64,000 bases of DNA from contig CAIRCM010000191.1 of NCBI GenBank assembly GCA_903877125.1, forward strand, positions 11,087 to 75,086, read 5' to 3'. Position 1 is the stretch's first letter; the number at the start of each line of letters is the position of its first letter. This document shows positions 1 to 64,000 of the stretch, piece after piece. This stretch comes from an uncultured Acetobacteraceae bacterium. GTDB lineage: Bacteria > Pseudomonadota > Alphaproteobacteria > Acetobacterales > Acetobacteraceae. The notes below the pieces were generated by a model. It was not told the origin of the DNA. It saw only the letters and a list, made by a program, of their open reading frames with translations, and did no database searches. The position numbers and the translations under genes were made by a program.

Positions 1-162
1 CCGTGGCGGCGCTGCCTGGTGTTACAATTCAAGTCGCCGCGGTCTTTGTTTAGGTTGAGCCCAGCTTGAGGCGGGTCAACGGGTGCCGTCTGCGAGCTTC
101 GCTATGTGCATTCCACCAAAAATCCAGCTAAACCGCCCCCCACAAACCAAGCAGGACAAAGG

Positions 163-2034
163 ATGGACCAGCGCTTCGACGTCGTCGTGGTAGGGGGCGG
201 GCACGCCGGCTGCGAAGCCGCGGCAGCGGCCGCGCGCACAGGCGCGCGCACCATCCTGCTCACCCACAAGCTCGAAACCATCGGCGAAATGTCGTGCAAC
301 CCGTCGATCGGTGGCATCGGCAAAGGCCACCTGGTGCGAGAAGTCGACGCCCTCGACGGCCTGATGGGCAAGGCAGCCGACACCGCCGGCATCCACTTCA
401 AACTGCTGAACCGCAGCAAAGGCCCAGCCGTCCGAGGCCCAAGAGCGCAAGCCGACCGGTCGCTCTACCGCCGCGCGATCCGCAGCCTCCTGGACGAAAC
501 CCCCCGCCTGACCATCCGCGCCGCAGCCGTCGAAGACCTCGAAATCGGACCCGACGGGCGCCTCGCCGCCGTCATCACCGCCGACGGCACCCGCATCCGC
601 ACCGCCGCCGCCGTGCTGACCACCGGCACCTTCCTGCGCGGCGTCATCCATGTCGGCGATGTCCAAACGCAAGCTGGGCGCGTCGGCGAAGCCCCCTCGA
701 TCGGACTGGCTCGGACTCTGACAAAACTGGGCTTGCCGATGGGCCGCTTGAAAACCGGCACCCCAGCGCGGCTCGACCGGCGCACCATCGACTGGAACGG
801 TCTGGCCGCCGACCCCGGCGACGCCGAACCCGAACCGTTCAGCACCCTGACCGGACGCCTGCTGAACCGCCAGGTCGAATGCCGTGTCACCGCCACGACC
901 CCCGCCACCCACGCCATCATTCGCGAAAACCTGCACCGTTCGGCCATCCACGCCGGCAACATCACAGGCGTCGGCCCCCGCTATTGCCCATCGATCGAGG
1001 ACAAAGTCGTCCGCTTCGCCGCCCGCCAAAGCCACAACATCTTCCTCGAACCCGAGGGGCTGGACGACAACACCATCTACCCGAACGGCATCTCCACCAG
1101 CCTGCCGGAAGCCGTCCAGCGCGCGATGCTCGCGACCATCCCCGGCCTCGAACACGCCACGATGCTGCGCCCCGCCTACGCCGTGGAATACGACTACGTC
1201 GATCCCCGCGCCCTAACCCCCGGCCTGGAACTGCGATCGCTCCCCGGACTGTTTCTCGCCGGCCAGATCAACGGCACCACGGGCTACGAGGAAGCCTCGG
1301 CCCAAGGACTCTTCGCCGGCATCAACGCCGCCCGCCTCGCCGGCGGCTGCGAACCCGCCCGCCTCGACCGATCGGAAGCCTATATCGGCGTCCTCGTCGA
1401 CGACCTCACCACCCAAGGTGTCGGCGAGCCCTACCGCATGTTCACCTCCCGCGCCGAATTCCGCCTCAGCCTCCGGGCCGACAACGCCGACCTCCGCCTG
1501 ACCGAAAAAGGCATCGCCTGGGGTTGCGTGGGATCCGAGCGCGCCATCGCCTTCAACACCCACCAATACGCCGTCAGCCAGGCCATCGAACGCGCCCGAG
1601 CCGACGGACACCCCGCGGCCGAATGGACCCGGCTGGGCTTCGCCCCTCGCGCCGACGGCCGCTGGCGTTCGGTGCTCGACATGGCCGCGATCGACACCGT
1701 CCCCTGGGACGATCTGGCCGCCGCCGTCCCCTGGCTCGCCGAACTTCCCCCCCGCGCCGCCGCGCAACTCCACGCCGAGGCCCGCTACGCCGGCTACCTC
1801 CAGCGCCAAGACGCCGATATCCGCCGCTTCCGCAAAGAGGAGTCGGTGTCCTTGGATGGCGTCGACTTCACCGAAATCGGCAGCCTGTCCGCCGAGGTGA
1901 CTGACAAGCTCACCCGCTTCCGCCCCGAATCCCTCGGCGCCGCAGCCCGCCTGCAAGGCATGACTCCAACAGCTCTGGCTTCCATCGCCGCCCATGTGCG
2001 CAAAAAACGCCCCGAGGCGGTCGCCGGCACGTGA
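163..2034 (+). CDS. mnmG: tRNA uridine-5-carboxymethylaminomethyl(34) synthesis enzyme MnmG (GidA)
   Basis: FAD-binding [38 protein letters not shown] and [12 protein letters not shown] motifs. Start trimmed to ATG 163 (MDQRFDV). Confidence 0.97.
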
Positions 2035-4634
2035 TCCCACCTGCCAAATCCCGAGGTGAAGGCGCCACACCGGGCATGGTCCAGTGGTTCGCGTCCAAGG
2101 AACAACACCCGGACGCCCTGCTGTTCTTCCGCATGGGCGATTTCTACGAGCTGTTCTTCGAAGACGCCGAAGCCGCCTCGGCCGCCCTCGACATCGCTTT
2201 GACCCACCGCGGCGAACACGCCGGCCAACCCATCCCCATGTGCGGCGTCCCCGTCCACGCCGCCGAATCCTACCTCGCCCGCTTGATCCGCCGCGGCTTC
2301 CGTGTCGCCGTCGTCGAGCAGATGGAAGACCCGAAAACCCGCACCACAAAAGGCCCAATCCGCCGCGAAGTCGTCCGCCTCGTCACGCCCGGCACTCTAA
2401 CCGAGGACTCCCTGCTCGAAGCCGGCCGCCCCAATCTGCTGCTCGCACTCGCCCGAGACCGCGAAAGCCTGGGCGCCGCTTGGCTGGACGTCTCCACCGG
2501 CCTCTTCGAAACCGCCGCCGTAACCGACCTCCTGGCCCTCCTCGGCCGCCTCGAACCGGCCGAAATCCTCGCCCCCGCCGACCTCCCGCTCGCCGACTGG
2601 GACCCTCGCCGAGGGCCCGAACATCCGCCCTCACCCCCCACCATCGCCCGCCGCCGGCTGGCCGAGGCTTTCGGCGCCGCCAGCCTCGATGCCTTCGGAA
2701 CTTTTACGGATGGGGAGGCCGTCGCCGCCGCCCTGGCCGTCGATTACGTGCGGACCACGCAGGTCGGCAACCTGCCGCGCCTCAGCCATCCCGAACCGCA
2801 AGGGCTGACTGGCGTCATGGTGATGGATGCCGCCACCCGCGCCAGTTTGGAAATTCAACGATCCCGCGACGGTGGGACCCAGCACACCATTCTGGCATCG
2901 GTCCAAAAAACCCTGACCCCAGCCGGCGCGCGCCTTCTGGCGAGCTGGCTATCCGCCCCGCTGACCGATCCCGCCGGGATCACCGAGCGCCAGGACGCCT
3001 GGTCCTGGCTGCTGGCCAACCCAGATGCGGCCACCCACCTGCGAACGGCCCTGCGCGCCACCCCCGATATCGCCCGAGCGCTGGCGCGGTTGTCACTGAA
3101 CCGGGGCGGGCCAAGGGATCTGGCGGCGTTACGGGATGGCCTCAAGGCCGCCACCAACGCTCATGCCGCACTCCAAGGCCCACTGCCTCAGGCGCTCGAA
3201 ACCGCCCGAGCCGCGCTGCCGATCGGCCTGCCCCTCGCGGATCAACTGAACGCCGCACTCGCCGACCCGCCCCCGCACCGGCTCGACGATGGCGGCGCCA
3301 TCCAGCCCGGCTACGACGGTGAGCTCGACGCGCACCGCGCCCTCCGCGACGACTCCCGCCGGGTGCTGACAACGATGCAACTCGACTACGCCCAGCGCTT
3401 CGGCGTCGCCGCCCTCAAAATCAAACACCACGCCCAGCTCGGCTATATCATCGAGGCGCCGGCCGCATCGGTCGAAAAACTGCGCGCCTTCCCCGAACTG
3501 ACTCTGCGGCAGGGCATGGCCAACGGCGCCCGCTTCACCGAACCCGCGTTGTCCGATCTGGATCGTCGCATTTCCGAGGCCGGGGAGCGCGCCGCCGCCC
3601 GCGAACGTCTGGTGTTCGGCCATCTCGTCCGCGCCGCGCTGGAACAGGGCAACGCGCTGGCCGACGGCGCTGACGCCCTGGCGTTTCTCGACGCCGCCCA
3701 GTCCGCCGCCCGCCTCGCCGAACCCGGTACCTGGTGCCGCCCCGTCGTCACCGATACCGATGAATTTCAGGTCCGCGCTGGCCGCCATCCAGTGGTGGAG
3801 GCGGCGCTGGCCGGCAAAGCCGCCTTCGTTCCCAACCGCTGCGACCTGTCACCGGATCGCCGGGTCCTGCTTCTGACCGGCCCAAACATGGCCGGTAAAT
3901 CCACCTTCCTGCGCCAAAACGCGCTGATCGCGGTGCTGGCGCAGGCGGGCCTGCCGGTCCCCGCCGAATCCGCCCGCCTGGGCGCGGTCGACCGCCTGTT
4001 CAGCCGGGTCGGCGCGGCCGACGATCTCGCCCGCGGCCGATCCACTTTCATGGTCGAAATGACCGAAACCGCCGCCATCCTCCACCAGGCCGGCCCCCGG
4101 TCCCTGGTCGTGGTGGATGAGATCGGGCGCGGCACCGCCACGCTCGACGGTCTTGCCATCGCCTGGGCGGTGCTCGAAGCCCTGCATTCCACGATCCGCT
4201 GCCGAACCATCTTCGCCACCCACTTCCATGAACTCGCCGGTCTGGCCGAACGCCTGCCCCGGCTCCGCCCGCACACGATGCGGGTGAAGGAATGGAAAGG
4301 CACCGTCGTCTTCCTGCATGAGGTCGCCGAAGGCGCGGCCGGTCGTTCGTGGGGCGTGCATGTCGCCGAACTCGCGGGCGTGCCGGCCCCGGTGGTGCGC
4401 CGTGCGGCGACGCTGCTGACCGCGCTGGAAAAACACGGCGGGCCGCTTGGTGCCGGCGCACCCCTCGGCGATTTGCCCCTGTTCGCCGCGACCGAAAAGC
4501 CCGCCGCCGCCGCGCCGGACGCATTCACAACGGCATTTCTGGCGATCGACCCCGACCAAATGACACCAAAAGATGCTTTAGACGCGCTTTACCGCCTGAA
4601 GGCCTTGTTCCCTATTCCCGAGGCCGCCGGGTGA
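2031..4634 (+). CDS. mutS: DNA mismatch repair protein MutS
   Basis: N-terminal [11 protein letters not shown], Walker [29 protein letters not shown] and [11 protein letters not shown] start overlaps the mnmG stop (GTGA). Confidence 0.97.
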
Positions 4635-4650
4635 TACTACGGTTTCAAAC

Positions 4651-7455
4651 ATGTTGACTCCGATCGCCGTTCCCGCCGCCCCCGAGGTGGCCCCCGCCGT
4701 GCTGTCCCAGGCCCTCGCGAACCTGGCCACCGAAGGACGAGGCACTATTCAGCGCGACGATGCCGTCGGCGCGTTTCGCCGCCATCTCGCCCGCATCCAG
4801 GCCTATGTGCGGGACGCGTTCGAGCAGGATCAACTCACGGGATTGCAGGCCGCGCGCCTGCTGGCCGGGCTGATCGATGGGGTGATCGACGTTCTCTACA
4901 ACCATGCCACCAATGAGCTCGGCTTCAACGAGCCCGCCAATCTCAGCATCGGGGCAACCGGCGGATACGGACGCGGCGTGCTCGCGCCGTTCAGCGACAT
5001 CGATCTGCTGTTCCTCACCGCCGAGGACCCATCGAGCCAATCGCTGCGCGTCGTCGAATATATGCTGTATTTCCTGTGGGACCTCGGCTTGAAGGTCGGC
5101 CACGCCACCCGCTCGATCGAGGACTGCCTGGTGGAGGGTGCGAAGGACACCACGATCCGCACCGCACTGCTCGATGCCCGCCATGTCACCGGCAACGCAC
5201 CGCTGTTCGCATCGTTTCATCGCCGATTTCGCGCCGCCTGCAAAGCCGCTGGTGCGACCGACTATATTCTGGCCAAACAGGCGGAACGCCATGCGCGTCA
5301 TCGCAAATTCGGCGAGAGCGCCTACATGGTCGAGCCCAATATCAAGGAGGGCCGTGGCGGCCTGCGGGACATCCAAACCCTTTATTGGATCTCCCGCTAC
5401 GTGTTCGACACCCAGACCATGGGTGCCCTCGCCGATGTCGGCGGCGTTCTGACCCACGCCGAGGCGCGACATGGTCGCCGCGCCTGGGAATTCCTCTGGA
5501 CCGTCCGTTTTCACCTGCATTACGTCGCCGGCCGGGCGGAAGAACGACTGACATTCGATGTGCAGCCGGTGGTCGGCGCGCGCATGGGCTACCAGCGCCA
5601 CGGAAGACAGGATGGCGTCGAGCGCTTCATGCGCCACTACTTCCTCAATGCGCGCGAAATCGCCCGCCTCACCCGCATCATGGAACCCGCCATCCTGCGT
5701 GCCGCGCTCGGCCCGCCGGCGATCGAGGCCGAGACCGATAAAGCCCTGCTCGCATCGGGGTTCGTGCTGGCCGAGGGCAAGCTCATGCCCGTCGGCGGGC
5801 GCGATTTCGATACGGAGCCATTGCAGATGCTGCGCATCCTGCGGGTGGCGCGCGATCGCAATCTCGAACTGCACCCGCTGGCCATCCGGTCGTTGATTCA
5901 GAATGAACGCCGCGCGATCGCCCTGCGGGATGATCCTCTGGCGGCGGACGCGTTCATGGACCTGCTGTGCGGCCGCCAGCCGGCGGTGCGCGGCCAGGCA
6001 GGGCATCCGGACGGCGCGCGCTGGCTGAACGTGCTCAACGAAACCGGCTTCATCGGTCGGTTCCTGCCCGACTGGGCGCGGATCGTCGGCCAAATGCAGT
6101 TCGATACCTACCATATCTTCACCGTCGATGAGCACACGATCGAGGCGGTGAAGGTTCTGAACAGCCTCGAACGCGGTGAAATGGCGGAAATCGCCCCGGT
6201 AGCCTCAAGCCTTGTCGACCAGCTGCACTCCCGCCGGGCGCTCTATCTGGCCATGCTGCTGCACGACATCTGCAAGGGACGCGGCGGCGATCACTCGGAA
6301 CTCGGCGCGGAAGTCGCGCTCTATATCGGACCGGCACTCGGACTGTCCGCCGAGGAAACCGAAACCGTCTCCTGGCTCGTGCTCCATCATCTGCTGCTGA
6401 GCACCACCGCGTTCAAGCGCGACATCGACGATCCTAAAACGATCCTCGACCTGGCGGAGACCATCCAATCGCCGGAACGGCTGCGGCTGCTGCTGGTGCT
6501 GACGGTCGCGGACATGCGGGCCGTGTCGGCCAAGGTCTGGAACGGCTGGAAGGCGACTCTGCTGCGCGAGCTGTATTCCAGGGTCGCGGAAGTTCTGGCG
6601 GGCGGTTTGGCTACCACCGAACGGGATGTGCGCGTGCAACGTGCCAAACAGGCCGCCGCGGCCCTGCTGCTGGGGTGGGATGAAGCAGACATCGCGCAAT
6701 TCTGGGACCTCGGCTATCCCAGCTATTGGCTGTCATTCGATCCCGAAAGCCATGCAAGGCATGCGAGCCTGCTCCGGGACGCGGAAAAACGCCACGCACC
6801 GTTAACCGTCGATACCCAACCGCTGCCCGCCCGTTCGGTGACCGAAGTCACGGTCTATTGCGCCGACCACGCGGGGCTGTTCAGCCGGATTTCCGGTGCC
6901 CTCGCCGTGGCCGGTGCGTCGATCGTCGACGCACGTATCCACACGATGACCAACGGCATGGCGCTGGACACATTTTGGATCCAGGACGCTTCCGGTGGGG
7001 CCTTCGATGCACCGCACCGTCTCGCCCGGCTGTCGGCCCTGATCGAGCAGGCACTGTCCGGCCGACTGCGCCTGAACACCGAAATCAAGAAAATGTCGAA
7101 AATGGTGCTGGGCCGTCGCATGCAGGCGATCCACGCCCCACCCCGCGTGGTGATCGACAACAAGGCGTCGAATACCCACACGGTGCTGGAGGTCAATGGC
7201 CGCGACCGACCGGGTCTGCTGCACGACGTGACCGCGGCGATCAGCGAGCAAGGGCTGCAGATCGCTTCGGCCCACGTCACCACCTACGGCGTGCGCGCGG
7301 TGGACGTCTTCTATGTGAAGGATGTCTTCGGCCTGAAGATCGAGAACGAGCGCAAACTCACCCAGTTGCGGGAAGCATTGCTGAAGGCGCTGGCGAACCC
7401 GGACGAAGTTGCCGTGCCAACGCCATCGCCGAAGCGCCGGCGGGTCGCGGCTTAA
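4651..7455 (+). CDS. glnD: [Protein-PII] uridylyltransferase/uridylyl-removing enzyme
   Basis: NTase ATGGYGRG..APFSDIDLLFL, EPNIKEGRGGLRD, HD domain (LLHDICKG) and two C-terminal ACT domains (DHAGLFSRI, DRPGLLHDV). Confidence 0.96.
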   Translation: MLTPIAVPAAPEVAPAVLSQALANLATEGRGTIQRDDAVGAFRRHLARIQAYVRDAFEQDQLTGLQAARLLAGLIDGVIDVLYNHATNELGFNEPANLSIGATGGYGRGVLAPFSDIDLLFLTAEDPSSQSLRVVEYMLYFLWDLGLKVGHATRSIEDCLVEGAKDTTIRTALLDARHVTGNAPLFASFHRRFRAACKAAGATDYILAKQAERHARHRKFGESAYMVEPNIKEGRGGLRDIQTLYWISRYVFDTQTMGALADVGGVLTHAEARHGRRAWEFLWTVRFHLHYVAGRAEERLTFDVQPVVGARMGYQRHGRQDGVERFMRHYFLNAREIARLTRIMEPAILRAALGPPAIEAETDKALLASGFVLAEGKLMPVGGRDFDTEPLQMLRILRVARDRNLELHPLAIRSLIQNERRAIALRDDPLAADAFMDLLCGRQPAVRGQAGHPDGARWLNVLNETGFIGRFLPDWARIVGQMQFDTYHIFTVDEHTIEAVKVLNSLERGEMAEIAPVASSLVDQLHSRRALYLAMLLHDICKGRGGDHSELGAEVALYIGPALGLSAEETETVSWLVLHHLLLSTTAFKRDIDDPKTILDLAETIQSPERLRLLLVLTVADMRAVSAKVWNGWKATLLRELYSRVAEVLAGGLATTERDVRVQRAKQAAAALLLGWDEADIAQFWDLGYPSYWLSFDPESHARHASLLRDAEKRHAPLTVDTQPLPARSVTEVTVYCADHAGLFSRISGALAVAGASIVDARIHTMTNGMALDTFWIQDASGGAFDAPHRLARLSALIEQALSGRLRLNTEIKKMSKMVLGRRMQAIHAPPRVVIDNKASNTHTVLEVNGRDRPGLLHDVTAAISEQGLQIASAHVTTYGVRAVDVFYVKDVFGLKIENERKLTQLREALLKALANPDEVAVPTPSPKRRRVAA

Positions 7456-7462
7456 CGCGCGG

Positions 7463-7984
7463 TCAGGGCGCCGCGGGCGCGCAGTTCGGGTCGGTCGTGA
7501 GTTGGTTGCCCACGGTTACCGCGGCGTTCACGGCTTCCGTCAGGCCGGAAGCAGGGACGGCTTCGGCGGCGGCGATTTTTGCGACGGTATCAGCCACACA
7601 CGCAACCGCATGAGCTTCGGCAGCTTGGTGAGCCGCGGTCTGCCCTGAGCAAGCCGCCAGCGACAGGCCGAGTGCCGCGAGAATCGCGATGCCGGCAGCG
7701 GTTTTACCCGGGTCGGGCGGGACCGGCGCATTGGCGGTCGTTGCCACCGCGTTATCCCGATAAGCCGCGTAAACTTTCTCCAGGTCGGTGGCCGCGGTCT
7801 TGGCGGCATCCTGAAGCTGGGCATTTTCCGGCCACAGCAGGCCAATCGCACTGGCGATCAGCAGCGGGATGGCGTTCGTCCAGGACATTGTTCCTGACAG
7901 GACCGCCATCACTGTCGGTGCGAGCACCATGAAACCGTGACCGGTCGTCACCTGACCGATCCAGGTGTTGTTCGAATTGCTCAA
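7463..7984 (-). CDS. Hypothetical membrane protein with two N-terminal hydrophobic segments and an internal lipobox-like motif
   Basis: 173-aa ORF with TTG start and GGAG 8 nt upstream. Hydrophobic segments FMVLAPTVMAVLSG and AIPLLIASAIGLLW; internal LAALGLSLAAC. Confidence 0.7.
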   Translation of the reverse strand: MSNSNNTWIGQVTTGHGFMVLAPTVMAVLSGTMSWTNAIPLLIASAIGLLWPENAQLQDAAKTAATDLEKVYAAYRDNAVATTANAPVPPDPGKTAAGIAILAALGLSLAACSGQTAAHQAAEAHAVACVADTVAKIAAAEAVPASGLTEAVNAAVTVGNQLTTDPNCAPAAP

Positions 7985-8025
7985 GATATTTACTCCAATA
8001 TGGGTGCAAGTAAGCCGGCGGGCAC

Positions 8026-8057
8026 AAAAAAAGCGCCGGGACCGTTGGTCCAGGCGC
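8026..8057 (-). terminator. Intrinsic terminator-like hairpin (minus strand)
   Basis: Minus strand reads GCGCCTGGACC-AAC-GGTCCCGGCGC followed by T7: an 11-bp stem with one mismatch. Confidence 0.7.
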
Positions 8058-8079
8058 GCGTGTCCCGTTGATAGAGGAA

Positions 8080-8107
8080 AAATTGCTCAGAACAAATTTC
8101 GCGTCAA
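8080..8107 (-). promoter_or_regulatory. Possible sigma70-type promoter
   Basis: Minus strand TTGACG-N16-CAATTT in an AT-rich patch just after the stop of the 8120 gene. The -10 element is degenerate. Confidence 0.35.
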
Positions 8108-8119
8108 GCAGAATTTCCG

Positions 8120-9061
8120 TCAGGCCGCGAGAAAACACTCCGTTACCCGACCATCGCGCGGCTCGGTCGGCGGCGTGTCCGACCGGCAACGATCGATCGC
8201 CATCGGACAACGTGGGTGAAAACGGCAACCCGCCGGCACGTTCGACGGATCCGGATAGCTCTCGCCCAGCCCGACATCTGGGATCGGAACGCCCGGCTCC
8301 GGCGTCAGCACCGATGCCAACAAAGCCCGGGTGTAGGGATGCCGCGGTGTCGCGAACAGCGGCGCGGCCGGTCCATGTTCGACGAACCGGCCAAGATACA
8401 TCACCGCGACCTCGGTTGCGACGTGCTCCACGACCGCAAGGTTGTGGCTGATGAAGATGTAGGTCAGACCCAGGTCTTTTCGCAGGTCGGCGAGCAGGTT
8501 CAGGATTTGCGCCTGCACAGACACGTCCAGCGCGCTCGTCGGCTCATCGCACACCACGATCCTTGGACGCAGCACGAGCGCCCGAGCGATCGCGACCCGC
8601 TGGCGCTGCCCGCCGGACAGTTGGGCGGGAAAGCGATCGGCCATGGCATCCGACAGGCCGACACGGGCCAGCATATCCATCACCGCGTCCCGCTGTTTCG
8701 CGGCCGATAGCGCCCCTTGCGCGGCCAACGGCAAACCCACGATCTCGCGCACCCGCTGGCGGGGATTCAGCGACGAAAACGGATCTTGGAATACGGGCTG
8801 GATCAGCCGCGCACGTTCCCGCCGGTCGAGCGTGATCAGGCTTTGCCCCTCGATCAGGACTTCTCCCGCGCTGGGCGGCATCAGCCCGAGGATCAGCCGG
8901 CCGAGCGTGGATTTACCGCAGCCGGACTCGCCGACGATGCCCAAAACATCGCCACTTTCCAACGAAAACGACAGACCGTCGACCGCCCTGACGACGCGGC
9001 GTTCGGAAAACAGGCCCGATCGGCTCTCGAAATGGCGAAAGACGTTTTTGACCTCGATCAT
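8120..9061 (-). CDS. Oligopeptide/dipeptide ABC transporter ATP-binding subunit (DppF/OppF-like)
   Basis: [28 protein letters not shown] and C-terminal GCRFHPRCP. Start trimmed to MIEVKNV. Confidence 0.92.
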   Translation of the reverse strand: MIEVKNVFRHFESRSGLFSERRVVRAVDGLSFSLESGDVLGIVGESGCGKSTLGRLILGLMPPSAGEVLIEGQSLITLDRRERARLIQPVFQDPFSSLNPRQRVREIVGLPLAAQGALSAAKQRDAVMDMLARVGLSDAMADRFPAQLSGGQRQRVAIARALVLRPRIVVCDEPTSALDVSVQAQILNLLADLRKDLGLTYIFISHNLAVVEHVATEVAVMYLGRFVEHGPAAPLFATPRHPYTRALLASVLTPEPGVPIPDVGLGESYPDPSNVPAGCRFHPRCPMAIDRCRSDTPPTEPRDGRVTECFLAA

Positions 9062-10017
9062 GCCCCGGACCTCGTGCAGATCGTCTCGTGATCGGGTGAC
9101 AGGCGGTTCCGGGGGATTTCGCCCTTGCAGGCCGGCGCGGCATACGCGCAACGGTCCCGGAAGGCGCACCCCACGTAGCCCTCGCCGATGCGCGGTACGA
9201 CGCCGGGGATGCTGCCGAGCGGCTCGCCTGGCGCGGTCTTGCCGGGAATGGGCACGCAGTCGAGCAGGCCGCGCGTGTAAGGATGTGCCGGTGCGGCGAA
9301 CAGCGCCTTGGCGTCGGCGCTTTCCACCACCTGGCCGGCATACATGACCGACACACGCTGCGCCATGCGGGCGACCACACCCAGATCGTGGGTGATCAGC
9401 AACAATGCCAATCCCAGCTGCTGCTGCAACGATTTGAGCAGGCGGAGTATCTGCGCCTGCACCGTAACATCGAGTGCGGTTGTCGGCTCGTCCGCGATCA
9501 GCAGTTCGGGGTCGCACATCAGCGCCATGGCGATCATCACCCGCTGACGCAAACCGCCGGAAAGCTGGTGTGGATATTGTCCAAGCCGCATACCCGGCGC
9601 GGTGATCCCGACCTTGCCCAAAAGCTCCGCCGCCCGATCCAAGCCCTTGGCGCGAGAAACATGCCGGTGCCGTTCCAGCACCTCCGCCATCTGGGACCCG
9701 ATCGTGTATGCCGGATTCAGGCTGGTCATCGGTTCCTGAAAAATCATCGCCATTTTGTCGCCGCGCAGGCGCGCGATGTGCCGGTCGGCCATCCGCGTCA
9801 GATCATGGTCGTGAAACCGCATGACATCGGCGGAACGACGAGCGCCGCGGGGCAAAAGATTCATCACCGACAGCGCGGTCACCGATTTGCCGCAACCCGA
9901 TTCCCCCACGACGCAGTGCGTTTCTCCAGGCATCACCTGCAACGAAACGCCACGTACGGCGGCGGTACCGTCCGGGAACCCCACGTTCAGATTGGTGATT
10001 TCCAGCACCGGTCTCAT
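9058..10017 (-). CDS. Oligopeptide/dipeptide ABC transporter ATP-binding subunit (DppD/OppD-like)
   Basis: [32 protein letters not shown] and C-terminal GCAFRDRC. Start trimmed to MRPVLEI. Confidence 0.92.
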
Positions 10018-10844
10018 CGCCGTGCCGATACGCCGAGAAGATCGCGCATACCGTCGCCCAGGAGGTTGATGCCGAAGACGAGGATAAAAAGAGCGATGCC
10101 CGGAACCATGATCACCCACGGACTGAAGAACATGTAGTCCTTCCCTTCGGCAATCATGAGTCCCCAGGACGGCAGCGGCGGCGGCACGCCGAGGCCGAGG
10201 AAGGACAGTGCCGCCTCCAGCAAAATCGCCAGTGCCATTTCCAAGGTGGCGACGACGATCAGATGGGTCAGGATATTGGGCAGGATTTCCCGTATCAGAA
10301 TATGCGCTGTGGACGCCCCCGCGGCTCGCGCGGCCGCGACATAGTCGAGATTCCGGATCTGCATCGTCGTCGTCCGCGCGACGACAGCGAACCGCTCCCA
10401 CAGCAGAAGCCCAAGCGTCAGCACGACAACCGTCAGCGAACTGCCGATCAGTGCGACCACGGTCAGCGCCACCAGAATCAGTGGGATCGCCGGACGGCAG
10501 GTGATCGCGAACATCACGGCATCGTCGGTCCGCCCGCCGAAATAACCGCCGACGACACCAAGCGTGGTCCCGATCAGACCCGACGTCACGACCGTCAGCG
10601 TGCCGATCAGCAACGAAATCCGGGCACCGAAGATCAACCGGGACAGATAATCGCGCCCGAGCTGGTCGGTGCCGAACAGGTGGTCCGGCGTGCCGCCATC
10701 CATCCAGCGCGGCGGGATCATCCGTTGCGACAGGTCCTGCGCGAACGGGTCATGCGGTGCCAGCAGATCGGCACCCAGCGCGATCGCCAGCACACCGCCG
10801 ACAATCAGCAGCCCCAGGCTGGTGGATATCGAACGAGGGTTCAT
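10014..10844 (-). CDS. Peptide ABC transporter permease (DppC/OppC-like)
   Basis: HLFGTDQLGRDYLSRLIFGARISL, EAA loop YVAAARAAGA and LSFLGLGVPPP. Start trimmed to MNPRSIS. Confidence 0.92.
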   Translation of the reverse strand: MNPRSISTSLGLLIVGGVLAIALGADLLAPHDPFAQDLSQRMIPPRWMDGGTPDHLFGTDQLGRDYLSRLIFGARISLLIGTLTVVTSGLIGTTLGVVGGYFGGRTDDAVMFAITCRPAIPLILVALTVVALIGSSLTVVVLTLGLLLWERFAVVARTTTMQIRNLDYVAAARAAGASTAHILIREILPNILTHLIVVATLEMALAILLEAALSFLGLGVPPPLPSWGLMIAEGKDYMFFSPWVIMVPGIALFILVFGINLLGDGMRDLLGVSARR

Positions 10845-11758
10845 CCGCCGCGCAATCTGGGATCGAGCACGGCGTTCATCATGTCCGCGAGCAACGTCAG
10901 GCCCACATAGATCGTCGCCAGAACCAGCACGACTGCCTGCACGACCGGGAAATCGTTCTTGCTGATCGACTCCCACGCGAGATAGCCAACCCCGTGCAGC
11001 GCGAATACCGTTTCAATAACGATCGATCCTCCCAGCATGAATCCCAATTGAACGGCGGCGACCGAAACCACTGGCATCGCCGCATTGCGCAACGCGTGTT
11101 TCAAAACGATCGAACTCGTGCTCAATCCCTTCGCCCGTGCCGTGCGGATATAGTCCGACGACAGCGCCTCGATCATACCCGAGCGTGTCAGGCGCAACAA
11201 AGCCGGGATCGCGGAGAATGCCAGCACGATCCCCGGCATGACGTAGCCGTCCCAGGTATCGACGCCGGAGATCGGCAGCCATTGCAGTTTCAACCCAAAA
11301 GTGATGATCAGCAACAGGCCCAGCCAGAAGCTCGGCATCGCCTGGCCGATCAGCGTGACCGACCCGATGGCCCGATCCAGCAATGTTCCTTCCCGCATCG
11401 CCGCGAGAATGCCGAGCGGAATGGCGGTCGCCAATGCGAAGCCAAGCCCGATCAGGCCGAGGCAGACCGTTATCGGCAACCGTTCCTTGATCAGACCCCA
11501 CACCGGCGCGCGGTAAAGATACGAACGCCCGAGGTCGCCCGACGCCGCGGCAACCGCCCAGTCCACGAACTGCGCCGGCAAGGGCCGGTCCAACCCATAG
11601 TTCTTGCGGATCGTGACCACGTCTTCCGCCGTCGCGTTTGGGCCGGCGATGGATACCGCCAGGTCCCCGGACAATCGTGTCAGCGCGAAAGCGACCACGA
11701 GGACGGTCAACATCACCATCACCGCCAGAATCGCACGACGCAGCAGAAACTTTCGCAT
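10841..11758 (-). CDS. Peptide ABC transporter permease (DppB/OppB-like)
   Basis: YIRTARAKGL, LKHALRNA and IVIETVF motifs; several TM segments. Confidence 0.92.
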   Translation of the reverse strand: MRKFLLRRAILAVMVMLTVLVVAFALTRLSGDLAVSIAGPNATAEDVVTIRKNYGLDRPLPAQFVDWAVAAASGDLGRSYLYRAPVWGLIKERLPITVCLGLIGLGFALATAIPLGILAAMREGTLLDRAIGSVTLIGQAMPSFWLGLLLIITFGLKLQWLPISGVDTWDGYVMPGIVLAFSAIPALLRLTRSGMIEALSSDYIRTARAKGLSTSSIVLKHALRNAAMPVVSVAAVQLGFMLGGSIVIETVFALHGVGYLAWESISKNDFPVVQAVVLVLATIYVGLTLLADMMNAVLDPRLRGG

Positions 11759-11890
11759 GTGCGAAGCCTAGGGGGCGGCGTGCGGGGGATGCAACCTCCA
11801 ACAGCCTTGGCGTGCACGAAATCCCGCGTTAAACCGATGTCTTCGCCGGAAGATGAACCGCAACCGGCATTGCCCAGGGAGAAACCCATC

Positions 11891-13093
11891 ATGGCGGAAG
11901 CCTATATCTGCGACTTCGCCCGTACCCCGATCGGACGCTATGCCGGCGCGCTGCGCGATGTCCGCACCGACGATCTCGCCGCCCACCCGATCAAGGCGCT
12001 GAAGGAACGGCACGCCGGCATCGATTGGGATGCGCTCGACGACTGCATCATGGGCTGTGCCAATCAGGCCGGCGAAGATAACCGCAACGTCGCCCGCATG
12101 GCCGTGCTGCTCGCCGGCCTGCCGACGACCGTCCCCGGTTCGACCATCAACCGGCTCTGCGGGTCCGGTCTGGACGCCGTGGGTTCCGCTGCCCGCGCAA
12201 TCAAGGCCGGCGATGCCCAGTTCATGCTGGCCGGAGGGGTCGAAAGCATGACCCGCGCCCCCTTCGTCATGGGCAAAGCGACCGAGGCATTCTCCCGCTC
12301 CAGCGAAATCTACGACACCACCATCGGCTGGCGTTTCGTCAACGCGCAGATGAAAAAGGTGTACGGCACCGACGCAATGCCCGAAACCGGGGAGAACGTC
12401 GCCGAGGAATTCCAGATCAGCCGCGCCGACCAGGACGCTTTCGCCTACCGCAGCCAGATGCGCAACAAGAAGGCGCAGGACTCCGGCTTCTACACGCGCG
12501 AGATCGTGCCGGTCACCATCAAGGGCCGCAAGGGTGACACCGTAGTGTCCCAGGACGAACATCCTCGCCCCGACACCACGATGGAAATGCTGGCCAAGCT
12601 GAAAACCCCGTTCCGCGATCCCGGCACGGTCACGGCGGGCCACGCCTCGGGTGTGAACGACGGCGCCGCGGCGCTGCTGATCGCCTCGGAAGAGGCAGCG
12701 AAGCGCCACGGCCTGACGCCGCGCGCGCGCATCGTCTCGATGGTCACCGCCGGCGTGCCCCCTCGCATCATGGGCATCGGCCCAGCACCCGCGGTGCAGA
12801 AGCTGCTGGCGCACATGGGTATGACCATCGGCGACATCGATATCATTGAGTTGAACGAAGCCTTCGCCAGCCAGGGTATCGCCGTGATGCGCCAACTCGG
12901 CCTGCCTGACGATGCCGAGCATGTGAACCCGCACGGTGGCGCGATCGCGCTGGGTCACCCCCTCGGCATGTCCGGTGCGAGACTCGCCATGACCGCGGTC
13001 AACGCGATGGAAACCCTCGGCACCAAACGCGCGATCGCCACGATGTGCATCGGCGTCGGTCAAGGCATCGCCGCACTGATCGAACGCGTCTAA
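11891..13093 (+). CDS. pcaF: 3-oxoadipyl-CoA thiolase (PcaF/PaaJ-type)
   Basis: MAEAYICDFARTPIGRYAGAL, NRLCGSG, ELNEAFA, GAIALGHPLG and TMCIGVGQG. Start trimmed to ATG 11891. Confidence 0.88.
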   Translation: MAEAYICDFARTPIGRYAGALRDVRTDDLAAHPIKALKERHAGIDWDALDDCIMGCANQAGEDNRNVARMAVLLAGLPTTVPGSTINRLCGSGLDAVGSAARAIKAGDAQFMLAGGVESMTRAPFVMGKATEAFSRSSEIYDTTIGWRFVNAQMKKVYGTDAMPETGENVAEEFQISRADQDAFAYRSQMRNKKAQDSGFYTREIVPVTIKGRKGDTVVSQDEHPRPDTTMEMLAKLKTPFRDPGTVTAGHASGVNDGAAALLIASEEAAKRHGLTPRARIVSMVTAGVPPRIMGIGPAPAVQKLLAHMGMTIGDIDIIELNEAFASQGIAVMRQLGLPDDAEHVNPHGGAIALGHPLGMSGARLAMTAVNAMETLGTKRAIATMCIGVGQGIAALIERV

Positions 13094-13103
13094 CCAATGC
13101 CGT

Positions 13104-13131
13104 AACGGGCGGTGGATCGCCACCGCCCGTT
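13104..13131. terminator. Perfect 12-bp hairpin between convergent genes
   Basis: AACGGGCGGTGG-ATCG-CCACCGCCCGTT between the pcaF stop and the stop of the 13137 gene. Confidence 0.6.
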
Positions 13132-13136
13132 GTCGA

Positions 13137-14666
13137 TCAGATCTCGGTCTCGGTCTCGGTCACCACCAGGATCAGGCCACCCCCGTCCGGCACGACTTCC
13201 GCGTTCAACGAGGTCTGCCGGCCGTCCGGCGACAATTGCGGAAGCGACGCGCCGGCCGGTTCAGTGCGCAGAATCGCGACCCGCTGGGCAATTTCTGCTT
13301 CCATCGCTTCGTCGTTCTCACCCTCCGCGGAGCCGATCAATCCCGCTTGGGCCTGATGGCGGAACAGTTCGTCGATCGGCAACCCAACCTTCAAGGCTTC
13401 CGCCGGTACCCCGATTTCCGCGGCAAAACGCTGGTTCCAGGCGGACAGACGCAATTCGGGGTCGAGCAGAGCCGTGCCGTCGGGTGAAACCCGCATCAGC
13501 GCGGCCACCTGCCCAGATGCGGTTCCCGAGCGGTTACGCAGACCGGCAACTTCGTTTTGGGCCGATTCGAGGTCCGATTGCATGCGGACAAAATTGCGCT
13601 GCCGCCGGCGGTTGGAACGCAGGTTGAAGATTTCCCACAGAATCAATCCTGCGATCGTGATGACGACAACGCTGGCGCCGAACGCGTCCCACCACATACC
13701 CGATGCAATGGTGTCGGCAGCCGACAGCGCTTCGCTGCGGGCAATACCGACGGTGACGATCATGTCCCGGTCAGGCACCCGGGCGAAACCCAAGACCCGG
13801 ACCACATTGTCCATGGCTGTGGGCCCGGTCCAGGCGCCCGACGGCCGGGTTTTGAATGCATTCAGCATTTCGGTGTCGAGCAACTGCGTCTGCGGATGAC
13901 GCGCGGCCGGTCCGGCGACGGCCTGAAGCGTTCCACGCTCCGAATCGACCAACGCCACCACGCCGTTGATGCCGATCGAAACACTCTCGTAGAATTTGAT
14001 CAGGTCCTGGGTCCGGTACGAAGCGCCAATCAGCCAACTGGTTGGCTGTTTGAGCGGCCGGACGATGTACATAAGGTAACGCCGAGCCTCCACCGCGCCG
14101 CCGGACTCCGCGATGAGCAGGTGCCCGGCCCGGGTCGTCTGCCCCTCTCGTGCGATGGTTTCCAGCGTGTCGTGCGGGAATGTCAGATAGATGCCGCCGA
14201 TCCCCTGGCCGATGGCCGCGGGATTGATGTCCTGCCGAACGACCCGTTTTTCGTCGCCGATGAATATATCGTCCGACAGCTTGGTCAGCGACGGCATCTG
14301 CTTCTGCCAATCCAGGAGATTGAAATGCTCCTGATCTCGGGCCCAGGCCTCTTGTAAAATCGCGATGGACTGATCGACGACCGCGAGCTCCTGATGGATT
14401 TCCTGCGCCAGGGTCAATGCCTGGGCGGTGACCATGCGTTCGGCCCGTTCCCGCACATCGGCAGTCTGGTCATTGATGATTTTTGTCGAAACAATCCAGA
14501 TCAGCGCGACCAGTACAACCGCCACCAGCGTCACGCCGATGCAAGCTGAGATTTCCGCCACGCCGACACGGCCGCGACGGCGTGGCTGACTGACGACGAG
14601 CTCGGGTTGTCTGGAGCGCTGGGATGACGACCCGGAACGCCGGCGCCGACTTTTGCTGCCGCTCAT
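13137..14666 (-). CDS. Membrane sensor-like protein: TM, Cache-like periplasmic domain, TM, coiled coil, PAS-like domain; no output domain
   Basis: TM ACIGVTLVAVVLVALIWIV, second TM FGASVVVITIAGLILWEIF, and C-terminal PAS-like DGTALLDPELRLSAWNQRF...PDGGGLILVVTE. Start trimmed to MSGSKS. Confidence 0.7.
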   Translation of the reverse strand: MSGSKSRRRRSGSSSQRSRQPELVVSQPRRRGRVGVAEISACIGVTLVAVVLVALIWIVSTKIINDQTADVRERAERMVTAQALTLAQEIHQELAVVDQSIAILQEAWARDQEHFNLLDWQKQMPSLTKLSDDIFIGDEKRVVRQDINPAAIGQGIGGIYLTFPHDTLETIAREGQTTRAGHLLIAESGGAVEARRYLMYIVRPLKQPTSWLIGASYRTQDLIKFYESVSIGINGVVALVDSERGTLQAVAGPAARHPQTQLLDTEMLNAFKTRPSGAWTGPTAMDNVVRVLGFARVPDRDMIVTVGIARSEALSAADTIASGMWWDAFGASVVVITIAGLILWEIFNLRSNRRRQRNFVRMQSDLESAQNEVAGLRNRSGTASGQVAALMRVSPDGTALLDPELRLSAWNQRFAAEIGVPAEALKVGLPIDELFRHQAQAGLIGSAEGENDEAMEAEIAQRVAILRTEPAGASLPQLSPDGRQTSLNAEVVPDGGGLILVVTETETEI

Positions 14667-14816
14667 GCCGAATGCCTCTCCCAACGGGCGTCACGTGGTT
14701 CCATCGGGACAATACTGCGCATCGTGCCGGCTCTCTTCGTTGTCGGGGCCAAGGAGTTGACCGCTTCGCAATGTAGCCAAGCCGAACCATGCCGGCAAAT
14801 GATGGTCGTACAGCCC

Positions 14817-14842
14817 TTGACACTTGTGGTATACATTATACT
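14817..14842 (+). promoter_or_regulatory. Promoter region with GntR-type operator-like palindrome
   Basis: TTGACA at 14817; GTATA-CAT-TATAC palindrome at 14829-14841 (includes TGGTATACAT), about 30 bp upstream of gntR. Spacing to TATACT is only 14 nt. Confidence 0.45.
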
Positions 14843-14871
14843 GAATGCCGGCAACGACCCGGAGGAAGCGC

Positions 14872-15606
14872 GTGTCCGAAGCGGACCAGCAGCCCAGACT
14901 GAAGATCGAACCGCTAGGCATCAGCCTCGGTCTGCGCCAGCAGGCCTGCGAGGCAATCAAACGCGCCATCATGGCAATGGACATCTACGGCCACCCCGAA
15001 GAAATCCGCCTCGACGAACGTCAGCTCTCCCAGGACCTTGGCGTCAGCCGCACCCCCATCCGCGAAGCCCTGTCAGTGCTGGAGCAGGAAGGCTTCGTCC
15101 GTTCCATTCCCCGTCGCGGCATCCATGTCGTGCGCAAATCCAAGCACGAAGTCGTGGAAATGATCACCGTCTGGGCCGCCATCGAAAGCATGGCCGCCCG
15201 TCTCGCCGCGACCCGAGCGACCAACGACGAACTGGCCGAACTGCGGCGCCTGATGGAGGCCTTCCAGGACGACCCCACTGGGCACATCAGCGAATACTCC
15301 GACGCCAACATGGCCTTTCACCGCGCCATCATCCGGCTCGGCGGTGTCGGCCTGATGACCGGCCTGACCGACAATCTCTTCATCCATATGCGTGCCGTTC
15401 GCGCCGTCACCATGACCCAGGATAATCGCGCACAGCGCTCCGTCGCCGACCATCGGGCGATCGTCGCTGCCCTCTTGGCACGCGACGCCGATCTCGCGGA
15501 ACGGCTGGTGCGCGAACACACCATGGGCCTCGCTGCCCATGTCGAACGTCACGGCGATTTCCTTGACACCCCCGATGTCCAGCGCCGGCAATCTCAATTC
15601 GCCTAA
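14872..15606 (+). CDS. GntR-family (FadR/FCD) transcriptional regulator
   Basis: HTH RLDERQLSQDLGVSRTPIREAL followed by an FCD domain. GTG start with GGAGGA RBS. Confidence 0.92.
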   Translation: MSEADQQPRLKIEPLGISLGLRQQACEAIKRAIMAMDIYGHPEEIRLDERQLSQDLGVSRTPIREALSVLEQEGFVRSIPRRGIHVVRKSKHEVVEMITVWAAIESMAARLAATRATNDELAELRRLMEAFQDDPTGHISEYSDANMAFHRAIIRLGGVGLMTGLTDNLFIHMRAVRAVTMTQDNRAQRSVADHRAIVAALLARDADLAERLVREHTMGLAAHVERHGDFLDTPDVQRRQSQFA

Positions 15607-15618
15607 GGGAGCAAAACC

Positions 15619-17340
15619 ATGTCCGCCGAGACCGAAACAGAACTGACCGACGGGTTCCATCTCGTCATCGATGCCCTCAAGCTGAACGGCATCAAGAACA
15701 TCTACGGTGTTCCAGGCATCCCCATCACCGACCTCGGCCGTCTCGCGCAGGCCGAGGGTATGCGCGTCATTTCCTTCCGGCACGAACAGAACGCCGGCAA
15801 CGCCGCCGCGATCGCCGGGTACCTGACCAAGACCCCCGGTATCTGTCTGACGGTCTCCGCGCCCGGCTTCCTCAATGGCCTCGTCGCCCTCGCCAATGCC
15901 ACGACCAACTGCTTTCCGATGATCCTGATCAGCGGCTCCTCGGAGCGGGAAATCGTCGACCTGCAACAGGGCGACTATGAGGAAATGGACCAGCTCGCCA
16001 TCGCCAAGCCGCTGTGCAAAGCAGCCTTTCGCGTGCTGCACGCCGCCGACATCGGCATCGGCGTGGCCCGGGCCATCCGCGCCGCCGTCTCCGGCCGCCC
16101 CGGAGGGGTCTATCTGGATCTGCCCGGCAAGCTCTTCGGTCAGGTGATGGATGCCAAGGCCGGCCAACGCTCTTTGGTGAAGGTCATCGATCCCGCCCCG
16201 GCGCAGATCCCGGCCCCCTCGGCGATCGAGCGTGCCCTCGGTGTGCTGCGCGGCGCCAAGAAGCCACTCATTATCCTCGGAAAAGGCGCCGCCTACGCGC
16301 AGGCCGATGACGCGATCCGCGACCTCGTCGAGAAAAGCGGCATCCCCTACATCCCCATGAGCATGGCCAAGGGCCTGCTGCCCGATACCCACCCGCAATG
16401 CGCCGCCGCCGCCCGTTCGACCGTGCTGAAGGAAAGCGACGTCGTCATGCTGATCGGCGCCCGCCTCAACTGGCTGCTGAGCCATGGTAAGGGCAAATCC
16501 TGGGGCGCGCCGGGTACCCAGAAGTTCATTCATATCGATATCGAACCGCGCGAGATGGACAGCAACGTCGAAATCGCCGCCCCGGTCGTCGGCGACATCG
16601 GATCCTGCGTGGCGGCGCTGTTGGGTGCGATGGGCAACGATTGGCCGCATCCGCCGTCCGAGTGGACCAAGGCGATCAACGAGAAAAAGGAATCCAACAT
16701 TGCCCGCATGGCCTCGCGCCTGGGCAAGAATTCCAGCCCGATGGACTACCATTCGGCCCTGCGCGTCCTGCGCGACGTCATCAAGGAACGCCCGGACACC
16801 ATCCTGGTGAACGAAGGTGCCAACACCCTCGATCAGGCACGCGGCGTGATCGACGTTTATCAGCCGCGCAAGCGCCTGGACGTCGGCACCTGGGGGGTGA
16901 TGGGCATCGGCATGGGCTTCGCCGTCGCCGCCGCCATCGAAACCGGCAAGCCGGTGCTCGCCATCGAAGGTGACAGCGCCTTCGGCTTCTCCGGCATGGA
17001 GGTCGAAACGATCTGCCGCTACAACCTGCCGGTCTGCATCGTCGTCTTCAACAACGACGGCATCTATCGCGGCGACGGCGTTAACCCCACCGGCGGCGCC
17101 GATCCCGCCCCAACCATGTTCGTCCCAGGCTCCCGCTACGACAAAATGATCGAAAGCTTCGGCGGTGTCGGCGTCAACGCCACAACCCCCGACGAGCTGA
17201 AATCCGCCGTCGATGCCGCGATCGCCTCGGGCAAGCCAACCCTGATCAACGCCGTGATCGACCCCGCCGCGGGCAGCGAGAGCGGCAATATCGGCAACCT
17301 CAATCCCAAAAGCGCCCTCACGAAAAAGCCAGGAGCATAA
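15619..17340 (+). CDS. oxc: Oxalyl-CoA decarboxylase
   Basis: [41 protein letters not shown] motif [10 protein letters not shown] and [12 protein letters not shown]. Confidence 0.96.
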
Positions 17341-17343
17341 ACC

Positions 17344-18603
17344 ATGAGTAAAGCACTCGACGGAGTCAAAATACTCGACTTCACCCATGTCCAGTCCGGC
17401 CCGACCTGCACCCAGCTTCTGGCGTGGTTCGGCGCCGACGTGATCAAGGTGGAACGTCCCGGCGTGGGCGATATCACACGCGGTCAGCTCCAGGACATCA
17501 AAGGCGTGGACAGCCTTTATTTCACCATGCTGAACCACAACAAGCGCTCCATCACCATCGATGGCCGGGACAAGAACGGCAAGATGGTGCTGGAGGAGCT
17601 GGTCAAGACCTGCGACGTGATGGTGGAGAACTTCGCCCCCGGCGCCCTCGATCGCATGGGCTTCACCTGGGAACGGATCCAGCAGCTCAACCCCCGCATG
17701 ATCCTGGCCTCGATCAAGGGCTTCGGCCCAGGTCCCTATGAGGATTGCAAGGTCTACGAGAACGTCGCGCAATGCGCCGGCGGCGCGGCCTCCACGACCG
17801 GCTTCGACGACGGACCGCCGGTGGTGACCGGCGCCCAGATTGGCGACTCCGGCACTGGCCTGCACCTCGCGCTTGGCATCGTGACCGCCCTGTTCCAGCG
17901 CAACACCACCGGCCGCGGGCAAAAAGTCGACGTCGCCATGCAGGACGGGGTGTTGAACCTCTGCCGCGTCAAGCTGCGCGACCAGCAGCGCCTCGCGCAC
18001 GGTCCCCTGACCGAATACCCCCAATACCCCGACACCCCGTTCGGCGACACCGTGCCCCGTTCCGGTAACGCCTCCGGCGGCGGCCAGCCCGGCTGGATTC
18101 TGAAGTGCAAGGGCTGGGAGACCGATCCCAACGCCTACATCTACTTCATCGCCCAGGCCCCGGTGTGGGAGTCGATCTGCGACGTGATCGGCAAGCCGGA
18201 ATGGAAAACCGACCCGAACTACGCCAAGCCCCCGGCCCGACTGCCGCGCCTGAAGGAAATCTGGGACACGATCGAAGCCTGGACCATGACGGTGACGAAG
18301 TTCGAGGCGATGGACATCCTCAACAAGTACGACATCCCCTGCGGCCCCATCCTGTCGATGAAGGAAATCGCCGAGGAACAGTCCCTCCGCGCCACCGGCA
18401 CCGTCGTCGAGGTCGATCACCCCACCCGCGGCAAATACCTGTCCGTCGGCAACCCGATCAAACTGTCCGACAGCATTTCCGAGGTAAAACGCTCCCCCCT
18501 TCTGGGCGAGCACACGGCCGAAATCCTCAGCGACGTGCTGGGTTTCGATGCCGCGAAAGTCGCCGAACTGGTCGCTTCGCCGGGTCTCGGCGGCGCGAAA
18601 TAA
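17344..18603 (+). CDS. frc: Formyl-CoA:oxalate CoA-transferase
   Basis: [45 protein letters not shown] and [10 protein letters not shown]; directly follows oxc. Confidence 0.96.
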
Positions 18604-18617
18604 CGGTCTGGCGTCTC

Positions 18618-18654
18618 GGGTGATCCGCCTCAGCGTTGAGCAGGCGGATCACCC
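18618..18654 (+). terminator. 13-bp stem hairpin after frc
   Basis: GGGTGATCCGCCT-N11-AGGCGGATCACCC; no U-tract. Confidence 0.5.
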
Positions 18655-18729
18655 ATACCGCCCCCGCGTGAATCTCGGCTTGCGCACCGGCCAAACCGAA
18701 CCTATACGACGCCCCTGCCGTTCGACGGC

Positions 18730-18782
<53 letters not shown>

Positions 18783-18804
<22 letters not shown>

Positions 18805-19328
18805 CCCCCATCGGGATAACGAATCGCCAGCACCTCCATCGTCTCGACGCCACGCGGTGTATGCACCGCCACCTCGTCCCCAACCCGAGCCTTCGCCTTG
18901 ATCAGCGCGATCGCGATGGGGGAGGTCAGACTGACTTTCCCCTGCGCCATATCAGCCTCGTCCACGCCGACGATGGTCACGGTCCGCTCGACATCGGATT
19001 CGTCCACATAGGTCACTGTCGCCCCGAAAAACACCTGGTTCCGCTGGGTCTGCCGGGCGGGATCGACGACCTCGGCGTTTTCCAAACGCTTGCCCAGAAA
19101 CCGCGTCCGGCGGTCGATTTCCCGCAGCCGCCGCTTGCCATACTGGTAGTCGGCGTTTTCGCTGCGGTCGCCATTGGACGCGGCCCAGGAAACGGTCTCG
19201 ACCACACGCGGCCGTTCCACCCGAAGCAGGTGCTCGCGCTCCGCCTTCAATCGTGCATGTCCCTCCGGGGTCATGTAGAATTTTCCTCCCAGCGCCAGCC
19301 GAGGGGCATCGTCGTCTTCGTCATCCAT
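18783..19328 (-). CDS. greB: Transcription elongation factor GreB
   Basis: YMTPEGHARL, VSWAASNGDRSENADYQYGKRRLREIDRR and VFFGATV. Start trimmed to MDDEDDD. Confidence 0.93.
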
Positions 19329-19339
19329 CGCGGAGTCCC

Positions 19340-19816
19340 ATGGTTCGTGCGGTCGGTATTCTAACCTGTCTGCTGTTGGCCCTCGGTATCCGGCCTGCGG
19401 CGGCGCAACTGCCGCTGCCATTCTCCCCCTCCTGTGTGACGTCTGCCTTCGGTGTGCGCAATGCAACCGAACCCCGCGCGTCCCACTTCCATACCGGCAT
19501 CGACCTGCGCGCGGCGGCCGGGACATGGGTGCATGCCGTGGTTTCCGGCACCGTGGTTTCCATCGAACGGCAGGGCGCCGGAGGTCTGGTCGTCGAAATC
19601 CGCCACTCGCCCGATTTGTCCACGCGATACGAACACCTCGGCACCGTCTCGCCGGCGCTGCAAACGGGCAAACGCCAGGTCGCGCAGGGCGACATTCTGG
19701 GCCGGGTCGGGCGCACCGGCATCACCTACGGTCCGCATTTGCATTTCGAGCTATGGCTATACGGCAAAGTCGTCGACCCCGCGCCCGTGCTTGGCGTGCA
19801 GCGCTGCCCACCGTGA
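19340..19816 (+). CDS. Secreted M23-family metallopeptidase (catalytic domain only)
   Basis: Signal peptide, HTGIDL (HxxxD) and TYGPHLHFE (HxH). Confidence 0.85.
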   Translation: MVRAVGILTCLLLALGIRPAAAQLPLPFSPSCVTSAFGVRNATEPRASHFHTGIDLRAAAGTWVHAVVSGTVVSIERQGAGGLVVEIRHSPDLSTRYEHLGTVSPALQTGKRQVAQGDILGRVGRTGITYGPHLHFELWLYGKVVDPAPVLGVQRCPP

Positions 19817-19893
19817 TCCCGGCGCTCACCCGTATTGCCTTGCCCACGGGCCCTGCGCCATGCTCCCCGCTGCGAAAACGGTAAGGGGCGGGG

Positions 19894-20712
19894 ATGCGCG
19901 TACGTTCGGTGTTGATGGGCTTGGCCCTGCTGGTTTTCGCCGCGTTCAGCGGGGGCGCCGGGGCGCAGAGCGTGCCCGAAGTGAAGGGGCTGGCCAATCC
20001 CGCCGCCGAGACCTTCATGTATGTCGGCAACAGCTTTTTCTATTACAATAACGGCTTGCCGGCGTTCGTCTCCAAACTAACCGCGGGAGCGCCAGAGGCG
20101 GAGCGACGCCGCTATGGCGCCACGATGGTGACAATTGGAGGTTCCGGCTTCGACTGGCACGATATGGAGTCGTATCTCCGTCCGCACGCGATCGGTTACT
20201 ACAACTTCGACGAACACAACAACATCGTCTTCAACACGCGCAAGAAATACTACGATGCCGTCATCATGATGGATTGCAGCCAGTGCCCGATCCATCCGCG
20301 GTTGAAGCCGATCTTTATGACATACGCCAGGAAGAACGCCACGATCGCCCGCAGGCACGGCGTGGAGCCGATCCTGTTCATGTCCTGGGCCTATCAGGAC
20401 CATCCGGAAATGACCGCCCAGCTGGCCGAGGCATATACCCAGGCGGGCAATGCCAACCATGAACTGGTGATCCCGGCCGGGCTGGCGTTCGCCAAGGTGT
20501 TCAAGGACCGTCCCGACCTGAACCTCTACCAGCCGGACAAACGGCACCCAACGCTGATCGGCAGCTATCTGGCTGCCAGCACGATCTACGCCTCGCTCTA
20601 CCATCGCTCCGCCGAGATCAATGCCTACACCGCGGGCCTGGATCCCGACGTCGCCCGATATCTGCGAACAACCGCTTGGGACGTCGCCAAAGCGTACTAC
20701 GGTTGGCAGTAG
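19894..20712 (+). CDS. Secreted SGNH/GDSL-like hydrolase-fold protein
   Basis: Signal peptide, block I-like YVGNSF, IPAG and C-terminal DKRHP (DxxH). Confidence 0.65.
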   Translation: MRVRSVLMGLALLVFAAFSGGAGAQSVPEVKGLANPAAETFMYVGNSFFYYNNGLPAFVSKLTAGAPEAERRRYGATMVTIGGSGFDWHDMESYLRPHAIGYYNFDEHNNIVFNTRKKYYDAVIMMDCSQCPIHPRLKPIFMTYARKNATIARRHGVEPILFMSWAYQDHPEMTAQLAEAYTQAGNANHELVIPAGLAFAKVFKDRPDLNLYQPDKRHPTLIGSYLAASTIYASLYHRSAEINAYTAGLDPDVARYLRTTAWDVAKAYYGWQ

Positions 20713-20780
20713 CGATGCCTCAGGAAAAATGGGGGGCTCGCCCCTCCGGCCCGGTCCAGGGCCGCGCTATGGACGGGCGG

Positions 20781-20945
20781 TCACCGAGGTCCAGCGCCGG
20801 TCCAGAATTCCGGCGGCAGCAGGATAACCGCCATAACGGCGATGCCGGCAAGAACCGCGAGACCGAACAGTAGCCAAACACCGATAATGAGCAGCCGGGC
20901 CCGGTCTTCGCTCTGAGATGCCCAGTTCTCGATAACCTTTAACAC
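20781..20945 (-). CDS. Small single-pass membrane protein (54 aa), absent from the ORF track
   Basis: Read by hand: GAGGGAG RBS, GTG start, VLKVIENWASQSEDRARLLIIGVWLLFGLAVLAGIAVMAVILLPPEFWTGAGPR, TGA stop. Confidence 0.6.
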   Translation of the reverse strand: MLKVIENWASQSEDRARLLIIGVWLLFGLAVLAGIAVMAVILLPPEFWTGAGPR

Positions 20946-21028
20946 GCCAGCTCCCTCTGCCCCTTACTCGGGGCCGGATCATACCGCAGTCGCCCCCTTT
21001 TGGGGAGTTACTTATGTGAAAGCCATGC

Positions 21029-21664
21029 CTAAGCCCGGCTCGCCGGCGCCTGCGCCCGAGCCTCCTCGACCGCGCGATAAAGATACCATGTGGCGGTGGA
21101 GCGGTAGGGCGACCATGGTTCGGCCAGCGTCGCGAGTTCGCGGGGTTTGGGCTGCACTTCCAGTTCGTACAGCACGCGATAGCCCTCTCGCACCCCGAAA
21201 TCGTCTACCGGCAGCACGTCCGGCCGGCCGAGGGTGAAAATCAGCAGCATCTCCACCGTCCAACGCCCGACACCGCGAATGCTCGTCAACCGCTCGATCA
21301 GTTCGGCATCGCTGAGCCGCGCCGAGGCGCGGCGCGTGGGCACCGTGCCATCCAGCGTCTTCGCGCAGATATCCCGCAACGCCGCGATCTTGGAACCGGA
21401 AAAGCCGCACCCGCGCAGCACCGTCTCCTCCACGGCCAGGACCGAATCGGGGCGGGGAAACGCCTCGTTCGGAAACAGCGCGGTGAATCGCCCCAAAATC
21501 GCTTCCGCCGCCCGTCCATGCAGTTGCTGATGGGCAATCGCCCGCATCAAAGCCTCATACGGACCGCGTTTGCGATCGATCGCCAGACGCGGAGAGCCGA
21601 TCCGCTGGATCAAACCGGCGAAGCGCGGGCATAGGCTCAAATGTTGGACGGCACCCCTCGACAT
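21029..21664 (-). CDS. DNA-3-methyladenine glycosylase II (AlkA family, HhH-GPD)
   Basis: AIAHQQLHGRAAEAI, HhH LTSIRGVGRWTVEMLLIF and DVLPVDD. Confidence 0.9.
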   Translation of the reverse strand: MSRGAVQHLSLCPRFAGLIQRIGSPRLAIDRKRGPYEALMRAIAHQQLHGRAAEAILGRFTALFPNEAFPRPDSVLAVEETVLRGCGFSGSKIAALRDICAKTLDGTVPTRRASARLSDAELIERLTSIRGVGRWTVEMLLIFTLGRPDVLPVDDFGVREGYRVLYELEVQPKPRELATLAEPWSPYRSTATWYLYRAVEEARAQAPASRA

Positions 21665-21780
21665 GCCTCACAATAGAGGTCCGTTCACCCATGCCGCAAT
21701 CCACATACCACTCTGTCATTGCGGTTTGGCCCCTGGATGGCGTTTACTCACCATGGCGCCGACGGAACGAAGGAAGCCCG

Positions 21781-21987
21781 ATGCCAGCACAACGACATTG
21801 GCTGACGGACGAACAGGATCAGGCCGATGCGGATCGGCGGACCGCGGGTCTGGCGGGGTTCGCCCTTGTCCTGCTGTTGTTGGTCGCCGGATTGTTCTTG
21901 ATCCATACCCTCGCGCGAAAGAGCAAGATCGAGGACTGCCTCATGGCAGGTCGCATCGATTGCGACCACTTGCTCGGGAAGCGCTGA
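21781..21987 (+). CDS. Small membrane protein with C-terminal Cys pair
   Basis: 68 aa; TM AGLAGFALVLLLLVAGLFLI and C-terminal EDCLMAGRIDC. Start trimmed to ATG 21781. Confidence 0.65.
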   Translation: MPAQRHWLTDEQDQADADRRTAGLAGFALVLLLLVAGLFLIHTLARKSKIEDCLMAGRIDCDHLLGKR

Positions 21988-22062
21988 AACCTGACAACGA
22001 TTGACGTGGGGCGCGCATAAGGCGACCGTTCGGGCTGCGATGAACGGTTGGGGGAACCGCGT

Positions 22063-22758
22063 ATGCGAATTGCCGATATGGACTGGCGGACGGTCGAGGA
22101 TTGGACCCGTCATGATGATCGCTGCGTCCTGCCATTGGGCAGCACGGAACAGCACGCCGGCCTGTCACTTGCGACCGACGCAATCAATGCCGAACGGGTC
22201 GCGGTTGAAGCCGCCGAACCCCTGGGCATCCCGGTGTTCCCTGTCGTGTCGTACGGCCTGGCACCCTATTTTTCGGATTTTCCCGGAACCGTGACCCTGC
22301 GGCTGGCCACCTATGCGGCACTCATGCGCGATATCCTGGACAGCCTTAAGCACGCTGGGTTCCGCCGCATCCTGATCGTCAACGGCCACGGCGGCAACCA
22401 GCCCGCCGCGCTCCTGGCGCAGGAATGGATGATGGACAATCCCGATGCCCGCGTGCGCTTCCACGACTGGTGGCGCGCGCCGCTGACCTGGGCCACGGTC
22501 CAGCGCATCGATCCCGTGGCGTCCCACGCCAGCTGGATGGAGAATTTTCCCTGGACACGGCTGCCCGGCGCCGAGACCGTCGACGACAAGAAACCAATGG
22601 TCGACATCGACCGCATGAAAACCATGGCGCCCTTCGAGGTGCGCATGCTGCTGGAAGACGGGAACTACGGCGGACGCTACCGCCGCGACGATGCCGACAT
22701 GATGGAAATCTGGAATGTAGCGGTCGCCGAAACACGCGCGATGCTGGAAAACTGGTGA
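22063..22758 (+). CDS. Creatininase/creatinine amidohydrolase family protein
   Basis: LPLGSTEQHA, SLATD, IVNGHGGN and HASWME metal-binding motifs. Confidence 0.88.
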   Translation: MRIADMDWRTVEDWTRHDDRCVLPLGSTEQHAGLSLATDAINAERVAVEAAEPLGIPVFPVVSYGLAPYFSDFPGTVTLRLATYAALMRDILDSLKHAGFRRILIVNGHGGNQPAALLAQEWMMDNPDARVRFHDWWRAPLTWATVQRIDPVASHASWMENFPWTRLPGAETVDDKKPMVDIDRMKTMAPFEVRMLLEDGNYGGRYRRDDADMMEIWNVAVAETRAMLENW

Positions 22759-22928
22759 CCTCATCGACGTCGGGTTCAGCCCACTCGGGATCGCCCTGCT
22801 CACGGTTTCGTGCATTACAGGTTTGCAATCCGCACGCGGCTTGTGTATGGCCCAACCACGCCCTGGCCGAATCATGAACGAGCCAATGGGGGGAGTGAGG
22901 CCGTAACGCCGAGAAGGTTTAAATACTC

Positions 22929-24674
22929 ATGAGTATGTCGATGTCCAACGCTGGTCCCGCCCGTCCCATGACGGGCGATGAGAAGAAGGTCATTTTCGCC
23001 TCTTCGCTCGGTACCGTCTTTGAGTGGTACGACTTCTACCTCTACGGTTCCTTGGCCGCCATCATCGGTGCCAAGTTCTTCAGCCAATTCCCCGAAGGCA
23101 CGCGGAATATCTTCGCGCTGCTCGCCTTCGCGGCGGGCTTCCTGGTGCGGCCCTTCGGCGCGCTGGTGTTCGGCCGCCTGGGCGACTTGATCGGACGCAA
23201 ATATACCTTCCTGGTGACCATCACGATCATGGGTCTGTCGACCTTCGTCGTGGGCGTGCTGCCGACCTCTGACCAGATCGGGGTCGCCGCGCCAATCATT
23301 CTGATTTCGCTGCGCCTGCTCCAGGGCTTGGCGCTCGGTGGCGAGTATGGCGGTGCCGCGACCTATGTCGCCGAGCACGCACCTGCGAACCGCCGCGGGT
23401 TTTATACGAGCTGGATCCAAACCACGGCGACGCTGGGCCTGTTCGTCTCTCTGGCCGTGATCATCAGCACGCAATCGATCATGGGGGCCGACAATTTCGC
23501 AGGTACCGCGAAAGCCACGTCATCCATCGCTGGCTGGCGTATTCCTTTCCTGGTTTCGATCATCCTGCTGGCGGTGTCTGTCTGGATCCGGACGAAATTG
23601 TCGGAGAGCCCGGCATTTCTGCGCATGAAGGCTGAAGGCACCCACTCCAAGGCCCCGTTGACCGAAGCGTTTGGCCAATGGCCAAACGCAAAGGTCGCGA
23701 TCATCGCTTTGCTCGGCCTCGTCGCCGGTCAGGCCGTGGTTTGGTACTCCGGGCAGTTCTTCGCGCTGTTCTTCCTCATCTCCGCGGTAAAGGTCGACGC
23801 CTTCACCGCCAATCTGCTCATCGCCTGGGGCCTGCTCTTCGGCACCGGCGGCTTCCTGATTTTCGGCTGGCTGTCCGATAAAACCGGCCGCAAGCCAATC
23901 ATCCTCGGCGGTTGCGCGATCGCCGCGATCTCTTATTTTTATGTGTTCCAGCTGATGGCCGAAGTCGCCAATCCGGCCCTTGCTCACGCGCAGGAGACGG
24001 TTCAGGCGAGCGTGATCGCCGATCCCGCCGAATGCTCATTCCAGTTCAACCCGGTCGGCACGGCGAAGTTCACAACCGGATGCGACAAGGCGAAGCAATC
24101 CTTGACCTCGAATTCGGTCGTCTACAGCCAGAAGGACGCCCCCGCCGGAACCCCGGCCAGTGTTCAGATTGGTGACAAGACCTTCGTTGTGACCTCGGCG
24201 ACGTTCGCGGCGGATGTGACGGCGGCGGTCATCGCGGCCGGGTACCCCGCCGCGACAGCCAACACTTCGATCGTGAAAGTGACCGGGGTGTTCGACGTGT
24301 TCCGCGCCCAGCCGTTCAAGGTGATCCTGATCATCACCTTCCTGATGGTCCTGGTCACGATGGTCTACGGCCCAATGGCGGCGGCGCTTGTCGAGTTGTT
24401 CCCGACCCGCATCCGCTACACCTCCATGTCGCTGCCGTACCATATCGGCAACGGCTGGTTTGGCGGCCTGCTGCCGGCAACGGTTCTGGCGATGAACGCG
24501 CAGCATGGCAGCATCACCTACGGACTCTGGTATCCGGTCGTCATCGCGGCCGGCACCGCGGTCATCGGCCTGCTGTTCGTGCCTGAAACCAAGGATCGCG
24601 ACATCTACGCTGGCGATTCGTCGATCCACAAAGGTGATCATGTGGTCGCGCTCGACCCGATGGCAGTGGACTGA
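22929..24674 (+). CDS. MFS transporter, metabolite:H+ symporter (MHS) family
   Basis: SLGTVFEWYDFYLYG, GRLGDLIGRK, RLLQGLALGGEYGGAA and ELFPTRIRY; extra periplasmic loop insertion. Confidence 0.92.
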   Translation: MSMSMSNAGPARPMTGDEKKVIFASSLGTVFEWYDFYLYGSLAAIIGAKFFSQFPEGTRNIFALLAFAAGFLVRPFGALVFGRLGDLIGRKYTFLVTITIMGLSTFVVGVLPTSDQIGVAAPIILISLRLLQGLALGGEYGGAATYVAEHAPANRRGFYTSWIQTTATLGLFVSLAVIISTQSIMGADNFAGTAKATSSIAGWRIPFLVSIILLAVSVWIRTKLSESPAFLRMKAEGTHSKAPLTEAFGQWPNAKVAIIALLGLVAGQAVVWYSGQFFALFFLISAVKVDAFTANLLIAWGLLFGTGGFLIFGWLSDKTGRKPIILGGCAIAAISYFYVFQLMAEVANPALAHAQETVQASVIADPAECSFQFNPVGTAKFTTGCDKAKQSLTSNSVVYSQKDAPAGTPASVQIGDKTFVVTSATFAADVTAAVIAAGYPAATANTSIVKVTGVFDVFRAQPFKVILIITFLMVLVTMVYGPMAAALVELFPTRIRYTSMSLPYHIGNGWFGGLLPATVLAMNAQHGSITYGLWYPVVIAAGTAVIGLLFVPETKDRDIYAGDSSIHKGDHVVALDPMAVD

Positions 24675-24692
24675 TATCGCCTGACGTCAAAT

Positions 24693-24726
24693 AAAAGCCG
24701 GGGTGCGCGAGCATCCCGGCTTTTTT
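24693..24726. terminator. Bidirectional intrinsic terminator
   Basis: AAAAGCCGGGGTGC-GCGA-GCATCCCGGCTTTTTT between the convergent MFS and MetE-like genes. Confidence 0.85.
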
Positions 24727-24737
24727 GTGTCCAGCCA

Positions 24738-25850
24738 TCAAACGTCGCCCCAAACCTCCATCGCCACCTCCACGCAACGACGCAGCTTCGCCCATTGCTC
24801 ATCTTCGGTCAGCGTGTTGCCCTCCTCGGTCGATGCGAAACCGCATTGCGGTGACAGCGCCAATTGCTCCAACGGCAGATATTTGGCCGCCTCATCGATC
24901 CGCCGCTTGAGATCGTCCTTCGATTCCAGAACGCCGCTCTTGGACGTCATGATCCCGAGCACCACGGTCTTTTTGCCCCGGGGCACGAAACGCAACGGCT
25001 CGAAACCGCCGGCACGGTCGGTGTCGTATTCCATGAAATACGCATCGGAATCGATCTGGTTGAACAACACCTCCGCCACCGGCTCGTAACCGCCCTGTGC
25101 CACCCAGGTGGAGCGGAAATTGCCCCGGCACAGATGCATCGAAATCGTCATCCCCGCCGGTTTGGCAGCGATCGCCCGATTCAGCATCGCCGCATAGGTC
25201 TCCAACAGTCCCTCAACATGCTCGCCCCGAGCCTTCAGGGCCGCGATCTGTTCGGGATCACACAGGTAGGCGATGTTGACCTCGTCGATTTGCAGATACC
25301 GGCAGCCGGCCGTCCCGAAAGCCCCCACTGCTTTGTTGTATGCCTCCCCCAGATCGCCGAAAAACCCGTCCAGCGTGGGATATGCCGTGCGGTCGATCGC
25401 CTGCCGCCCGCCGCGGAAATGCACGACCGAGGGGGAGGGAATCGTCTGCTTCGGTACCGCATGCCGCACATGCGAGGCGAGGTAGGCAAAATGGTCCAGC
25501 ATCACCGGCTTCGACCAGGCGATCTTGCCGTTGACCCGCAGCGCGTGAGTCAGCGGCACATTGCCCTTGAACTGGATCTTCTGCTCCGGCTCGTAAATCT
25601 CCACCCCGTCCAGCCCGGCAACGAAGTCGTAATGCCAATAGGCACGGCGGTACTCACCGTCGGTCGCCGCGCGCAGGCCGATTTCTTCCTGCTTGGCGAT
25701 CGCGGCGGTAATGCAACGATCCTCCACCTCCCGCAACGCGTCGCCCGGAAGCGTTCCAGCTTTCCACGCCGTTCGGGCGACCTGTAGTTCTTTCGGACGC
25801 AGCAGGCTGCCGACGTGATCGGCACGGAAGGGTGGGGTGGAGCCGGGCAT
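24738..25850 (-). CDS. Cobalamin-independent methionine synthase II family protein (MetE C-terminal domain only, YxjH-like)
   Basis: PPFRADHVGSLLRP, TDGEYRR and Zn ligands MHLCRGN, FMEYD, SPQCGF. Start trimmed to MPGSTPP. Confidence 0.88.
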   Translation of the reverse strand: MPGSTPPFRADHVGSLLRPKELQVARTAWKAGTLPGDALREVEDRCITAAIAKQEEIGLRAATDGEYRRAYWHYDFVAGLDGVEIYEPEQKIQFKGNVPLTHALRVNGKIAWSKPVMLDHFAYLASHVRHAVPKQTIPSPSVVHFRGGRQAIDRTAYPTLDGFFGDLGEAYNKAVGAFGTAGCRYLQIDEVNIAYLCDPEQIAALKARGEHVEGLLETYAAMLNRAIAAKPAGMTISMHLCRGNFRSTWVAQGGYEPVAEVLFNQIDSDAYFMEYDTDRAGGFEPLRFVPRGKKTVVLGIMTSKSGVLESKDDLKRRIDEAAKYLPLEQLALSPQCGFASTEEGNTLTEDEQWAKLRRCVEVAMEVWGDV

Positions 25851-25921
25851 GATCTGGTTTCCTCCAGCATTATCGCCGCCCAAGCTTACCCTATTTCGTC
25901 CGTATTCCGCATAGGCGCCAA

Positions 25922-27436
25922 CTATCCAGCCGCCAAAGCCGAGCATATCGGCAGGTGTTCGAAACCCGTCCTGTTCGGCGCCAGCACCCGGTGCAGCCAG
26001 CCGGCCACGCCACCGTTGACGTTCGATGCGTGATTGACCGACTTCGGGTCCACGACCTCGATCACCTGCATCATGCCTCTGTCCTCGTGCCGTAGGACAT
26101 GACAATGATACATGAAAGTGCCGACGATCTCCGGTCGGGTGAATGCCAGCCGTATCGTTATCTCGCCCCGAACCGGCACCACCGCCGTATCCAACAGACC
26201 GTTGAACGGCACCGGCTGTCCATTCAACGACATCACCTGAAAAGCCAGCTGGTGAATATGGAAAGTGTGCATATCGTCGGTGTCGTTACGGATCGTCCAG
26301 TCTTCGACATCGCCCAGATTGACGCGCGTGTCGGTCCTGCCGGCGTCGAACAAACGGCCATTGATGAAGTATTTTTCCGAGTCTTTCGATTGCGTATAGA
26401 CAAACCGCCGGTAGCCGTTGACTGACAGCCCGCTCAGATCCGTCATGTCCGGTAATTTGTATTGCACCGGTGTCGCCGGCGCGCCGGAAACGACGAAACG
26501 TCCGACGATGCGATCCTGTCGGAGCTCGGCGCCCTTGCCGGTCAAGACGTTGCGCATCGATAGTGTGTAGTCGCCGGGCGGTCCCGCCGTGACCAGCACC
26601 TCCAACCGTGCGGCCGGTGCGATATCCAGGACATCCGCCTGGTAGGCATGAGGGATAGCCGCCCCGTCGCGCCCGATCACCGTGAAGCGATGACCCCCAA
26701 GCGCCAGATGGACCGTCTCGTCAGCGTCGTGATTGGTCAGGTGCCAAACGACGGCTTCGCCTGGCCGAGCGGTTTCCACGACGGTCGTGCGGTTGTTCAC
26801 CGTTTGCACGACCCCATGCCATTGTTCGTTGACGACTGGATTGTCGCTGTCTTCGATCTCCACCGATCTGAACGCGAGCAAACGTTCGCGCACATGCTCA
26901 AGTCCTGGAATGCCGGCAGTGAAGCCCTCGATCATCAGCGCGCCGCTCAGCCCTCGTCCGACCTGTCTCTCGGCAAGCCCGTGCTCGTGCGCATGGTACC
27001 AGTAGGCGCCCGGCGGTTGGTGCGGTGGGATCTTGATCTCGTAGTCGAAATCGGCTCCGCCGGGGACCGAGATATGCACGTTGTCGCCATGGCCCAGAGG
27101 CGAACCCTGCATGCCGTGGAAATGCAGATTGGTCGGTTCGTTTAACCGGTTGGCCAACCGGATGCGCATCGTATCGCCCGGTCGGGCCCGCAAGACAGGA
27201 CCGGAAAATGACCCGTTGTAGCCATAGGTATCGACCGAAACCCCGTCGAAGACCGTCGTGCCCTGCCGGACTTCAAGCGTCGCTGCCAAAATCCCGTTTT
27301 GCGACACGATCTCGGGCATGTCGCTGATTGCGGCCGGCGGATCGGCGGCGAGCGCCACGACCATATGCCCCGGTTGCGCCAGCACGAGTCCCAGAAGGAC
27401 CGCGGCGATGGCGGCGAGCCACGAAAAGCGCCTCAT
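25922..27436 (-). CDS. Exported three-domain multicopper oxidase
   Basis: All four copper motifs: NLHFHG, YWYHAH, HTFHIH and [14 protein letters not shown]; signal peptide [11 protein letters not shown] overlaps the MCP stop. Confidence 0.92.
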
Positions 27437-29322
27437 GCCGCTGTCGCCAACTGGCTCGGCGCCAGTTGCTCCAGCCAACGGTCCCACGCAGCCTGCCCCT
27501 CACCCGAAAGATCGAGGTGCAGGCGGAGCAGATCGCCCTCGTTCGCGACCATGGTGAACGCCATCGGATTGATCCCCCGAATATGCAGAGTGCCTTTTTC
27601 GCCGCTTTGTAACGATGATGAATCCAGCCGGATCAGCGCTGCCCCCTGTCGAGACACGTTCCGTGTTTCCGCCCGTATACGCTGTCGATCCGTTATGATC
27701 TCGCAAGGCATGCGACAGTCGATGCGTGGCGATTCCCGCCGGTCGAACTGGGTGGTCGAACCACGAATGGTGCGCACCACCACTTGCTGCAACGCACGTA
27801 CCTGATCCCCCACCTGGATCGATGCGTCGTTGACCAGAGTAGCCACCGTGCCCGCGTCGCGCGCGATATCGTGGACCCCGCTGATTTCCCGGGCCACCAG
27901 ACGCGTCGCGCCCGTCAGATCGGACAGGCTGGCCGCGATCTCGCGCGTCGCCCGGTCCTGATGGGATACATGGTCGGAAACCACCCGAGCCACATCCTCG
28001 GCCTCGGTCAGGCGTAAGCCGACCCCGGCAATGGCCTGCTGTGTCAGACCAACCAAATCCTGCACCTCCGCCAGGATGGAGGCGATGTCGGTCGTCGAGC
28101 GTGCCGTTTGTGCGGCCAGGCTTTTCACCTCGCTGGCCACCACCGCGAAGCCTTTGCCAGCCTCTCCAGCCCGTGCGGCCTCGATCGTGGCGTTCAGTGC
28201 CAACAGATTGGTCTGCCGGGCGATCGACCCGATGATCCCCGCGGCCTCGGCAATGCGGTTGGCCGCCGCCGTCAACCGGCCGATGGCACTGGTGGCGTCG
28301 CTGCCCGCCGACACGGCACGACGGGTGATGTCGGTCGATTGCGTGACGCTGACCGCGATCACCCGCATCGAGTCAGCGATGCGTTCCGCGACCCCAACGG
28401 CGGTTTCGCTGTCGCCCAGCGCGCTGTCCGCCTGCGTGCGGACGATGTCCGACGTCTGGAGCAGACGTTCCACCTGATCGGCCAAAGTCTTCGCCTGGAT
28501 CGACATATCCGCCATCCGCGACGCAGCCGTCTCCACCGCCTGTCCGATTTCGTGTTCGACGCGATCGGCCATGATCCGCAACGCCTCCGTCATTTGGCGC
28601 TTGGCTTTGGCGTCGTTCGCACGCTCCTGTTCCCGCATCGCTGCGATTTCATCCAAATTGCCGGCGATGGCGTTCTGCATCGTGCCAAGCGCCCGCAGCA
28701 GGCGCGCCGGCTCGTCCCGCCCCCGCGCTCGGATCGGGTTATCGAGCCTGCCACCGGCAATCGCGTCGGCGATGGCGGCGGCCTGCCGGATCGGCGGTAT
28801 CACCGCGCGCCACAAGACCAGCCCAATGCATGCCACAACGCCAATCACCGCGACGTCGATGCCACGTAGCCAGTCCCGGCTGGTATCGACCATGTCCTCC
28901 GCCGCGTCCCGGGCGTCGAGGCCGTCGGCGTCGAAGCGCTTCACCGCGGCGGCCAGCGCCTCGTCGACCGCGGTTCGCTGTTCGGTCGTGGCGGCACTTC
29001 CGGCGGCGCGCAAGGCCTGAAGCCGCCCGGCCACGGTGTCCGCTGCCGCCCGGGCCCGGTCGCTCGCCGCTCGCTCGCGTGCGATGCCCAGATAGTCCCG
29101 AACCTTGTCGAGCAGCGCCGCATTCTTTTCGGGAGCGAATTCGTAACGGATAAAATCGGCCTGTGCCTTGGCGATATGGCTCACCCCCACCACTCCGCTG
29201 TCGTATATGCCGATCGCGGTAGCGCCCAGGTTTCGTTGTAGCTGCCAGGCGAAGACTCCGCCGCAGGCGGGCGCGAGGATCAACACAAGGCAGGCCACCA
29301 GCAATTTCGTCTTCAAGCTCAT
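27433..29322 (-). CDS. Methyl-accepting chemotaxis protein with HAMP and C-terminal PilZ domain
   Basis: Two TMs around a periplasmic helical domain, HAMP, MCP core [34 protein letters not shown], and PilZ motifs RRESPR and NVSRQGA. Confidence 0.92.
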
Positions 29323-29331
29323 GGCAGTGGC

Positions 29332-29652
29332 CTACTTCACGACGACGGTCATTTTCATTTTCGGATGGATACTGCAGCGGATGGTGAATTTTCCCGCTTT
29401 GTCGAACAGCTGATCGATCGTATCCCCCGGCTTCTGGAGGCCTTTGTCGATCGCGTTCTCGTCCGCGTCGATCACGTTGATATTGTGGGTGACGTCGTCG
29501 TGGTTGACGAAATGCACCGTGTCGCCGGCGCCGACCGCCAACGCTGTTTGGCTGAATTTTTGCCCGACCTGATCGACTTCGCTCGCGGCGGCGAAACAGA
29601 CTCCGCCAGCCAAAAGCAAAGTGGCCGGCGTCACGATCCAGATATTTCGCAT
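29332..29652 (-). CDS. Periplasmic cupredoxin (amicyanin/plastocyanin-like, type-1 copper)
   Basis: Signal peptide, HNI and RCSIHPKM (Cys, His, Met ligands); AAGGAG RBS. Confidence 0.88.
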   Translation of the reverse strand: MRNIWIVTPATLLLAGGVCFAAASEVDQVGQKFSQTALAVGAGDTVHFVNHDDVTHNINVIDADENAIDKGLQKPGDTIDQLFDKAGKFTIRCSIHPKMKMTVVVK

Positions 29653-29676
29653 TGGGTTGTACTCCTTGTTTTGTTA

Positions 29677-31014
29677 TTAGAAACGAAACGCTGTCCAAAG
29701 GCTGACGAACAGCGCATTGTTGTCCGACGCATGGTTGCTGGAGCCGTTGAACTGCGTGTAGGCGACGTATTGAACCGCCAGACGGATGTTCCCCGACTTC
29801 CAGGTGGAATCCGGTTTGCCCCAGGGAACGAACGCGATCTCGCCGATGAAGCCGGCACTGTTGGGCACCGGGGCGGGCAGCCCGAAATACTGCGGATTCG
29901 CCACCCCCGATGTCTGAAAATACTGTACCGACGGGGTCCAGGTCGCGCCGATGCTGTACGAAACGTCCGCACGAACGGTATCGAGATTGCCGTTCCGGTT
30001 CGCCCCAATCAAAACATTGCTGGCCGACAGACGCTGGTCTTCGTGGATCCAGGTTGCATGCGCCGAGATCACGTCGCTCTCGACGCGCTTGGTATCGAAT
30101 ATCAATTGATAATTCGCGTCGAACGCAATGTCCGTGAAGCTGTCGGTGCGGCCTGCGCTCCCGTCGCCGCCAGGATACAGGCTCACATGCAGACCGTAGG
30201 TCCCAATCTGGACATTCTGCCGATCCCCGTCGAAGCTTCGTTGCAGCGCCAAACGCCAATAGGGGATCGGCCCTACCGGCGTGTTGCTCCCGGCCAGCGG
30301 CACCTGACCTATATCGTTGCGGGTATCGCGGCTCAGCCCCCCATAAAGCGCGACATGCAGATAGAACATGTCATCCAGCAGGGTATAGGCGCCCGCCCCG
30401 GCCACATTATGGGCCAGCGCGCCGTCGATCAGCGTCGCGGCCAGCGGTGTCGGCGCCAGCTTGCTGCTGTTATAGGGAAACCCCCAGATCGGCGTAGAAT
30501 TCCATAAATCCTCGACCGTCGGCGCATTGTTGACAGTGACTCCCCAGACCAGATCGTGGTCCCAGAGAGTCCCGTCCTTCGCATAGCGGATATCCGCGTT
30601 GTCCAGCCCCGCCGTCCGTGAGACCCCGTCATAGGTAATCTGGATGAACGAACCGAGGTTCGGCGCCCACCGTCCAGCTAGATAGATCGACCCTTGATCG
30701 AGCGCCGGATTGTCGTTCGCCGCGAACCAGCGCGCCGCGCCGCCGGGTTGCGCGGCATTGGTGTGGGTGAACGAGGTCTGGATCGTCGCGGCGATTGGCG
30801 GGCCATGCGGTTTGCCGTCGGTCGACGCATAACCATAAAGCTTGAAATCCCGCCCGAAGGGCTTCAGTTGCGGCCCGAACGCGCCGACATGGCAGGCGGC
30901 GCAGGGTTGCCCGGTCTGGTCCGCGAAACTCGGCACCGCGCCCGCGTCGCCGACCGTGCCGCACAGCAATGCGATGGCGGCGCAGACAGCTGTCAGCGAT
31001 TGGGAAACCCTCAT
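29677..31014 (-). CDS. Cyc2-like outer-membrane monoheme cytochrome c fused to a beta-barrel porin
   Basis: Signal peptide, then VPSFADQTGQPCAACH..PQLKPFGRDFKLYGY (one CxxCH), amphipathic beta-strand-rich remainder, terminal aromatic residues (WTAFRF); GAGGAG RBS. Confidence 0.8.
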   Translation of the reverse strand: MRVSQSLTAVCAAIALLCGTVGDAGAVPSFADQTGQPCAACHVGAFGPQLKPFGRDFKLYGYASTDGKPHGPPIAATIQTSFTHTNAAQPGGAARWFAANDNPALDQGSIYLAGRWAPNLGSFIQITYDGVSRTAGLDNADIRYAKDGTLWDHDLVWGVTVNNAPTVEDLWNSTPIWGFPYNSSKLAPTPLAATLIDGALAHNVAGAGAYTLLDDMFYLHVALYGGLSRDTRNDIGQVPLAGSNTPVGPIPYWRLALQRSFDGDRQNVQIGTYGLHVSLYPGGDGSAGRTDSFTDIAFDANYQLIFDTKRVESDVISAHATWIHEDQRLSASNVLIGANRNGNLDTVRADVSYSIGATWTPSVQYFQTSGVANPQYFGLPAPVPNSAGFIGEIAFVPWGKPDSTWKSGNIRLAVQYVAYTQFNGSSNHASDNNALFVSLWTAFRF

Positions 31015-31157
31015 GCGTCACTCCTCGACCAAGGCGGCAGACCGAGTGTGACGAACAGTTATGAATAAAAAGTTAACAAAACCGACCTCGGACGCTTTTT
31101 TTTCCGCGATCCCCAGCCCGGCGTGACCCCCCAATACTCCTCTCTTGTAAATCACAA

Positions 31158-31176
31158 GTGATGTATAATATATCAC
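31158..31176 (+). promoter_or_regulatory. Imperfect palindrome overlapping TATAAT, probable XRE operator
   Basis: GTGATGTATAATATATCAC ends 5 nt before the XRE start; TTGT-N5-ACAA is adjacent at 31145-31157. Confidence 0.5.
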
Positions 31177-31181
31177 TCCTC

Positions 31182-31481
31182 ATGCTCACGCCCGCCCAGC
31201 TTCGCGCCGCACGAGCCCTCCTCGGGCTCGACCAACGCACCCTCGCGGAGCGCGCCGGTGTCTCCCTGCCGACGATCCAACGGATGGAAGCCAGCGACGG
31301 CTACGTCCGCGGTGTCGTCGAAACCCTGACCCGCGTCGTCGCCGCGCTGGAGCGGGAAGGTATCGAGCTGATCAGCGAAAACACGGTCAGCGCCAGCGGC
31401 GGACGCGGCGTTCGCCTGCGCGACCCCACGCCACCTAATCTGCGCCAAACATCATCGCACCACCTGGAAGGTGCCTCATAG
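31182..31481 (+). CDS. XRE-family helix-turn-helix transcriptional regulator
   Basis: MLTPAQLRAARALLGLDQRTLAERAGVSLPTIQRME...GGRGVRL. Confidence 0.9.
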   Translation: MLTPAQLRAARALLGLDQRTLAERAGVSLPTIQRMEASDGYVRGVVETLTRVVAALEREGIELISENTVSASGGRGVRLRDPTPPNLRQTSSHHLEGAS

Positions 31482-31489
31482 GTCAAACC

Positions 31490-32770
31490 ATGCCCGACGG
31501 AACCGCGACCGCCCATCTGCTGAAACCCAAACTCGCGACCATCCTGCATGAGGGTTACGGCGCCGAAGCATTCCAAAAGGACGTCATGGCCGCGCTGACC
31601 GTGGCCGTCGTCGCCCTGCCGTTATCCATGGCGATCGCCGTCGCCTCCGGCGTCCCACCCGAGCGCGGCCTCTACACCACGATCGTGGGCGGTTTTATCG
31701 TGTCGGCGCTGGGCGGCAGCCGCTTTCAGATCGGCGGACCGGCGGGGGCATTCATCGTGCTGGTCGCCGCTACCATGGCGCGTTTCGGTTTGGACGGGTT
31801 GCTGATCACCGTCGCCATGTCCGGCGTGTTCCTCACTTTGATCGGCCTTTCCCGCCTCGGCTCGCTGATCCGCCACATCCCGCATGCCGTGACCATCGGT
31901 TTCACCGCCGGCATCGCCGTTACCATATTCTCCAGCCAGATCCGCGATTTCATGGGCCTGCACCTCTCAGGCTCCGAACCCGGGCCACTGCTGCCCAAAT
32001 TGGTCGTCCTGGTCGAGGCATTGCCAACCGCCAATCCCGCCGCCCTGGCGATCGGCATCGGGTCGGCGGCCTCGATCTTTCTGATCCGTAGCCTTCGCCC
32101 AAACTGGCCCGGCATGTTGATCGCGGTCATTCTGGCCTCGGCGCTCACCGCGTTTTTGAAACTCCCGGTCGAGACCATCGGCAGCCGCTTCGGCGGTATC
32201 CCTTCAAGCCTTCCCACCCCGCATGTGCCCGCGATTTCCATCGCGCTCCTGCTCCAACTCCTCCCCGCCGCGCTGTCATTTACCCTGCTCGGCGGGATCG
32301 AGAGCCTGCTGTCCGCCAGGGTCGCCGACGGAATGACGGGGCGCATACACCGTTCGAACATGGAACTGATCGCCCAAGGCATCGCCAACATCTTCTCGGC
32401 GCTCTTTGGCGGGATCAGCGTCACCGGCACGATTGCCCGGACCGCGACCAATGTCCGTGCAGGCGCCCGCAGCCCGCTGTCCGGCATGATGCACGCACTG
32501 TTCGTGCTGCTGTTCATGTTGCTGGCAGCGTCCTTGGCCAGCTACATCCCGCTGTCGGCTTTGGCCGGCGTGCTGCTCGTCGTCTGCTGGAACATGGCCG
32601 AAAAGGCTGAGTTCGCGCGGCTGCTGCGCGCCTGGCCGACAGCGGTGGTGTTGCTTGCGACGTTCGGTCTGACCCTGGTCAAGGACCTGACGACCGGTAT
32701 CGTCGCTGGCTGTCTTCTGGCCGCTGCCCTCGCGGTGATGCGGCAACGTGTCCCGGAGGAGGGGCTGTAG
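31490..32770 (+). CDS. SulP/SLC26-family anion transporter lacking the C-terminal STAS domain
   Basis: DVMAALTVAVVALPLSMAIA, QIGGPAGAF, ESLLSA and GTIARTATN. Ends at 426 aa right after the last TM. Confidence 0.9.
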   Translation: MPDGTATAHLLKPKLATILHEGYGAEAFQKDVMAALTVAVVALPLSMAIAVASGVPPERGLYTTIVGGFIVSALGGSRFQIGGPAGAFIVLVAATMARFGLDGLLITVAMSGVFLTLIGLSRLGSLIRHIPHAVTIGFTAGIAVTIFSSQIRDFMGLHLSGSEPGPLLPKLVVLVEALPTANPAALAIGIGSAASIFLIRSLRPNWPGMLIAVILASALTAFLKLPVETIGSRFGGIPSSLPTPHVPAISIALLLQLLPAALSFTLLGGIESLLSARVADGMTGRIHRSNMELIAQGIANIFSALFGGISVTGTIARTATNVRAGARSPLSGMMHALFVLLFMLLAASLASYIPLSALAGVLLVVCWNMAEKAEFARLLRAWPTAVVLLATFGLTLVKDLTTGIVAGCLLAAALAVMRQRVPEEGL

Positions 32771-32928
32771 AGTCCCGCCGCGGCGAATTCACGCCGGACG
32801 GTCACCATGGTAGCCCTGTTATCCACCGCCCCGGTCACGCCAAACTTGCGCCGCCACCCCCAAATGCTAATACCCCGCGCGCCCTAACCACCCTCCAACG
32901 TGGTCCGGGGCATAAGCGGGATAGATCA

Positions 32929-33996
32929 ATGACCGACGACCTCCAGGCCTTAAAAACCGAAATCGACGCCGCCCTGGCCGCCGCTACCGACCTCCGCGCC
33001 TGGGACGCCATCCGCGTCGGCGTGCTCGGCCGCAACGGCACCCTCACCGGCCTCCTCCGCGACCTCGGCAAAACCGCACCGGATCAGCGCCGCGAACGCG
33101 GGGCCGCCCTGAACCGGCTGAAAGACGCGCTGACCGCCGCCATCGAGGCACGTAAAACCGATCTGGAAAACGCCGCGCTCGACGCCCGCCTGGCCGGCGA
33201 GAAGATCGATGTCACTTTGCCACCCCGCCCACGCCCGCAAGGGCTGATCCACCCTATCGCCCGCACGATGGAGGAAATCGTCGCCATCTTCGGCGCCATG
33301 GGATGCACCCTGTCCGACGGCCCGGACGTCGAATCCGACTGGTTCAATTTCGGCGCCCTGAACATCCCCGCGCATCACCCCGCCCGCGCCGACCACGACA
33401 CGTTCTATCTGCCGGCGCAGGGCGATCTCCCGCCGCCGGTGCTGCGCACACACACCTCGCCGGTGCAGATCCGCACGATGCTGACCCAGCCGCCGCCGAT
33501 CCGTACCATCGTCATCGGCCGCACCTATCGCGCCGACCATGACGCCACCCACTCCCCCATGTTCCACCAGTGCGAAGGCCTGATCATCGATCGCGACCTC
33601 ACGCTCGGGCACCTCAAAGGCTGCCTGACCGATTTCCTCCGCACCTTCTTCGATATCGCCAACCTGCCGGTCCGCTTCCGCTCCTCCTACTTCCCGTTCA
33701 CGGAACCGAGCATGGAGGTCGATATCGGCTGGAACCGCCGTACCGGGGAACTGGGCAAGGGCGGCGACTGGCTCGAAATCCTCGGCAGCGGCATGGTGCA
33801 TCCTCGCGTGCTCGCCAATTGCGGCATCGACCCCAGGGAGTGGCAGGGCTTCGCCTGGGGCATGGGGGTGGAGCGTGTCACCATGCTCAAACACGGCATG
33901 GCCGACCTCCGCCCGTTCTACGAATCCGATCTCCGCTGGTTGCGGCATTACGGGTTCAACCCGCTCGCCCCAACCATGCTGCATGAGGGAGTCTGA
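32929..33996 (+). CDS. pheS: Phenylalanine--tRNA ligase alpha subunit
   Basis: HPARADHDTF, LRTHTSPVQIR, HSPMFHQCEG, YFPFTEPSME and FAWGMGVER. Confidence 0.98.
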   Translation: MTDDLQALKTEIDAALAAATDLRAWDAIRVGVLGRNGTLTGLLRDLGKTAPDQRRERGAALNRLKDALTAAIEARKTDLENAALDARLAGEKIDVTLPPRPRPQGLIHPIARTMEEIVAIFGAMGCTLSDGPDVESDWFNFGALNIPAHHPARADHDTFYLPAQGDLPPPVLRTHTSPVQIRTMLTQPPPIRTIVIGRTYRADHDATHSPMFHQCEGLIIDRDLTLGHLKGCLTDFLRTFFDIANLPVRFRSSYFPFTEPSMEVDIGWNRRTGELGKGGDWLEILGSGMVHPRVLANCGIDPREWQGFAWGMGVERVTMLKHGMADLRPFYESDLRWLRHYGFNPLAPTMLHEGV

Positions 33997-33999
33997 CCG

Positions 34000-36462
34000 A
34001 TGAAATTCTCTCTCGCCTGGCTGAAGACGCATCTCGACACCGATGCGCCGCTGCAAACCATCACCGACACCCTGACCCAGATCGGCTTGGAACTGGAAGG
34101 GCTGGAGAACAAAGGCGCCGCCCTCGCATCGTTCCGTATCGTGCATGTGCGTGAAGCGGTGCAACACCCGAACGCCGACCGGTTGCGGGTCTGTACCGTC
34201 GATACCGGCAGCGAAACCGTCACCGTGGTCTGCGGCGCGCCCAATGCCCGCACCGGCATGAAGGCGGTCCTCGCGCGGCCCGGCGACACCGTGCCGCATG
34301 ACGGTTCGGTGCTGAAGGTCGGCGAAATCCGCGGCGTGAAAAGCCAGGGAATGCTGATGTCGACGCGCGAGATGGGTCTGGGCGACGACCATTCCGGAAT
34401 CGTCGACCTGCCGGCGGATGCGCCCGTCGGTACGTCCTACGCCGCATGGGCCGGCATGGATGACCCGATCATCGAAATCGGCGTCACCCCGAACCGGGGC
34501 GATTGTTTCTCGGTCCGTGGTGTCGCGCGCGATCTGGCCGCGGCCGGAATTGGCACGCTGAAGCCGTTTGCCCCCGCCAAGATCACCCCGGCGTTCGAAG
34601 GCGGCCCACGCTGGCAAAACGATTTCCCCGAAGCCTGCCCCTGGATTTTGGGGCGCGCGATCCGCGGCGTGAAAAACTCCGCCAGCCCGAAATGGTTGCA
34701 GGACCGGCTGACCTCGATCGGCCTGCGTCCGATCAACGCACTGGTCGATGTGACCAATTTCTTCACCATCGACCTTGGCCGCCCGCTGCATGTCTTCGAC
34801 ATCGGCAAGCTGACCGGCGACGTGCTCACCCTGCGGCGCGGCGCCGGCGAGACGCTGGCCGCGCTCAACGGCAAGGAATACACCCTCACATCCGAAGATT
34901 GCGCCATCTGCGACGCCGCCGGCGTGCAATCCATCGCTGGCGTGATCGGCGGCGAACCGACCGGATGCGATGAACACACCACCGAGGTGTTCGTCGAATG
35001 CGCACTCTTCGACCCCGTCCGTATCGCCTTGACCGGCCGCCGTCATCAGGTGGTCTCAGACGCACGCCAACGCTTCGAACGCGGGCTCGACCCGGCCCTG
35101 ATGCCCGACGCGATCGAGGCCGCGACGGCGCTGATCATCGAACTCTGCGGCGGTGAGCCGGGTACCGTGACCGGCGCCGGCGCCGAACCGGCCTGGCAGC
35201 GCGACGCCACCATGCGGTTCGAACGTATCGCCAGCTTCGGCGGGTCCGATATCGGCGCCGATGAAGCAGTTGCCTCCCTGGAACGCTTGGGCTTCGGCGT
35301 CCGGCACCGCGATGCGCATGCCGTCACGGTCGCCGTGCCGTCCTGGCGCAACGATGTCGCCGGCGCGATCGCGCTCGACCAGTCGCCCGACCTGGATCCC
35401 GCGAAAGCCGCCGCCGCTGCCGAAGGCTGCACCACGATCGAGCCGGAAAACGACCTGATCGAGGAAGTGTTGCGCCTGCGCGGTCTGGACGCGGTACCCG
35501 CGGTGTCCCTGCCGCGCTCCGGCCCGGTGCCGGCCGCGACCCTGACACCGCGCCAGACCCGCACAGCCTTGGCCCGCCGCACCCTCGCCGCGCAGGGCCT
35601 CGCCGAGTGCGTCACCTTCAGCTTCATGGCAGCGGGCGAGGCGCGGCCGTTCGGGGACACCCCCGACAGTCTGCGCCTGTCCAACCCGATTGCCGCGGAC
35701 CTGGACCAGCTCCGCCCAACGCCGGTGGCAACGCTGGCCATGGCGGCAAAGCGCAACGCAGCCCGCGGCTATCCCGATGTCGCCTTGTTCGAGGTCGGGC
35801 CGGCCTTCGACGCCACCGCATTGCACGGGCAACGGCTGGTCGCCGCGGGTGTGCGCGCGGGGGCCTCGCCACGCCATTGGTCCGGTCCGGTTCAAGGCGT
35901 GGATGCGATGGATGCGAAAGCCGACCTCTGGGCGGCGATGGCAGCGCTGGAACTGCCGCTGGAGGGCCTGATGCTCACCCAGGACGCCCCCGACTACTAT
36001 CACCCCGGCCGCTCGGCGACCGTGCGGCAGGGCCCGAAGAATGTGCTGGGTCGCTTCGGCGAAATCCACCCGCGCGTGCTGAACGACCTGGGCTTGCCCG
36101 CCCCGATGGTGGCGTTCGAGCTCGATCTGGACGCCGTGTCCGATCCCAAGCGCCGCCGCAAATCCGCCCCCGACCTGTCGGCGTTCCAACCGGTGCGGCG
36201 CGACTTCGCGTTCCTGGTCGACACCGGGATCGCCGCCGACGCCGTGCTGCGTGCGGCCAAGGGGTCCGAACGGGCGCTGATCGCGGGGGTCGCGCTGTTC
36301 GACGTCTATGAAGGCGACAAGCTGGCCGAAGGGAAGAAATCACTGGCGATCGAAGTGACATTCCAGCCGAGGGAACGGACTTTGACCGATGCCGAGATCG
36401 AGGCCGCCTGTCAGAAGGTGATCGCCGCGGTGGCGAAATCGACGGGTGCCGTGCTGCGGTAA
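34000..36462 (+). CDS. pheT: Phenylalanine--tRNA ligase beta subunit
   Basis: MKFSLAWLK, HPNADRL, VVCGAPNA, TPNRGDC, RFERG and FDX-ACB C-terminus (RDFAF..KSLA..RTLTD). Confidence 0.98.
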   Translation: MKFSLAWLKTHLDTDAPLQTITDTLTQIGLELEGLENKGAALASFRIVHVREAVQHPNADRLRVCTVDTGSETVTVVCGAPNARTGMKAVLARPGDTVPHDGSVLKVGEIRGVKSQGMLMSTREMGLGDDHSGIVDLPADAPVGTSYAAWAGMDDPIIEIGVTPNRGDCFSVRGVARDLAAAGIGTLKPFAPAKITPAFEGGPRWQNDFPEACPWILGRAIRGVKNSASPKWLQDRLTSIGLRPINALVDVTNFFTIDLGRPLHVFDIGKLTGDVLTLRRGAGETLAALNGKEYTLTSEDCAICDAAGVQSIAGVIGGEPTGCDEHTTEVFVECALFDPVRIALTGRRHQVVSDARQRFERGLDPALMPDAIEAATALIIELCGGEPGTVTGAGAEPAWQRDATMRFERIASFGGSDIGADEAVASLERLGFGVRHRDAHAVTVAVPSWRNDVAGAIALDQSPDLDPAKAAAAAEGCTTIEPENDLIEEVLRLRGLDAVPAVSLPRSGPVPAATLTPRQTRTALARRTLAAQGLAECVTFSFMAAGEARPFGDTPDSLRLSNPIAADLDQLRPTPVATLAMAAKRNAARGYPDVALFEVGPAFDATALHGQRLVAAGVRAGASPRHWSGPVQGVDAMDAKADLWAAMAALELPLEGLMLTQDAPDYYHPGRSATVRQGPKNVLGRFGEIHPRVLNDLGLPAPMVAFELDLDAVSDPKRRRKSAPDLSAFQPVRRDFAFLVDTGIAADAVLRAAKGSERALIAGVALFDVYEGDKLAEGKKSLAIEVTFQPRERTLTDAEIEAACQKVIAAVAKSTGAVLR

Positions 36463-36468
36463 CCCGTC

Positions 36469-36497
36469 GTCGCGGGCGGAACAAATCCGCCCGCGAC
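36469..36497. terminator. Perfect 12-bp hairpin between convergent genes
   Basis: GTCGCGGGCGGA-ACAAA-TCCGCCCGCGAC. Confidence 0.6.
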
Positions 36498-36513
36498 ATG
36501 GTCGTTTGCTGTC

Positions 36514-37734
36514 TTAGATGGTCGGGAAGTGGCACGCATCGTTCAGCGGATGCAGAACGCCCTCGGCCGGGGTGGTGGTGACCAGCTTGTACAGGTCCCA
36601 TTCACCTTTGCTTTCCTCCGGCGTTTTGATTTGAAACAGATAGGCCGGGAACGACCCACGCCCATCGGCGCGGATGCTGCCCTTGCCATATGCATCGTCG
36701 TCGGTCGGGATGGATTTCATCCGGGCGATGGCGGCCCGCCCGCTCTTTTTCGCTTCCACCGCACCCATCGCCTGGGCGGTCTTCAAATAGTGCAGCGTGA
36801 TGGCATACGAACTCGAGTGCGCCTGGTTCGGGTAATTCTTCGGCGTCTTCGCAATCAACCGCTTGGTAAACGCGCGCGTGCGGTCGTTCATATCCCAGTA
36901 AAACGTCTCGGTCGTCGTCAAGCCGTTGCAGGCTTGCATACCCAGAGAGTGCACGTCGGTGATGAACAGCAGCAGCGGTGCGATTTTCATGGTCTTGTTC
37001 AGGCCGAATTCCGCCGCCTGCTTGATGCAGTTCTGCGTATCCAGGCCGGCATTCGCCAGACCCAGAACTTTCGCTCCACTGGCTTGCGCCTGCGCCATAT
37101 AGGATGAGAAATCGGTCGTGTCCGGGAACGGATAACGCAGGTCGCCCTTAACCTCGCCGCCGCCCTTCAGCACCACTTCCTTGGTCAGATCGGCCAGCGA
37201 CTGGCCGAACGCATAATTGGCGGTGATGAAGAACCAGGATTTGTTGCCTGCCGCCATCAGCGCGCCGCCGGTGGAGTGCGCGTTCTCGTAGGTATCGAAA
37301 CTCCATACGATCGTGTTCGGGCTGCACTGCGCATCCGTCAATGCCGCGACCGTGGCCGAGGCATTCAGCATCATCTTGTCCTTTTCCTTCACCACCTGCG
37401 CTACGGCCAGGGCGACGGACGATGTCGGCACGTCGATGATCGCGTCCACGCCCTGATCGCACCATTGGCGTGCGATCGACGCCGCGACATCCGGCTTGTT
37501 CTGGTGATCTGCGCTGATCAGCTCGACATCGTAGTCGATGTGCGACTTCATTTCCTCGACCGCGAGCTGCGCGGCGGCGACCGAGGTCGGGCCGGTATTG
37601 TCGCGATAGGTGCCCGAAAGATCGGTCAGAACGCCGAGCTTGATGGTCGGTTTGGTTTGGGCGCGTGCACTGATCAGAGGAACGGCGGACACGGCGGCAG
37701 CGGTGCCCAGCAGGCCCCGGCGAGAAAGCGACAT
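36514..37734 (-). CDS. Branched-chain amino acid (LivJ-like) ABC substrate-binding protein with Tat signal
   Basis: MSLSRRGLL twin-arginine leader, KLGVLTDLSG, ADHQNKPDVA and FITANYAFG. Start trimmed to ATG 37734. Confidence 0.9.
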   Translation of the reverse strand: MSLSRRGLLGTAAAVSAVPLISARAQTKPTIKLGVLTDLSGTYRDNTGPTSVAAAQLAVEEMKSHIDYDVELISADHQNKPDVAASIARQWCDQGVDAIIDVPTSSVALAVAQVVKEKDKMMLNASATVAALTDAQCSPNTIVWSFDTYENAHSTGGALMAAGNKSWFFITANYAFGQSLADLTKEVVLKGGGEVKGDLRYPFPDTTDFSSYMAQAQASGAKVLGLANAGLDTQNCIKQAAEFGLNKTMKIAPLLLFITDVHSLGMQACNGLTTTETFYWDMNDRTRAFTKRLIAKTPKNYPNQAHSSSYAITLHYLKTAQAMGAVEAKKSGRAAIARMKSIPTDDDAYGKGSIRADGRGSFPAYLFQIKTPEESKGEWDLYKLVTTTPAEGVLHPLNDACHFPTI

Positions 37735-37790
37735 TGATTTTTCCTCCCTGTTATAAGGTGTCGCCTCTTGGCCGCGAAACGCCGCCGCCG

Positions 37791-38957
37791 TCAATACGAT
37801 TTTGCCTGCCCCAGCACCCGTTCGGCCAGGTAACTCAGAATCAATTCGCGGCTGATCGGCGCGATGCGCGGGATCAGGCTTTCCCGGAACAGCCGTTCGA
37901 CGTGGTATTCCTGCGCATAGCCCATCCCGCCATGGGTCATGACCGCCTGCTCGCACGCATGATAACCAGCCTCCGCACCCAGATACTTCGCGGCGTTGGC
38001 TTCTACCCCGCAGTCCCGTCCGTTGTCGTAGAGCCAGGCAGCCTTCAACATCATCAGGTCCGCCGCTTCCAGCTCGGCCCAAAGCTTCGCCAGGGGGTGC
38101 TGGATCGACTGGTTCTGCCCGATCTGCCGCCCAAACACCGTGCGCTCCCGCGCATACCGGGCGGCTCTGTCGATTGCGCAACGACCCATGCCAACCGCCT
38201 CGGCCGCGATCAGAATGCGTTCGGGGTTCAGCCCGTGCAGCAGATAGCGGAAACCCTCGCCCTCCTCGCCGATACGGTCTTCGACGGGAATGCGCATGTT
38301 CTCGAAGAACACCATGTTCGAGTCCACCGCGTGCCGGCCCATCTTGTGGATCAGCCGCACCTCCGCATGCGCGCGGTCGAGGTCGGTGTAGAACAGCGTC
38401 ATCCCCTGCGACTTCCGCTTGATCTGGTCCAAAGGCGTGGTCCGGGCGAGCAGCAGAATCTTGTTGGCGACCTGCGCGGTCGAAGTCCAGATCTTCGTCC
38501 CGTTCACCAGATAATGATCGCCATGGCGTTCGGCCCTGGTGGTGATTTCGGTGGTGTTCAGCCCGGCATTGGGTTCGGTGACGCCGAAGCACGCCTTGAC
38601 CTTGCCCGCGATCAGCGGCGGCAGCATGCGCTGCTTCTGTTCCTCGGTGCCGTACACCACAACGGGGTTGAGGCCGAAGATGTTGATATGGATCGCCGAA
38701 GCGCCGGACATCGCCGCGCCCGACTCCGCCACCGCCTGCATCATGATCGCCGCTTCGGTGATGCCCAGCCCGGCGCCGCCATAGGCCTCGGGCATGGCGA
38801 TGCCGAGCCAGCCGGATTCAGCCATGGTGTCGAAGAAGGCATGCGGGAAGGTCGCGTCATTGTCGCGTTCCAGCCAGTATGTATCGTCGAATTTGGCACA
38901 GATACGCTGCACCTGATCACGGATCTGGGCTTGGGCGTCGGTCAGGGCGAAATCCAT
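37791..38957 (-). CDS. Acyl-CoA dehydrogenase family protein
   Basis: CFGVTEPNAG, NGTKIWTS, GLNPERI, AVMTHGGMGY..EYHVER. Start trimmed to MDFALTD. Confidence 0.93.
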   Translation of the reverse strand: MDFALTDAQAQIRDQVQRICAKFDDTYWLERDNDATFPHAFFDTMAESGWLGIAMPEAYGGAGLGITEAAIMMQAVAESGAAMSGASAIHINIFGLNPVVVYGTEEQKQRMLPPLIAGKVKACFGVTEPNAGLNTTEITTRAERHGDHYLVNGTKIWTSTAQVANKILLLARTTPLDQIKRKSQGMTLFYTDLDRAHAEVRLIHKMGRHAVDSNMVFFENMRIPVEDRIGEEGEGFRYLLHGLNPERILIAAEAVGMGRCAIDRAARYARERTVFGRQIGQNQSIQHPLAKLWAELEAADLMMLKAAWLYDNGRDCGVEANAAKYLGAEAGYHACEQAVMTHGGMGYAQEYHVERLFRESLIPRIAPISRELILSYLAERVLGQAKSY

Positions 38958-39045
38958 GGACGGGGCTTTCTTATGCGCGTTGATGGTGGCGATTTGTCTC
39001 ACGCCTCATGCCGAAGGGCCAGCGCCGAGCCTCGCGGACACCCGG

Positions 39046-39450
39046 TCAGCCCGGCCGAGCCGCCATCTTCAGGCTCGCCAAACCGGGCCGGTCGTCGATG
39101 GTCGATTTGCCGAATTCAGTGATAAAGCCCTTCATCGTCGGCATGCCCGGCGTTTCCTTGGCGGAGGTCGGCACGTGGGCCGGATCGGCCCAGAAGCAGC
39201 CGGTCCAGATCGGTAGCGCCGGATCCCCGCCTTCGAACTCCACCCAGACCGACGCTCCGACCGGCGGGATCGCGAAAAACCCGACCCCCGGACCGGCATA
39301 AGGCAGGCACGGCAAGGCCCAGCCCAAAGCGTCCGGCGAAACCGCCGGCACGGACGCTCTGATGCGGCCAAGCTGTGCTGGGTCTGCGTTGTCCACGACT
39401 ACGCCGCGATATTTGCCGATGTAGCGTTGCATGTTTGACGGGCCGGACAT
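39046..39450 (-). CDS. Phage baseplate assembly protein V / Gp5-VgrG N-terminal OB-fold protein (orphan, short)
   Basis: GKYRGVVVDNADP..LGRIRASVP, WALPCLPYAG..GFFAIPPVGASVWVEFEGGDP..PIWTGCFW. Start may be 39432. Confidence 0.82.
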   Translation of the reverse strand: MSGPSNMQRYIGKYRGVVVDNADPAQLGRIRASVPAVSPDALGWALPCLPYAGPGVGFFAIPPVGASVWVEFEGGDPALPIWTGCFWADPAHVPTSAKETPGMPTMKGFITEFGKSTIDDRPGLASLKMAARPG

Positions 39451-39565
39451 CGCCTTTGGTCTCCTGCATCGCCACCCAAAGAAGCAGATCGCGCCGCCGC
39501 GGTAAACGCCATTTGGGCCTATCGGCCGCGATCCCTATAATGGCGGCACTTACCCAGGTCGCACC

Positions 39566-40534
39566 ATGTACAGCCAAGCCCTGAACACCAAGGAAACGGC
39601 CGCCGACACCTCCCCGGAAGCCACCCGCTTCCAGGCCAGGATCGATGCCGAAGACCGGATCGAGCCCAACGACTGGATGCCCGAAGCCTATCGCCGCACC
39701 CTCATCCGCCAGATCTCCCAGCACGCGCATTCCGAAATCGTCGGCATGTTGCCGGAGGGGAACTGGATCACACGCGCCCCGTCGCTCCGCCGCAAGGCCG
39801 CGCTGCTGGCGAAGGTGCAGGATGAGGGCGGGCACGGCCTCTACCTCTACGCCGCCGCCGAAACCCTCGGCGTCGCCCGCGAGGAATTGACCGATCAGCT
39901 CCTGTCCGGCCGCGCCAAGTATTCCAGCATTTTCAACTACCCCACCCTCACCTGGGCCGATATCGGCACGATCGGCTGGCTGGTCGACGGGGCGGCGATC
40001 ATGAACCAGATCCCGCTCTGCCGCTGCTCCTTCGGCCCCTATGCCCGCGCGATGGTCCGCATCTGCCGCGAGGAATCCTTCCACCAGCGACAGGGCTATG
40101 AAATCGTCATGACCCTGTGCCAGGGCACCCCGGAGCAGAAGGCGATGGCGCAGGACGCGCTGAACCGCTGGTGGTGGCCGTGTCTGATGATGTTCGGCCC
40201 GCCGGACGGCGCCAGCGAACACTCCGACACCTCGATGCGCTGGAAGATCAAGCGTTTCTCCAACGACGGACTGCGTCAGAAATTCGTCGATGCGACCGTG
40301 CCGCAGGGCCGTTACCTCGGCCTGACATTCCCCGACCCGGACCTGCGCTTCGACGACGAATCCGGTCATTGGCGCTTCGGGCCGATCGACTGGGACGAAT
40401 TCCGCCGCGTCCTGGCCGGCGACGGCCCCTGCAACCGGGAGCGTCTGGAGGCCCGGCGCAAGGCGCACGACGACGGCGCCTGGGTCCGTGAAGCCGCCCT
40501 GGCATATGCCGCCAAGCAAAGGATCGCCGCATGA
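39566..40534 (+). CDS. paaA: Phenylacetyl-CoA epoxidase subunit A
   Basis: [34 protein letters not shown] and EESFHQRQG. Confidence 0.97.
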
Positions 40535-40809
40535 ACACGCCCTTGTGGGAAGTCTTCATCCGCGCCCGCAACGGGCTGGCGCACAGGCATGTCGGCTCGG
40601 TTCACGCCGCCGACCCGACAATGGCGTTGCAGGCCGCCCGCGACGTCTACACCAGGCGAGGGGAGGGGCTGTCGGTCTGGGTCGTGCCCTCGAACGCGAT
40701 CGTCGCGTCCGACCCCGCCGATCGGGATATGCTGTTCGAGCCCACGGGATCGAAAATCTACCGGCACCCGACCTTTTACGAAATCCCCGAAGACGTGGGG
40801 CACATGTGA
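40531..40809 (+). CDS. paaB: Phenylacetyl-CoA epoxidase subunit B
   Basis: [27 protein letters not shown] and YRHPTFY. Confidence 0.96.
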
Positions 40810-41504
40810 CCACAACGTCCATCGCCGTTCCCGACGAACCGCGCATCCAGACGCTCCTCGGCCTCGCGGACGACGCGCTGATCCTGGGCCATCGCCTCAG
40901 CGAGTGGACCGGTCACGCGCCGACGCTGGAGGAGGAACTCGCCCTCGCCAACATCGCCCTCGACCTGATCGGCCAGGCTCGGATGCTCTACCAGGCCACC
41001 GGGCTGGATGAAGACGCGCTGGCCTACCTGCGCGACCCCCCGCAGTTCCGGAACATGCCGATCGCCGAACTCCCGAACGGCGATTTCGCCTTCACAATGG
41101 TGCGCCTGTTTCTCGTGTCAGTGGCGGCAGACCGTTTCTGGCGGAATGCGGTAGCGTCGGAGGACCCGACGATCGCCGCCATCGCGGCCAAGGCGGAAAA
41201 GGAAACCGCATACCACGTGCGGCATGCCGCGGCCTGGGTGATCCGCCTCGGAGACGGCACGCCGGAATCCCACCGGCGGGCGCAGACCGCGCTGAACGCG
41301 CTCTGGCCCTATACCGGCGGGTTCGCGGACCGGGCAGGGTGGTTGCAGGCGGTGGCGCCGGTTCTGTCGGAGGCGACTCTCGTTCAACCCGCCGACGGCT
41401 GGATGCAACCCAGTGGCCGCGACGGCCGGCACACCGAACACCTCGGGCATCTCCTGGCCGAAATGCAGATACTGCCGCGCACCCACCCGGGCGCCACGTG
41501 GTAG
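40806..41504 (+). CDS. paaC: Phenylacetyl-CoA epoxidase subunit C
   Basis: LADDALILGHRLSEWTGHAPTLEEELALANIALD and KETAYH. GTG start overlaps the paaB stop. Confidence 0.94.
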   Translation: MTTTSIAVPDEPRIQTLLGLADDALILGHRLSEWTGHAPTLEEELALANIALDLIGQARMLYQATGLDEDALAYLRDPPQFRNMPIAELPNGDFAFTMVRLFLVSVAADRFWRNAVASEDPTIAAIAAKAEKETAYHVRHAAAWVIRLGDGTPESHRRAQTALNALWPYTGGFADRAGWLQAVAPVLSEATLVQPADGWMQPSGRDGRHTEHLGHLLAEMQILPRTHPGATW

Positions 41505-41953
41505 AAAAGCTGGCCCGGGCCCGCGCCGCCGTCGCCGCGGTCGAGGATCCGGAAATCCCGGTACTGACGATCGAGGATTTGGGAATCCTGCGCGACGTCC
41601 GCCTGGATGGGGATACGGTCGAAGTCACGATCACCCCAACCTACTCCGGATGTCCGGCCATGATCGCGATCGGGTTGGAGATCGAAACGGCACTGGCGCG
41701 CGCAGGCTTCCCGAAGTCCCAGGTTCGGTCCGTGCTGTCCCCAGCCTGGACCACGGATTGGATGTCCGAGGCGGGGCGACGCAAGCTGCTTGCCTACGGT
41801 ATCGCGCCGCCAAATCCGAACGCCTTGCCTTCCTGCCCGCAATGCGGATCGGAAAATACCGAGCAGATCAGTGCGTTCGGGTCCACGGCGTGCAAAGCGC
41901 TATACCGGTGTTTGGCGTGCCGCGAGCCGTTCGATGCGTTCAAGTGTCATTGA
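41498..41953 (+). CDS. paaD: Phenylacetyl-CoA epoxidase subunit D
   Basis: VEDPEIPVLTIEDLGILR, TPTYSGCPA, WTTDW, CPQC and FGSTACKALYRC..C.EPFDAFKCH. Confidence 0.93.
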   Translation: MVEKLARARAAVAAVEDPEIPVLTIEDLGILRDVRLDGDTVEVTITPTYSGCPAMIAIGLEIETALARAGFPKSQVRSVLSPAWTTDWMSEAGRRKLLAYGIAPPNPNALPSCPQCGSENTEQISAFGSTACKALYRCLACREPFDAFKCH

Positions 41954-41970
41954 GCTGCATTTGGCGCCCT

Positions 41971-42855
41971 TCAAGCCGCCGTGGGCCGCCGCAAACGATC
42001 CATCGCCGCCACGATACCCCGGCCAACAGACGGATCGACCGCACGCAGCGGCGGGCGGACCCGGGCAAACGCCGGCTCGTTCGTCCTCGCGGCGATCGCC
42101 GATTTCAGCGTCGGGATGAACGGACCAGCGATCAGCTCGCAAGCCTGCCGCATCGGGCCGGCCGCGTCCGGATCGGAGAACATCGCCCGCACCAGATCGG
42201 GCACCACATTCGCCATCCCGCAGATCGTGCCCGCCCCACCCTCGGCCAGCGCCCGGCCAATGTGCGGTTCCGTTCCCGTCGTCACCGCCGCTTCCGGTGC
42301 CGCTGCTCGGAATGCCTGGAACTGCGCGAAATCGCCGCTGCTGTCCTTCACCCCCGCCACGATCCGCCCGTACCGCGTGCGCAGCGAGCCCAGGACCGAC
42401 GCCGGCACTGGCACCCCGGATACCTGAGGGATGTGGTAAAGCGTTGCCCGCAGCCGTTCGTCCCCAACGCCATCGATGATCGCCGCGAAAGCGTCCTCGA
42501 TCCCCTGTGCATCGACATCCCGGTAGAAATACGGCGGCAGCAGCAGCACGTGGCGCAGGCCAAGCGCCAGCGCGCCGCGGGTCAGCTCCATCGAGTCCGT
42601 GATCGCCGGACACCCGGTCCCCAGCGCGATCCGGTCCGCCGACACACCGGCTTTCAGCATGGCTTCCACGGCCGCGAATCGTTCCGCGCCGCTGAACATC
42701 GGCCCTTCGCCCGTCGTGCCGAATGGCACCAGACCATCGCAGCCTTGCGCCAACAGGTTCAAGGCATGGCGCGCCAGGGCGGCGTGATTCACCCCACCGT
42801 CAGCATCCAGCGGCGTGGCGATGGCAACCCATAGGCCGCGGATCGATTCTGTCAT
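41971..42855 (-). CDS. Dihydrodipicolinate synthase family (DapA/NanA-like) aldolase
   Basis: FGTTGE, LYHIPQ and Schiff-base Lys in GVKDSSGD. Confidence 0.87.
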   Translation of the reverse strand: MTESIRGLWVAIATPLDADGGVNHAALARHALNLLAQGCDGLVPFGTTGEGPMFSGAERFAAVEAMLKAGVSADRIALGTGCPAITDSMELTRGALALGLRHVLLLPPYFYRDVDAQGIEDAFAAIIDGVGDERLRATLYHIPQVSGVPVPASVLGSLRTRYGRIVAGVKDSSGDFAQFQAFRAAAPEAAVTTGTEPHIGRALAEGGAGTICGMANVVPDLVRAMFSDPDAAGPMRQACELIAGPFIPTLKSAIAARTNEPAFARVRPPLRAVDPSVGRGIVAAMDRLRRPTAA

Positions 42856-42899
42856 GCTTCCTCCAAAACGGCCCCATGTTGGACGGTTGCTATTACCCC

Positions 42900-45236
42900 T
42901 CAGAAGGTCACACGCACACCCCCGAAAACCCCAACGGGGGCGGCTGGACTATAGGCGCGCGGATTGGTCGCGTTCGGTGCCTGTGCCAGATAGACCGACG
43001 ATGTCGGGGAGAACGTGCCATAAGTATAATGCTTGCTGTCCGTCACGTTCTCCGCATAGGCAAACACCTGAACATGCGGCGTGAGCTGATAGCTCGTGCT
43101 CAGGTTCAACGTCACGAACCCGGGCAGCCGAGGGGTCGAATTCGACTCGTCGCCAAACAGATACTGCCCGCTTTGCGCGATCGCGACCGCACCGACGGTC
43201 CAGTCGTCGGTGATCTTGTAGGTGATCCCAAGCTTGCCCTGATGCGCCGGGATTCCAGGCAGGCGGTTGCCCGGCGAGATCGAGATGTTGCCGTTGGCAT
43301 CGGCCGCCGGATTGTTCCCCGCAGCTTCGGTGAATCCGGTCCGAAACGTCGCATCCGTATATGCATACGCGAGATAGGCCGTCCAGCGCGGCGTCCTGTA
43401 TTGCAGACTGGCATCCACACCTTGTCGCTGAGATTGCCCGACATTGGTGAAAAACGCCCGGTTCAGCGTGACGCTGTTCACGAAGACGATGTCGTCGCTT
43501 AACACGCTGCGATAAAACCCAAGACTATAGCTCAATCGTCTGTCTTCGTCGGTATCGAAACTGCCGCGCACCCCGGCCTCGATCGTTCGGGCCACAACCT
43601 GTTTCAGGTTCGGATCGCCGACGAAAAAATTTGCCAAACTACATGAATCGTTCGGCGCTGCGCACGACAGCTCCGCCGGCGTAGGCGCCCGGTTTGCCTC
43701 GGCGTAGCCGGCATAGGCCGTCAGCCAGGGCGTGACCTTGTACGTCACCCCCACCGCGGGATTGAACCGCGCGTAGCTGTGGCTGCCCGTCAGCCCGCCA
43801 CCGTTCCGATCGCGCAGATCGATGTTCGCCACGTTGAAGCGCCCGGACAGCGTGACCGCCAACCGATCGTCGATATTCAGTGTGTCGGCAACGAACGCGG
43901 CATGGTAAGCAACACCGATCCCAACCCGTACTGGCGTGTTGACGCCGGGCTCGCCGATGATCACGCCCGGCCCGGCAAACACCCGAGAGCTCGGGTCGAT
44001 CCCCCCAATAAACGACACGCCCGTGAACATTGTCTGAGCGCCATCGAAACTCAGCCCGGCGACCAGATGATTCTTGAACCCCGAAATCGTCTGCGTATCG
44101 GTGACCTGCACCGACACGCCGTACCCGTTGGTATTGGTCGTCTGATTGTCCAGCTCCGCATAGGCAAGCGCGCTCTGCCCCAAAAACGCCGGTATCGCCG
44201 AACCGCCCAGCGTCGTGCTGTAGGCATCGGCCCCGTTGCAAAGCAGCGCCGACCCATCGTTGCAGGGTGTGTCGTTTGGCGCATTGCCGTTCGTCACCCG
44301 TTGCAGAAAATTGTTGAAATATGCCACCGCCTGCACGGACACCGTATCGCTGACTGTCAGATCGCCCGACAGGCTGACCTGCGCAAACCGGTTCGCAACC
44401 TGATTCGGTCCGGTGAACTGCGCCGCCGGCGCGACCGCCAGCAGCTCGACCGGAGCCGTACCCGGCCCGTTCAACACCGAATTCGCGAATATCGCGCTGA
44501 AATGCACCGCCGCATCCCGGCCCCGCCACCCGATATCGCCGTAGAATTTCTGCACGTCCGACGATTGCAGATCGCGCCAGCCACCCTGGTGCACGCCGCT
44601 CGCCGCGATATAGACGGCGGTATCGCCGCCCTGCCGGCCCCACTGAAAATTCGCGCCGGCCGTGCTGAACGACCCCCCGTGAATTTCGAATTCCCCGCCC
44701 TGATACGTGAACCCGTTCTTCAAACGGATGTTCAACGCGCCGCCCAGCGCATTCAGCCCGAATACCGGGTTCGACCCTTCCAGGTTCATCCGGTCGATCG
44801 CCATATCCGGCAGCAGATCGAAATTGACCGTATCGCCGAACGCCTGATTGAACCGCACGCCGTTGATGTAGACCGCGAGGCCCTGCGACGTGCCCTGCAA
44901 TCCCGACGCCTGAAACCCGTGATACAACATCGTCGGCTGAAACGGATTGCCCGAGGCCGAATCCAGATTCACGCCCCCCACCGTCTCGCTCAACGCTCGC
45001 GTCGCGTCGGACGGCACCGTCCCGCCCCGTGTCAGATCGCCGCCGCTCAAAACATGGGTCTGCGCCGGCACCGAATCACGCTCGACCCCCGACCCCAGCA
45101 GCGGCGAGCTCGCGATGACATCGACGGACGGCAGAACCACATCGATCGGCACCGGCTGCGCTTGGGCAGCGCCCAATCCCCCCACGAAAGCGGCGACTGT
45201 CATCCAGTGCGTCCGGGGACGCCGCAACCTCCGCAT
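42900..45236 (-). CDS. TonB-dependent outer-membrane receptor
   Basis: Signal peptide, plug QGLAVYINGVRFN..EGSNPVFGLNALGGA, beta-barrel and terminal NVTD..Y..GGVRVTF. Start could be GTG 45275. Confidence 0.92.
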   Translation of the reverse strand: MRRLRRPRTHWMTVAAFVGGLGAAQAQPVPIDVVLPSVDVIASSPLLGSGVERDSVPAQTHVLSGGDLTRGGTVPSDATRALSETVGGVNLDSASGNPFQPTMLYHGFQASGLQGTSQGLAVYINGVRFNQAFGDTVNFDLLPDMAIDRMNLEGSNPVFGLNALGGALNIRLKNGFTYQGGEFEIHGGSFSTAGANFQWGRQGGDTAVYIAASGVHQGGWRDLQSSDVQKFYGDIGWRGRDAAVHFSAIFANSVLNGPGTAPVELLAVAPAAQFTGPNQVANRFAQVSLSGDLTVSDTVSVQAVAYFNNFLQRVTNGNAPNDTPCNDGSALLCNGADAYSTTLGGSAIPAFLGQSALAYAELDNQTTNTNGYGVSVQVTDTQTISGFKNHLVAGLSFDGAQTMFTGVSFIGGIDPSSRVFAGPGVIIGEPGVNTPVRVGIGVAYHAAFVADTLNIDDRLAVTLSGRFNVANIDLRDRNGGGLTGSHSYARFNPAVGVTYKVTPWLTAYAGYAEANRAPTPAELSCAAPNDSCSLANFFVGDPNLKQVVARTIEAGVRGSFDTDEDRRLSYSLGFYRSVLSDDIVFVNSVTLNRAFFTNVGQSQRQGVDASLQYRTPRWTAYLAYAYTDATFRTGFTEAAGNNPAADANGNISISPGNRLPGIPAHQGKLGITYKITDDWTVGAVAIAQSGQYLFGDESNSTPRLPGFVTLNLSTSYQLTPHVQVFAYAENVTDSKHYTYGTFSPTSSVYLAQAPNATNPRAYSPAAPVGVFGGVRVTF

Positions 45237-45468
45237 CGTTCGCCCCTCCCTCGGCGTTATATTTTCCGAGGCCACCTATATCGTGTTTTTCGCCCGGCGG
45301 GGAAAAACCGCCGGCCCGCCGCGACAGCATCTTCCGCGCCGCTGCCGTTCTAGACCGAAATCGATCCCGCCGCGGCCCAGGCCCAGACACCGCCCGTTTC
45401 CCTCCAGCCGCCTTCCTGCTACCACGCCGCCCGAGCGGGACTGCCGCCTCTGGGATACACACGCTTCC

Positions 45469-45945
45469 ATGTTCGATTTCGCTTGGTCGGAAATTGGCCT
45501 GATCGCCGCCGTTGCCCTGATCTTCATCGGGCCAAAGGACATGCCTGTCGCCATTCGCGCGGTGTCGGGCATGGTCAAGAAGGCGCGCCGTATGGCCGCC
45601 GAGTTCCAGACCCATGTCGACGAAATGGTCCGCGAGGCCAATCTCGACGACGTCAAGAACACGTTCAACGAAATCCGCAATTTCGACTTCAAGGAAACCG
45701 TCGAAAAGCACATCGACCCCGATGGCAGCCTGCGCGACACGTTCTCCGATATCGCGACACCGAGCGAACCCGCGCCGGACGAACCTGCGATATCGGAAGC
45801 CCCGCCGGAACCCGAAGCCGAAAAGCCGGAACCGGTGGTCCTGGCCCCCGCCTTCATCCCACCGGGGCTGATTCCCCCGCCCGAACCGGTGAAAGCGGAT
45901 TCCCCCGAACCGCCGGCCTTCGTGCCGCCGCAATACCTGACCTGA
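45469..45945 (+). CDS. tatB: Sec-independent protein translocase TatB
   Basis: MFDFAWSEIGLIAAVALIFIGPKDMP with a Pro/Glu-rich tail. Confidence 0.95.
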   Translation: MFDFAWSEIGLIAAVALIFIGPKDMPVAIRAVSGMVKKARRMAAEFQTHVDEMVREANLDDVKNTFNEIRNFDFKETVEKHIDPDGSLRDTFSDIATPSEPAPDEPAISEAPPEPEAEKPEPVVLAPAFIPPGLIPPPEPVKADSPEPPAFVPPQYLT

Positions 45946-45975
45946 CCAACCCCATAACCAGGCGAACCCCCCGAC

Positions 45976-46761
45976 GTGGCCGATACCAACGAAGAGGACA
46001 CTATCGACGACAAGCCCATGCCGCTGCTCGATCACCTGATTGAGTTGCGCCGCAGGCTGATGTGGTCTCTCGGGGCCTTCGCCATCTGTTTCGCGCTGTC
46101 GTACTATTTCTCCGCGACGGTCTATTATGTGCTCGCCAAGCCACTGGCGGATGTGCTGCGGGCGATGGGCAGTCCGGACCCGAAACTGATCTACACCCAG
46201 CTGTACGAGGCGTTTTTCGTCCGCATCAAGGTCGGCATGTTTGGCGGGATGTTCCTCGGCTTCCCCATGATCGCCTGCCAGCTCTGGTTGTTCGTCGCAC
46301 CCGGCCTGTACAAATCCGAAAAGCGCGCGTTGCTGCCGTTTCTCGCCGCGACGCCGGTGCTGTTCATCCTCGGCGCGTCGCTCGCCTATTTCGTGCTGTT
46401 CCCGATCGCCTTCCAGTTTTTCGCCGGCTTCCAGGACCTGACCGGTGGCGGCGGAGTGCCCATCGAATTGGTGCCGAAGGTGGGCGAATACCTCGATCTG
46501 GTCATGAAAATGATCATCGCCTGCGGGCTGGTGTTCCAGATGCCCGTCGGCATCGCGCTGCTCGCCAAGGTCGGCATCGTCAATGCGAAGCAACTGCGCG
46601 AAAAGCGCCGCTGGGCCATCGTCGGCATGACCATCCTCGCCGCGATCGCCGCACCGCCCGACCCGATTTCCATGGTCGTCGTCGCGCTGCCGCTGATCGT
46701 GCTGTACGAAGTGTCGATCATCGCCGCGTCGTTGGTCGAAAAGAAGCCCGTGGAGGACTGA
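45976..46761 (+). CDS. tatC: Sec-independent protein translocase TatC
   Basis: MPLLDHLIELRRRL, LWLFVAPGLYKSEK and PPDPISM. Confidence 0.96.
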   Translation: MADTNEEDTIDDKPMPLLDHLIELRRRLMWSLGAFAICFALSYYFSATVYYVLAKPLADVLRAMGSPDPKLIYTQLYEAFFVRIKVGMFGGMFLGFPMIACQLWLFVAPGLYKSEKRALLPFLAATPVLFILGASLAYFVLFPIAFQFFAGFQDLTGGGGVPIELVPKVGEYLDLVMKMIIACGLVFQMPVGIALLAKVGIVNAKQLREKRRWAIVGMTILAAIAAPPDPISMVVVALPLIVLYEVSIIAASLVEKKPVED

Positions 46762-46764
46762 CCG

Positions 46765-48039
46765 ATGCATGATATCCGCTCCATCCGCACCGATCCCGCC
46801 GCGTTCGACGCGTCGATGCGCCGCCGCGGTCTGGCCCCACAATCCCCGGACATCCTGGCCCTCGACCAGGCCCGCCGCGCTGCCCAGACGGCCTTGCAGG
46901 ACAAGCAGGCCCGGCGCAACGCACTCGCCAAGGAGATCGGCCAGGGCAAGCGCACCGGCGCCGACACGACCACGCTGGAAGCCGAGGCCACGGCCCTGCG
47001 CGCGGAGATGGAGGGCCTGGAAAAACAGGCCGCCGAACAGGATGCCGCGATCAAGGCGATCCTCGAATCATTGCCCAACGTCCTCGATGCCGGCGTGCCG
47101 GACGGTGCGGACGAAAGCGCCAACGTCGTCGTCGCTCAGCACGGCGAACCCCGCGACCTCGGATTCGAACCCAAGCCCCACTGGGAACTCGGCGAAGCCC
47201 TCGGCATGATGGACTTCGCCACCGCCGCCAAAATGGCCGGCGCCCGGTCCACCATCCTGCGCGGCCCCCTGGCCCGGCTCGAACGCGCCCTGGGGCAGTT
47301 CATGCTGGACCTGCACACCGAACAGCATGGCTATGTCGAGATGGTCGTGCCCTCCATGGTCAACGACGCCGCCGCCTATGGCACCGACAAACTGCCGAAA
47401 TTCGCCGACGACCTGTTCAAAACGACGGATGGCCGCTGGCTGATCCCCACCGCCGAGGTCCCGCTCACTGCCTCCGTCATGGGCGAAATGCTGGCCGAGA
47501 AAGACCTGCCGCGCCGCCTCACCGCGCTGACCGACTGTTTCCGCAGTGAAGCCGGCGCCGCCGGCCGCGACACCCGCGGCATGCTGCGCCAGCACCAGTT
47601 CCGTAAGGTCGAGCTCGTCTCCATCTGCCACCCCGATCACAGCGCCGCCGAACACGAACGCATGATAAGCTGTGCCGAGGCCGTCTTGCGCGCGCTGTCC
47701 GTGCCGTTCCGCCGTGTCGCCCTCTGCGCCGGCGACACCGGCTTCGGCGCCGCGACGACCTTCGACCTGGAGGTCTGGATGCCCGGCCAGCAGGCATGGC
47801 GGGAAATCTCCTCCTGCTCCAACACCAAGGATTTCCAGGCCCGTCGCATGAACGCCCGTTTCCGCTCGCCCGACGGCAAGACGGTCGCATTCGTCCACAC
47901 CCTGAACGGGTCCGGTGTCGCGGTGGGTCGGGCGCTGATCGCGGTGATGGAAAATCATCAGCAGGCGGACGGCTCGATCCTGATCCCCGAGGTTCTGCGC
48001 CGTTACATGGGCGGTCAGGACCGGGTCGCGGCCGGGTAA
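46765..48039 (+). CDS. serS: Serine--tRNA ligase
   Basis: [39 protein letters not shown] and HTLNGSG. Confidence 0.98.
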
Positions 48040-48071
48040 GGCCTAACGGCCGGCCAGGGGACGCAACTGCT

Positions 48072-49616
48072 TCACAACGTCCCCAGCGCCCCCGCCATCG
48101 CCGCGAACACCGGTCCCCAATCCTCCCGCTCGGTCTGCCGGAACAGCCGCATCGTCGGATACCACGGACTGTCCCCCCGCCCGAGCTGCCAGCGCCAATC
48201 CGGCACCGCCCGCAGCGCGACCCACACCGGCCGCCCCAACGCACCTGCCAGATGGGCAATCGACGTATCGGACGTCACCACCAGATCCACGCACATCATC
48301 GCCGCCGCGGTATCCAAAAACCCGTCGGGGCCAAGATCGAAATCCGCCCCCAGCGTCTCCACCGACCCCAGAGCGTCCAACTGCTCCGTTCCATCGTTCT
48401 TTTGCAGGCTGATCAGTCGCACGCCCGGCACCGTGGCCAAGGCCGTGAACGCGTGCAGAGGTATCGACCGCCCCCGATCCTCGATCCGCGCGGGATTGCC
48501 CTGCCACGCGATGCCGATTTTCAAACCTTCCGTCCCAATCCGCGCCCCCCACCGCGCGATCCGGTCCGCCTCGGCGAAAAGGTAGGGAACCGGTCCTGGG
48601 ATCGTGGCACCGGTCCGTGCCGGCAGACTCATAAGCGGGCAGACCACATCGGCCATAACCGCCGCACCCGGCGAAACCATCGGCGGCATCCCGGGCATGG
48701 TCCCCAGCAGCCGCTGCAGCCGAGGCGGCGCCTCGAACGTCACCGAACCCGCCAGTCCCGGCAGAAACCGGCAGAACTGGATCGTGTCGCCCAGCCCCTG
48801 CTCCGCGTAGACCAGCAGCCGCCGCCCGTTCAGCGGTTCGCCGGTCCATTGCGGCTGCGTCAACCCCCGGTCCGGCACCGCCCGAGCAGCGAATCGCTGC
48901 TCCCACCCCGGCCACGCCTCCGAGTCGCGCCCGGTCAGCAAAAGCAGCAGCGCCATATTATAGATGAGCACCGGGTCGTTCGGCTGCCGGCCGAGGGCAT
49001 CGCGCAGCAGCGACTCGGCCGCGTCGACCTTGCCCAGCTCCTTCAGCACGCTCGATAGATTGAGCTGCACGCCCATATCGTCCGGTGCCCGGCGCAGCGC
49101 CTCGCGCAACCGCTCCTCGGCCTCCTCCAGGGCGCCGATATTGCGCAGCGCGGTCCCCAGATTGTTGAACAGGTCAGGCAGGTTGGGCTTCAGCCGCACG
49201 GCTTCCCGATACGCCCGCAGCGCTTCCCCCGGCTGTAACGCATCGGTATGGGCGTGCCCCAGGACCTGATAAGCCTCGGCATTGTTGCTTTTGGTGCGCA
49301 GCGCGACGTTGCACGCGGCGACCGCCTCTGCCGGCCGGCGCAGCGCCAGGAGGGCGTGTGCCCGATGCACATGGTAGACGGACACCAACGGTTTCGCCAG
49401 AATCGCGGCATCGAACAGATCGAGGGCAGCCGCCGCATGCCCGGACTGCAAGGCCAAAACCCCCAACATATGATTCGCATCCGCATGCCGCGGCTCGGCC
49501 GCCAGCACCTGCCGATACACCTGCTCGGCCTCCGCCAGACGCCCGGCGGCATGCAGACGCTCGCCTTGCTGGCAGGCGGCGTCGAGCTGTTTGGACCGGC
49601 GGCTCATGCGGGTCAT
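48072..49616 (-). CDS. TPR-repeat protein with C-terminal glycosyltransferase family 9-like domain
   Basis: Several TPRs (AEAYQVLG, LFNNLG), EQGLGDTIQF, IGIAWQGNP and DLVVTSDTSIAHLAGALGRP. Start is 49616 or 49607. Confidence 0.88.
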   Translation of the reverse strand: MTRMSRRSKQLDAACQQGERLHAAGRLAEAEQVYRQVLAAEPRHADANHMLGVLALQSGHAAAALDLFDAAILAKPLVSVYHVHRAHALLALRRPAEAVAACNVALRTKSNNAEAYQVLGHAHTDALQPGEALRAYREAVRLKPNLPDLFNNLGTALRNIGALEEAEERLREALRRAPDDMGVQLNLSSVLKELGKVDAAESLLRDALGRQPNDPVLIYNMALLLLLTGRDSEAWPGWEQRFAARAVPDRGLTQPQWTGEPLNGRRLLVYAEQGLGDTIQFCRFLPGLAGSVTFEAPPRLQRLLGTMPGMPPMVSPGAAVMADVVCPLMSLPARTGATIPGPVPYLFAEADRIARWGARIGTEGLKIGIAWQGNPARIEDRGRSIPLHAFTALATVPGVRLISLQKNDGTEQLDALGSVETLGADFDLGPDGFLDTAAAMMCVDLVVTSDTSIAHLAGALGRPVWVALRAVPDWRWQLGRGDSPWYPTMRLFRQTEREDWGPVFAAMAGALGTL

Positions 49617-49686
49617 CCATATTCCCTGGGAGCGGGCCTGTCCCATCCCCTTGCCGAGAGGGTCGCATGCCCACACTGAACTTTCC

Positions 49687-50463
49687 ATGGACCTGAAACT
49701 TCTGGCCTGGGGCCGCGCGGCGATGCGCCGCCACCACGGAAACGGTCTGCCCACCCTATGGCTGTTCACCGATGCCGCCCGGCTTCCGGACCCGCGCGCC
49801 GCCGTGGCCAGGCTGCCGAGACACATCGCCGGAGTCGTGCTGCGCCACGACTCCGATCCCGATCGCGCGGCGCTGGGTCACGACCTCGCGCGAATCTGCC
49901 GGAGCAGGCGGCTGGCTCTGGTTGTCGCCGGCGACGTGCGCCTGGCCGCGCGACTCGGTGCCGGCGTGCACCTGCGCGGCGGTCGCTGGCCCGGCCCGCT
50001 CCGGCGGCCCGGTATCGTGACGAGTTCGGCGCACAACCAGCAGGACCTCCGCCGAGCCGCCCGCAACGGCGCGCACCTCGTCTTCCTGTCCCCCGCCTTC
50101 GCCACCGCGAGCCATCCCGGCGCCCCCGCGCTCGGCGCCTGCCGCTGGGCGCTCCTCGCCTCCCGCGCGATATTCGCAAATCGGGGAAACGATCGTCCCG
50201 ATCCCTGCCTCACAACGTCATGGCCCGGCTCGTCCGGGCCAACTGTCGCCGCACCGGCACCCCAGGGGATGGCCCAGGGGATGCCCCGGACAGACTGGGC
50301 CATGAAGCCGGGCAAGCGACCCGCCGCGCCTGCCGGAAAAGGGCGAAATGCCGCCCGTTCAGCATTGTCGGTCGCGGCGCTGGGCGGCATCGACGGGTGC
50401 TCGATCCGCCGGCTGCCACGAAGCGCATGCGCTGCCGTCGGAGCAATCGGGGCCTTGGCCTGA
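49687..50463 (+). CDS. Thiamine-phosphate synthase (ThiE/TenI)-like protein with an in-frame repeat-containing insertion
   Basis: LWLFTD, GVVLRH, GVHL, SSAHN, FLSPAFATASHPG and ALGGI. About 65 extra residues lie between ALLASR and LSVAALGGI. Confidence 0.8.
   Translation: MDLKLLAWGRAAMRRHHGNGLPTLWLFTDAARLPDPRAAVARLPRHIAGVVLRHDSDPDRAALGHDLARICRSRRLALVVAGDVRLAARLGAGVHLRGGRWPGPLRRPGIVTSSAHNQQDLRRAARNGAHLVFLSPAFATASHPGAPALGACRWALLASRAIFANRGNDRPDPCLTTSWPGSSGPTVAAPAPQGMAQGMPRTDWAMKPGKRPAAPAGKGRNAARSALSVAALGGIDGCSIRRLPRSACAAVGAIGALA
50216..50305 (+). repeat. Palindromic repeat element, copy A (intragenic, 90 bp)
   Basis: CGTCATGGCCCGGCTCGTCCGGGCCAACTGT...CCCCGGACAGACTGGGCCATGA; homologous to the copies at 52902 and 53097. 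Confidence 0.85.
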
Positions 50464-50661
50464 CAAGCACCGCCCATATCCCACTGTGTCCGCCACGCCA
50501 CAGTGTTTCGGAAATGCCATGCGAGCGTCCGGCAGAACCTTGCGCCCGGCTCAAATACCGGATCAATACTATCCCCAGGTTCGGCGGCCCCGCCTCGACA
50601 CGATCGGGGCGGGGCCTGAATTCCCCGCCGGGTGCTTCCGGTGTCATGAGGAGGATTTAAT

Positions 50662-52152
50662 ATGCGTAAGCTTCTGTTGGCCAGTGCGGCCATCCTGGGC
50701 GGTACGACCGGCGCTTTCGCGCAGGCGACCCCGCCGTCGTTCTTCCAGTCGCAAGGCATGATGGCGATGCCCTGGGCTGGCGGACCGGCCCCGAACAACA
50801 ACAACAACAGCGTTGGCGTTGCCGACAAGGGCCCCGTCGCGACCCCGACCCCGGGCACCGTCGTGATCCGCTTCAACGGCCGCGTCGAAACCGAAATTTC
50901 CGCGAACTTCACCTCCGGTGACAAGTCGATCCCGACCGGTTCGGGCGCGATCACCGGCGGCGGCAGCTTCAAGCTGAACCCGGTTGGCGTGTCCTCCTAC
51001 ATGCGCCTCTATCCCGGCATGGACGGCATGGCCACCAACGGCCTGCGCTATGGTGCCACGATCGAACTGCGCGAAAACTTCGCCAACCCGAACAGCGCCT
51101 CGGCCAACACCGCGGCATCCAGCCCGAGCGGCTATTCCTCGAGCGAGACCGTCTTCGTCCGTCGCGCCTTCGTCTACATGGGCTCCGACAAAATCGGTAT
51201 CGTCCGCATCGGTCAGACGGATGGCGTTATCGGCCTGTTCGATAACGGCTCCTACTCCGCCCAGACCTGGGAAGCCGGCATCGGCAACTTCAACGGCGGC
51301 ATGATGCAGGCGGAAACCGCGCAGGCTGGCGTCGGCGTTCCGTTCGCGTGGCTCGCTCAGGCTGGTGCGGAATACAGCAACAGCAAGATCGTCTACCTGA
51401 CCCCGTCGTTCTATGGCTTCGACTTCGGCCTGCAGTACGCCCCGACGATGGGTAACTCCTACTCCAACTCGACCGGCGCCAGCGCGTTCAACACCTCGCT
51501 CTGCAACGCGGCGAGCGCCACCTGCGTGAACACCAGCACCGGTAACGACCCGACCCGCTGGCTGAACCAGGTTGCCGCCGGCGTGCGCTACCAGGGCCCG
51601 ATTGGCCCGGTCAATTTCGGTGCCTTCGCCGTGTATGAAACGGCCGGCAAGGAATCGACCACCAACGGCATCACGGCTGGTGGCGCGGGTTATGTTGGTG
51701 GCGCGACCGCGACCAACCTGCTCCGTTACGACAACCTGAGCTTCGTCGAAGCTGCGATGAAGATCGAAGTCCCGTCCATCGGACTGACCTGGTCGTTCGA
51801 CTACATCGGCGGCGCCTTGAACGGCCAGCTGGCGATGCGCCCGACGGGCGGTGTTGCTGAAAACGCCTTCCTGACCGGCCTCGTCTACAAGAACGGTCCG
51901 TGGGTGTTCGGTCTCGAAGCCGGCCTCGTGAACTCGCAGGGTCAGGCCAACCTGGCGAAGATTTCGCAGCGTCGTGAATTCGAAGTCGCCTTCGGTGGCA
52001 CGTATAACGTGGCCCCCGGTCTGGCTCTGGTCGGTGAGTTCATGCACACCGAACGGCACCAGGGTAACTACGACTTCGTTCAGGGCGCTGTCGGGGCGAC
52101 CCGCGACGCCAAGGGCAATGGCGTGATGTTCGGAACGGTCGTGACCTGGTAA
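50662..52152 (+). CDS. Outer-membrane porin
   Basis: MRKLLLASAAIL signal peptide, GLRYGATIEL, RRAFVY.GSD..G.VRIGQ, KIVYLTPSFYGF and terminal W. Strongly biased codon usage and GAGGAG-type RBS. Confidence 0.9.
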   Translation: MRKLLLASAAILGGTTGAFAQATPPSFFQSQGMMAMPWAGGPAPNNNNNSVGVADKGPVATPTPGTVVIRFNGRVETEISANFTSGDKSIPTGSGAITGGGSFKLNPVGVSSYMRLYPGMDGMATNGLRYGATIELRENFANPNSASANTAASSPSGYSSSETVFVRRAFVYMGSDKIGIVRIGQTDGVIGLFDNGSYSAQTWEAGIGNFNGGMMQAETAQAGVGVPFAWLAQAGAEYSNSKIVYLTPSFYGFDFGLQYAPTMGNSYSNSTGASAFNTSLCNAASATCVNTSTGNDPTRWLNQVAAGVRYQGPIGPVNFGAFAVYETAGKESTTNGITAGGAGYVGGATATNLLRYDNLSFVEAAMKIEVPSIGLTWSFDYIGGALNGQLAMRPTGGVAENAFLTGLVYKNGPWVFGLEAGLVNSQGQANLAKISQRREFEVAFGGTYNVAPGLALVGEFMHTERHQGNYDFVQGAVGATRDAKGNGVMFGTVVTW

Positions 52153-52176
52153 GTTTTACCGGATCAAGACGACAAG

Positions 52177-52207
52177 AAACGGCGAGGGAAACCTCGCCGT
52201 TTTTTTG
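52177..52207 (+). terminator. Intrinsic terminator of the porin gene
   Basis: AAACGGCGAGG-GAAA-CCTCGCCGTTTTTTTT. Confidence 0.92.
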
Positions 52208-52278
52208 TGCCCTTGGCGGCCGGCAGTTTGGCGACTAAACAATTCACTCCCGGTCCGCGACCCCAAGTCAGGTGAATA

Positions 52279-52854
52279 ATGGCAATGCGTCCTACTTTCT
52301 CAACACCTCGGCAATTCGCCCTTGCGCTCGGCAGCGTCTTGGCCTTGGCCGGTTGCTCCGCGGCAAGGCCGAACCCGACACCGATCGATTACCAGGGCCT
52401 GGGCAGCGGCAGCGCCGGTGACGCCTCCATCACCTCACGCCTTGGCGGCGCGGACAGCGGCGTTATCTTCGGTGTGACCAAGGGCAACGACAAAGGCGGC
52501 AACGGCAACGGAAGTGGGGCTGGTATCGGCGTCAACGCCTATCTCTGGCGCGGCGCTCTGGACACGTTGAGCTTCATGCCGCTGACCTCGATCGACCCAT
52601 TCGGCGGCGTCATCATCACCGACTGGTACACCCCACCCGACACCAATGGCGAACGCTTCAAGGCCACAGCCTACGTGCTGACCCGCGACCTGCGCAGCGA
52701 TGGCGTCCGCGTGGTGTTCTTCCGCCAGGTCCTGCAAAATGGCCAGTGGGTCGACTCAGCGGTCGCACCCTCCACCAACAACCAGATCGAGGACAAGGTT
52801 CTCGCCAAGGCCCGCCAACTACGCGAACAGGCCGTCGGCAACCCCAACGGGTAA
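52279..52854 (+). CDS. DUF3576-family lipoprotein
   Basis: Lipobox LAGC and GVNAYLWRGALDTLSFMPL...DPFGGVIITDW. Confidence 0.85.
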   Translation: MAMRPTFSTPRQFALALGSVLALAGCSAARPNPTPIDYQGLGSGSAGDASITSRLGGADSGVIFGVTKGNDKGGNGNGSGAGIGVNAYLWRGALDTLSFMPLTSIDPFGGVIITDWYTPPDTNGERFKATAYVLTRDLRSDGVRVVFFRQVLQNGQWVDSAVAPSTNNQIEDKVLAKARQLREQAVGNPNG

Positions 52855-52901
52855 TGGGCGCGCCGGTCGCCCCCCCATTCGTTATGGACCTTCCCCCCTA
52901 A

Positions 52902-52981
52902 CGTCATGGCCCGGCTTGTCCGGGCCACCTGTAGCGGCACGCGCGCCGATTGGGGTTGCCCGGACGAGCCGGGCCATGCCG
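52902..52981 (+). repeat. Palindromic repeat element, copy B (80 bp)
   Basis: 24-bp inverted arms CGTCATGGCCCGGCTTGTCCGGGC / GCCCGGACGAGCCGGGCCATGCCG with 2 mismatches; each arm contains its own hairpin. Confidence 0.9.
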
Positions 52982-53096
52982 GTGGGGGAAGGCGTCCACT
53001 CTTAGCCTTTCCTTAACTATTTCAGGCTAAACCACCGCGTATGAAAGGCGCTTCGGCGTTCACCACGCGGTATCGCATGGCCCGCGTCCCCCCCAC

Positions 53097-53177
53097 CGTC
53101 ATGGCCCGGCTTGTCCGGGCCACCTGTAGCGGCACGAGCGCCGCTCGGGGTGCCCCGAACCGCACCGTGCCATGACG
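53097..53177 (+). repeat. Palindromic repeat element, copy C (81 bp)
   Basis: First 40 bp identical to copy B (CGTCATGGCCCGGCTTGTCCGGGCCACCTGTAGCGGCACG); ends in GCCATGACG, a 9-bp terminal inverted repeat. Confidence 0.9.
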
Positions 53178-53197
53178 GGGGAGCGGCCAATACCCGC

Positions 53198-54166
53198 CTA
53201 CCGCAAATGACAAGCCACCAACCGCCCCGCCCCAACATCCCGCAACACCGGGGCCTCGCTTCGGCAGCGCGCCTCCGCATACGGACACCGAGGATGAAAA
53301 TGGCACCCGCTCGGCGGATCGATCGGACTCGGCACGTCCCCCTCGACACGATGCTTGACCCGCTTCAACGCGGGATCCGGTAACGGGACCGCCGCCAGCA
53401 GCGCCTCCGTATACGGATGCAGCGGCTTGGCGAACAACGCCACCTTGTCGGCATATTCGACGATCCGCCCGAGATACATCACCGCCACCCGATGCGCGAT
53501 GTGCTCCACCACAGCGAGATTGTGCGAGATGAACAGGTACGACAGCCCCCGCTCCCGCTGCAGATCCATCAGCAGGTTGATCACCTGCGCCTGGATCGAC
53601 ACATCCAGCGCCGACACCGGCTCGTCCGCCACGATGAACCCAGGGTCCAGCGCCAAGGCCCGCGCGATCGACACACGCTGCCGCTGCCCGCCAGAGAATT
53701 GGTGCGGGTAATTGTTCATCTGCGCCGCACGCAAACCCACGCGCTCGAACAGTTGCGCCACTCGAGCCTCCCGCTCGTCGCGACGCCCGACGCCATGAAC
53801 CTTCAGTGGCTCGCCCACGATATCGCCGGCTTTGATCCGCGGATTGAGCGAGGAAAATGGATCCTGAAACACGATCTGCATCTGCCGCCGCAGCGCGCGC
53901 ATCTCCTGCTTGCTGGCGGTCGTGATGTCCTTGCCGTTGATCGCAATCGTCCCGGCCGACGGCTCGATCAAACGTAGCACCGCCCGCCCCACCGTCGACT
54001 TCCCGCAGCCGCTCTCCCCCACGAGCCCCAGCGTTTCACCGCCGGCGATGCTGAAACTGACCCCGTCGACCGCGCGCACATCGCCCACCCGCCGATTCAG
54101 CAGCCCCCGACGGATCGGGAAAAACTTGCGCAGGCCAGCGACCGCGATGACCGGGGGTTTGTCCAT
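53198..54166 (-). CDS. Peptide ABC transporter ATP-binding subunit (OppF-like)
   Basis: [22 protein letters not shown] and GCHFHPRCP. Start trimmed to MDKPPVI. Confidence 0.93.
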
Positions 54167-54174
54167 GATCTTCT

Positions 54175-55158
54175 CTATGCCTGCCAACAGGCGGCGAAAT
54201 GGTTGGCCTGCTTCGCTTCGAATGGCGGGATTTGCGCATGGCATTTCGCATCCGCCTGGGCGCAGCGCGGCGCGAAGGCACAGCCGGGCGGCAGATCGCT
54301 CAATGCCGGCACCATCCCTGGGATTTCCCGCAACCGCTCATCCGGCGACAACGCCAGCCCGCGCGCACTGCCAAGCCGGGGAATCGAGCCTAGCAGACCA
54401 CGCAGATAAGGGTGCAGAGGCCGGGCAAAAAGGTCCGAGACACTGCCTTCCTCGACCTTCCGTCCGGCATACATCACGACCACGCGCTGCGCCGTCTCGG
54501 CGACGACACCCAGATCGTGGGTGATCAGCAGCACGGCGGTGCCGAACTCGCGTTGCAGGTCGCCGATCAGATCGAGGATCTGCGCCTGGATCGTCACATC
54601 CAGTGCCGTGGTCGGCTCGTCCGCCACCAGCACCTTGGGCTTGCACGCCAGCGCCATCGCGATCATCGCCCGCTGCCGCATGCCCCCGGACATCTGATGC
54701 GGATATTCCTTTGCCCGTCGTGCCGGTTCCGGAATGCGCACCATCTGCAGCATCTCCACCGCGCGGTTTTTCGCCGCCGCCTTCGGCAAACCATCGTGCA
54801 GCATGACCATCTCGGCGATCTGCTTGCCCACCGTCATCAGCGGGTTCAGGGCCGTCATCGGCTCCTGGAAGATCATCGCGATCTTGCCGCCGCGCATTTG
54901 GCGCATCGTCCGATCGTCCAGTCGTAGCAGATCGGTCCCGTCCACCTTCACGCTGCCCGACACGATCTCCCCCGGCGGTTGCGGGATCAGGCGCATCAGC
55001 GACAAGGCGGTGATCGTCTTGCCGCAGCCGGACTCACCCACGATCGCCAGCGTCTCCCCGGCTTCGACGCTGAACGACACGTCCTGCACCGCCCGCACCA
55101 GCCCGCGCCGCGTGTGGAACACCGTATTGAGGCCGGAGACTTCAAGAACCGGTGCCAT
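54175..55158 (-). CDS. Peptide ABC transporter ATP-binding subunit (OppD-like)
   Basis: [22 protein letters not shown] and GCAFAPRC. Start trimmed to MAPVLEV. Confidence 0.93.
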
Positions 55159-55991
55159 CAGTCGCGCTGCCGTGGATCGAGGGCATCGCGCAGCGCGTCG
55201 CCCATCAGGTTGGAGCCGAAAACGATCAGGCTGATCGCGAGGCCAGGATAGATCACCAGCCATGGCGCGGTGCGCACGTACTCGGCGGCGGATTCCGACA
55301 GCATGCGGCCCCAGGATGGATAGGGTTCCGGGACACCCAGACCCAGGAAAGACAGCGACGCCTCGGTCAGGATGGTCGACCCAAGCTGTGCTGTGGCCAG
55401 CACGATCAGCGGCGCGAGCGTGTTGGGCAGCACATGCACGATGGCCACCCGCCACTCGCTCATGCCGGTGGCCCTGGCGGCCTCCACGAACGGCAGTTCC
55501 CGCAGCGACAGCACGTTGGAACGGATCACCCGCGCTACCGTGGGGATCAGCGGGATGGCAATGGCGATAATGGTGTTCCGCAGCGACGGGCCAAGGGAAG
55601 CGGTGATCACCAGCGCCATGACAAGAAGCGGCAGGGCCTGCATGATTTCCGTCACCCGCTGCACCAGCAGGTCGAACCACCCGCCGACATAGCCGCAAGC
55701 CAGCCCGACCGCCGCGCCGACCCCGCTGCCGATCATCGTGGCCCCCAGCGCGACCGCCAACGACACCCGCGCCCCATGGATCAGCCGGCTCAGCACATCC
55801 CGCCCCATCATGTCCGCCCCCATCCAATACACCCCGCTCGGTCCCGCGAGCGAAGCCTTGGCGTTGGTGGTGAATGGGTCGAGCGGCGCGACCACGCCGG
55901 CGAATATCGCGGCCAGCACGAACAGCGTCATGATGATCGCGCCGGCCACACCCAGGGGGTAACGTCGCGCGTAGTAGCCGATGTCGCTCAT
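55158..55991 (-). CDS. Peptide ABC transporter permease (OppC-like)
   Basis: WMGADMMGRDVLSRLIHGARVSL, FVEAARATG and LSFLGLG. Start trimmed to MSDIGYY. Confidence 0.92.
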   Translation of the reverse strand: MSDIGYYARRYPLGVAGAIIMTLFVLAAIFAGVVAPLDPFTTNAKASLAGPSGVYWMGADMMGRDVLSRLIHGARVSLAVALGATMIGSGVGAAVGLACGYVGGWFDLLVQRVTEIMQALPLLVMALVITASLGPSLRNTIIAIAIPLIPTVARVIRSNVLSLRELPFVEAARATGMSEWRVAIVHVLPNTLAPLIVLATAQLGSTILTEASLSFLGLGVPEPYPSWGRMLSESAAEYVRTAPWLVIYPGLAISLIVFGSNLMGDALRDALDPRQRD

Positions 55992-56935
55992 GCGCCCAGC
56001 CGGATGCGGGGATCGACGACCATGTAGAGCAGGTCGACGATCAGGTTGACGGTAACGACGACGATGGCGATGAACATCACCAGATTCTGCACCATCGGAT
56101 AATCCCGCCAGCGTATCGCCTCGACCAGAAAGCGCGCGACGCCGGGGATGTTGAAGACCGTTTCCGTCACGATCAGCCCGCCGAACAGGAACGCGGTCTC
56201 GACCCCGATGGTCGTGATCACCGGCAGCACCGCGTTGCGCAGGGCATGATCGTAAGTCACGGCTGTATCCGACAGGCCCTTGGATTTCGCGGTGCGCACG
56301 AAATCCTGGCGCAGCACCTCCAGCATCGACGACCGGGTCAGCCGCATGATCAACGCCGAACTGCGAAATCCGACGGACGCCGCCGGGATCGCGAGCATGG
56401 CGAGCCAGGCGCCGAACGTTGCCGGTGCCCGATCGTAGATCGGAATGCTGCCGAACCATTTCACGCAGGCCATCAGGATCAGCAGTCCCAGCCAGAAGGC
56501 TGGCATCGACAAGCCGCTGAGGCTGAGGATGCGCAGAAAGTAATCCAGCTTGGTGTTTTGCCGTACCGCGCTGATCACCCCCAACGGCACCCCCGCGCAA
56601 ATGGCGAACGTCAATGCCAAACCGGCCAACCGCGCGGTAATCGGAATGCGCGGCAGGATTTCCTCGATCACCGGCTTTTCGGACACGTAGGAATAGCCGA
56701 GGTCGCCGTGGAACAACCCGCTCAGCCAATGCCAGTACTGCACCGGCAACGGCAGATCGAGGCCAAGATCGGTCACGATTTTCGCCTTCTCCGCCGGGTC
56801 GATCATCCCAGCGGAATCTAACAGGATATCGGCGATGTTACCCGGAACGATCCGCAGCAGCAGAAAGATGGCGATGGACACGCCGAGCAGCGTCACCACC
56901 ATCAATAACAACCGGCGGATCAGGTAGGCCAGCAT
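55988..56935 (-). CDS. Peptide ABC transporter permease (OppB-like)
   Basis: FVRTAKSKGL, HALRNAVLP and IVTETVFNIPG. Confidence 0.93.
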   Translation of the reverse strand: MLAYLIRRLLLMVVTLLGVSIAIFLLLRIVPGNIADILLDSAGMIDPAEKAKIVTDLGLDLPLPVQYWHWLSGLFHGDLGYSYVSEKPVIEEILPRIPITARLAGLALTFAICAGVPLGVISAVRQNTKLDYFLRILSLSGLSMPAFWLGLLILMACVKWFGSIPIYDRAPATFGAWLAMLAIPAASVGFRSSALIMRLTRSSMLEVLRQDFVRTAKSKGLSDTAVTYDHALRNAVLPVITTIGVETAFLFGGLIVTETVFNIPGVARFLVEAIRWRDYPMVQNLVMFIAIVVVTVNLIVDLLYMVVDPRIRLGA

Positions 56936-56938
56936 CGA

Positions 56939-58534
56939 TCAGCGATCCAGCCACACGTCGTCGAAGCGCCAGTGGTTGTAGATGCTGTTGACCGCAAGAT
57001 GCAGCCCTTTGACCGCCGGCCACCAGCAGGTGCCGCCCTGCGACTGATAGACGACCGGACGCGCGCCATCTTCCTGCAAGGTGCGGTCGATCTGCCAGAC
57101 GAGTTGCTGGCGTGCCGCGAAATCCTTCATCTGGGACTGCTTGTGGAACAGTGCCTCCAGATACCTGTTGCAGTATCCGGTATAGTTCCGTTCGGAATTG
57201 CAGGTGTAGTTTTCGAAGAACATGACATCGGGGTCGTCGATTCCGGTGCCCTGTACGTTCATGCCAACGGCGTAATCCTTCTTCAACAGCCGCGCATACC
57301 AGACCGCGGAATCGAGAGTTTCAAGCTCGGCCTGGATGTATACATTCTTGATGTGGTCGATCAGCAGCACCGCCGCGTCGCGATAATCCGGAATGTTCCG
57401 GGTGGTGACTTTCAGCGTCAGCGGCTTGTCCGGGCCGTAGCCCAGTTCCCGCATGATCCGGCGGCCTTCCTCCCGGCTTTTTTCCACATCCGAGCCGTAT
57501 CCCGGGACCGTCTCCATGAATGCCTTGGACCAGCCCCAGATCCCCTCGGGCGGGGCCAGCATCGCGCCGCCGATATTGTCGACGCCATGGCTCAGAATGT
57601 CGGAAAACGCCTTGCGGTCGATCGCCAGCGCCAGCGCCTTGCGAATTTGCGGATTGTCGAAGGGGGGGCGGTCGCGATTGATCAGCAGATTGCCCTCGGT
57701 ATTCGACGGCTGCACCAGACACTGCATCGTCGGCACCGCCTTCAACACGTCCTTCACCAGTTCCGGGGTCAGCTCCCCGGTGATGTTCATGTCGAATTTG
57801 CCGGCTTCCAGGGCCAGAACGGCCGTGGAACGGTTGGGGATGATCGTATACTCGATGCCGTCCAGGTACGGCCGGCCGGGCTTCCAGTAGTCGGGATTGC
57901 GTTCCAGCTTGATGGACTCATTCTGTTGGAACGACACAAACCGGAATGGGCCTGTCCCGATCGGATGCGTGCGCATCTGCGCCGCCGGGACGTGGCACGG
58001 GTAGACCGGCGAAAAACCGCCGGCCAACATCACCAGGAACGACGGTTGCGGATCGTTCAAATGAAACGTCACCTGCGTGGGGCTGTCGACCACGATGTCC
58101 TTGATGTTGAACCACCAGCTCTTGCGCGGGTTTTTGCGCATCTTGCCGTCGACCTTGCCGCTGACGACGTCCCAGGTGCACTTGACGTCCGCGGCCGTGA
58201 ACGGCTTGCCGTCGTGCCACTTCACCCCCTCGCGCAGTTGAAACGTCAACGTCCGGTCGTCGTCGCTGTATTTCCACGACGTCGCCAGCTCCGGCACCAC
58301 CGCTTCCAGCCGGTTCTGCTTCGCCGCGGGATCGAACATCACGAGGTTGTTGAACACCGCCATGAACGGCATGTCGGTGGAAATCGTCGCTTCCTCATGG
58401 ATCGAGGCGCTGGGCGGATTGTCCCGGTGGGTGATCCGCAGCACGCCACCCTGCTTCTGCGCCTGCGCCCCGCCCGTCGCCAATAACAAGGCGCAGACGC
58501 CGGCGGCGAAGAGCCGTATCCATTTATGCGACAT
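56939..58534 (-). CDS. ABC transporter substrate-binding protein, family 5
   Basis: Signal peptide, PELATSW, FQLREGVKWHDGKPFTAADV and PIGTGPF. Start trimmed to MSHKWIR. Confidence 0.93.
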   Translation of the reverse strand: MSHKWIRLFAAGVCALLLATGGAQAQKQGGVLRITHRDNPPSASIHEEATISTDMPFMAVFNNLVMFDPAAKQNRLEAVVPELATSWKYSDDDRTLTFQLREGVKWHDGKPFTAADVKCTWDVVSGKVDGKMRKNPRKSWWFNIKDIVVDSPTQVTFHLNDPQPSFLVMLAGGFSPVYPCHVPAAQMRTHPIGTGPFRFVSFQQNESIKLERNPDYWKPGRPYLDGIEYTIIPNRSTAVLALEAGKFDMNITGELTPELVKDVLKAVPTMQCLVQPSNTEGNLLINRDRPPFDNPQIRKALALAIDRKAFSDILSHGVDNIGGAMLAPPEGIWGWSKAFMETVPGYGSDVEKSREEGRRIMRELGYGPDKPLTLKVTTRNIPDYRDAAVLLIDHIKNVYIQAELETLDSAVWYARLLKKDYAVGMNVQGTGIDDPDVMFFENYTCNSERNYTGYCNRYLEALFHKQSQMKDFAARQQLVWQIDRTLQEDGARPVVYQSQGGTCWWPAVKGLHLAVNSIYNHWRFDDVWLDR

Positions 58535-58601
58535 CGCTTCCCCCGACCCGATTTCCGTTCGTGACAGCATGTAACCGGGCGCTGTCGGGAATAGCAACCG
58601 G

Positions 58602-59747
58602 CTAGCGCTTGGCCGCGCGCAGCCCCGCCCGCAGCCGCTCCATCGCCCGCGCCATCCGGTCCGGCTGGTTGGCGAAACACACCCGCAAACTGCCCTCGCC
58701 ACTCGGCCCGAACGCGACGCCCGGTGCCACCGCGACACCGTGGTTGCGCACCAGATCAAGCGCCAAGCCCAGACTGTCGGTCAGACCATCGATCCCAATG
58801 AACGCGTAAAATGCCCCCGGCGGCGGCGCGTAGCGCACACCGTTCAACCCGCTCAACGCCTCCGACGCCACCTGTCGCCCAATCTCGCAATGCCTGCGGA
58901 TGTCCGCCACCACGCTGGTATCCCGGATCGCGGCAATCCCAGCCCGCTGCACGAACGGTGCGACCCCGGAAAACACCGCTTCCACGATATCGGCGATCGT
59001 GTCCCGCATCCCCTCAGGCACCACCAGCCAGCCCAGCCGCCACCCGGTCATCACCCAGGCCTTCGAGAAACTGTTGCACACCATCACCCGATCCCCGGGT
59101 TCCGCGACATCCAGCATCGAAGGCGCCGCGGCTCGGTCATCGTAAATCAGCCGCGAGTAGACCTCGTCCGACACCACCCAGACCCCATGTCGCCGTGCGA
59201 TGTCCAATATCGCCCGCAGTTCCTCCGTGCGCGCGGTCCAACCCGTCGGATTGTTTGGCGAATTCAGCACGAACACCCGAGCCCCCCGGAGCATCTGGTC
59301 GAGCCGGTCGAGATCGAGGCGAAACCCATCGGAAGCCGGGATCAAGTCGATGGTCTCCACCACCGCCCCGCGCAGATGTGCCGCGTTGGCGATGTTCGGC
59401 CAAAGCGGCCCATGGATCACCACCCGCTGCCCCGCCGAGACCAGCGTGTTCATCGCGATGGTGACAGCCGCCATGCCCGACGCCGTCACCTGGATGCGGC
59501 TTTCCGCCACCGGCGTGGCGTGCAACCCCGTGAGATACGCTGCGATGGTCTGGCGCAAGTCCGGCAGCCCGCGCACATCGGGATAATGCGTCTCCCCACC
59601 ATCGATGGCCGCCACCAATGCGTCGCGCGCGGGCAGGGGGCTCGGCCGGTCGGATTCCCCAAAACACAGGAAATCCACGTCGGGCGTGGCAAAGGCGAGC
59701 CGAGCGACTTCGACGATACGGGAGCCGGAGATGCTGACAATGTCCAT
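58602..59747 (-). CDS. PLP-dependent aminotransferase class I/II
   Basis: NSPNNPTGW, SDEVY and NSFSKAWVMTGWRLGW. Confidence 0.92.
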   Translation of the reverse strand: MDIVSISGSRIVEVARLAFATPDVDFLCFGESDRPSPLPARDALVAAIDGGETHYPDVRGLPDLRQTIAAYLTGLHATPVAESRIQVTASGMAAVTIAMNTLVSAGQRVVIHGPLWPNIANAAHLRGAVVETIDLIPASDGFRLDLDRLDQMLRGARVFVLNSPNNPTGWTARTEELRAILDIARRHGVWVVSDEVYSRLIYDDRAAAPSMLDVAEPGDRVMVCNSFSKAWVMTGWRLGWLVVPEGMRDTIADIVEAVFSGVAPFVQRAGIAAIRDTSVVADIRRHCEIGRQVASEALSGLNGVRYAPPPGAFYAFIGIDGLTDSLGLALDLVRNHGVAVAPGVAFGPSGEGSLRVCFANQPDRMARAMERLRAGLRAAKR

Positions 59748-59819
59748 GCGCCGTCATGTAGAGCGGATTGCCGGCGGTTTCGAGTCCGCGCATGATCCCG
59801 GCAACCCGGAGGATCCGCC

Positions 59820-60974
59820 ATGTTGATGAGTGCCGACCGCATCCTGGTCAGTCACGTCGGCAGCCTGCCGCGCCCTGCGCTGCTGACCGACCTGCTGATC
59901 CGCGGCGAAGCCGGCGAAACCATCGACCCAGCGGTCTTCGCCAAGGAAGTCGAGCACGCCACCGAACAGGCCATCGCCAGGCAGGTTGCCGCCGGCGTCG
60001 ATGTCGGTAACGATGGAGAACAGTCTCGCGTCGCCTTCCAGACCTACGTGCCCCGCTGCATGTGCGGATTCGGCGGCGAATCGAAACGCCCGCCCGCCCG
60101 CGATCAGCAGCAGTTCCCCAGCTACGTCCGACAGTCCGCCGCGCGCTTTCCGCATTCGGCCCGGGCGATGAACGCGCCCGCGGCGCTCGCCGAAGTGCGC
60201 TATGTCGATCGCAAACCGATCGACGAGGACGCCGCCCGCCTCAAGCGTCTGGGCACCGGTTTTCGGGAATGTTTCATGACGGCGCCATCGCCCGGCATCG
60301 TCGCCACCACGATGCTGAACCAGCATTACGACAGCCACGAGGCCTACGTCATGGCGCTGGCCAAGGCGCTGGCCAACGAATATCGCGCGATCCACGAGGC
60401 CGGACTGATCCTGCAGATCGACAGCCCCGACTTGGCGATGGAACGCCACCGCTTCTTCGATCATCTCACCGAGGCCGAATTCCTCGGCCAGCTCGAAATG
60501 CATATCGCCGCGATCAATCTGGGGCTGGAAGGCATCCCCCGCGACCGCGTCCGCCTGCATGTCTGCTGGGGCAACAACGATGGACCGCACCTCTACGACA
60601 TCCCGATGTCGACCATCCTGCCGGCATTGTACAAGGCCCATGTCGGCGCCCTGTCGATCGAATTCGCCAACCCCCGGCATCAGCACGAATACGCCGCGCT
60701 ACGGAACAATCCGCTGCCGCCGCATATGCTGCTGATGCCGGGCGTCCTGGATACGACAACCAACATCGTCGAACACCCCGAGCTGATTGCCCGCCGGCTG
60801 GAAGAAGCGGTTGCCGTGGTGGGCGACCGCGAACGGGTGATCGCCGGCACGGACTGTGGGTTCGGCACCTTCGCGGGCCGCGAATACGTGGCGGAGGAGG
60901 TCGTATGGGTAAAGCTCGCCGCGGCGGCTGAAGGCGCGCGTATCGCGTCGCGACGCCTGTGGGGGCGGCGCTGA
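59820..60974 (+). CDS. Second cobalamin-independent methionine synthase II family protein (MetE C-terminal domain only)
   Basis: SHVGSLPRP, NDGEQSR and Zn ligands LHVCWGN, SIEFAN, TDCGF. Confidence 0.87.
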   Translation: MLMSADRILVSHVGSLPRPALLTDLLIRGEAGETIDPAVFAKEVEHATEQAIARQVAAGVDVGNDGEQSRVAFQTYVPRCMCGFGGESKRPPARDQQQFPSYVRQSAARFPHSARAMNAPAALAEVRYVDRKPIDEDAARLKRLGTGFRECFMTAPSPGIVATTMLNQHYDSHEAYVMALAKALANEYRAIHEAGLILQIDSPDLAMERHRFFDHLTEAEFLGQLEMHIAAINLGLEGIPRDRVRLHVCWGNNDGPHLYDIPMSTILPALYKAHVGALSIEFANPRHQHEYAALRNNPLPPHMLLMPGVLDTTTNIVEHPELIARRLEEAVAVVGDRERVIAGTDCGFGTFAGREYVAEEVVWVKLAAAAEGARIASRRLWGRR

Positions 60975-61026
60975 AGCCAGGGGGACAACCCTTTACCGGT
61001 CACCCACCCTATAGACCGGTATCGTG

Positions 61027-61524
61027 CTAAGCGATGTAGGCGTCGTCGCGGCTGGGAATATTACGGGACGTTCCCATCAGGCGATACACCCCCCGCAGAC
61101 CGGAAATGCCAGCACCGAAGCCACCGGAGATGCCGACATCGCCGTTGAAATCAAAATAGGTGTCGGTCCCCTTCTGGGCCAGCATGTTGGTGACGCCGAC
61201 ATTGACGCCGACGCCAACGCCGGCATTGCCGATCGCGCCCTCGGCGCCATTCAGGTCCCATCCGTTGAATGCCATGCGGGCGGGAATATCGCACCAAACG
61301 TCAGGGACGAGGCCTGGCAGGGCGAAACTGCTAAGGTTCCCCCCCAACCCAAGCCCCAGTCCGGAGAACCGGAACCGCACGGATTCGGTGGTGCTGACGG
61401 TCGGGCTGTAGAAGTCCATCAGATAGACGCCCCCGGCGATAACCACGCCCGCGCCGATGCAGCCAATCATGCACAAACGCCAGTCCCGAGCCGGTGTCGC
61501 GTAGTTCACTGGACGCGCCTTCAC
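61027..61524 (-). CDS. Hypothetical Gly-rich protein
   Basis: 3' part of the 350-aa track ORF; start GTG 61524 or ATG 61470. Motifs GAGVVIAGG, FSGLGLGLGG and NAGVGVGVNVG. Confidence 0.55.
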   Translation of the reverse strand: MKARPVNYATPARDWRLCMIGCIGAGVVIAGGVYLMDFYSPTVSTTESVRFRFSGLGLGLGGNLSSFALPGLVPDVWCDIPARMAFNGWDLNGAEGAIGNAGVGVGVNVGVTNMLAQKGTDTYFDFNGDVGISGGFGAGISGLRGVYRLMGTSRNIPSRDDAYIA

Positions 61525-61535
61525 ATCTGATGGGT

Positions 61536-62660
61536 TCAGCTCACCCCAAACAAAGCCTTCGCATTGTTCAGGAACACCGCACGCCGCTGCTCCTCCGTCA
61601 TCTTGAACGGCAGCGCCTGCGCGGGATCGTCGAAATCCCAATGCGGGTAGTCGGTGGCGAACAGAATGCGGTCCCAGCCGATCCAGTCGAACACCTCGGC
61701 CAACTGAGTCCGAGGCTCCGGCTCCTCGATCGGTTGCGTCGTGAACCAGATGTTCGACCGCAGATACTCCGACGGCAACCGCTTCAGATGCGGCAGTTCC
61801 TGCTTCAGCTTTTTGTATTGCGCATCCATCCGCCAACCCAAAGCGGCGGCCCAGGCGACACCGCCCTCGATCATGACGAATTTCAGGTTCGGAAACCGTT
61901 CGAACACGCCTTCCAGGATCAGGCTGACCGTCAACGCCTGCTGCGCCTGCGCGTGCCCGACCATTTCCTCCAGATAATACGATCCCCAGCCGGACGACGT
62001 GATCGCATTCCCGCCATAGCCGAAGGCATGCACACCGATCGGCAGGTTCGCCGCTTCCGCGGCCGCGAAGATCGGCCAATACTGCTTCTGCCCCATCGGC
62101 GTCGCGGTGCGAGACAAGAAGAGAATCTGCGCGAAGTTCTTGTCCCCCGCTCGCAGTTCGATCTCCTTCACCGAAGCGGCGGCGTCCTCATACGGCACCA
62201 CAACCGAACCCCTGAGGCGGGAATCCTTCGAAGTCCACTCCGCTTTCTGCCACTCGTTGGTCGCATGCGCCAAGGCGGCCGACAGTTCCAAATTCATCGC
62301 CCCCTGACCCGCACCCAGCGGGTTCAGGATGCCGAGCGTCACATTATTCGGGTCAAGGTGCTGCTTGGCCATGAACTCCAGATCGCTCCCCGGCGTCTTC
62401 CCCGGCGGCCAACTGTCGATCCGCGAAGCGCTCGGCTGACCCTTCGGATATGCCGAACCTTTTTCCCAGGGCTGGCGGTAGGTCACCGCGAAATTCTCGC
62501 AATGATCCTGCCAGCGCTGCGACAAGTAGGGATAGAGCGACTTGCTCACCCCGCCGATGCCAGCACCGGCCGGGCGCGGGTGAATGTCGCAATCGGCGAT
62601 CGCCAGACGGGACTGGCCAGTCACCTCGGGGATCGGGCGGTTCAGGACGTCGACGGTCAT
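61536..62660 (-). CDS. Amidohydrolase-fold (Amidohydro_2) protein, subunit 2 of a pair
   Basis: ADCDIH, GVHAFG, YLEEMVGH, MIEGG and FATDYPHWD. Confidence 0.88.
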   Translation of the reverse strand: MTVDVLNRPIPEVTGQSRLAIADCDIHPRPAGAGIGGVSKSLYPYLSQRWQDHCENFAVTYRQPWEKGSAYPKGQPSASRIDSWPPGKTPGSDLEFMAKQHLDPNNVTLGILNPLGAGQGAMNLELSAALAHATNEWQKAEWTSKDSRLRGSVVVPYEDAAASVKEIELRAGDKNFAQILFLSRTATPMGQKQYWPIFAAAEAANLPIGVHAFGYGGNAITSSGWGSYYLEEMVGHAQAQQALTVSLILEGVFERFPNLKFVMIEGGVAWAAALGWRMDAQYKKLKQELPHLKRLPSEYLRSNIWFTTQPIEEPEPRTQLAEVFDWIGWDRILFATDYPHWDFDDPAQALPFKMTEEQRRAVFLNNAKALFGVS

Positions 62661-62661
62661 G

Positions 62662-63732
62662 TCAAGTCGCTCCCTTCATGTCGTTCAGCCGAGAATAGGT
62701 CCGCAGCGGGTTTTCCGCCATGATTTTCGCCGCCAGCACCGGGTCCAACCCCGCCGGCAACGCCGCGAGGCCGTCGAACTGCCAATGCGGATAGTCGGTC
62801 GAAAACAGCAGGAATTCGTCCGATCCCATATGTTCCATCAGCCGAGCGATGCCGCCGTCATCGGGCGGGGCGTCGAAGGGTTGCAGCGTCATGCGCACCC
62901 GGTCCCGCACGATCGAGGCCGGGGGATCGCTCACCCAGGGGATCTCGGCGCGCAAACCCTTCCAGAATTTCGTCAGCCGCCAGAGATAGGCCGGCAACCA
63001 GGAAACCCCTGACTCCATCAACACCACTGTCAAATCCGGGAACTTGGCGAACACGCCCTCCGACATCAGGCTGGTCAGCTGGGATTGGAAGCCCGGCGCC
63101 TGATTGACGTAATCCTCGGTAAAATACGACGGCCAGCCGACCGGCGTGACCGGATGCCGGTAGGTACTGCCGGCATGAATGCCGATCGGCAGCCCGTGTT
63201 TCTCCGCCGCCGCGTAGATCGGCCAGTTCTGCCGACGCCCGAGCGGGATTTCGCCGCCCACCAGCAGCAACACCTGCACGAAGCGCCGGTCCACGGCCAC
63301 ACGCTCGATCTCCTCGACCGCGCGTTCGGGGTTTTGCGTCGGCACGATGATCGAGGCTCGCAGCCGGTCGTCCTTGTCCAGCCACTCCCTGGCGATCCAG
63401 TCGTTGATCGCCTGGCAGAAGGCGGCGCCAAGGTCCTCGCTGAACAGCGCCTGCGCGCCGTACAAGCAGTTCAGAATCGCGAACCGAGACCCGAACGGAT
63501 CCAGCGCCTGTTTCGCCAGCGTCTCCACCGACGTACCCGCCTTCCCCGTCGCGTCCCGCCAGTCGGATCGGAACGTCAACGGGTTGACCGAGGGGTAGCT
63601 GATCGTGTTCAGCTCCTCGAAACCGCGCCGAATCACCGTGTCCCGCCACATCTCCGGCAAGTACGGCAGCAGCGCCGCCAGGCTGGGGACGGTGGGGTGA
63701 ACGTCGCAGTCTATCGCGGCGGGGAGGGTCAC
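62662..63732 (-). CDS. Amidohydrolase-fold (Amidohydro_2) protein, subunit 1 of a pair
   Basis: IDCDVH, GIHAG, LMESG and FSTDYPHWQ. GTG start overlaps the ferredoxin stop. Confidence 0.88.
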   Translation of the reverse strand: MTLPAAIDCDVHPTVPSLAALLPYLPEMWRDTVIRRGFEELNTISYPSVNPLTFRSDWRDATGKAGTSVETLAKQALDPFGSRFAILNCLYGAQALFSEDLGAAFCQAINDWIAREWLDKDDRLRASIIVPTQNPERAVEEIERVAVDRRFVQVLLLVGGEIPLGRRQNWPIYAAAEKHGLPIGIHAGSTYRHPVTPVGWPSYFTEDYVNQAPGFQSQLTSLMSEGVFAKFPDLTVVLMESGVSWLPAYLWRLTKFWKGLRAEIPWVSDPPASIVRDRVRMTLQPFDAPPDDGGIARLMEHMGSDEFLLFSTDYPHWQFDGLAALPAGLDPVLAAKIMAENPLRTYSRLNDMKGAT

Positions 63733-64000
63733 AGCTTGACCAGCAGGTCCTCGCCCTCGGCTTTGATCTGGTAGACTGCCAGATCGGTATCTGCCGGCGC
63801 GGACATCGCCTTGCCCGTGCGGATGTCGAACTGCGCCGCGTGCAGCGGGCATTCGATGCAGCCGTTTTCCATCCAGCCTTCGGTCAGCAGCGCGTATTCG
63901 TGCGTGCAAATGTTGTCAGTGGCGTGAAACTCGCCGCCCGGCAGGTGGAAGATCGCGACCTCCCGGCTGCCGACGCGCACGCCGAGGCACTTGCCTTCCG
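63729..64000 (-). CDS. Rieske-type [2Fe-2S] ferredoxin (5' end beyond the window)
   Basis: CTH-x16-CPLH ligands, DNICTHE and QFDIRTGKA. The frame is open to the window edge (EGKCLGVRVG...). Confidence 0.9.
   Translation of the reverse strand, partial: EGKCLGVRVGSREVAIFHLPGGEFHATDNICTHEYALLTEGWMENGCIECPLHAAQFDIRTGKAMSAPADTDLAVYQIKAEGEDLLVKL

Follow-up and report, generated by a model that had tools for sequence, protein, structure and literature searches.

A conserved gene cassette for a Cyc2-like cytochrome-porin, a cupredoxin, a chemoreceptor and a multicopper oxidase in an uncultured Acetobacteraceae bacterium

Gene organization and encoded proteins

The window analyzed here, a stretch of 64,000 nucleotides from an uncultured Acetobacteraceae bacterium, carries four minus-strand genes in the order cyc2-like, cupredoxin, chemoreceptor (MCP) and multicopper oxidase (MCO). 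As the initial annotation had described, and as the ORF listing and the sequence confirm, successive genes are separated by 24 bp and 9 bp, with a 4-bp ATGA overlap at the last junction. The good ribosome-binding sites it had placed before the first two genes are GAGGAG and AAGGAG, located 6 to 8 nt 5′ of the start codons of the cyc2-like and cupredoxin genes. In the ORF listing, the MCO gene runs on to a GTG at 27487, while the ATG at 27436 overlaps the MCP stop codon and yields a protein starting with MRRFSW; the L001 homologue shows the identical 4-bp MCP/MCO overlap. Upstream of the genes lies an intergenic region (31015 to 31157), the presumed promoter region, in which a search for a sigma-70 consensus gave no match. 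This region is shared with a divergent plus-strand gene (31158 to 31481) for a small HTH_3/XRE-family protein (Pfam HTH_3). The latter is a possible local regulator whose membership in the system is uncertain; only L001 and L002, the closest relatives, retain it beside the operon.

The first gene (29677 to 31014) encodes a protein of 445 aa with a signal peptide, a single haem c site and a predicted outer-membrane barrel of ∼16 strands. Its haem-binding motif, CAACH (residues 38 to 42; 30889 to 30903, minus strand), lies between AVPSFADQT on its N-terminal side and VGAFGPQL on its C-terminal side; the peptide AVPSFADQTGQPCAACHVGAFGPQLKPFGRDFKLYGY, quoted in the initial annotation, is present together with this single CXXCH. 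An AF2 model (pLDDT 76, about 16 strands) and its Foldseek matches, which are porins including OprO (4rjw) and OprP (2o4v), agree with the earlier description of an outer-membrane barrel. Pfam and NCBIfam searches matched no family. By HMMER, the protein has 2040 relatives (50% clustering), with full-length matches that grade into canonical Cyc2-motif proteins carrying the signature PSFARQTG..C..CH..FPELTPFGR.FK. Judged by sequence, it is thus homologous to Cyc2-type cytochrome-porins. Assignment to Cyc2, as proposed initially, holds at the level of full-length homology but fails for the strict published motif PXFAR[Q/K][T/Y] (Keffer 2021, PMC8406198), whose Arg is replaced by Asp (FADQT).

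Similar to the characterized A. ferrooxidans Cyc2, Mariprofundus Cyc2PV-1 and Leptospirillum Cyt572 (PMC8406198), the Cyc2-like protein combines a signal peptide and one N-terminal CXXCH with AxPxFA.QT three residues ahead of it, PQL after it, a length of over 365 aa and a porin of about 16 strands resembling OprO and OprP. In contrast with Cyc2, the position of the motif Arg is E, Q, A, V, G or D across its clade, and the spacing from CXXCH to PQL is two residues longer (VGAFGPQL versus T.FPEL). Across 39 homologues, C38, C41, H42, P48, Q49 and L50 do not vary, and the barrel, unlike that of Cyc2, is strongly conserved, at about 58% identity across families. Three characterized Cyc2 family members oxidize Fe(II) (PMC8406198); since the motif Arg is absent and the barrel is conserved, unlike in classical Cyc2, the substrate of the Cyc2-like protein may differ. 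Further differences are the host, an apparent Acetobacteraceae organotroph, and the gene neighbor, a cupredoxin instead of cyc1. The activity of the Cyc2-like protein is putative.

The second gene (29332 to 29652) encodes the exported type-1 copper protein recognized initially, an amicyanin-like cupredoxin of 106 aa identified by PF00127 and its copper ligands: His (THN) and Cys-x2-His-x2-Met (CSIHPKM), retained in 69/70 homologues. In the PDB, it comes closest in sequence to amicyanin and to the cupredoxin domain of a NirK. The whole 5.15-Mb genome from which the window derives yields only three cupredoxin matches.

At the other end of the cassette, the MCO gene (25922 to 27436, 504 aa from the overlapping ATG) encodes three Pfam domains, Cu-oxidase_3, Cu-oxidase and Cu-oxidase_2, behind a twin-arginine-like signal (MRRFSW). 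All four copper motifs (HFH, HAH, HTFHIH and a fourth of 12 residues) are legible in the translation, as expected for the exported oxidase with intact copper sites that had been proposed. Among PDB sequences, the protein is nearest to the Thermus thermophilus laccase 2xu9 (E 8.5e-57), and its top NCBIfam match is CueO, at 156 bits far below the cut-off of 525. Both 2xu9 and CueO share its build of three cupredoxin domains, with four copper motifs, an axial Met ligand and a signal of the twin-arginine type. In comparison with them, the window protein lacks a Met-rich insert, which was looked for in its sequence, and has about 40 more C-terminal residues. To our knowledge, oxidation of a cupredoxin by a three-domain MCO is not a well-established reaction.

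The third gene (27433 to 29322, 629 aa) encodes an MCP, as annotated initially, with TM1, a periplasmic four-helix bundle (4HB), TM2, HAMP, an MCP signalling domain and a C-terminal PilZ domain (Pfam: HAMP, MCPsignal, PilZ). Alignments place the 4HB sensor domain at about residues 27 to 150 (28873 to 29244, minus strand) and define a signature of Y-D in helix 1, E-R in helix 2 and D-G-x-x-x-R in helix 4, which by sequence marks it as a distinct family. An AF2 model of residues 1 to 240 (pLDDT 89) resembles the sensor-TM-HAMP fragment of NarQ (5jgp, TM 0.59). No conserved His, Cys or Met was found in the sensor alignments; this lack of a conserved redox or metal ligand counts against a reading in which the domain tells reduced from oxidized cupredoxin. 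The PilZ domain (27436 to 27744, minus strand; PF07238) has intact c-di-GMP motifs, RRESPR and NVSRQG, with the RRxxxR-to-N spacing of R562, R563, R567 and N589 in Tlp1 (PMC3604760).

In its build, the receptor matches known PilZ chemoreceptors, namely, Tlp1 of Azospirillum brasilense (PMC3604760), Aer (PMC6406031) and Cbp1 of Azorhizobium (PMC6454048), which likewise are transmembrane MCPs with HAMP, signalling domain, C-terminal PilZ and a periplasmic sensor of unknown ligand. It differs from them in being embedded in an operon of redox proteins. The 4HB sensor has no similarity to anything on Azospirillum chromids, and no cupredoxin gene adjoins those Azospirillum MCP-PilZ genes that were examined. 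Across cassettes, the periplasmic domain of the third gene product is constant and its output varies (MCP-PilZ, MCP or PAS-GGDEF-EAL); more distant 4HB proteins carry HisKA-HATPase, hybrid HK-REC-Hpt or nucleotide cyclase outputs.

Linkage of the cassette genes across genomes

The initial proposal depended on a predicted barrel and on co-occurrence of the genes elsewhere, and indeed the barrel is predicted and the genes turn up together in many genomes. Conserved versions of the cassette occur in Acetobacteraceae, Caulobacterales, Xanthobacteraceae, Telmatospirillum and Ferrovum-labelled MAGs. Every carrier detected is a MAG or a metagenome contig, by record title from peat, bog, humic lakes or soil. 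Given its recurrence in dozens of unrelated contigs, the gene arrangement is far beyond chance, and the sequences suggest that the four genes form a single conserved operon.

Cyc2-like genes and cupredoxin genes are statistically linked. Within the Cyc2-like clade of the window protein (support 100/99), a cupredoxin gene lies immediately downstream in 35/39 loci, and the cupredoxin-neighbor label requires 5 changes on the Cyc2-like tree, versus 26 when shuffled. Among the 23 loci at ≥55% identity, the cupredoxin is present in 22, the sensor in 19 and the MCO in 14; detection by HMM instead finds the sensor in at least 25/35 loci. Partial versions exist: L019 and L132 have the Cyc2-like, cupredoxin and MCO genes without the sensor, and L009 and L013 the Cyc2-like and cupredoxin genes alone.

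The cupredoxin is also linked to the sensor domain. When Acetobacteraceae loci were picked by the sensor alone, about 13/19 had a cupredoxin gene directly upstream; among 301 Alphaproteobacteria, the corresponding count was 11/19, with 2 further loci having one within 2 kb. Most Acetobacteraceae genomes with a sensor-cupredoxin pair have no Cyc2-like gene, and most such pairs occur without any Cyc2-like gene or MCO. There must therefore be another input in those genomes, and sensing in general does not require the Cyc2-like protein. In other sensor-cupredoxin operons, the pair is likewise accompanied by a barrel and a haem protein, here an outer-membrane barrel of another kind (DUF3034) and an exported globin. 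On these sequence comparisons we regard the cupredoxin as the hub of the cassette.

For the MCO, orthologues (E<1e-100) were detected in 4/151 family genomes, all four being among the six with a clade-type Cyc2-like gene (hypergeometric p about 2e-5, query genome left out), a restriction that sets it apart from 2xu9 and CueO. The MCO gene adjoins the cassette wherever contigs permit (G140:C24, G124:C60). Other Cyc2-like branches are adjoined by a c-type cytochrome, as seen for the paralogue in the window's genome, in Acidiphilium pACRY03 and in Polymorphobacter, which fits a neighbor that accepts electrons as a small periplasmic protein. Across 35 loci, the surroundings of the cassette show no recurring copper-export or chaperone family.

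A possible redox-sensing circuit and its alternatives

Among the closest precedents for such gene content is the rus operon of Acidithiobacillus (cyc2-cyc1-cup-coxBACD-rus), which likewise combines genes for a Cyc2-type haem protein of the outer membrane and a cupredoxin of the periplasm and follows the same logic, from an outside electron donor to a copper protein. In contrast, the cassette has an amicyanin-like protein in place of rusticyanin, and the respiratory genes, among them those for cytochrome c4 and an aa3 oxidase, are replaced by the MCO and the chemoreceptor. Sensors working through an accessory extracytoplasmic protein are known from TorT-TorS and LuxP-LuxQ. Similarly, HbpS of Streptomyces is a small secreted protein encoded beside the membrane sensor SenS (with SenR), a proposed signal carrier and itself a redox-sensitive metalloprotein (PMC4991794). 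The cassette departs from these systems in that its accessory protein is a type-1 copper protein, its sensor is a separate 4HB family, and the cupredoxin-4HB pair serves outputs of several kinds (chemotaxis, c-di-GMP, two-component and cyclase).

Our preferred reading, to which we assign a probability of about one half, is a circuit from an outside reductant via haem-porin, cupredoxin and MCO to O2, with the receptor reading the state of the cupredoxin. The Cyc2-like protein would accept electrons outside the cell, by homology most likely from dissolved or organically complexed Fe(II), and would pass them to the periplasmic cupredoxin. In line with this, clade members accompanied by cupredoxins and the MCO are present in Ferrovum-labelled MAGs, and cluster 2 Cyc2 is reported to be used by all Ferrovaceae MAGs (PMC13390463). 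The Tat-exported MCO would use O2 to re-oxidize the cupredoxin (or the same substrate), such that the steady-state condition of the cupredoxin would report the balance of reductant and oxygen. We infer that the four-helix bundle binds or reads the cupredoxin in its redox state and not its copper loading. The receptor would then bias swimming via CheA/CheW, PilZ contributing c-di-GMP input; flagellar and cheA/cheW genes are present elsewhere in the window's genome.

It is rather unlikely, though the most probable of the rival readings, that the locus serves plain respiratory or detoxifying Fe(II) oxidation, with electrons passing from the Cyc2-like protein via the cupredoxin to a terminal oxidase, as from Cyc2 via rusticyanin in Acidithiobacillus, the MCO being an extra periplasmic ferroxidase and the receptor directly sensing Fe(II), Fe(III) or some other small ligand, with the cupredoxin not its ligand. 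The homology to Fe(II)-oxidizing Cyc2 members (PMC8406198) and the sensor-less loci are compatible with this, and the sensor has conserved Tyr, Asp, Glu and Arg residues that could serve as ion ligands. Two of the clade members in Ferrovum-labelled MAGs are followed by a cytochrome c. Yet the cassette contains no cyc1, cox or bc1 genes, its host looks like an organotroph, and a direct iron sensor would need no adjoining cupredoxin, whereas the cupredoxin-sensor pair is found in many Cyc2-like-free genomes. That the adjacency is functionally meaningless, the receptor and oxidase merely lying beside a Cyc2-like/cupredoxin pair, is very improbable given the linkage statistics, the translational coupling and a gene order kept across several families and classes.

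Copper sensing and homeostasis strikes us as unlikely: here the apo/holo state of the cupredoxin would report periplasmic copper to the sensor, with the MCO acting as a CueO-like cuprous oxidase and the haem-porin handling copper or supplying electrons. A barrel, a small cupredoxin-fold protein and an MCO do recall CopB, CopC and CopA, and cupredoxin genes are known beside copper-responsive two-component systems, as cinA beside cinRS in Pseudomonas putida. However, the CueO match that would speak for this idea is weak, the nearest solved relative being the Thermus laccase, and the Met-rich segment is missing from the MCO, as are conserved His, Cys or Met from the sensor. In addition, neither the 35 cassette loci nor 21 sensor loci show a recurring copper ATPase, Cus, CopCD or CueR family; the companions that do recur are haem proteins, namely, the Cyc2-like protein and the globin, and the cupredoxin site is of the classical electron-transfer type 1. 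More doubtful still is the MCO as main catalyst on Mn(II), phenolics or reduced humic substances, with cupredoxin and haem-porin carrying electrons to or from the cell exterior and the receptor steering cells to such substrates. Its laccase-like character and the peat, bog, humic-lake and soil origins would suit this, but of the four parts the MCO is the least consistently present, most cupredoxin-sensor pairs do without it, and nothing ties the haem-porin to organic substrates.

The initial annotation had left open whether the receptor senses the cupredoxin or the substrate; the former option gains strong comparative support, drawn entirely from genomic context. The conserved gene neighborhood thus suggests the blue-copper protein as the partner of the receptor, and the operon may be a way of sensing iron or the redox state outside the cell.

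Conservation and layout of the four-gene operon

The four genes lie on the minus strand as laid out in the initial annotation, and ORFs and sequence bear out that layout in each particular. A Cyc2-like gene (29677-31014, 445 aa) is followed after 24 bp by a cupredoxin gene (29332-29652, 106 aa), after a further 9 bp by a receptor (MCP) gene (27433-29322, 629 aa) and, through an ATGA overlap, by a multicopper oxidase (MCO) gene (25922-27436, 504 aa), with RBS-like GAGGAG and AAGGAG ahead of the Cyc2-like and cupredoxin start codons, respectively. The oxidase starts at the ATG within the overlap (N terminus MRRFSW), and this overlap is identical in the close homologue L001. Pfam matches were obtained for the cupredoxin (PF00127), the receptor (HAMP, MCPsignal and PilZ) and the oxidase (three Cu-oxidase domains); no family for the Cyc2-like protein was found in Pfam or NCBIfam. 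Only these four genes are present, with MetE-like, MFS, SulP and pheST genes as neighbours, and not the cyc2, cyc1, aa3 oxidase and rusticyanin of a rus-type operon. A promoter scan of the operon region did not find a sigma-70 consensus. A terminator-like hairpin with a T-rich run (29688-29715, minus strand) lies within the final codons of the Cyc2-like gene, immediately ahead of the cupredoxin RBS. It could reduce expression of the genes downstream, but sites of this type are no more frequent in the operon region than expected by chance.

The operon is real and conserved; every carrier found is a MAG or a metagenome contig. The same four genes occur at 89% identity in two metagenome contigs, and in a relative at 71% identity a Cyc2-like/cupredoxin pair precedes a further set with all four genes. 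Further four- or three-gene sets were seen on long metagenome scaffolds and, in a class-level sample of Alphaproteobacteria, in an unrelated family (L111). Using Cyc2-like alignment, we found 80 genome loci, which were scored by tblastn with the four window proteins. Where identity to the window Cyc2-like protein was at least 55% (23 loci), the cupredoxin was downstream in 22, the receptor's sensor domain present in 19 and the oxidase in 14; the co-occurrence across genomes on which the initial annotation had made its proposal depend is thus found. At 45-55% identity (22 loci) the corresponding counts were 11, 2 and 4, and below 45% (25 loci) they were 3, 0 and 2.

A maximum-likelihood tree placed the window protein within a clade of 39 loci (support 100/99) comprising Acetobacteraceae, Rhodopila, Xanthobacteraceae, Caulobacterales, Steroidobacteraceae, Telmatospirillum and four Ferrovum-labelled MAGs. 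The cupredoxin lies directly downstream in 35 of these loci, and three of the remaining four have one nearby; the sister clade (Rhizomicrobium, FARQT) has none downstream. Among the other gene families around the cassette at 35 loci, none recurred in more than 6, barring antisense artefacts, and none was a copper-homeostasis family. The idea of a strict alternation between cupredoxin and cytochrome c as the neighbour proved only partly true, with a nearby small CXXCH ORF in 4/19 deep-clade and 0/7 sister-clade loci.

The Ferrovum-labelled loci (L049, L051, L056 and L059) are clade members in an iron-oxidiser lineage. Two of them combine the Cyc2-like gene with a cupredoxin and a cytochrome c; the other two have the Cyc2-like gene, two cupredoxins, a convergent MCO and an MCP fragment upstream. 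Two contigs labelled Solirubrobacterales (Actinomycetota; L010) and Buchnera (L022) carry an Acetobacteraceae-type cassette and are probably mis-binned or mislabelled MAG contigs.

The host's best matches among named records come from Acetobacteraceae MAGs of boreal-lake, peat and soil origin. The 5.15-Mb genome (231 contigs) carries cheA/cheW, located on a different contig, as well as flagellar genes and seven MCP-like matches. It also holds a second Cyc2-like gene (C77:6217-8446, locus L085) of 41% identity with the motif PSFASQTGQPCTACH, which has a monohaem cytochrome c gene immediately before it and flgC, fliE, fliR and flhB alongside.

A divergent Cyc2-like cytochrome-porin

The Cyc2-like protein has a signal peptide and reads MRVSQSLTAVCAAIALLCGTVGDAGA ahead of CAACH at residues 38-42, in the haem-motif context AVPSFADQTGQPCAACHVGAFGPQL; no second CXXCH is present. 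The outer-membrane barrel with a single N-terminal CXXCH read from the sequence by the initial annotation stands up well: AlphaFold2 predicts ~16 strands (pLDDT 76, with the haem region poorly modelled, as expected without haem), the protein, at 445 aa, exceeds the 365-aa minimum of the Cyc2 family, and Foldseek returned outer-membrane porins, including OprO (4rjw) and OprP (2o4v), both named as structural relatives of Cyc2 by Keffer et al. (PMC8406198).

In the definition of Keffer et al., Cyc2 has AXPXFAR[Q/K][T/Y] before the CXXCH and PXL after it, and their tree was filtered on PXFAR[Q/K][T/Y] (PMC8406198). The claimed Cyc2 N-terminal pattern holds at every motif position except one, the window protein reading AVPSFADQT with Asp in place of the motif Arg. 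Clade members have E, Q, A, V, I, G or D in place of the Arg, and the rest of the upstream motif is invariant among 39 homologues. Downstream, an invariant PQL stands five residues past the CXXCH (VGAFG), a spacing that is shorter in T.FPEL-type Cyc2 members.

HMMER, run over the full 1.84 billion representatives, yielded 2040 relatives at E ≤ 0.001, which shade continuously into proteins with PSFARQTG..C..CH T.FPELTPFGR.FK; matches to these canonical-motif proteins are full-length (E 1e-50 to 1e-85). Identity to proteins of the Ferrovum-labelled MAGs is 44-48%, and in Ferrovum's family Cyc2 has been reported as cluster 2 (PMC13390463). Poor conservation is described for Cyc2 barrels, whereas the barrel of the window clade is ~58% identical across families over its whole length. 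Two traits are unusual, namely the lost motif Arg and the highly conserved barrel. We class the protein as Cyc2-like, in a divergent clade of cytochrome-porins, and do not regard it as a proven Cyc2.

Cyc2-like genes have been noted before in Acidiphilium, Hyphomicrobiales, Burkholderiales and others (PMC10654088; PMC8406198), and they are common in bacteria not known as iron oxidisers (PMC8406198). Plasmid records bear this out with relatives from Acidiphilium, Ralstonia, Caballeronia, Methylocystis and Polymorphobacter, whose annotation goes no further than hypothetical or cytochrome c. Two plasmid records, CP084173.1 (H9, recorded as Acidithiobacillus ferrooxidans) and NC_009469.1 (H10, Acidiphilium cryptum pACRY03), gave equal score, identity and query span for the Cyc2-like match, pointing to a plasmid common to both organisms or to a mixed culture.

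Cupredoxin, oxidase and receptor

The cupredoxin matches PF00127 above cut-off (35.8 bits) and has the fold, the His/Cys/His/Met ligands and the secretion signal of an exported type-1 copper protein. Alignment to amicyanin places the ligands as a His followed by Cys-x2-His-x2-Met, and they are retained in 69/70 relatives. Amicyanin, plastocyanin or pseudoazurin proper can be ruled out, all NCBIfam equivalog scores being far under their cut-offs.

Likewise, the exported oxidase with every copper site intact described in the initial annotation is confirmed by a twin-arginine-like signal, three domains (Cu-oxidase_3, Cu-oxidase and Cu-oxidase_2) and all four copper motifs, HFH, HAH, HTFHIH and one of the HCHxxxHxxxxM type. 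Among solved structures it is closest to the Thermus thermophilus laccase (E 8.5e-57), with CueO far more distant (~1e-35). Membership of the CueO/PcoA cuprous oxidases was rejected, as NF008205 scores 156.5 bits versus a cut-off of 525 and the sequence contains no Met-rich stretch of the kind that covers the T1 site in that group. Orthologues of the oxidase (E<1e-100) occur in 4/151 Acetobacteraceae genomes (G000, G140, G004 and G124), all of them among the six that have a clade-type Cyc2-like gene; with the query genome left out, 3/3 fall inside 5 of 150 (p ~2e-5). Where contigs permit, the oxidase lies within the cluster (G140:C24 and G124:C60). Since its orthologues are confined to genomes with the clade-type gene, the oxidase travels with the Cyc2-like protein and not with the sensor.

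The N-terminal 240 residues of the receptor are predicted to form TM1, a periplasmic four-helix bundle (approximately residues 27-150, here called the sensor), TM2 and HAMP (pLDDT 89), and no Pfam sensor family scored above threshold in the sensor region. The nearest structure to this model is the sensor-TM-HAMP fragment of NarQ (TM 0.59). Nitrate sensing was nevertheless discarded as a reading of this match, which extends only to the general shape of four-helix bundle, TM and HAMP; the conserved sensor residues are presumably unlike the NarX/NarQ ligand box. Kept throughout the sensor homologues is a periplasmic signature of Y-D in helix 1, E-R in helix 2 and D-G-x-x-x-R in helix 4, and the sensor-domain alignment contains no conserved His, Cys or Met. 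In one metagenome contig (L003:10074-11965) the receptor appears as two ORFs (279 + 358 aa), whereas it is intact in other contigs with the same genes, and the split may reflect a frameshift or faulty assembly.

MCP-PilZ receptors are already known, for example Tlp1 (PMC3604760). The window receptor shares the Tlp1-like architecture of a TM sensor, HAMP, an MCP domain and a C-terminal PilZ with RxxxR and [D/N]xSxxG, and its intact PilZ motifs RRESPR and NVSRQG are spaced like Tlp1 residues R562, R563, R567 and N589 (PMC3604760). Tblastn with the sensor domain against all PLSDB replicons, including Azospirillum chromids, gave no match. None of the Azospirillum and Niveispirillum MCP-PilZ genes examined has a cupredoxin neighbour, and a direct link to Tlp1 was dropped.

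The cupredoxin-sensor pair and its possible role

Sensor relatives were sought in genomes with an alignment query; a protein search with the sensor region alone had returned at least eight close relatives. In the third gene of the cassette, the periplasmic domain and HAMP stay constant and the output varies between MCP-PilZ, MCP alone and PAS-GGDEF-EAL, the sensor domain being detected by HMM in the Xanthobacteraceae-type GGDEF-EAL neighbours too. Full-length sensor matches occur in ~19 of 151 Acetobacteraceae genomes, and a clade-type Cyc2-like gene in only 6 of the 151. Among 20 flanks inspected, the gene immediately upstream of the sensor is a cupredoxin in L091-L098, L100, L101, L103 and L108, with a weak match in L099 and an apparent remnant in L107; most Acetobacteraceae genomes with the pair have no Cyc2-like gene at all. 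An evenly drawn class-level sample of 301 Alphaproteobacteria, searched with the sensor domain, contained 19 sensor loci in 15 genomes of ~11 other families, with the cupredoxin directly upstream in 11 and within 2 kb in 2 more. Outputs in this sample include histidine kinases, hybrid kinases with REC and Hpt, and a nucleotide cyclase. As the window's own genome has only three cupredoxin matches in its 5 Mb, this adjacency cannot be due to chance. There are thus two conserved pairs, Cyc2-like/cupredoxin and cupredoxin/sensor, with the cupredoxin common to both.

Two loci show unusual gene structures. A short ORF directly upstream of the sensor gene in L107 (5778-6209, G018:C81) joins pieces resembling the N terminus of Cyc2 and the C terminus of the cupredoxin, and resembles a scar left where a deletion took out the barrel. 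In L115 (4829-6979), the cupredoxin and a sensor histidine kinase share one stop-to-stop reading frame and may be fused.

A chemoreceptor, a cyclase or a diguanylate cyclase does not regulate transcription, which makes the cupredoxin more plausible as a partner of the sensor than as a target under its regulation. As to what is sensed, the loci that have the pair and no Cyc2-like gene are informative. In 8/21 of them the operon is headed by a DUF3034 protein (PF11231; L095:5250-6577, L098:5701-7016, and L093, L096, L097, L100, L101 and L115), probably an outer-membrane barrel given its signal peptide and C-terminal GF; in four loci it is followed by a truncated globin (PF01152) with a signal peptide, an exported globin being unusual in itself. 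These loci repeat the combination of barrel, haem protein, cupredoxin and sensor, a parallel that speaks more for redox or oxygen sensing than for copper sensing. DUF3034 is not a haem-less relative of the Cyc2-like barrel (hhalign probability 0.5%), and our full-text literature search found no paper describing it.

We propose that electrons would pass from an outside reductant through the porin haem c and the cupredoxin to the T1 site of the oxidase and on to O2. The reduced fraction of the cupredoxin would then report reductant versus oxygen and be read by the four-helix bundle. Amicyanin-type cupredoxins have potentials of ~+250 to +300 mV and the T1 sites of bacterial MCOs ~+400 to +500 mV, with O2/H2O at +820 mV. 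Together with the ~+208 mV of Cyc2PV-1 (PMC8406198), these values would make the proposed path downhill. The PilZ domain would supply c-di-GMP control, as in Tlp1 (PMC3604760). Each step is drawn from comparative evidence, and we give this mechanism a probability of about 0.5. Only homology and the occurrence of clade members in Ferrovum-labelled MAGs point to Fe(II) as the most likely donor; in these habitats the donor could also be Fe(II) in organic complexes, or reduced humics.

More tentatively, at somewhat less than even odds, the cupredoxin and the four-helix bundle may constitute an unrecognised general extracytoplasmic redox-sensing pair, here serving an iron/oxygen redox taxis whose drive comes from outside the cell. 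The blue-copper protein would carry the signal, its state being set by varied front ends, either the Cyc2-like protein with the MCO or the DUF3034 barrel with the exported globin. One sensor domain would be wired to interchangeable outputs, namely chemotaxis, c-di-GMP turnover, phosphorelays and nucleotide cyclases, across Alphaproteobacteria.

Every part of the cassette is of a known kind; the combination is undescribed, above all the pairing of a cupredoxin with a sensor that has exchangeable outputs and front ends. We know of no receptor for outside iron or redox state tied to Cyc2, and a full-text literature search found no paper tying a cupredoxin to a chemoreceptor or other sensor. The nearest concept is HbpS-SenS, in which an accessory redox protein serves a sensor (PMC4991794), and a role of Cyc2 as a possible iron sensor has only been speculated on, in one study of an iron oxidiser (PMC11429942). 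The cassette offers a tangible connection, open to testing, between an outer-membrane haem protein and behaviour, bears on how bacteria locate the narrow zones where Fe(II) meets oxygen, and points to a new sensor-domain family whose partner cupredoxin is encoded alongside. If the general reading is true, many orphan receptors, diguanylate cyclases and kinases of Alphaproteobacteria from soil, peat and lakes would be accounted for by this pair, which would also provide a metagenome marker for redox-guided behaviour.

Follow-up and report, generated by a model that had tools for sequence, protein, structure and literature searches.

Does a pair of neighbouring amidohydrolase-fold genes that shares an operon with a Rieske ferredoxin encode hydrolases or an oxygenase? 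Amidohydrolase-related dinuclear oxygenases (AROs) are a recently recognised class of enzymes that hydroxylate strong C-H bonds, some of them with Mn/Fe cofactors, and annotation pipelines label their fold 'amidohydrolase'. Roughly 17,000 AROs are predicted, and natural substrates are established for only a handful. We addressed the question for three genes at the end of the window, the whole 64,000-nt stretch of DNA analysed here, which comes from an uncultured Acetobacteraceae bacterium. An earlier note on this DNA had proposed a dinuclear oxygenase of the AibH1H2/AibG type, probably with a catalytic and a structural subunit, a reading that sequence, fold, phylogeny, ligand mapping and synteny now support. 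The genes very probably encode the oxygenase and ferredoxin components of an AibH1H2-type multicomponent monooxygenase, a predicted heteromeric ARO. All three lie on the minus strand:

63729..64043, minus strand: Rieske [2Fe-2S] ferredoxin, 104 aa (PF00355, E 1.5e-17; the window holds 63729..64000)
62662..63732, minus strand: AibH1-like protein, predicted auxiliary (alpha') subunit, 356 aa (PF04909, E 4e-44)
61536..62660, minus strand: AibH2-like protein, predicted catalytic (alpha) subunit, 374 aa (PF04909, E 2.4e-54)

The ferredoxin ATG is found at the window-equivalent position 64043 (C191:75129), 43 nt past the window, and the last 90 codons are inside it; the full ORF was read from the contig (L005 2816-3130) and ends with TGA at 63729-63731. 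The H1-like gene starts with GTG (63732-63730), in agreement with the aligned N-terminus of AibH1, and the resulting GTGA (63732-63729) is a 4-nt overlap with the ferredoxin stop. The H1 stop codon (62662-62664) is followed by a single spacer base (62661) and the H2 ATG (62660-62658), which has AAGGGAG ahead of it. Both the 4-bp overlap and the 1-bp distance had been read correctly in the earlier note. Ferredoxin and H1 genes are thus coupled in translation, and their junction is equally tight in relatives, with an ATGA overlap in L007 and L009 and a 2-nt gap in L006; the H1/H2 junction in relatives is an ATGA overlap. Promoter and terminator scans gave nothing above background. By eye, a weak TTGGCC-17-CAGAAT can be seen upstream of the ferredoxin AAGGAG-ATG.

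Sequence comparison with phmmer separated the two PF04909 proteins by subunit. The H1-like protein (P0001) scored 302 bits against AibH1 and 198 against AibH2, and the H2-like protein (P0002) 287 bits against AibH2 and 166 against AibH1. H1 is 41% identical to AibH1 (6m1w_A, E 4.1e-89) and H2 42% identical to AibH2 (6m1w_B, E 2e-84), the latter with identical ligand numbering. Thus, in the alignment to AibH1, AibH2 and PtmU3 that had been suggested for this locus, each protein was nearest to its own AibH subunit, and PtmU3 was distant. In the tree, H1 and H2 formed separate clades, each with its AibH counterpart (support 100/99 and 96/89, respectively), that joined each other (98/97) to the exclusion of SfbO and 8SM7, which are homomeric AROs. 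AF2 models of both subunits (pLDDT 80-81, with low confidence in the H2 loop 214-233 beside the active site) had as their best matches the AibH1 chains for H1 (TM 0.88-0.90) and the AibH2 chains for H2 (TM 0.86-0.88). NCBIfam had no model for H1 or H2, and an exact-sequence look-up of the H2-like protein returned no record.

Pfam gives only the generic PF04909 for these proteins, and public annotations call their relatives 'amidohydrolase family protein' or 'TIM-barrel metal-dependent hydrolase', as one would expect if both were ordinary non-redox amidohydrolase-2 enzymes of the ACMSD/LigW/gamma-resorcylate decarboxylase kind (a decarboxylase, hydratase or lactonase) and the Rieske gene were unrelated to them. 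This is extremely improbable: decarboxylases and hydrolases matched both proteins at E 1e-5 to 1e-16, far more weakly than the AibH subunits (1e-84 to 1e-89), and their structures superimposed at TM 0.6-0.75 (E 1e-12 to 1e-14 for decarboxylases) versus 0.86-0.90. Moreover, the ferredoxin gene overlaps H1 by 4 nt in a conserved synteny, and H2 carries DxH and DxPHx[D/E], motifs that no characterised hydrolase or decarboxylase with this fold is reported to possess (PMC13154177). ARO motifs and the weaker E and TM values place the pair outside the ACMSD/LigW/gamma-resorcylate decarboxylase/LigI/LigJ group. Clustering with decarboxylases or hydrolases and a lack of the carboxylate ligands had been named beforehand as arguments against an oxygenase; both proteins fell into the AibH clades instead, with their ligands kept.

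The assignment of H2 as the catalytic subunit of the predicted AibH1H2-type oxygenase was examined residue by residue, using the AibH2 ligand list (PMC7782822) and the published ARO definition of a PF04909 TIM-barrel with DxH and DxPHx[D/E] (PMC13154177). Aligned to AibH2, the H2-like protein has the dinuclear-site ligands D25, H27, H211, E265, D337 and H340, plus D342. Its D-x-H, the strand beta1 motif that supplies site 1 ligands, is D25-I26-H27 on model strand 21-26, invariant in relatives, and its D-x-P-H-x-[D/E], which scaffolds site 2, is D337-Y-P-H340-W-D342, followed by F343. H211 and E265, the mid-barrel His and the bridging Glu, align to AibH2 without gaps and are invariant in 73/73 relatives; taken together, the metal ligands are invariant in 71-73 of 73, D342 is kept in 72/73, and 66 of the 68 H2 genes that show the second motif have DxPHWD. 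D342 is a second-sphere or ligand carboxylate of the H2 site.

As described in the earlier note, DCD(V/I)H and TDYPHW are common to both paralogues (DCDVH and TDYPHWQ in H1, DCDIH and TDYPHWD in H2), and DYPHWD and the EE pair (YLEEMVGH) are confined to the second protein. The idea that this pair (E231/E232) binds metal did not hold up; the extra ligands are E265 and H340. The EE segment belongs to the low-confidence loop and corresponds in the alignment to the SfbO segment whose R232/R235 bind an anion, which makes the pair more likely to be part of the substrate pocket than a ligand. E232 is acidic (E/D) in 69/73 relatives, at the place of the SfbO anion-binding arginines: where SfbO has Arg232/Arg235 for an anionic group, the H2-like protein has M233/H236, with E232 just before.

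The metal preference can be predicted from three positions that we label as in PMC13154177. Table 1 of that study gives the Mn-dependent row as hydrophobic gamma1, hydrophilic gamma2 and aromatic gamma4, and the H2-like residues I26 (gamma1), N113 (gamma2) and W341 (gamma4) fit this row. From sequence we therefore predict that the cofactor contains Mn (Mn/Fe) and belongs to the low-potential class, a prediction that depends on the alignment-based placement of gamma2 (by SfbO T108 and the end of model strand beta2, 107-112). The Rieske-associated homomeric low-potential AROs SfbO (8SM6) and the orphans 8SM7, 8SM8 and 8SM9 (PMC10811679) resemble H2 in fold, in the six ligands, in DxH and DxPHWD, in aromatic gamma4/gamma5, in an adjoining small Rieske ferredoxin and in a predicted or shown acceptance of Mn, but are homotetramers without an H1-like partner and only 35-36% identical to it. 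PtmU3 and DitZ (6OMP, 8UYR), which are diiron high-potential AROs, share the superfamily and the ligand framework but are distant (E 1e-10 to 1e-20, TM about 0.7); in contrast to H2, gamma1 is hydrophilic and gamma4 non-aromatic in both, and they depend on diiron and usually lack a Rieske partner.

The H1-like protein has counterparts (D10, H12, H186, E240 and D313) of all five ligands of the mononuclear Site-0 in AibH1 (D24, H26, H201, E255 and D328). Its D10-V11-H12 is invariant in relatives. The second motif is incomplete (D313-Y-P-H316-W-Q318), as it is in AibH1 (DYPHKH), and its last position is Gln in 58, His in 10 and Arg in 1 of the 69 H1 genes showing the motif, never Asp or Glu. By the motif definition, H2 is thus an ARO and H1 a non-ARO partner, which would be unable to form site 2. 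An AibH1 lysine is known to bond D342 of AibH2 (PMC12141560); its equivalent in the alignment, H1 K255, is kept in 65/67 sequences. The five H1 ligands and H316 are themselves kept in 65-67 of 67 H1 sequences. Such conservation, together with the catalytic nature of characterised mononuclear PF04909 enzymes and a role of AibH1 described as 'elusive' (PMC10401708), might suggest that H1 is a second, mononuclear-metal enzyme acting on the hydroxylated product by hydrolysis, decarboxylation or retro-aldol cleavage in a bifunctional complex. We regard this as unlikely, given that the AibH1 metal site is sterically occluded and its ligand mutants are insoluble (PMC10401708), so that a structural metal explains the conservation equally well.

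The reference system, AibH1H2/AibG/AibF, is the three-component 2-aminoisobutyrate (Aib) monooxygenase of Rhodococcus wratislaviensis C31-06 (PDB 6M1W, 8FUL-8FUO; PMC7782822, PMC10401708). Our locus resembles it in having adjacent PF04909 paralogues in the order H1 then H2 with orthology subunit by subunit, a complete set of dinuclear ligands in H2, a mononuclear set in H1 that has lost the last carboxylate, a conserved counterpart of the AibH1 interface lysine and a Rieske ferredoxin encoded in the same operon. It differs in its alphaproteobacterial host and in the ferredoxin, which is NDO/BphF-like, 104 aa long and encoded upstream, unlike AibG (169 aa, downstream). The neighbourhood also has neither an AibF-type FMN/[2Fe-2S] reductase nor aib catabolic genes; instead, a PLP aminotransferase-fold enzyme, a MetE-like protein and a Dpp-type ABC importer are found. 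The set of ferredoxin, H1-like and H2-like proteins extends a published family by one new member and adds no new principle, and the detection of AROs via an adjacent Rieske gene has already been published (PMC10811679, PMC13154177).

The ferredoxin has a canonical Rieske motif (C46-x-H48...C65-x-x-H68), and its best solved relatives are the small ferredoxins of ring-hydroxylating dioxygenases, namely 5bok, the NDO ferredoxin 2qpz (E 2.5e-23), BphF, CarAc and TodB. Since the genome also encodes about nine large Rieske-domain proteins, the ferredoxin might mainly serve another oxygenase, a Rieske oxygenase or P450 elsewhere in the genome, and be merely co-located with H1 and H2. This explanation is highly improbable: the 75-kb contig has no other Rieske domain, close relatives with entirely different outer flanks retain the GTGA overlap and the fixed order of ferredoxin, H1 and H2, and low-potential AROs are documented to associate with Rieske proteins (PMC10811679, PMC13154177). 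A separate upstream oxygenase owning the ferredoxin, which the earlier note had listed as a possible refutation, did not appear, as the contig holds no Rieske oxygenase.

The same note had suggested that a reductase may lie beyond the window edge, but contig C191 extends for only 270 nt after the window and stops 227 nt upstream of the ferredoxin start, and neither a reductase nor a regulator is present in these 270 nt. The contig-end stub consists of a tRNA-Leu-like 5' fragment and a 115-nt repeat common to contig C78; ARAGORN and Rfam found nothing in it. A reductase search of the contig found none. Across the assembly, PF14759 had one match, in a ferredoxin reductase/[2Fe-2S] ferredoxin/P450 operon on C200, which is the only Reductase_C-type ferredoxin reductase of the assembly, and PF00175 matched CysJ and an orphan FNR-type reductase (C193:15273-16427) that carries a [2Fe-2S] domain at its C-terminus. 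Neither the C200 nor the C193 reductase is assignable to the H1H2 system. In the related loci L010 and L018, a divergent Pyr_redox_2 + Reductase_C ferredoxin reductase adjoins the ferredoxin gene and completes the three-component system.

Globally, an adjacent H1-then-H2 pair was present in 70 of the 83 related loci. Counting from alignment coordinates, a small Rieske gene directly flanked the pair in 51/70, and no Rieske gene was present within 10 kb in 13/70. With 70/83 pairs and 51/70 Rieske flanks, the arrangement is not due to chance. The position of the ferredoxin gene is kept in close relatives. Clustering of the neighbouring genes across the 83 loci revealed no family-wide partner apart from H1, H2 and Rieske, and linkage to the aminotransferase and the transporter is confined to the close clade. 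The genes beyond H2 in the window are as follows:

61027..61470, minus strand: glycine-rich ORF with a hydrophobic N-terminus, 147 aa (GC3 0.77, coding-type)
59820..60974, plus strand: MetE-like protein (cobalamin-independent methionine synthase catalytic domain), 384 aa (PF01717, E 3.4e-11)
58602..59747, minus strand: PLP-dependent aminotransferase-fold enzyme, 381 aa (PF00155, E 1.2e-56; NF004770, 441 bits, above cut-off)
53198..58534, minus strand: Dpp/Opp-type ABC importer of five genes (Pfam), made up of the next three entries
56939-58534, minus strand: SBP_bac_5 binding protein of the importer (Pfam)
55988-56935 and 55158-55991, minus strand: two importer permeases (Pfam)
54175-55158 and 53198 to about 54180, minus strand: two importer ATPases (Pfam)

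The 147-aa ORF belongs to no Pfam family, has 10 homologues that are 45-91% identical to it, and is missing from all 83 related loci; it is probably a real gene outside the oxygenase module. The MetE-like gene converges on the oxygenase operon and is transcribed away from the aminotransferase gene. All NCBIfam methionine-synthase models score its product far below cut-off, and a homologue with 45% identity lies near the module in L010, so that a role in the pathway is possible. Orthologues of the aminotransferase (64-67% identical) are encoded directly downstream of H2 in L007, L010, L013, L017 and L018, and in L102 the cluster that contains the module includes a copy with 76% identity. In NCBIfam, the second-best match of the PLP enzyme is to the hydroxy-arginine enzyme GntC, with a score below cut-off, and VioD is among the matches too. 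In L104, where H2 is 87% identical, an orthologous transporter (88-92% identical) follows the ferredoxin, H1, H2 and a methyltransferase on the same strand. The Dpp/Opp-type importer is thus likely to bring in the substrate of the oxygenase.

These recurrent neighbours, a PLP aminotransferase-fold enzyme and a Dpp-type importer, suggest an imported amino compound as the substrate, for example an amino acid derivative, a small peptide or an opine-like molecule, which we put at somewhat less than an even chance. More tentatively, and on balance doubtful, the ferredoxin, H1 and H2 could form with the PLP enzyme and the importer an undescribed route, in which an imported, probably cationic, amino compound would undergo Mn/Fe C-hydroxylation, and the hydroxylated product would then be processed by PLP chemistry. 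The substrate is probably not Aib. Subunit-level orthology to AibH1 and AibH2, and an aminotransferase neighbour that resembles an amino-acid catabolic context, would be in line with a true orthologue of the Aib hydroxylase, yet this is very unlikely: identity is only 41-42%, the tree places AibH1 and AibH2 outside the alphaproteobacterial group as a whole, none of AibD1/E/C/A/T/F is found in the neighbourhood, and the pocket segment differs (E232/M233 in H2, Y232/H233 in AibH2). Furthermore, the source genome has four H2-like and three H1-like genes, implying several different substrates.

From homology to the Aib system, we infer complex formation, metal identity and oxygenase activity, and propose the following mechanism. 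A flavoprotein reductase encoded elsewhere would hand electrons from NAD(P)H to the Rieske ferredoxin, which would dock near the H2-like surface loop D337-Y-P-H-W341-D342-F343 and reduce the two-metal site, by the sequence criteria of PMC13154177 a Mn-containing (Mn/Fe) site of the low-potential class. The reduced site would then activate O2 and hydroxylate a C-H bond of a small molecule. H1, with one buried metal and no part in oxygenation catalysis, would hold H2 in an alpha2-alpha'2 complex.

For the family, the locus offers a clean case for re-annotation. In the alphaproteobacterial AibH2 clade, it is the rule to find an AibH1-type auxiliary subunit that has Gln or His in place of Asp, and the published ARO motif excludes such H1-type partner subunits by construction. 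The hunt for a substrate is tractable here, as the context supplies a PLP enzyme and a dedicated binding protein, and the one genome has several paralogous systems.

The assembly comprises 5.15 Mb in 231 contigs, and the window (C191:11087-75086) carries a three-gene module that very probably encodes components of a system like AibH1H2/AibG, the Rhodococcus 2-aminoisobutyrate (Aib) monooxygenase. The module and its downstream neighbours are arranged as follows:

63729-64043, minus strand: Rieske ferredoxin gene (104 aa; ATG 43 nt past the window edge; full ORF from the contig, at 2816-3130 of L005, the contig stretch that reaches past the window)
62662-63732, minus strand: P0001 gene, first PF04909 (Amidohydro_2, Pfam E 4e-44; GTG at 63732, stop at 62662)
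61536-62660, minus strand: P0002 gene, second PF04909 (Amidohydro_2, Pfam E 2.4e-54)
61027-61470, minus strand: glycine-rich 147-aa ORF with a hydrophobic N-terminus, between the P0002 gene and the convergent MetE-like gene
59820-60974, plus strand: MetE-like gene, Meth_synt_2 catalytic domain only, convergent with the oxygenase genes
58602-59747, minus strand: PLP aminotransferase-fold gene
53198-58534, minus strand: Dpp-type ABC importer

The coordinates bear out the tight packing described in the earlier note: the start of the P0001 gene overlaps the ferredoxin stop by 4 nt (GTGA), and a single spacer base (62661) precedes the P0002 gene, which has AAGGGAG on its 5′ side. The motifs quoted there for both amidohydrolase-fold proteins were also found.

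Comparison with all PDB sequences gave AibH1 as the top match of P0001 (6m1w_A/8ful_A; E 4e-89, 302 bits) and AibH2 as that of P0002 (6m1w_B; E 2e-84, 287 bits), versus cross-matches of 198 bits (P0001 with AibH2) and 166 bits (P0002 with AibH1). Against the homomeric amidohydrolase-related dinuclear oxygenases (AROs) 8SM6-8SM9 the two proteins scored 167-228 bits, and E-values were about 1e-14 to 1e-20 for PtmU3, the third reference proposed in the earlier note, and 1e-5 to 1e-16 for decarboxylases. Identities were 41% (P0001 to AibH1), 42% (P0002 to AibH2) and 38% (P0001 to P0002). Maximum-likelihood analysis of 48 sequences placed P0001, with every related upstream gene, in the AibH1 clade (support 100/99) and P0002, with every related downstream gene, in the AibH2 clade (96/89); these clades united (98/97) with SfbO (8SM6) and 8SM7 outside. 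The groupings indicate that the H1/H2 duplication predates the split of the actinobacterial and alphaproteobacterial systems, and on this sequence evidence P0001 and P0002 are subunit-level orthologues of AibH1 and AibH2. AF2 models built from 20-22-sequence alignments (pLDDT 80.5 and 81.4, pTM 0.84 and 0.86) of P0002 and P0001, respectively, matched AibH2 chains (P0002, TM 0.86-0.88) and AibH1 chains (P0001, TM 0.88-0.90) best and decarboxylases far less well. PDB matches, tree and folds thus agree in supporting the earlier reading of a two-subunit oxygenase with a Rieske partner, with three corrections.

The HMMER alignment is gap-free at the AibH2 ligand positions (D25, H27, H211, E265, D337, H340; Hibi et al., PMC7782822), so P0002 has identical residues with identical numbers. 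These and D342, a critical second-sphere residue of AibH2 (Powell et al., PMC10401708), are invariant or nearly so among 73 relatives. Also invariant are P0001 D10, H12, H186, E240 and D313, the counterparts of the AibH1 ligands D24, H26, H201, E255 and D328. P0002 (DIH, DYPHWD) satisfies the ARO definition of an N-terminal DxH and a C-terminal DxPHx[D/E] (Liu et al. 2026, PMC13154177); P0001 misses its last position (DYPHWQ), as does AibH1 (DYPHKH), so that DYPHWD is indeed confined to the second protein. Across related loci, 66 of 68 motif-showing H2 genes have DxPHWD, and the 69 motif-showing H1 genes have Gln (58), His (10) or Arg (1) at the last position, with Asp or Glu in none. An AibH1 interface lysine is reported to bond AibH2 D342 (PMC12141560); P0001 K255 aligns with it, and the lysine is kept in 65/67 H1 sequences.

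Assigned by alignment under the predictor scheme of PMC13154177, the P0002 residues I26 (gamma1), N113 (gamma2, where model strand beta2, 107-112, ends), W341 (gamma4) and F343 (gamma5) would make the enzyme a member of the low-potential class that prefers Mn and has a Rieske partner; homology is the basis for predicting its metals, its assembly into a complex, its substrate and its activity. The 'EE pair' pointed out in the earlier note, E231/E232, does not supply ligands. E231 is also present in AibH2 and SfbO, and position 232 is E/D in 69/73 relatives, whereas AibH2 has Tyr there and SfbO has Met. E232 adjoins the place where SfbO has its sulfate-binding arginines R232/R235 (PMC10811679), and lies in a loop (214-233) of low model confidence, which we take to belong to a mobile lid over the substrate.

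The ferredoxin (Pfam Rieske; C46-x-H48...C65-x-x-H68) is the sole Rieske domain on the 75-kb contig. Among solved structures, it comes nearest to the small low-potential ferredoxins that work with the dioxygenases for naphthalene, biphenyl, carbazole and toluene. Elsewhere in the assembly, the small Rieske proteins comprise NirD and one of 137 aa encoded directly 3′ of a paralogous H1-H2 pair on contig C58. Around the H1-H2 pairs of 70 related loci, searched over a 10-kb range, a Rieske gene of about 104-110 aa lay upstream in 12, as in the window, and one of about 137 aa lay directly downstream of H2 in 38, the aibH1-aibH2-aibG order. One locus had both, two had a Rieske gene elsewhere within 10 kb, 13 had none within 10 kb, and in four the flanks were too short to decide.

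Three more AibH-type systems occur in this genome: H1-H2 followed by the 137-aa-type Rieske gene (C58:12092-14610); H1 and H2 on one strand (C37:22767-23789 and 29163-30254), kept apart by a 5-kb opposite-strand operon for a branched-chain-type ABC transporter; and an H2-like gene that stands alone, with a putative LigB/DODA-like extradiol dioxygenase gene after it, judged from its N-terminal sequence only (C167:78880-80756).

The earlier note had suggested that a reductase may lie beyond the window edge. Only 227 nt of contig are left 5′ of the ferredoxin start (L005 3131-3357, C191:75130-75356). The ribosome-binding site there reads AAGGAG, and inspection by eye shows a weak promoter-like TTGGCC-17-CAGAAT; there are also 30 nt that match the 5′ portion of tRNA-Leu(CAA) from C210 at 93% identity, and then a 115-nt repeat that matches C78:142-256, reversed, at 97% identity. 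These contents indicate that the ferredoxin gene opens the operon and that no reductase lies immediately past the window edge. The tRNA-like stretch and repeat explain the assembly break and might be the scar of an old integration, or else a small mobile repeat; ARAGORN and Rfam called nothing in this stub. In two relatives (L010, L018), a divergent gene for a Pyr_redox_2 plus Reductase_C ferredoxin reductase adjoins the ferredoxin gene, which shows the kind of reductase that serves the window clade. The sole Reductase_C-type enzyme of the assembly (39% identical) is on C200, and an FNR-type reductase that carries a [2Fe-2S] domain is encoded as an orphan on C193; either could supply the electrons. 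The C200 region (3671-6517) reads as a class I P450 system of ferredoxin reductase, [2Fe-2S] ferredoxin and P450.

Outer flanks vary widely between related loci, and the same partners recur within the close clade. An aminotransferase (64-67% identical) lies directly 3′ of H2 in L007, L010, L013, L017 and L018. L102 (H2 91% identical) reads ferredoxin-H1-H2-methyltransferase-PMT_2-aminotransferase, the last 76% identical to that of the window, and L104 (H2 87% identical) reads ferredoxin-H1-H2-methyltransferase-SBP5-permease-permease-ATPase, with a transporter 88-92% identical to the window importer. Given this recurrence, we take the aminotransferase and importer as functional partners of the module, and with moderate confidence propose an imported amino compound as substrate. 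Aib itself is unlikely, because aib pathway genes are absent near the module, the alphaproteobacterial group as a whole excludes the AibH proteins in the tree, and H2-like genes number four and H1-like genes three in this genome (C191, C37, C58, C167).

The MetE-like gene is divergent from the aminotransferase/ABC operon across 72 nt; its product scores far under every NCBIfam methionine-synthase cut-off, and a 45% identical homologue is close to the module in L010. The glycine-rich ORF has coding-type GC3 and 10 metagenomic homologues (45-91% identity), with no Pfam family found and no counterpart in related oxygenase loci. In the closest relatives (H2 87-91% identical; L102 188-807 and 3482-5683, L103, L104 2485-3186), a class I SAM methyltransferase gene directly follows H2, in some cases accompanied by a gene for a PMT_2 membrane glycosyltransferase-like protein; tblastn with both proteins gave no matches in the window's assembly. 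L102 also has a Gp49/HTH toxin-antitoxin-like pair 5′ of the ferredoxin gene. In one sub-clade, with L013 (9939-11642), L017 and L018 (13889-15720), downstream of the module come aminotransferase, OprB porin, SDR, SBP_bac_5, TauD/TfdA-family dioxygenase and FAA-hydrolase-family genes, a larger putative catabolic cluster that the window does not have. In L008 (8240-9928), a 72%-identical relative with no Rieske gene found nearby, the H1 position is called as a 562-aa product with HhH-GPD and Amidohydro_2 matches; an artefact of gene calling or a rearrangement may explain it.

Already published are the AibH1H2 class (PMC7782822, PMC10401708), the 'guilt by association' rule that links AROs to Rieske genes (3,307 candidates; PMC10811679) and a census by motif that counts about 17,000 AROs and offers a predictor of metal preference (PMC13154177); the window locus is thus a further uncharacterised member of a described family. 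Modest points go beyond these accounts. Two distinct small Rieske types serve H1-H2 pairs, at opposite ends, and some relatives of the window module are linked to a glutathione-reductase-type ferredoxin reductase, whereas the Aib system uses the AibF type. A review states that AibH2 homologues are not always paired with an H1 partner (PMC12141560); in the AibH2 clade, an H1-type partner was present in 70/83 loci, and such a partner, with its Gln/His signature, is nearly universal there.
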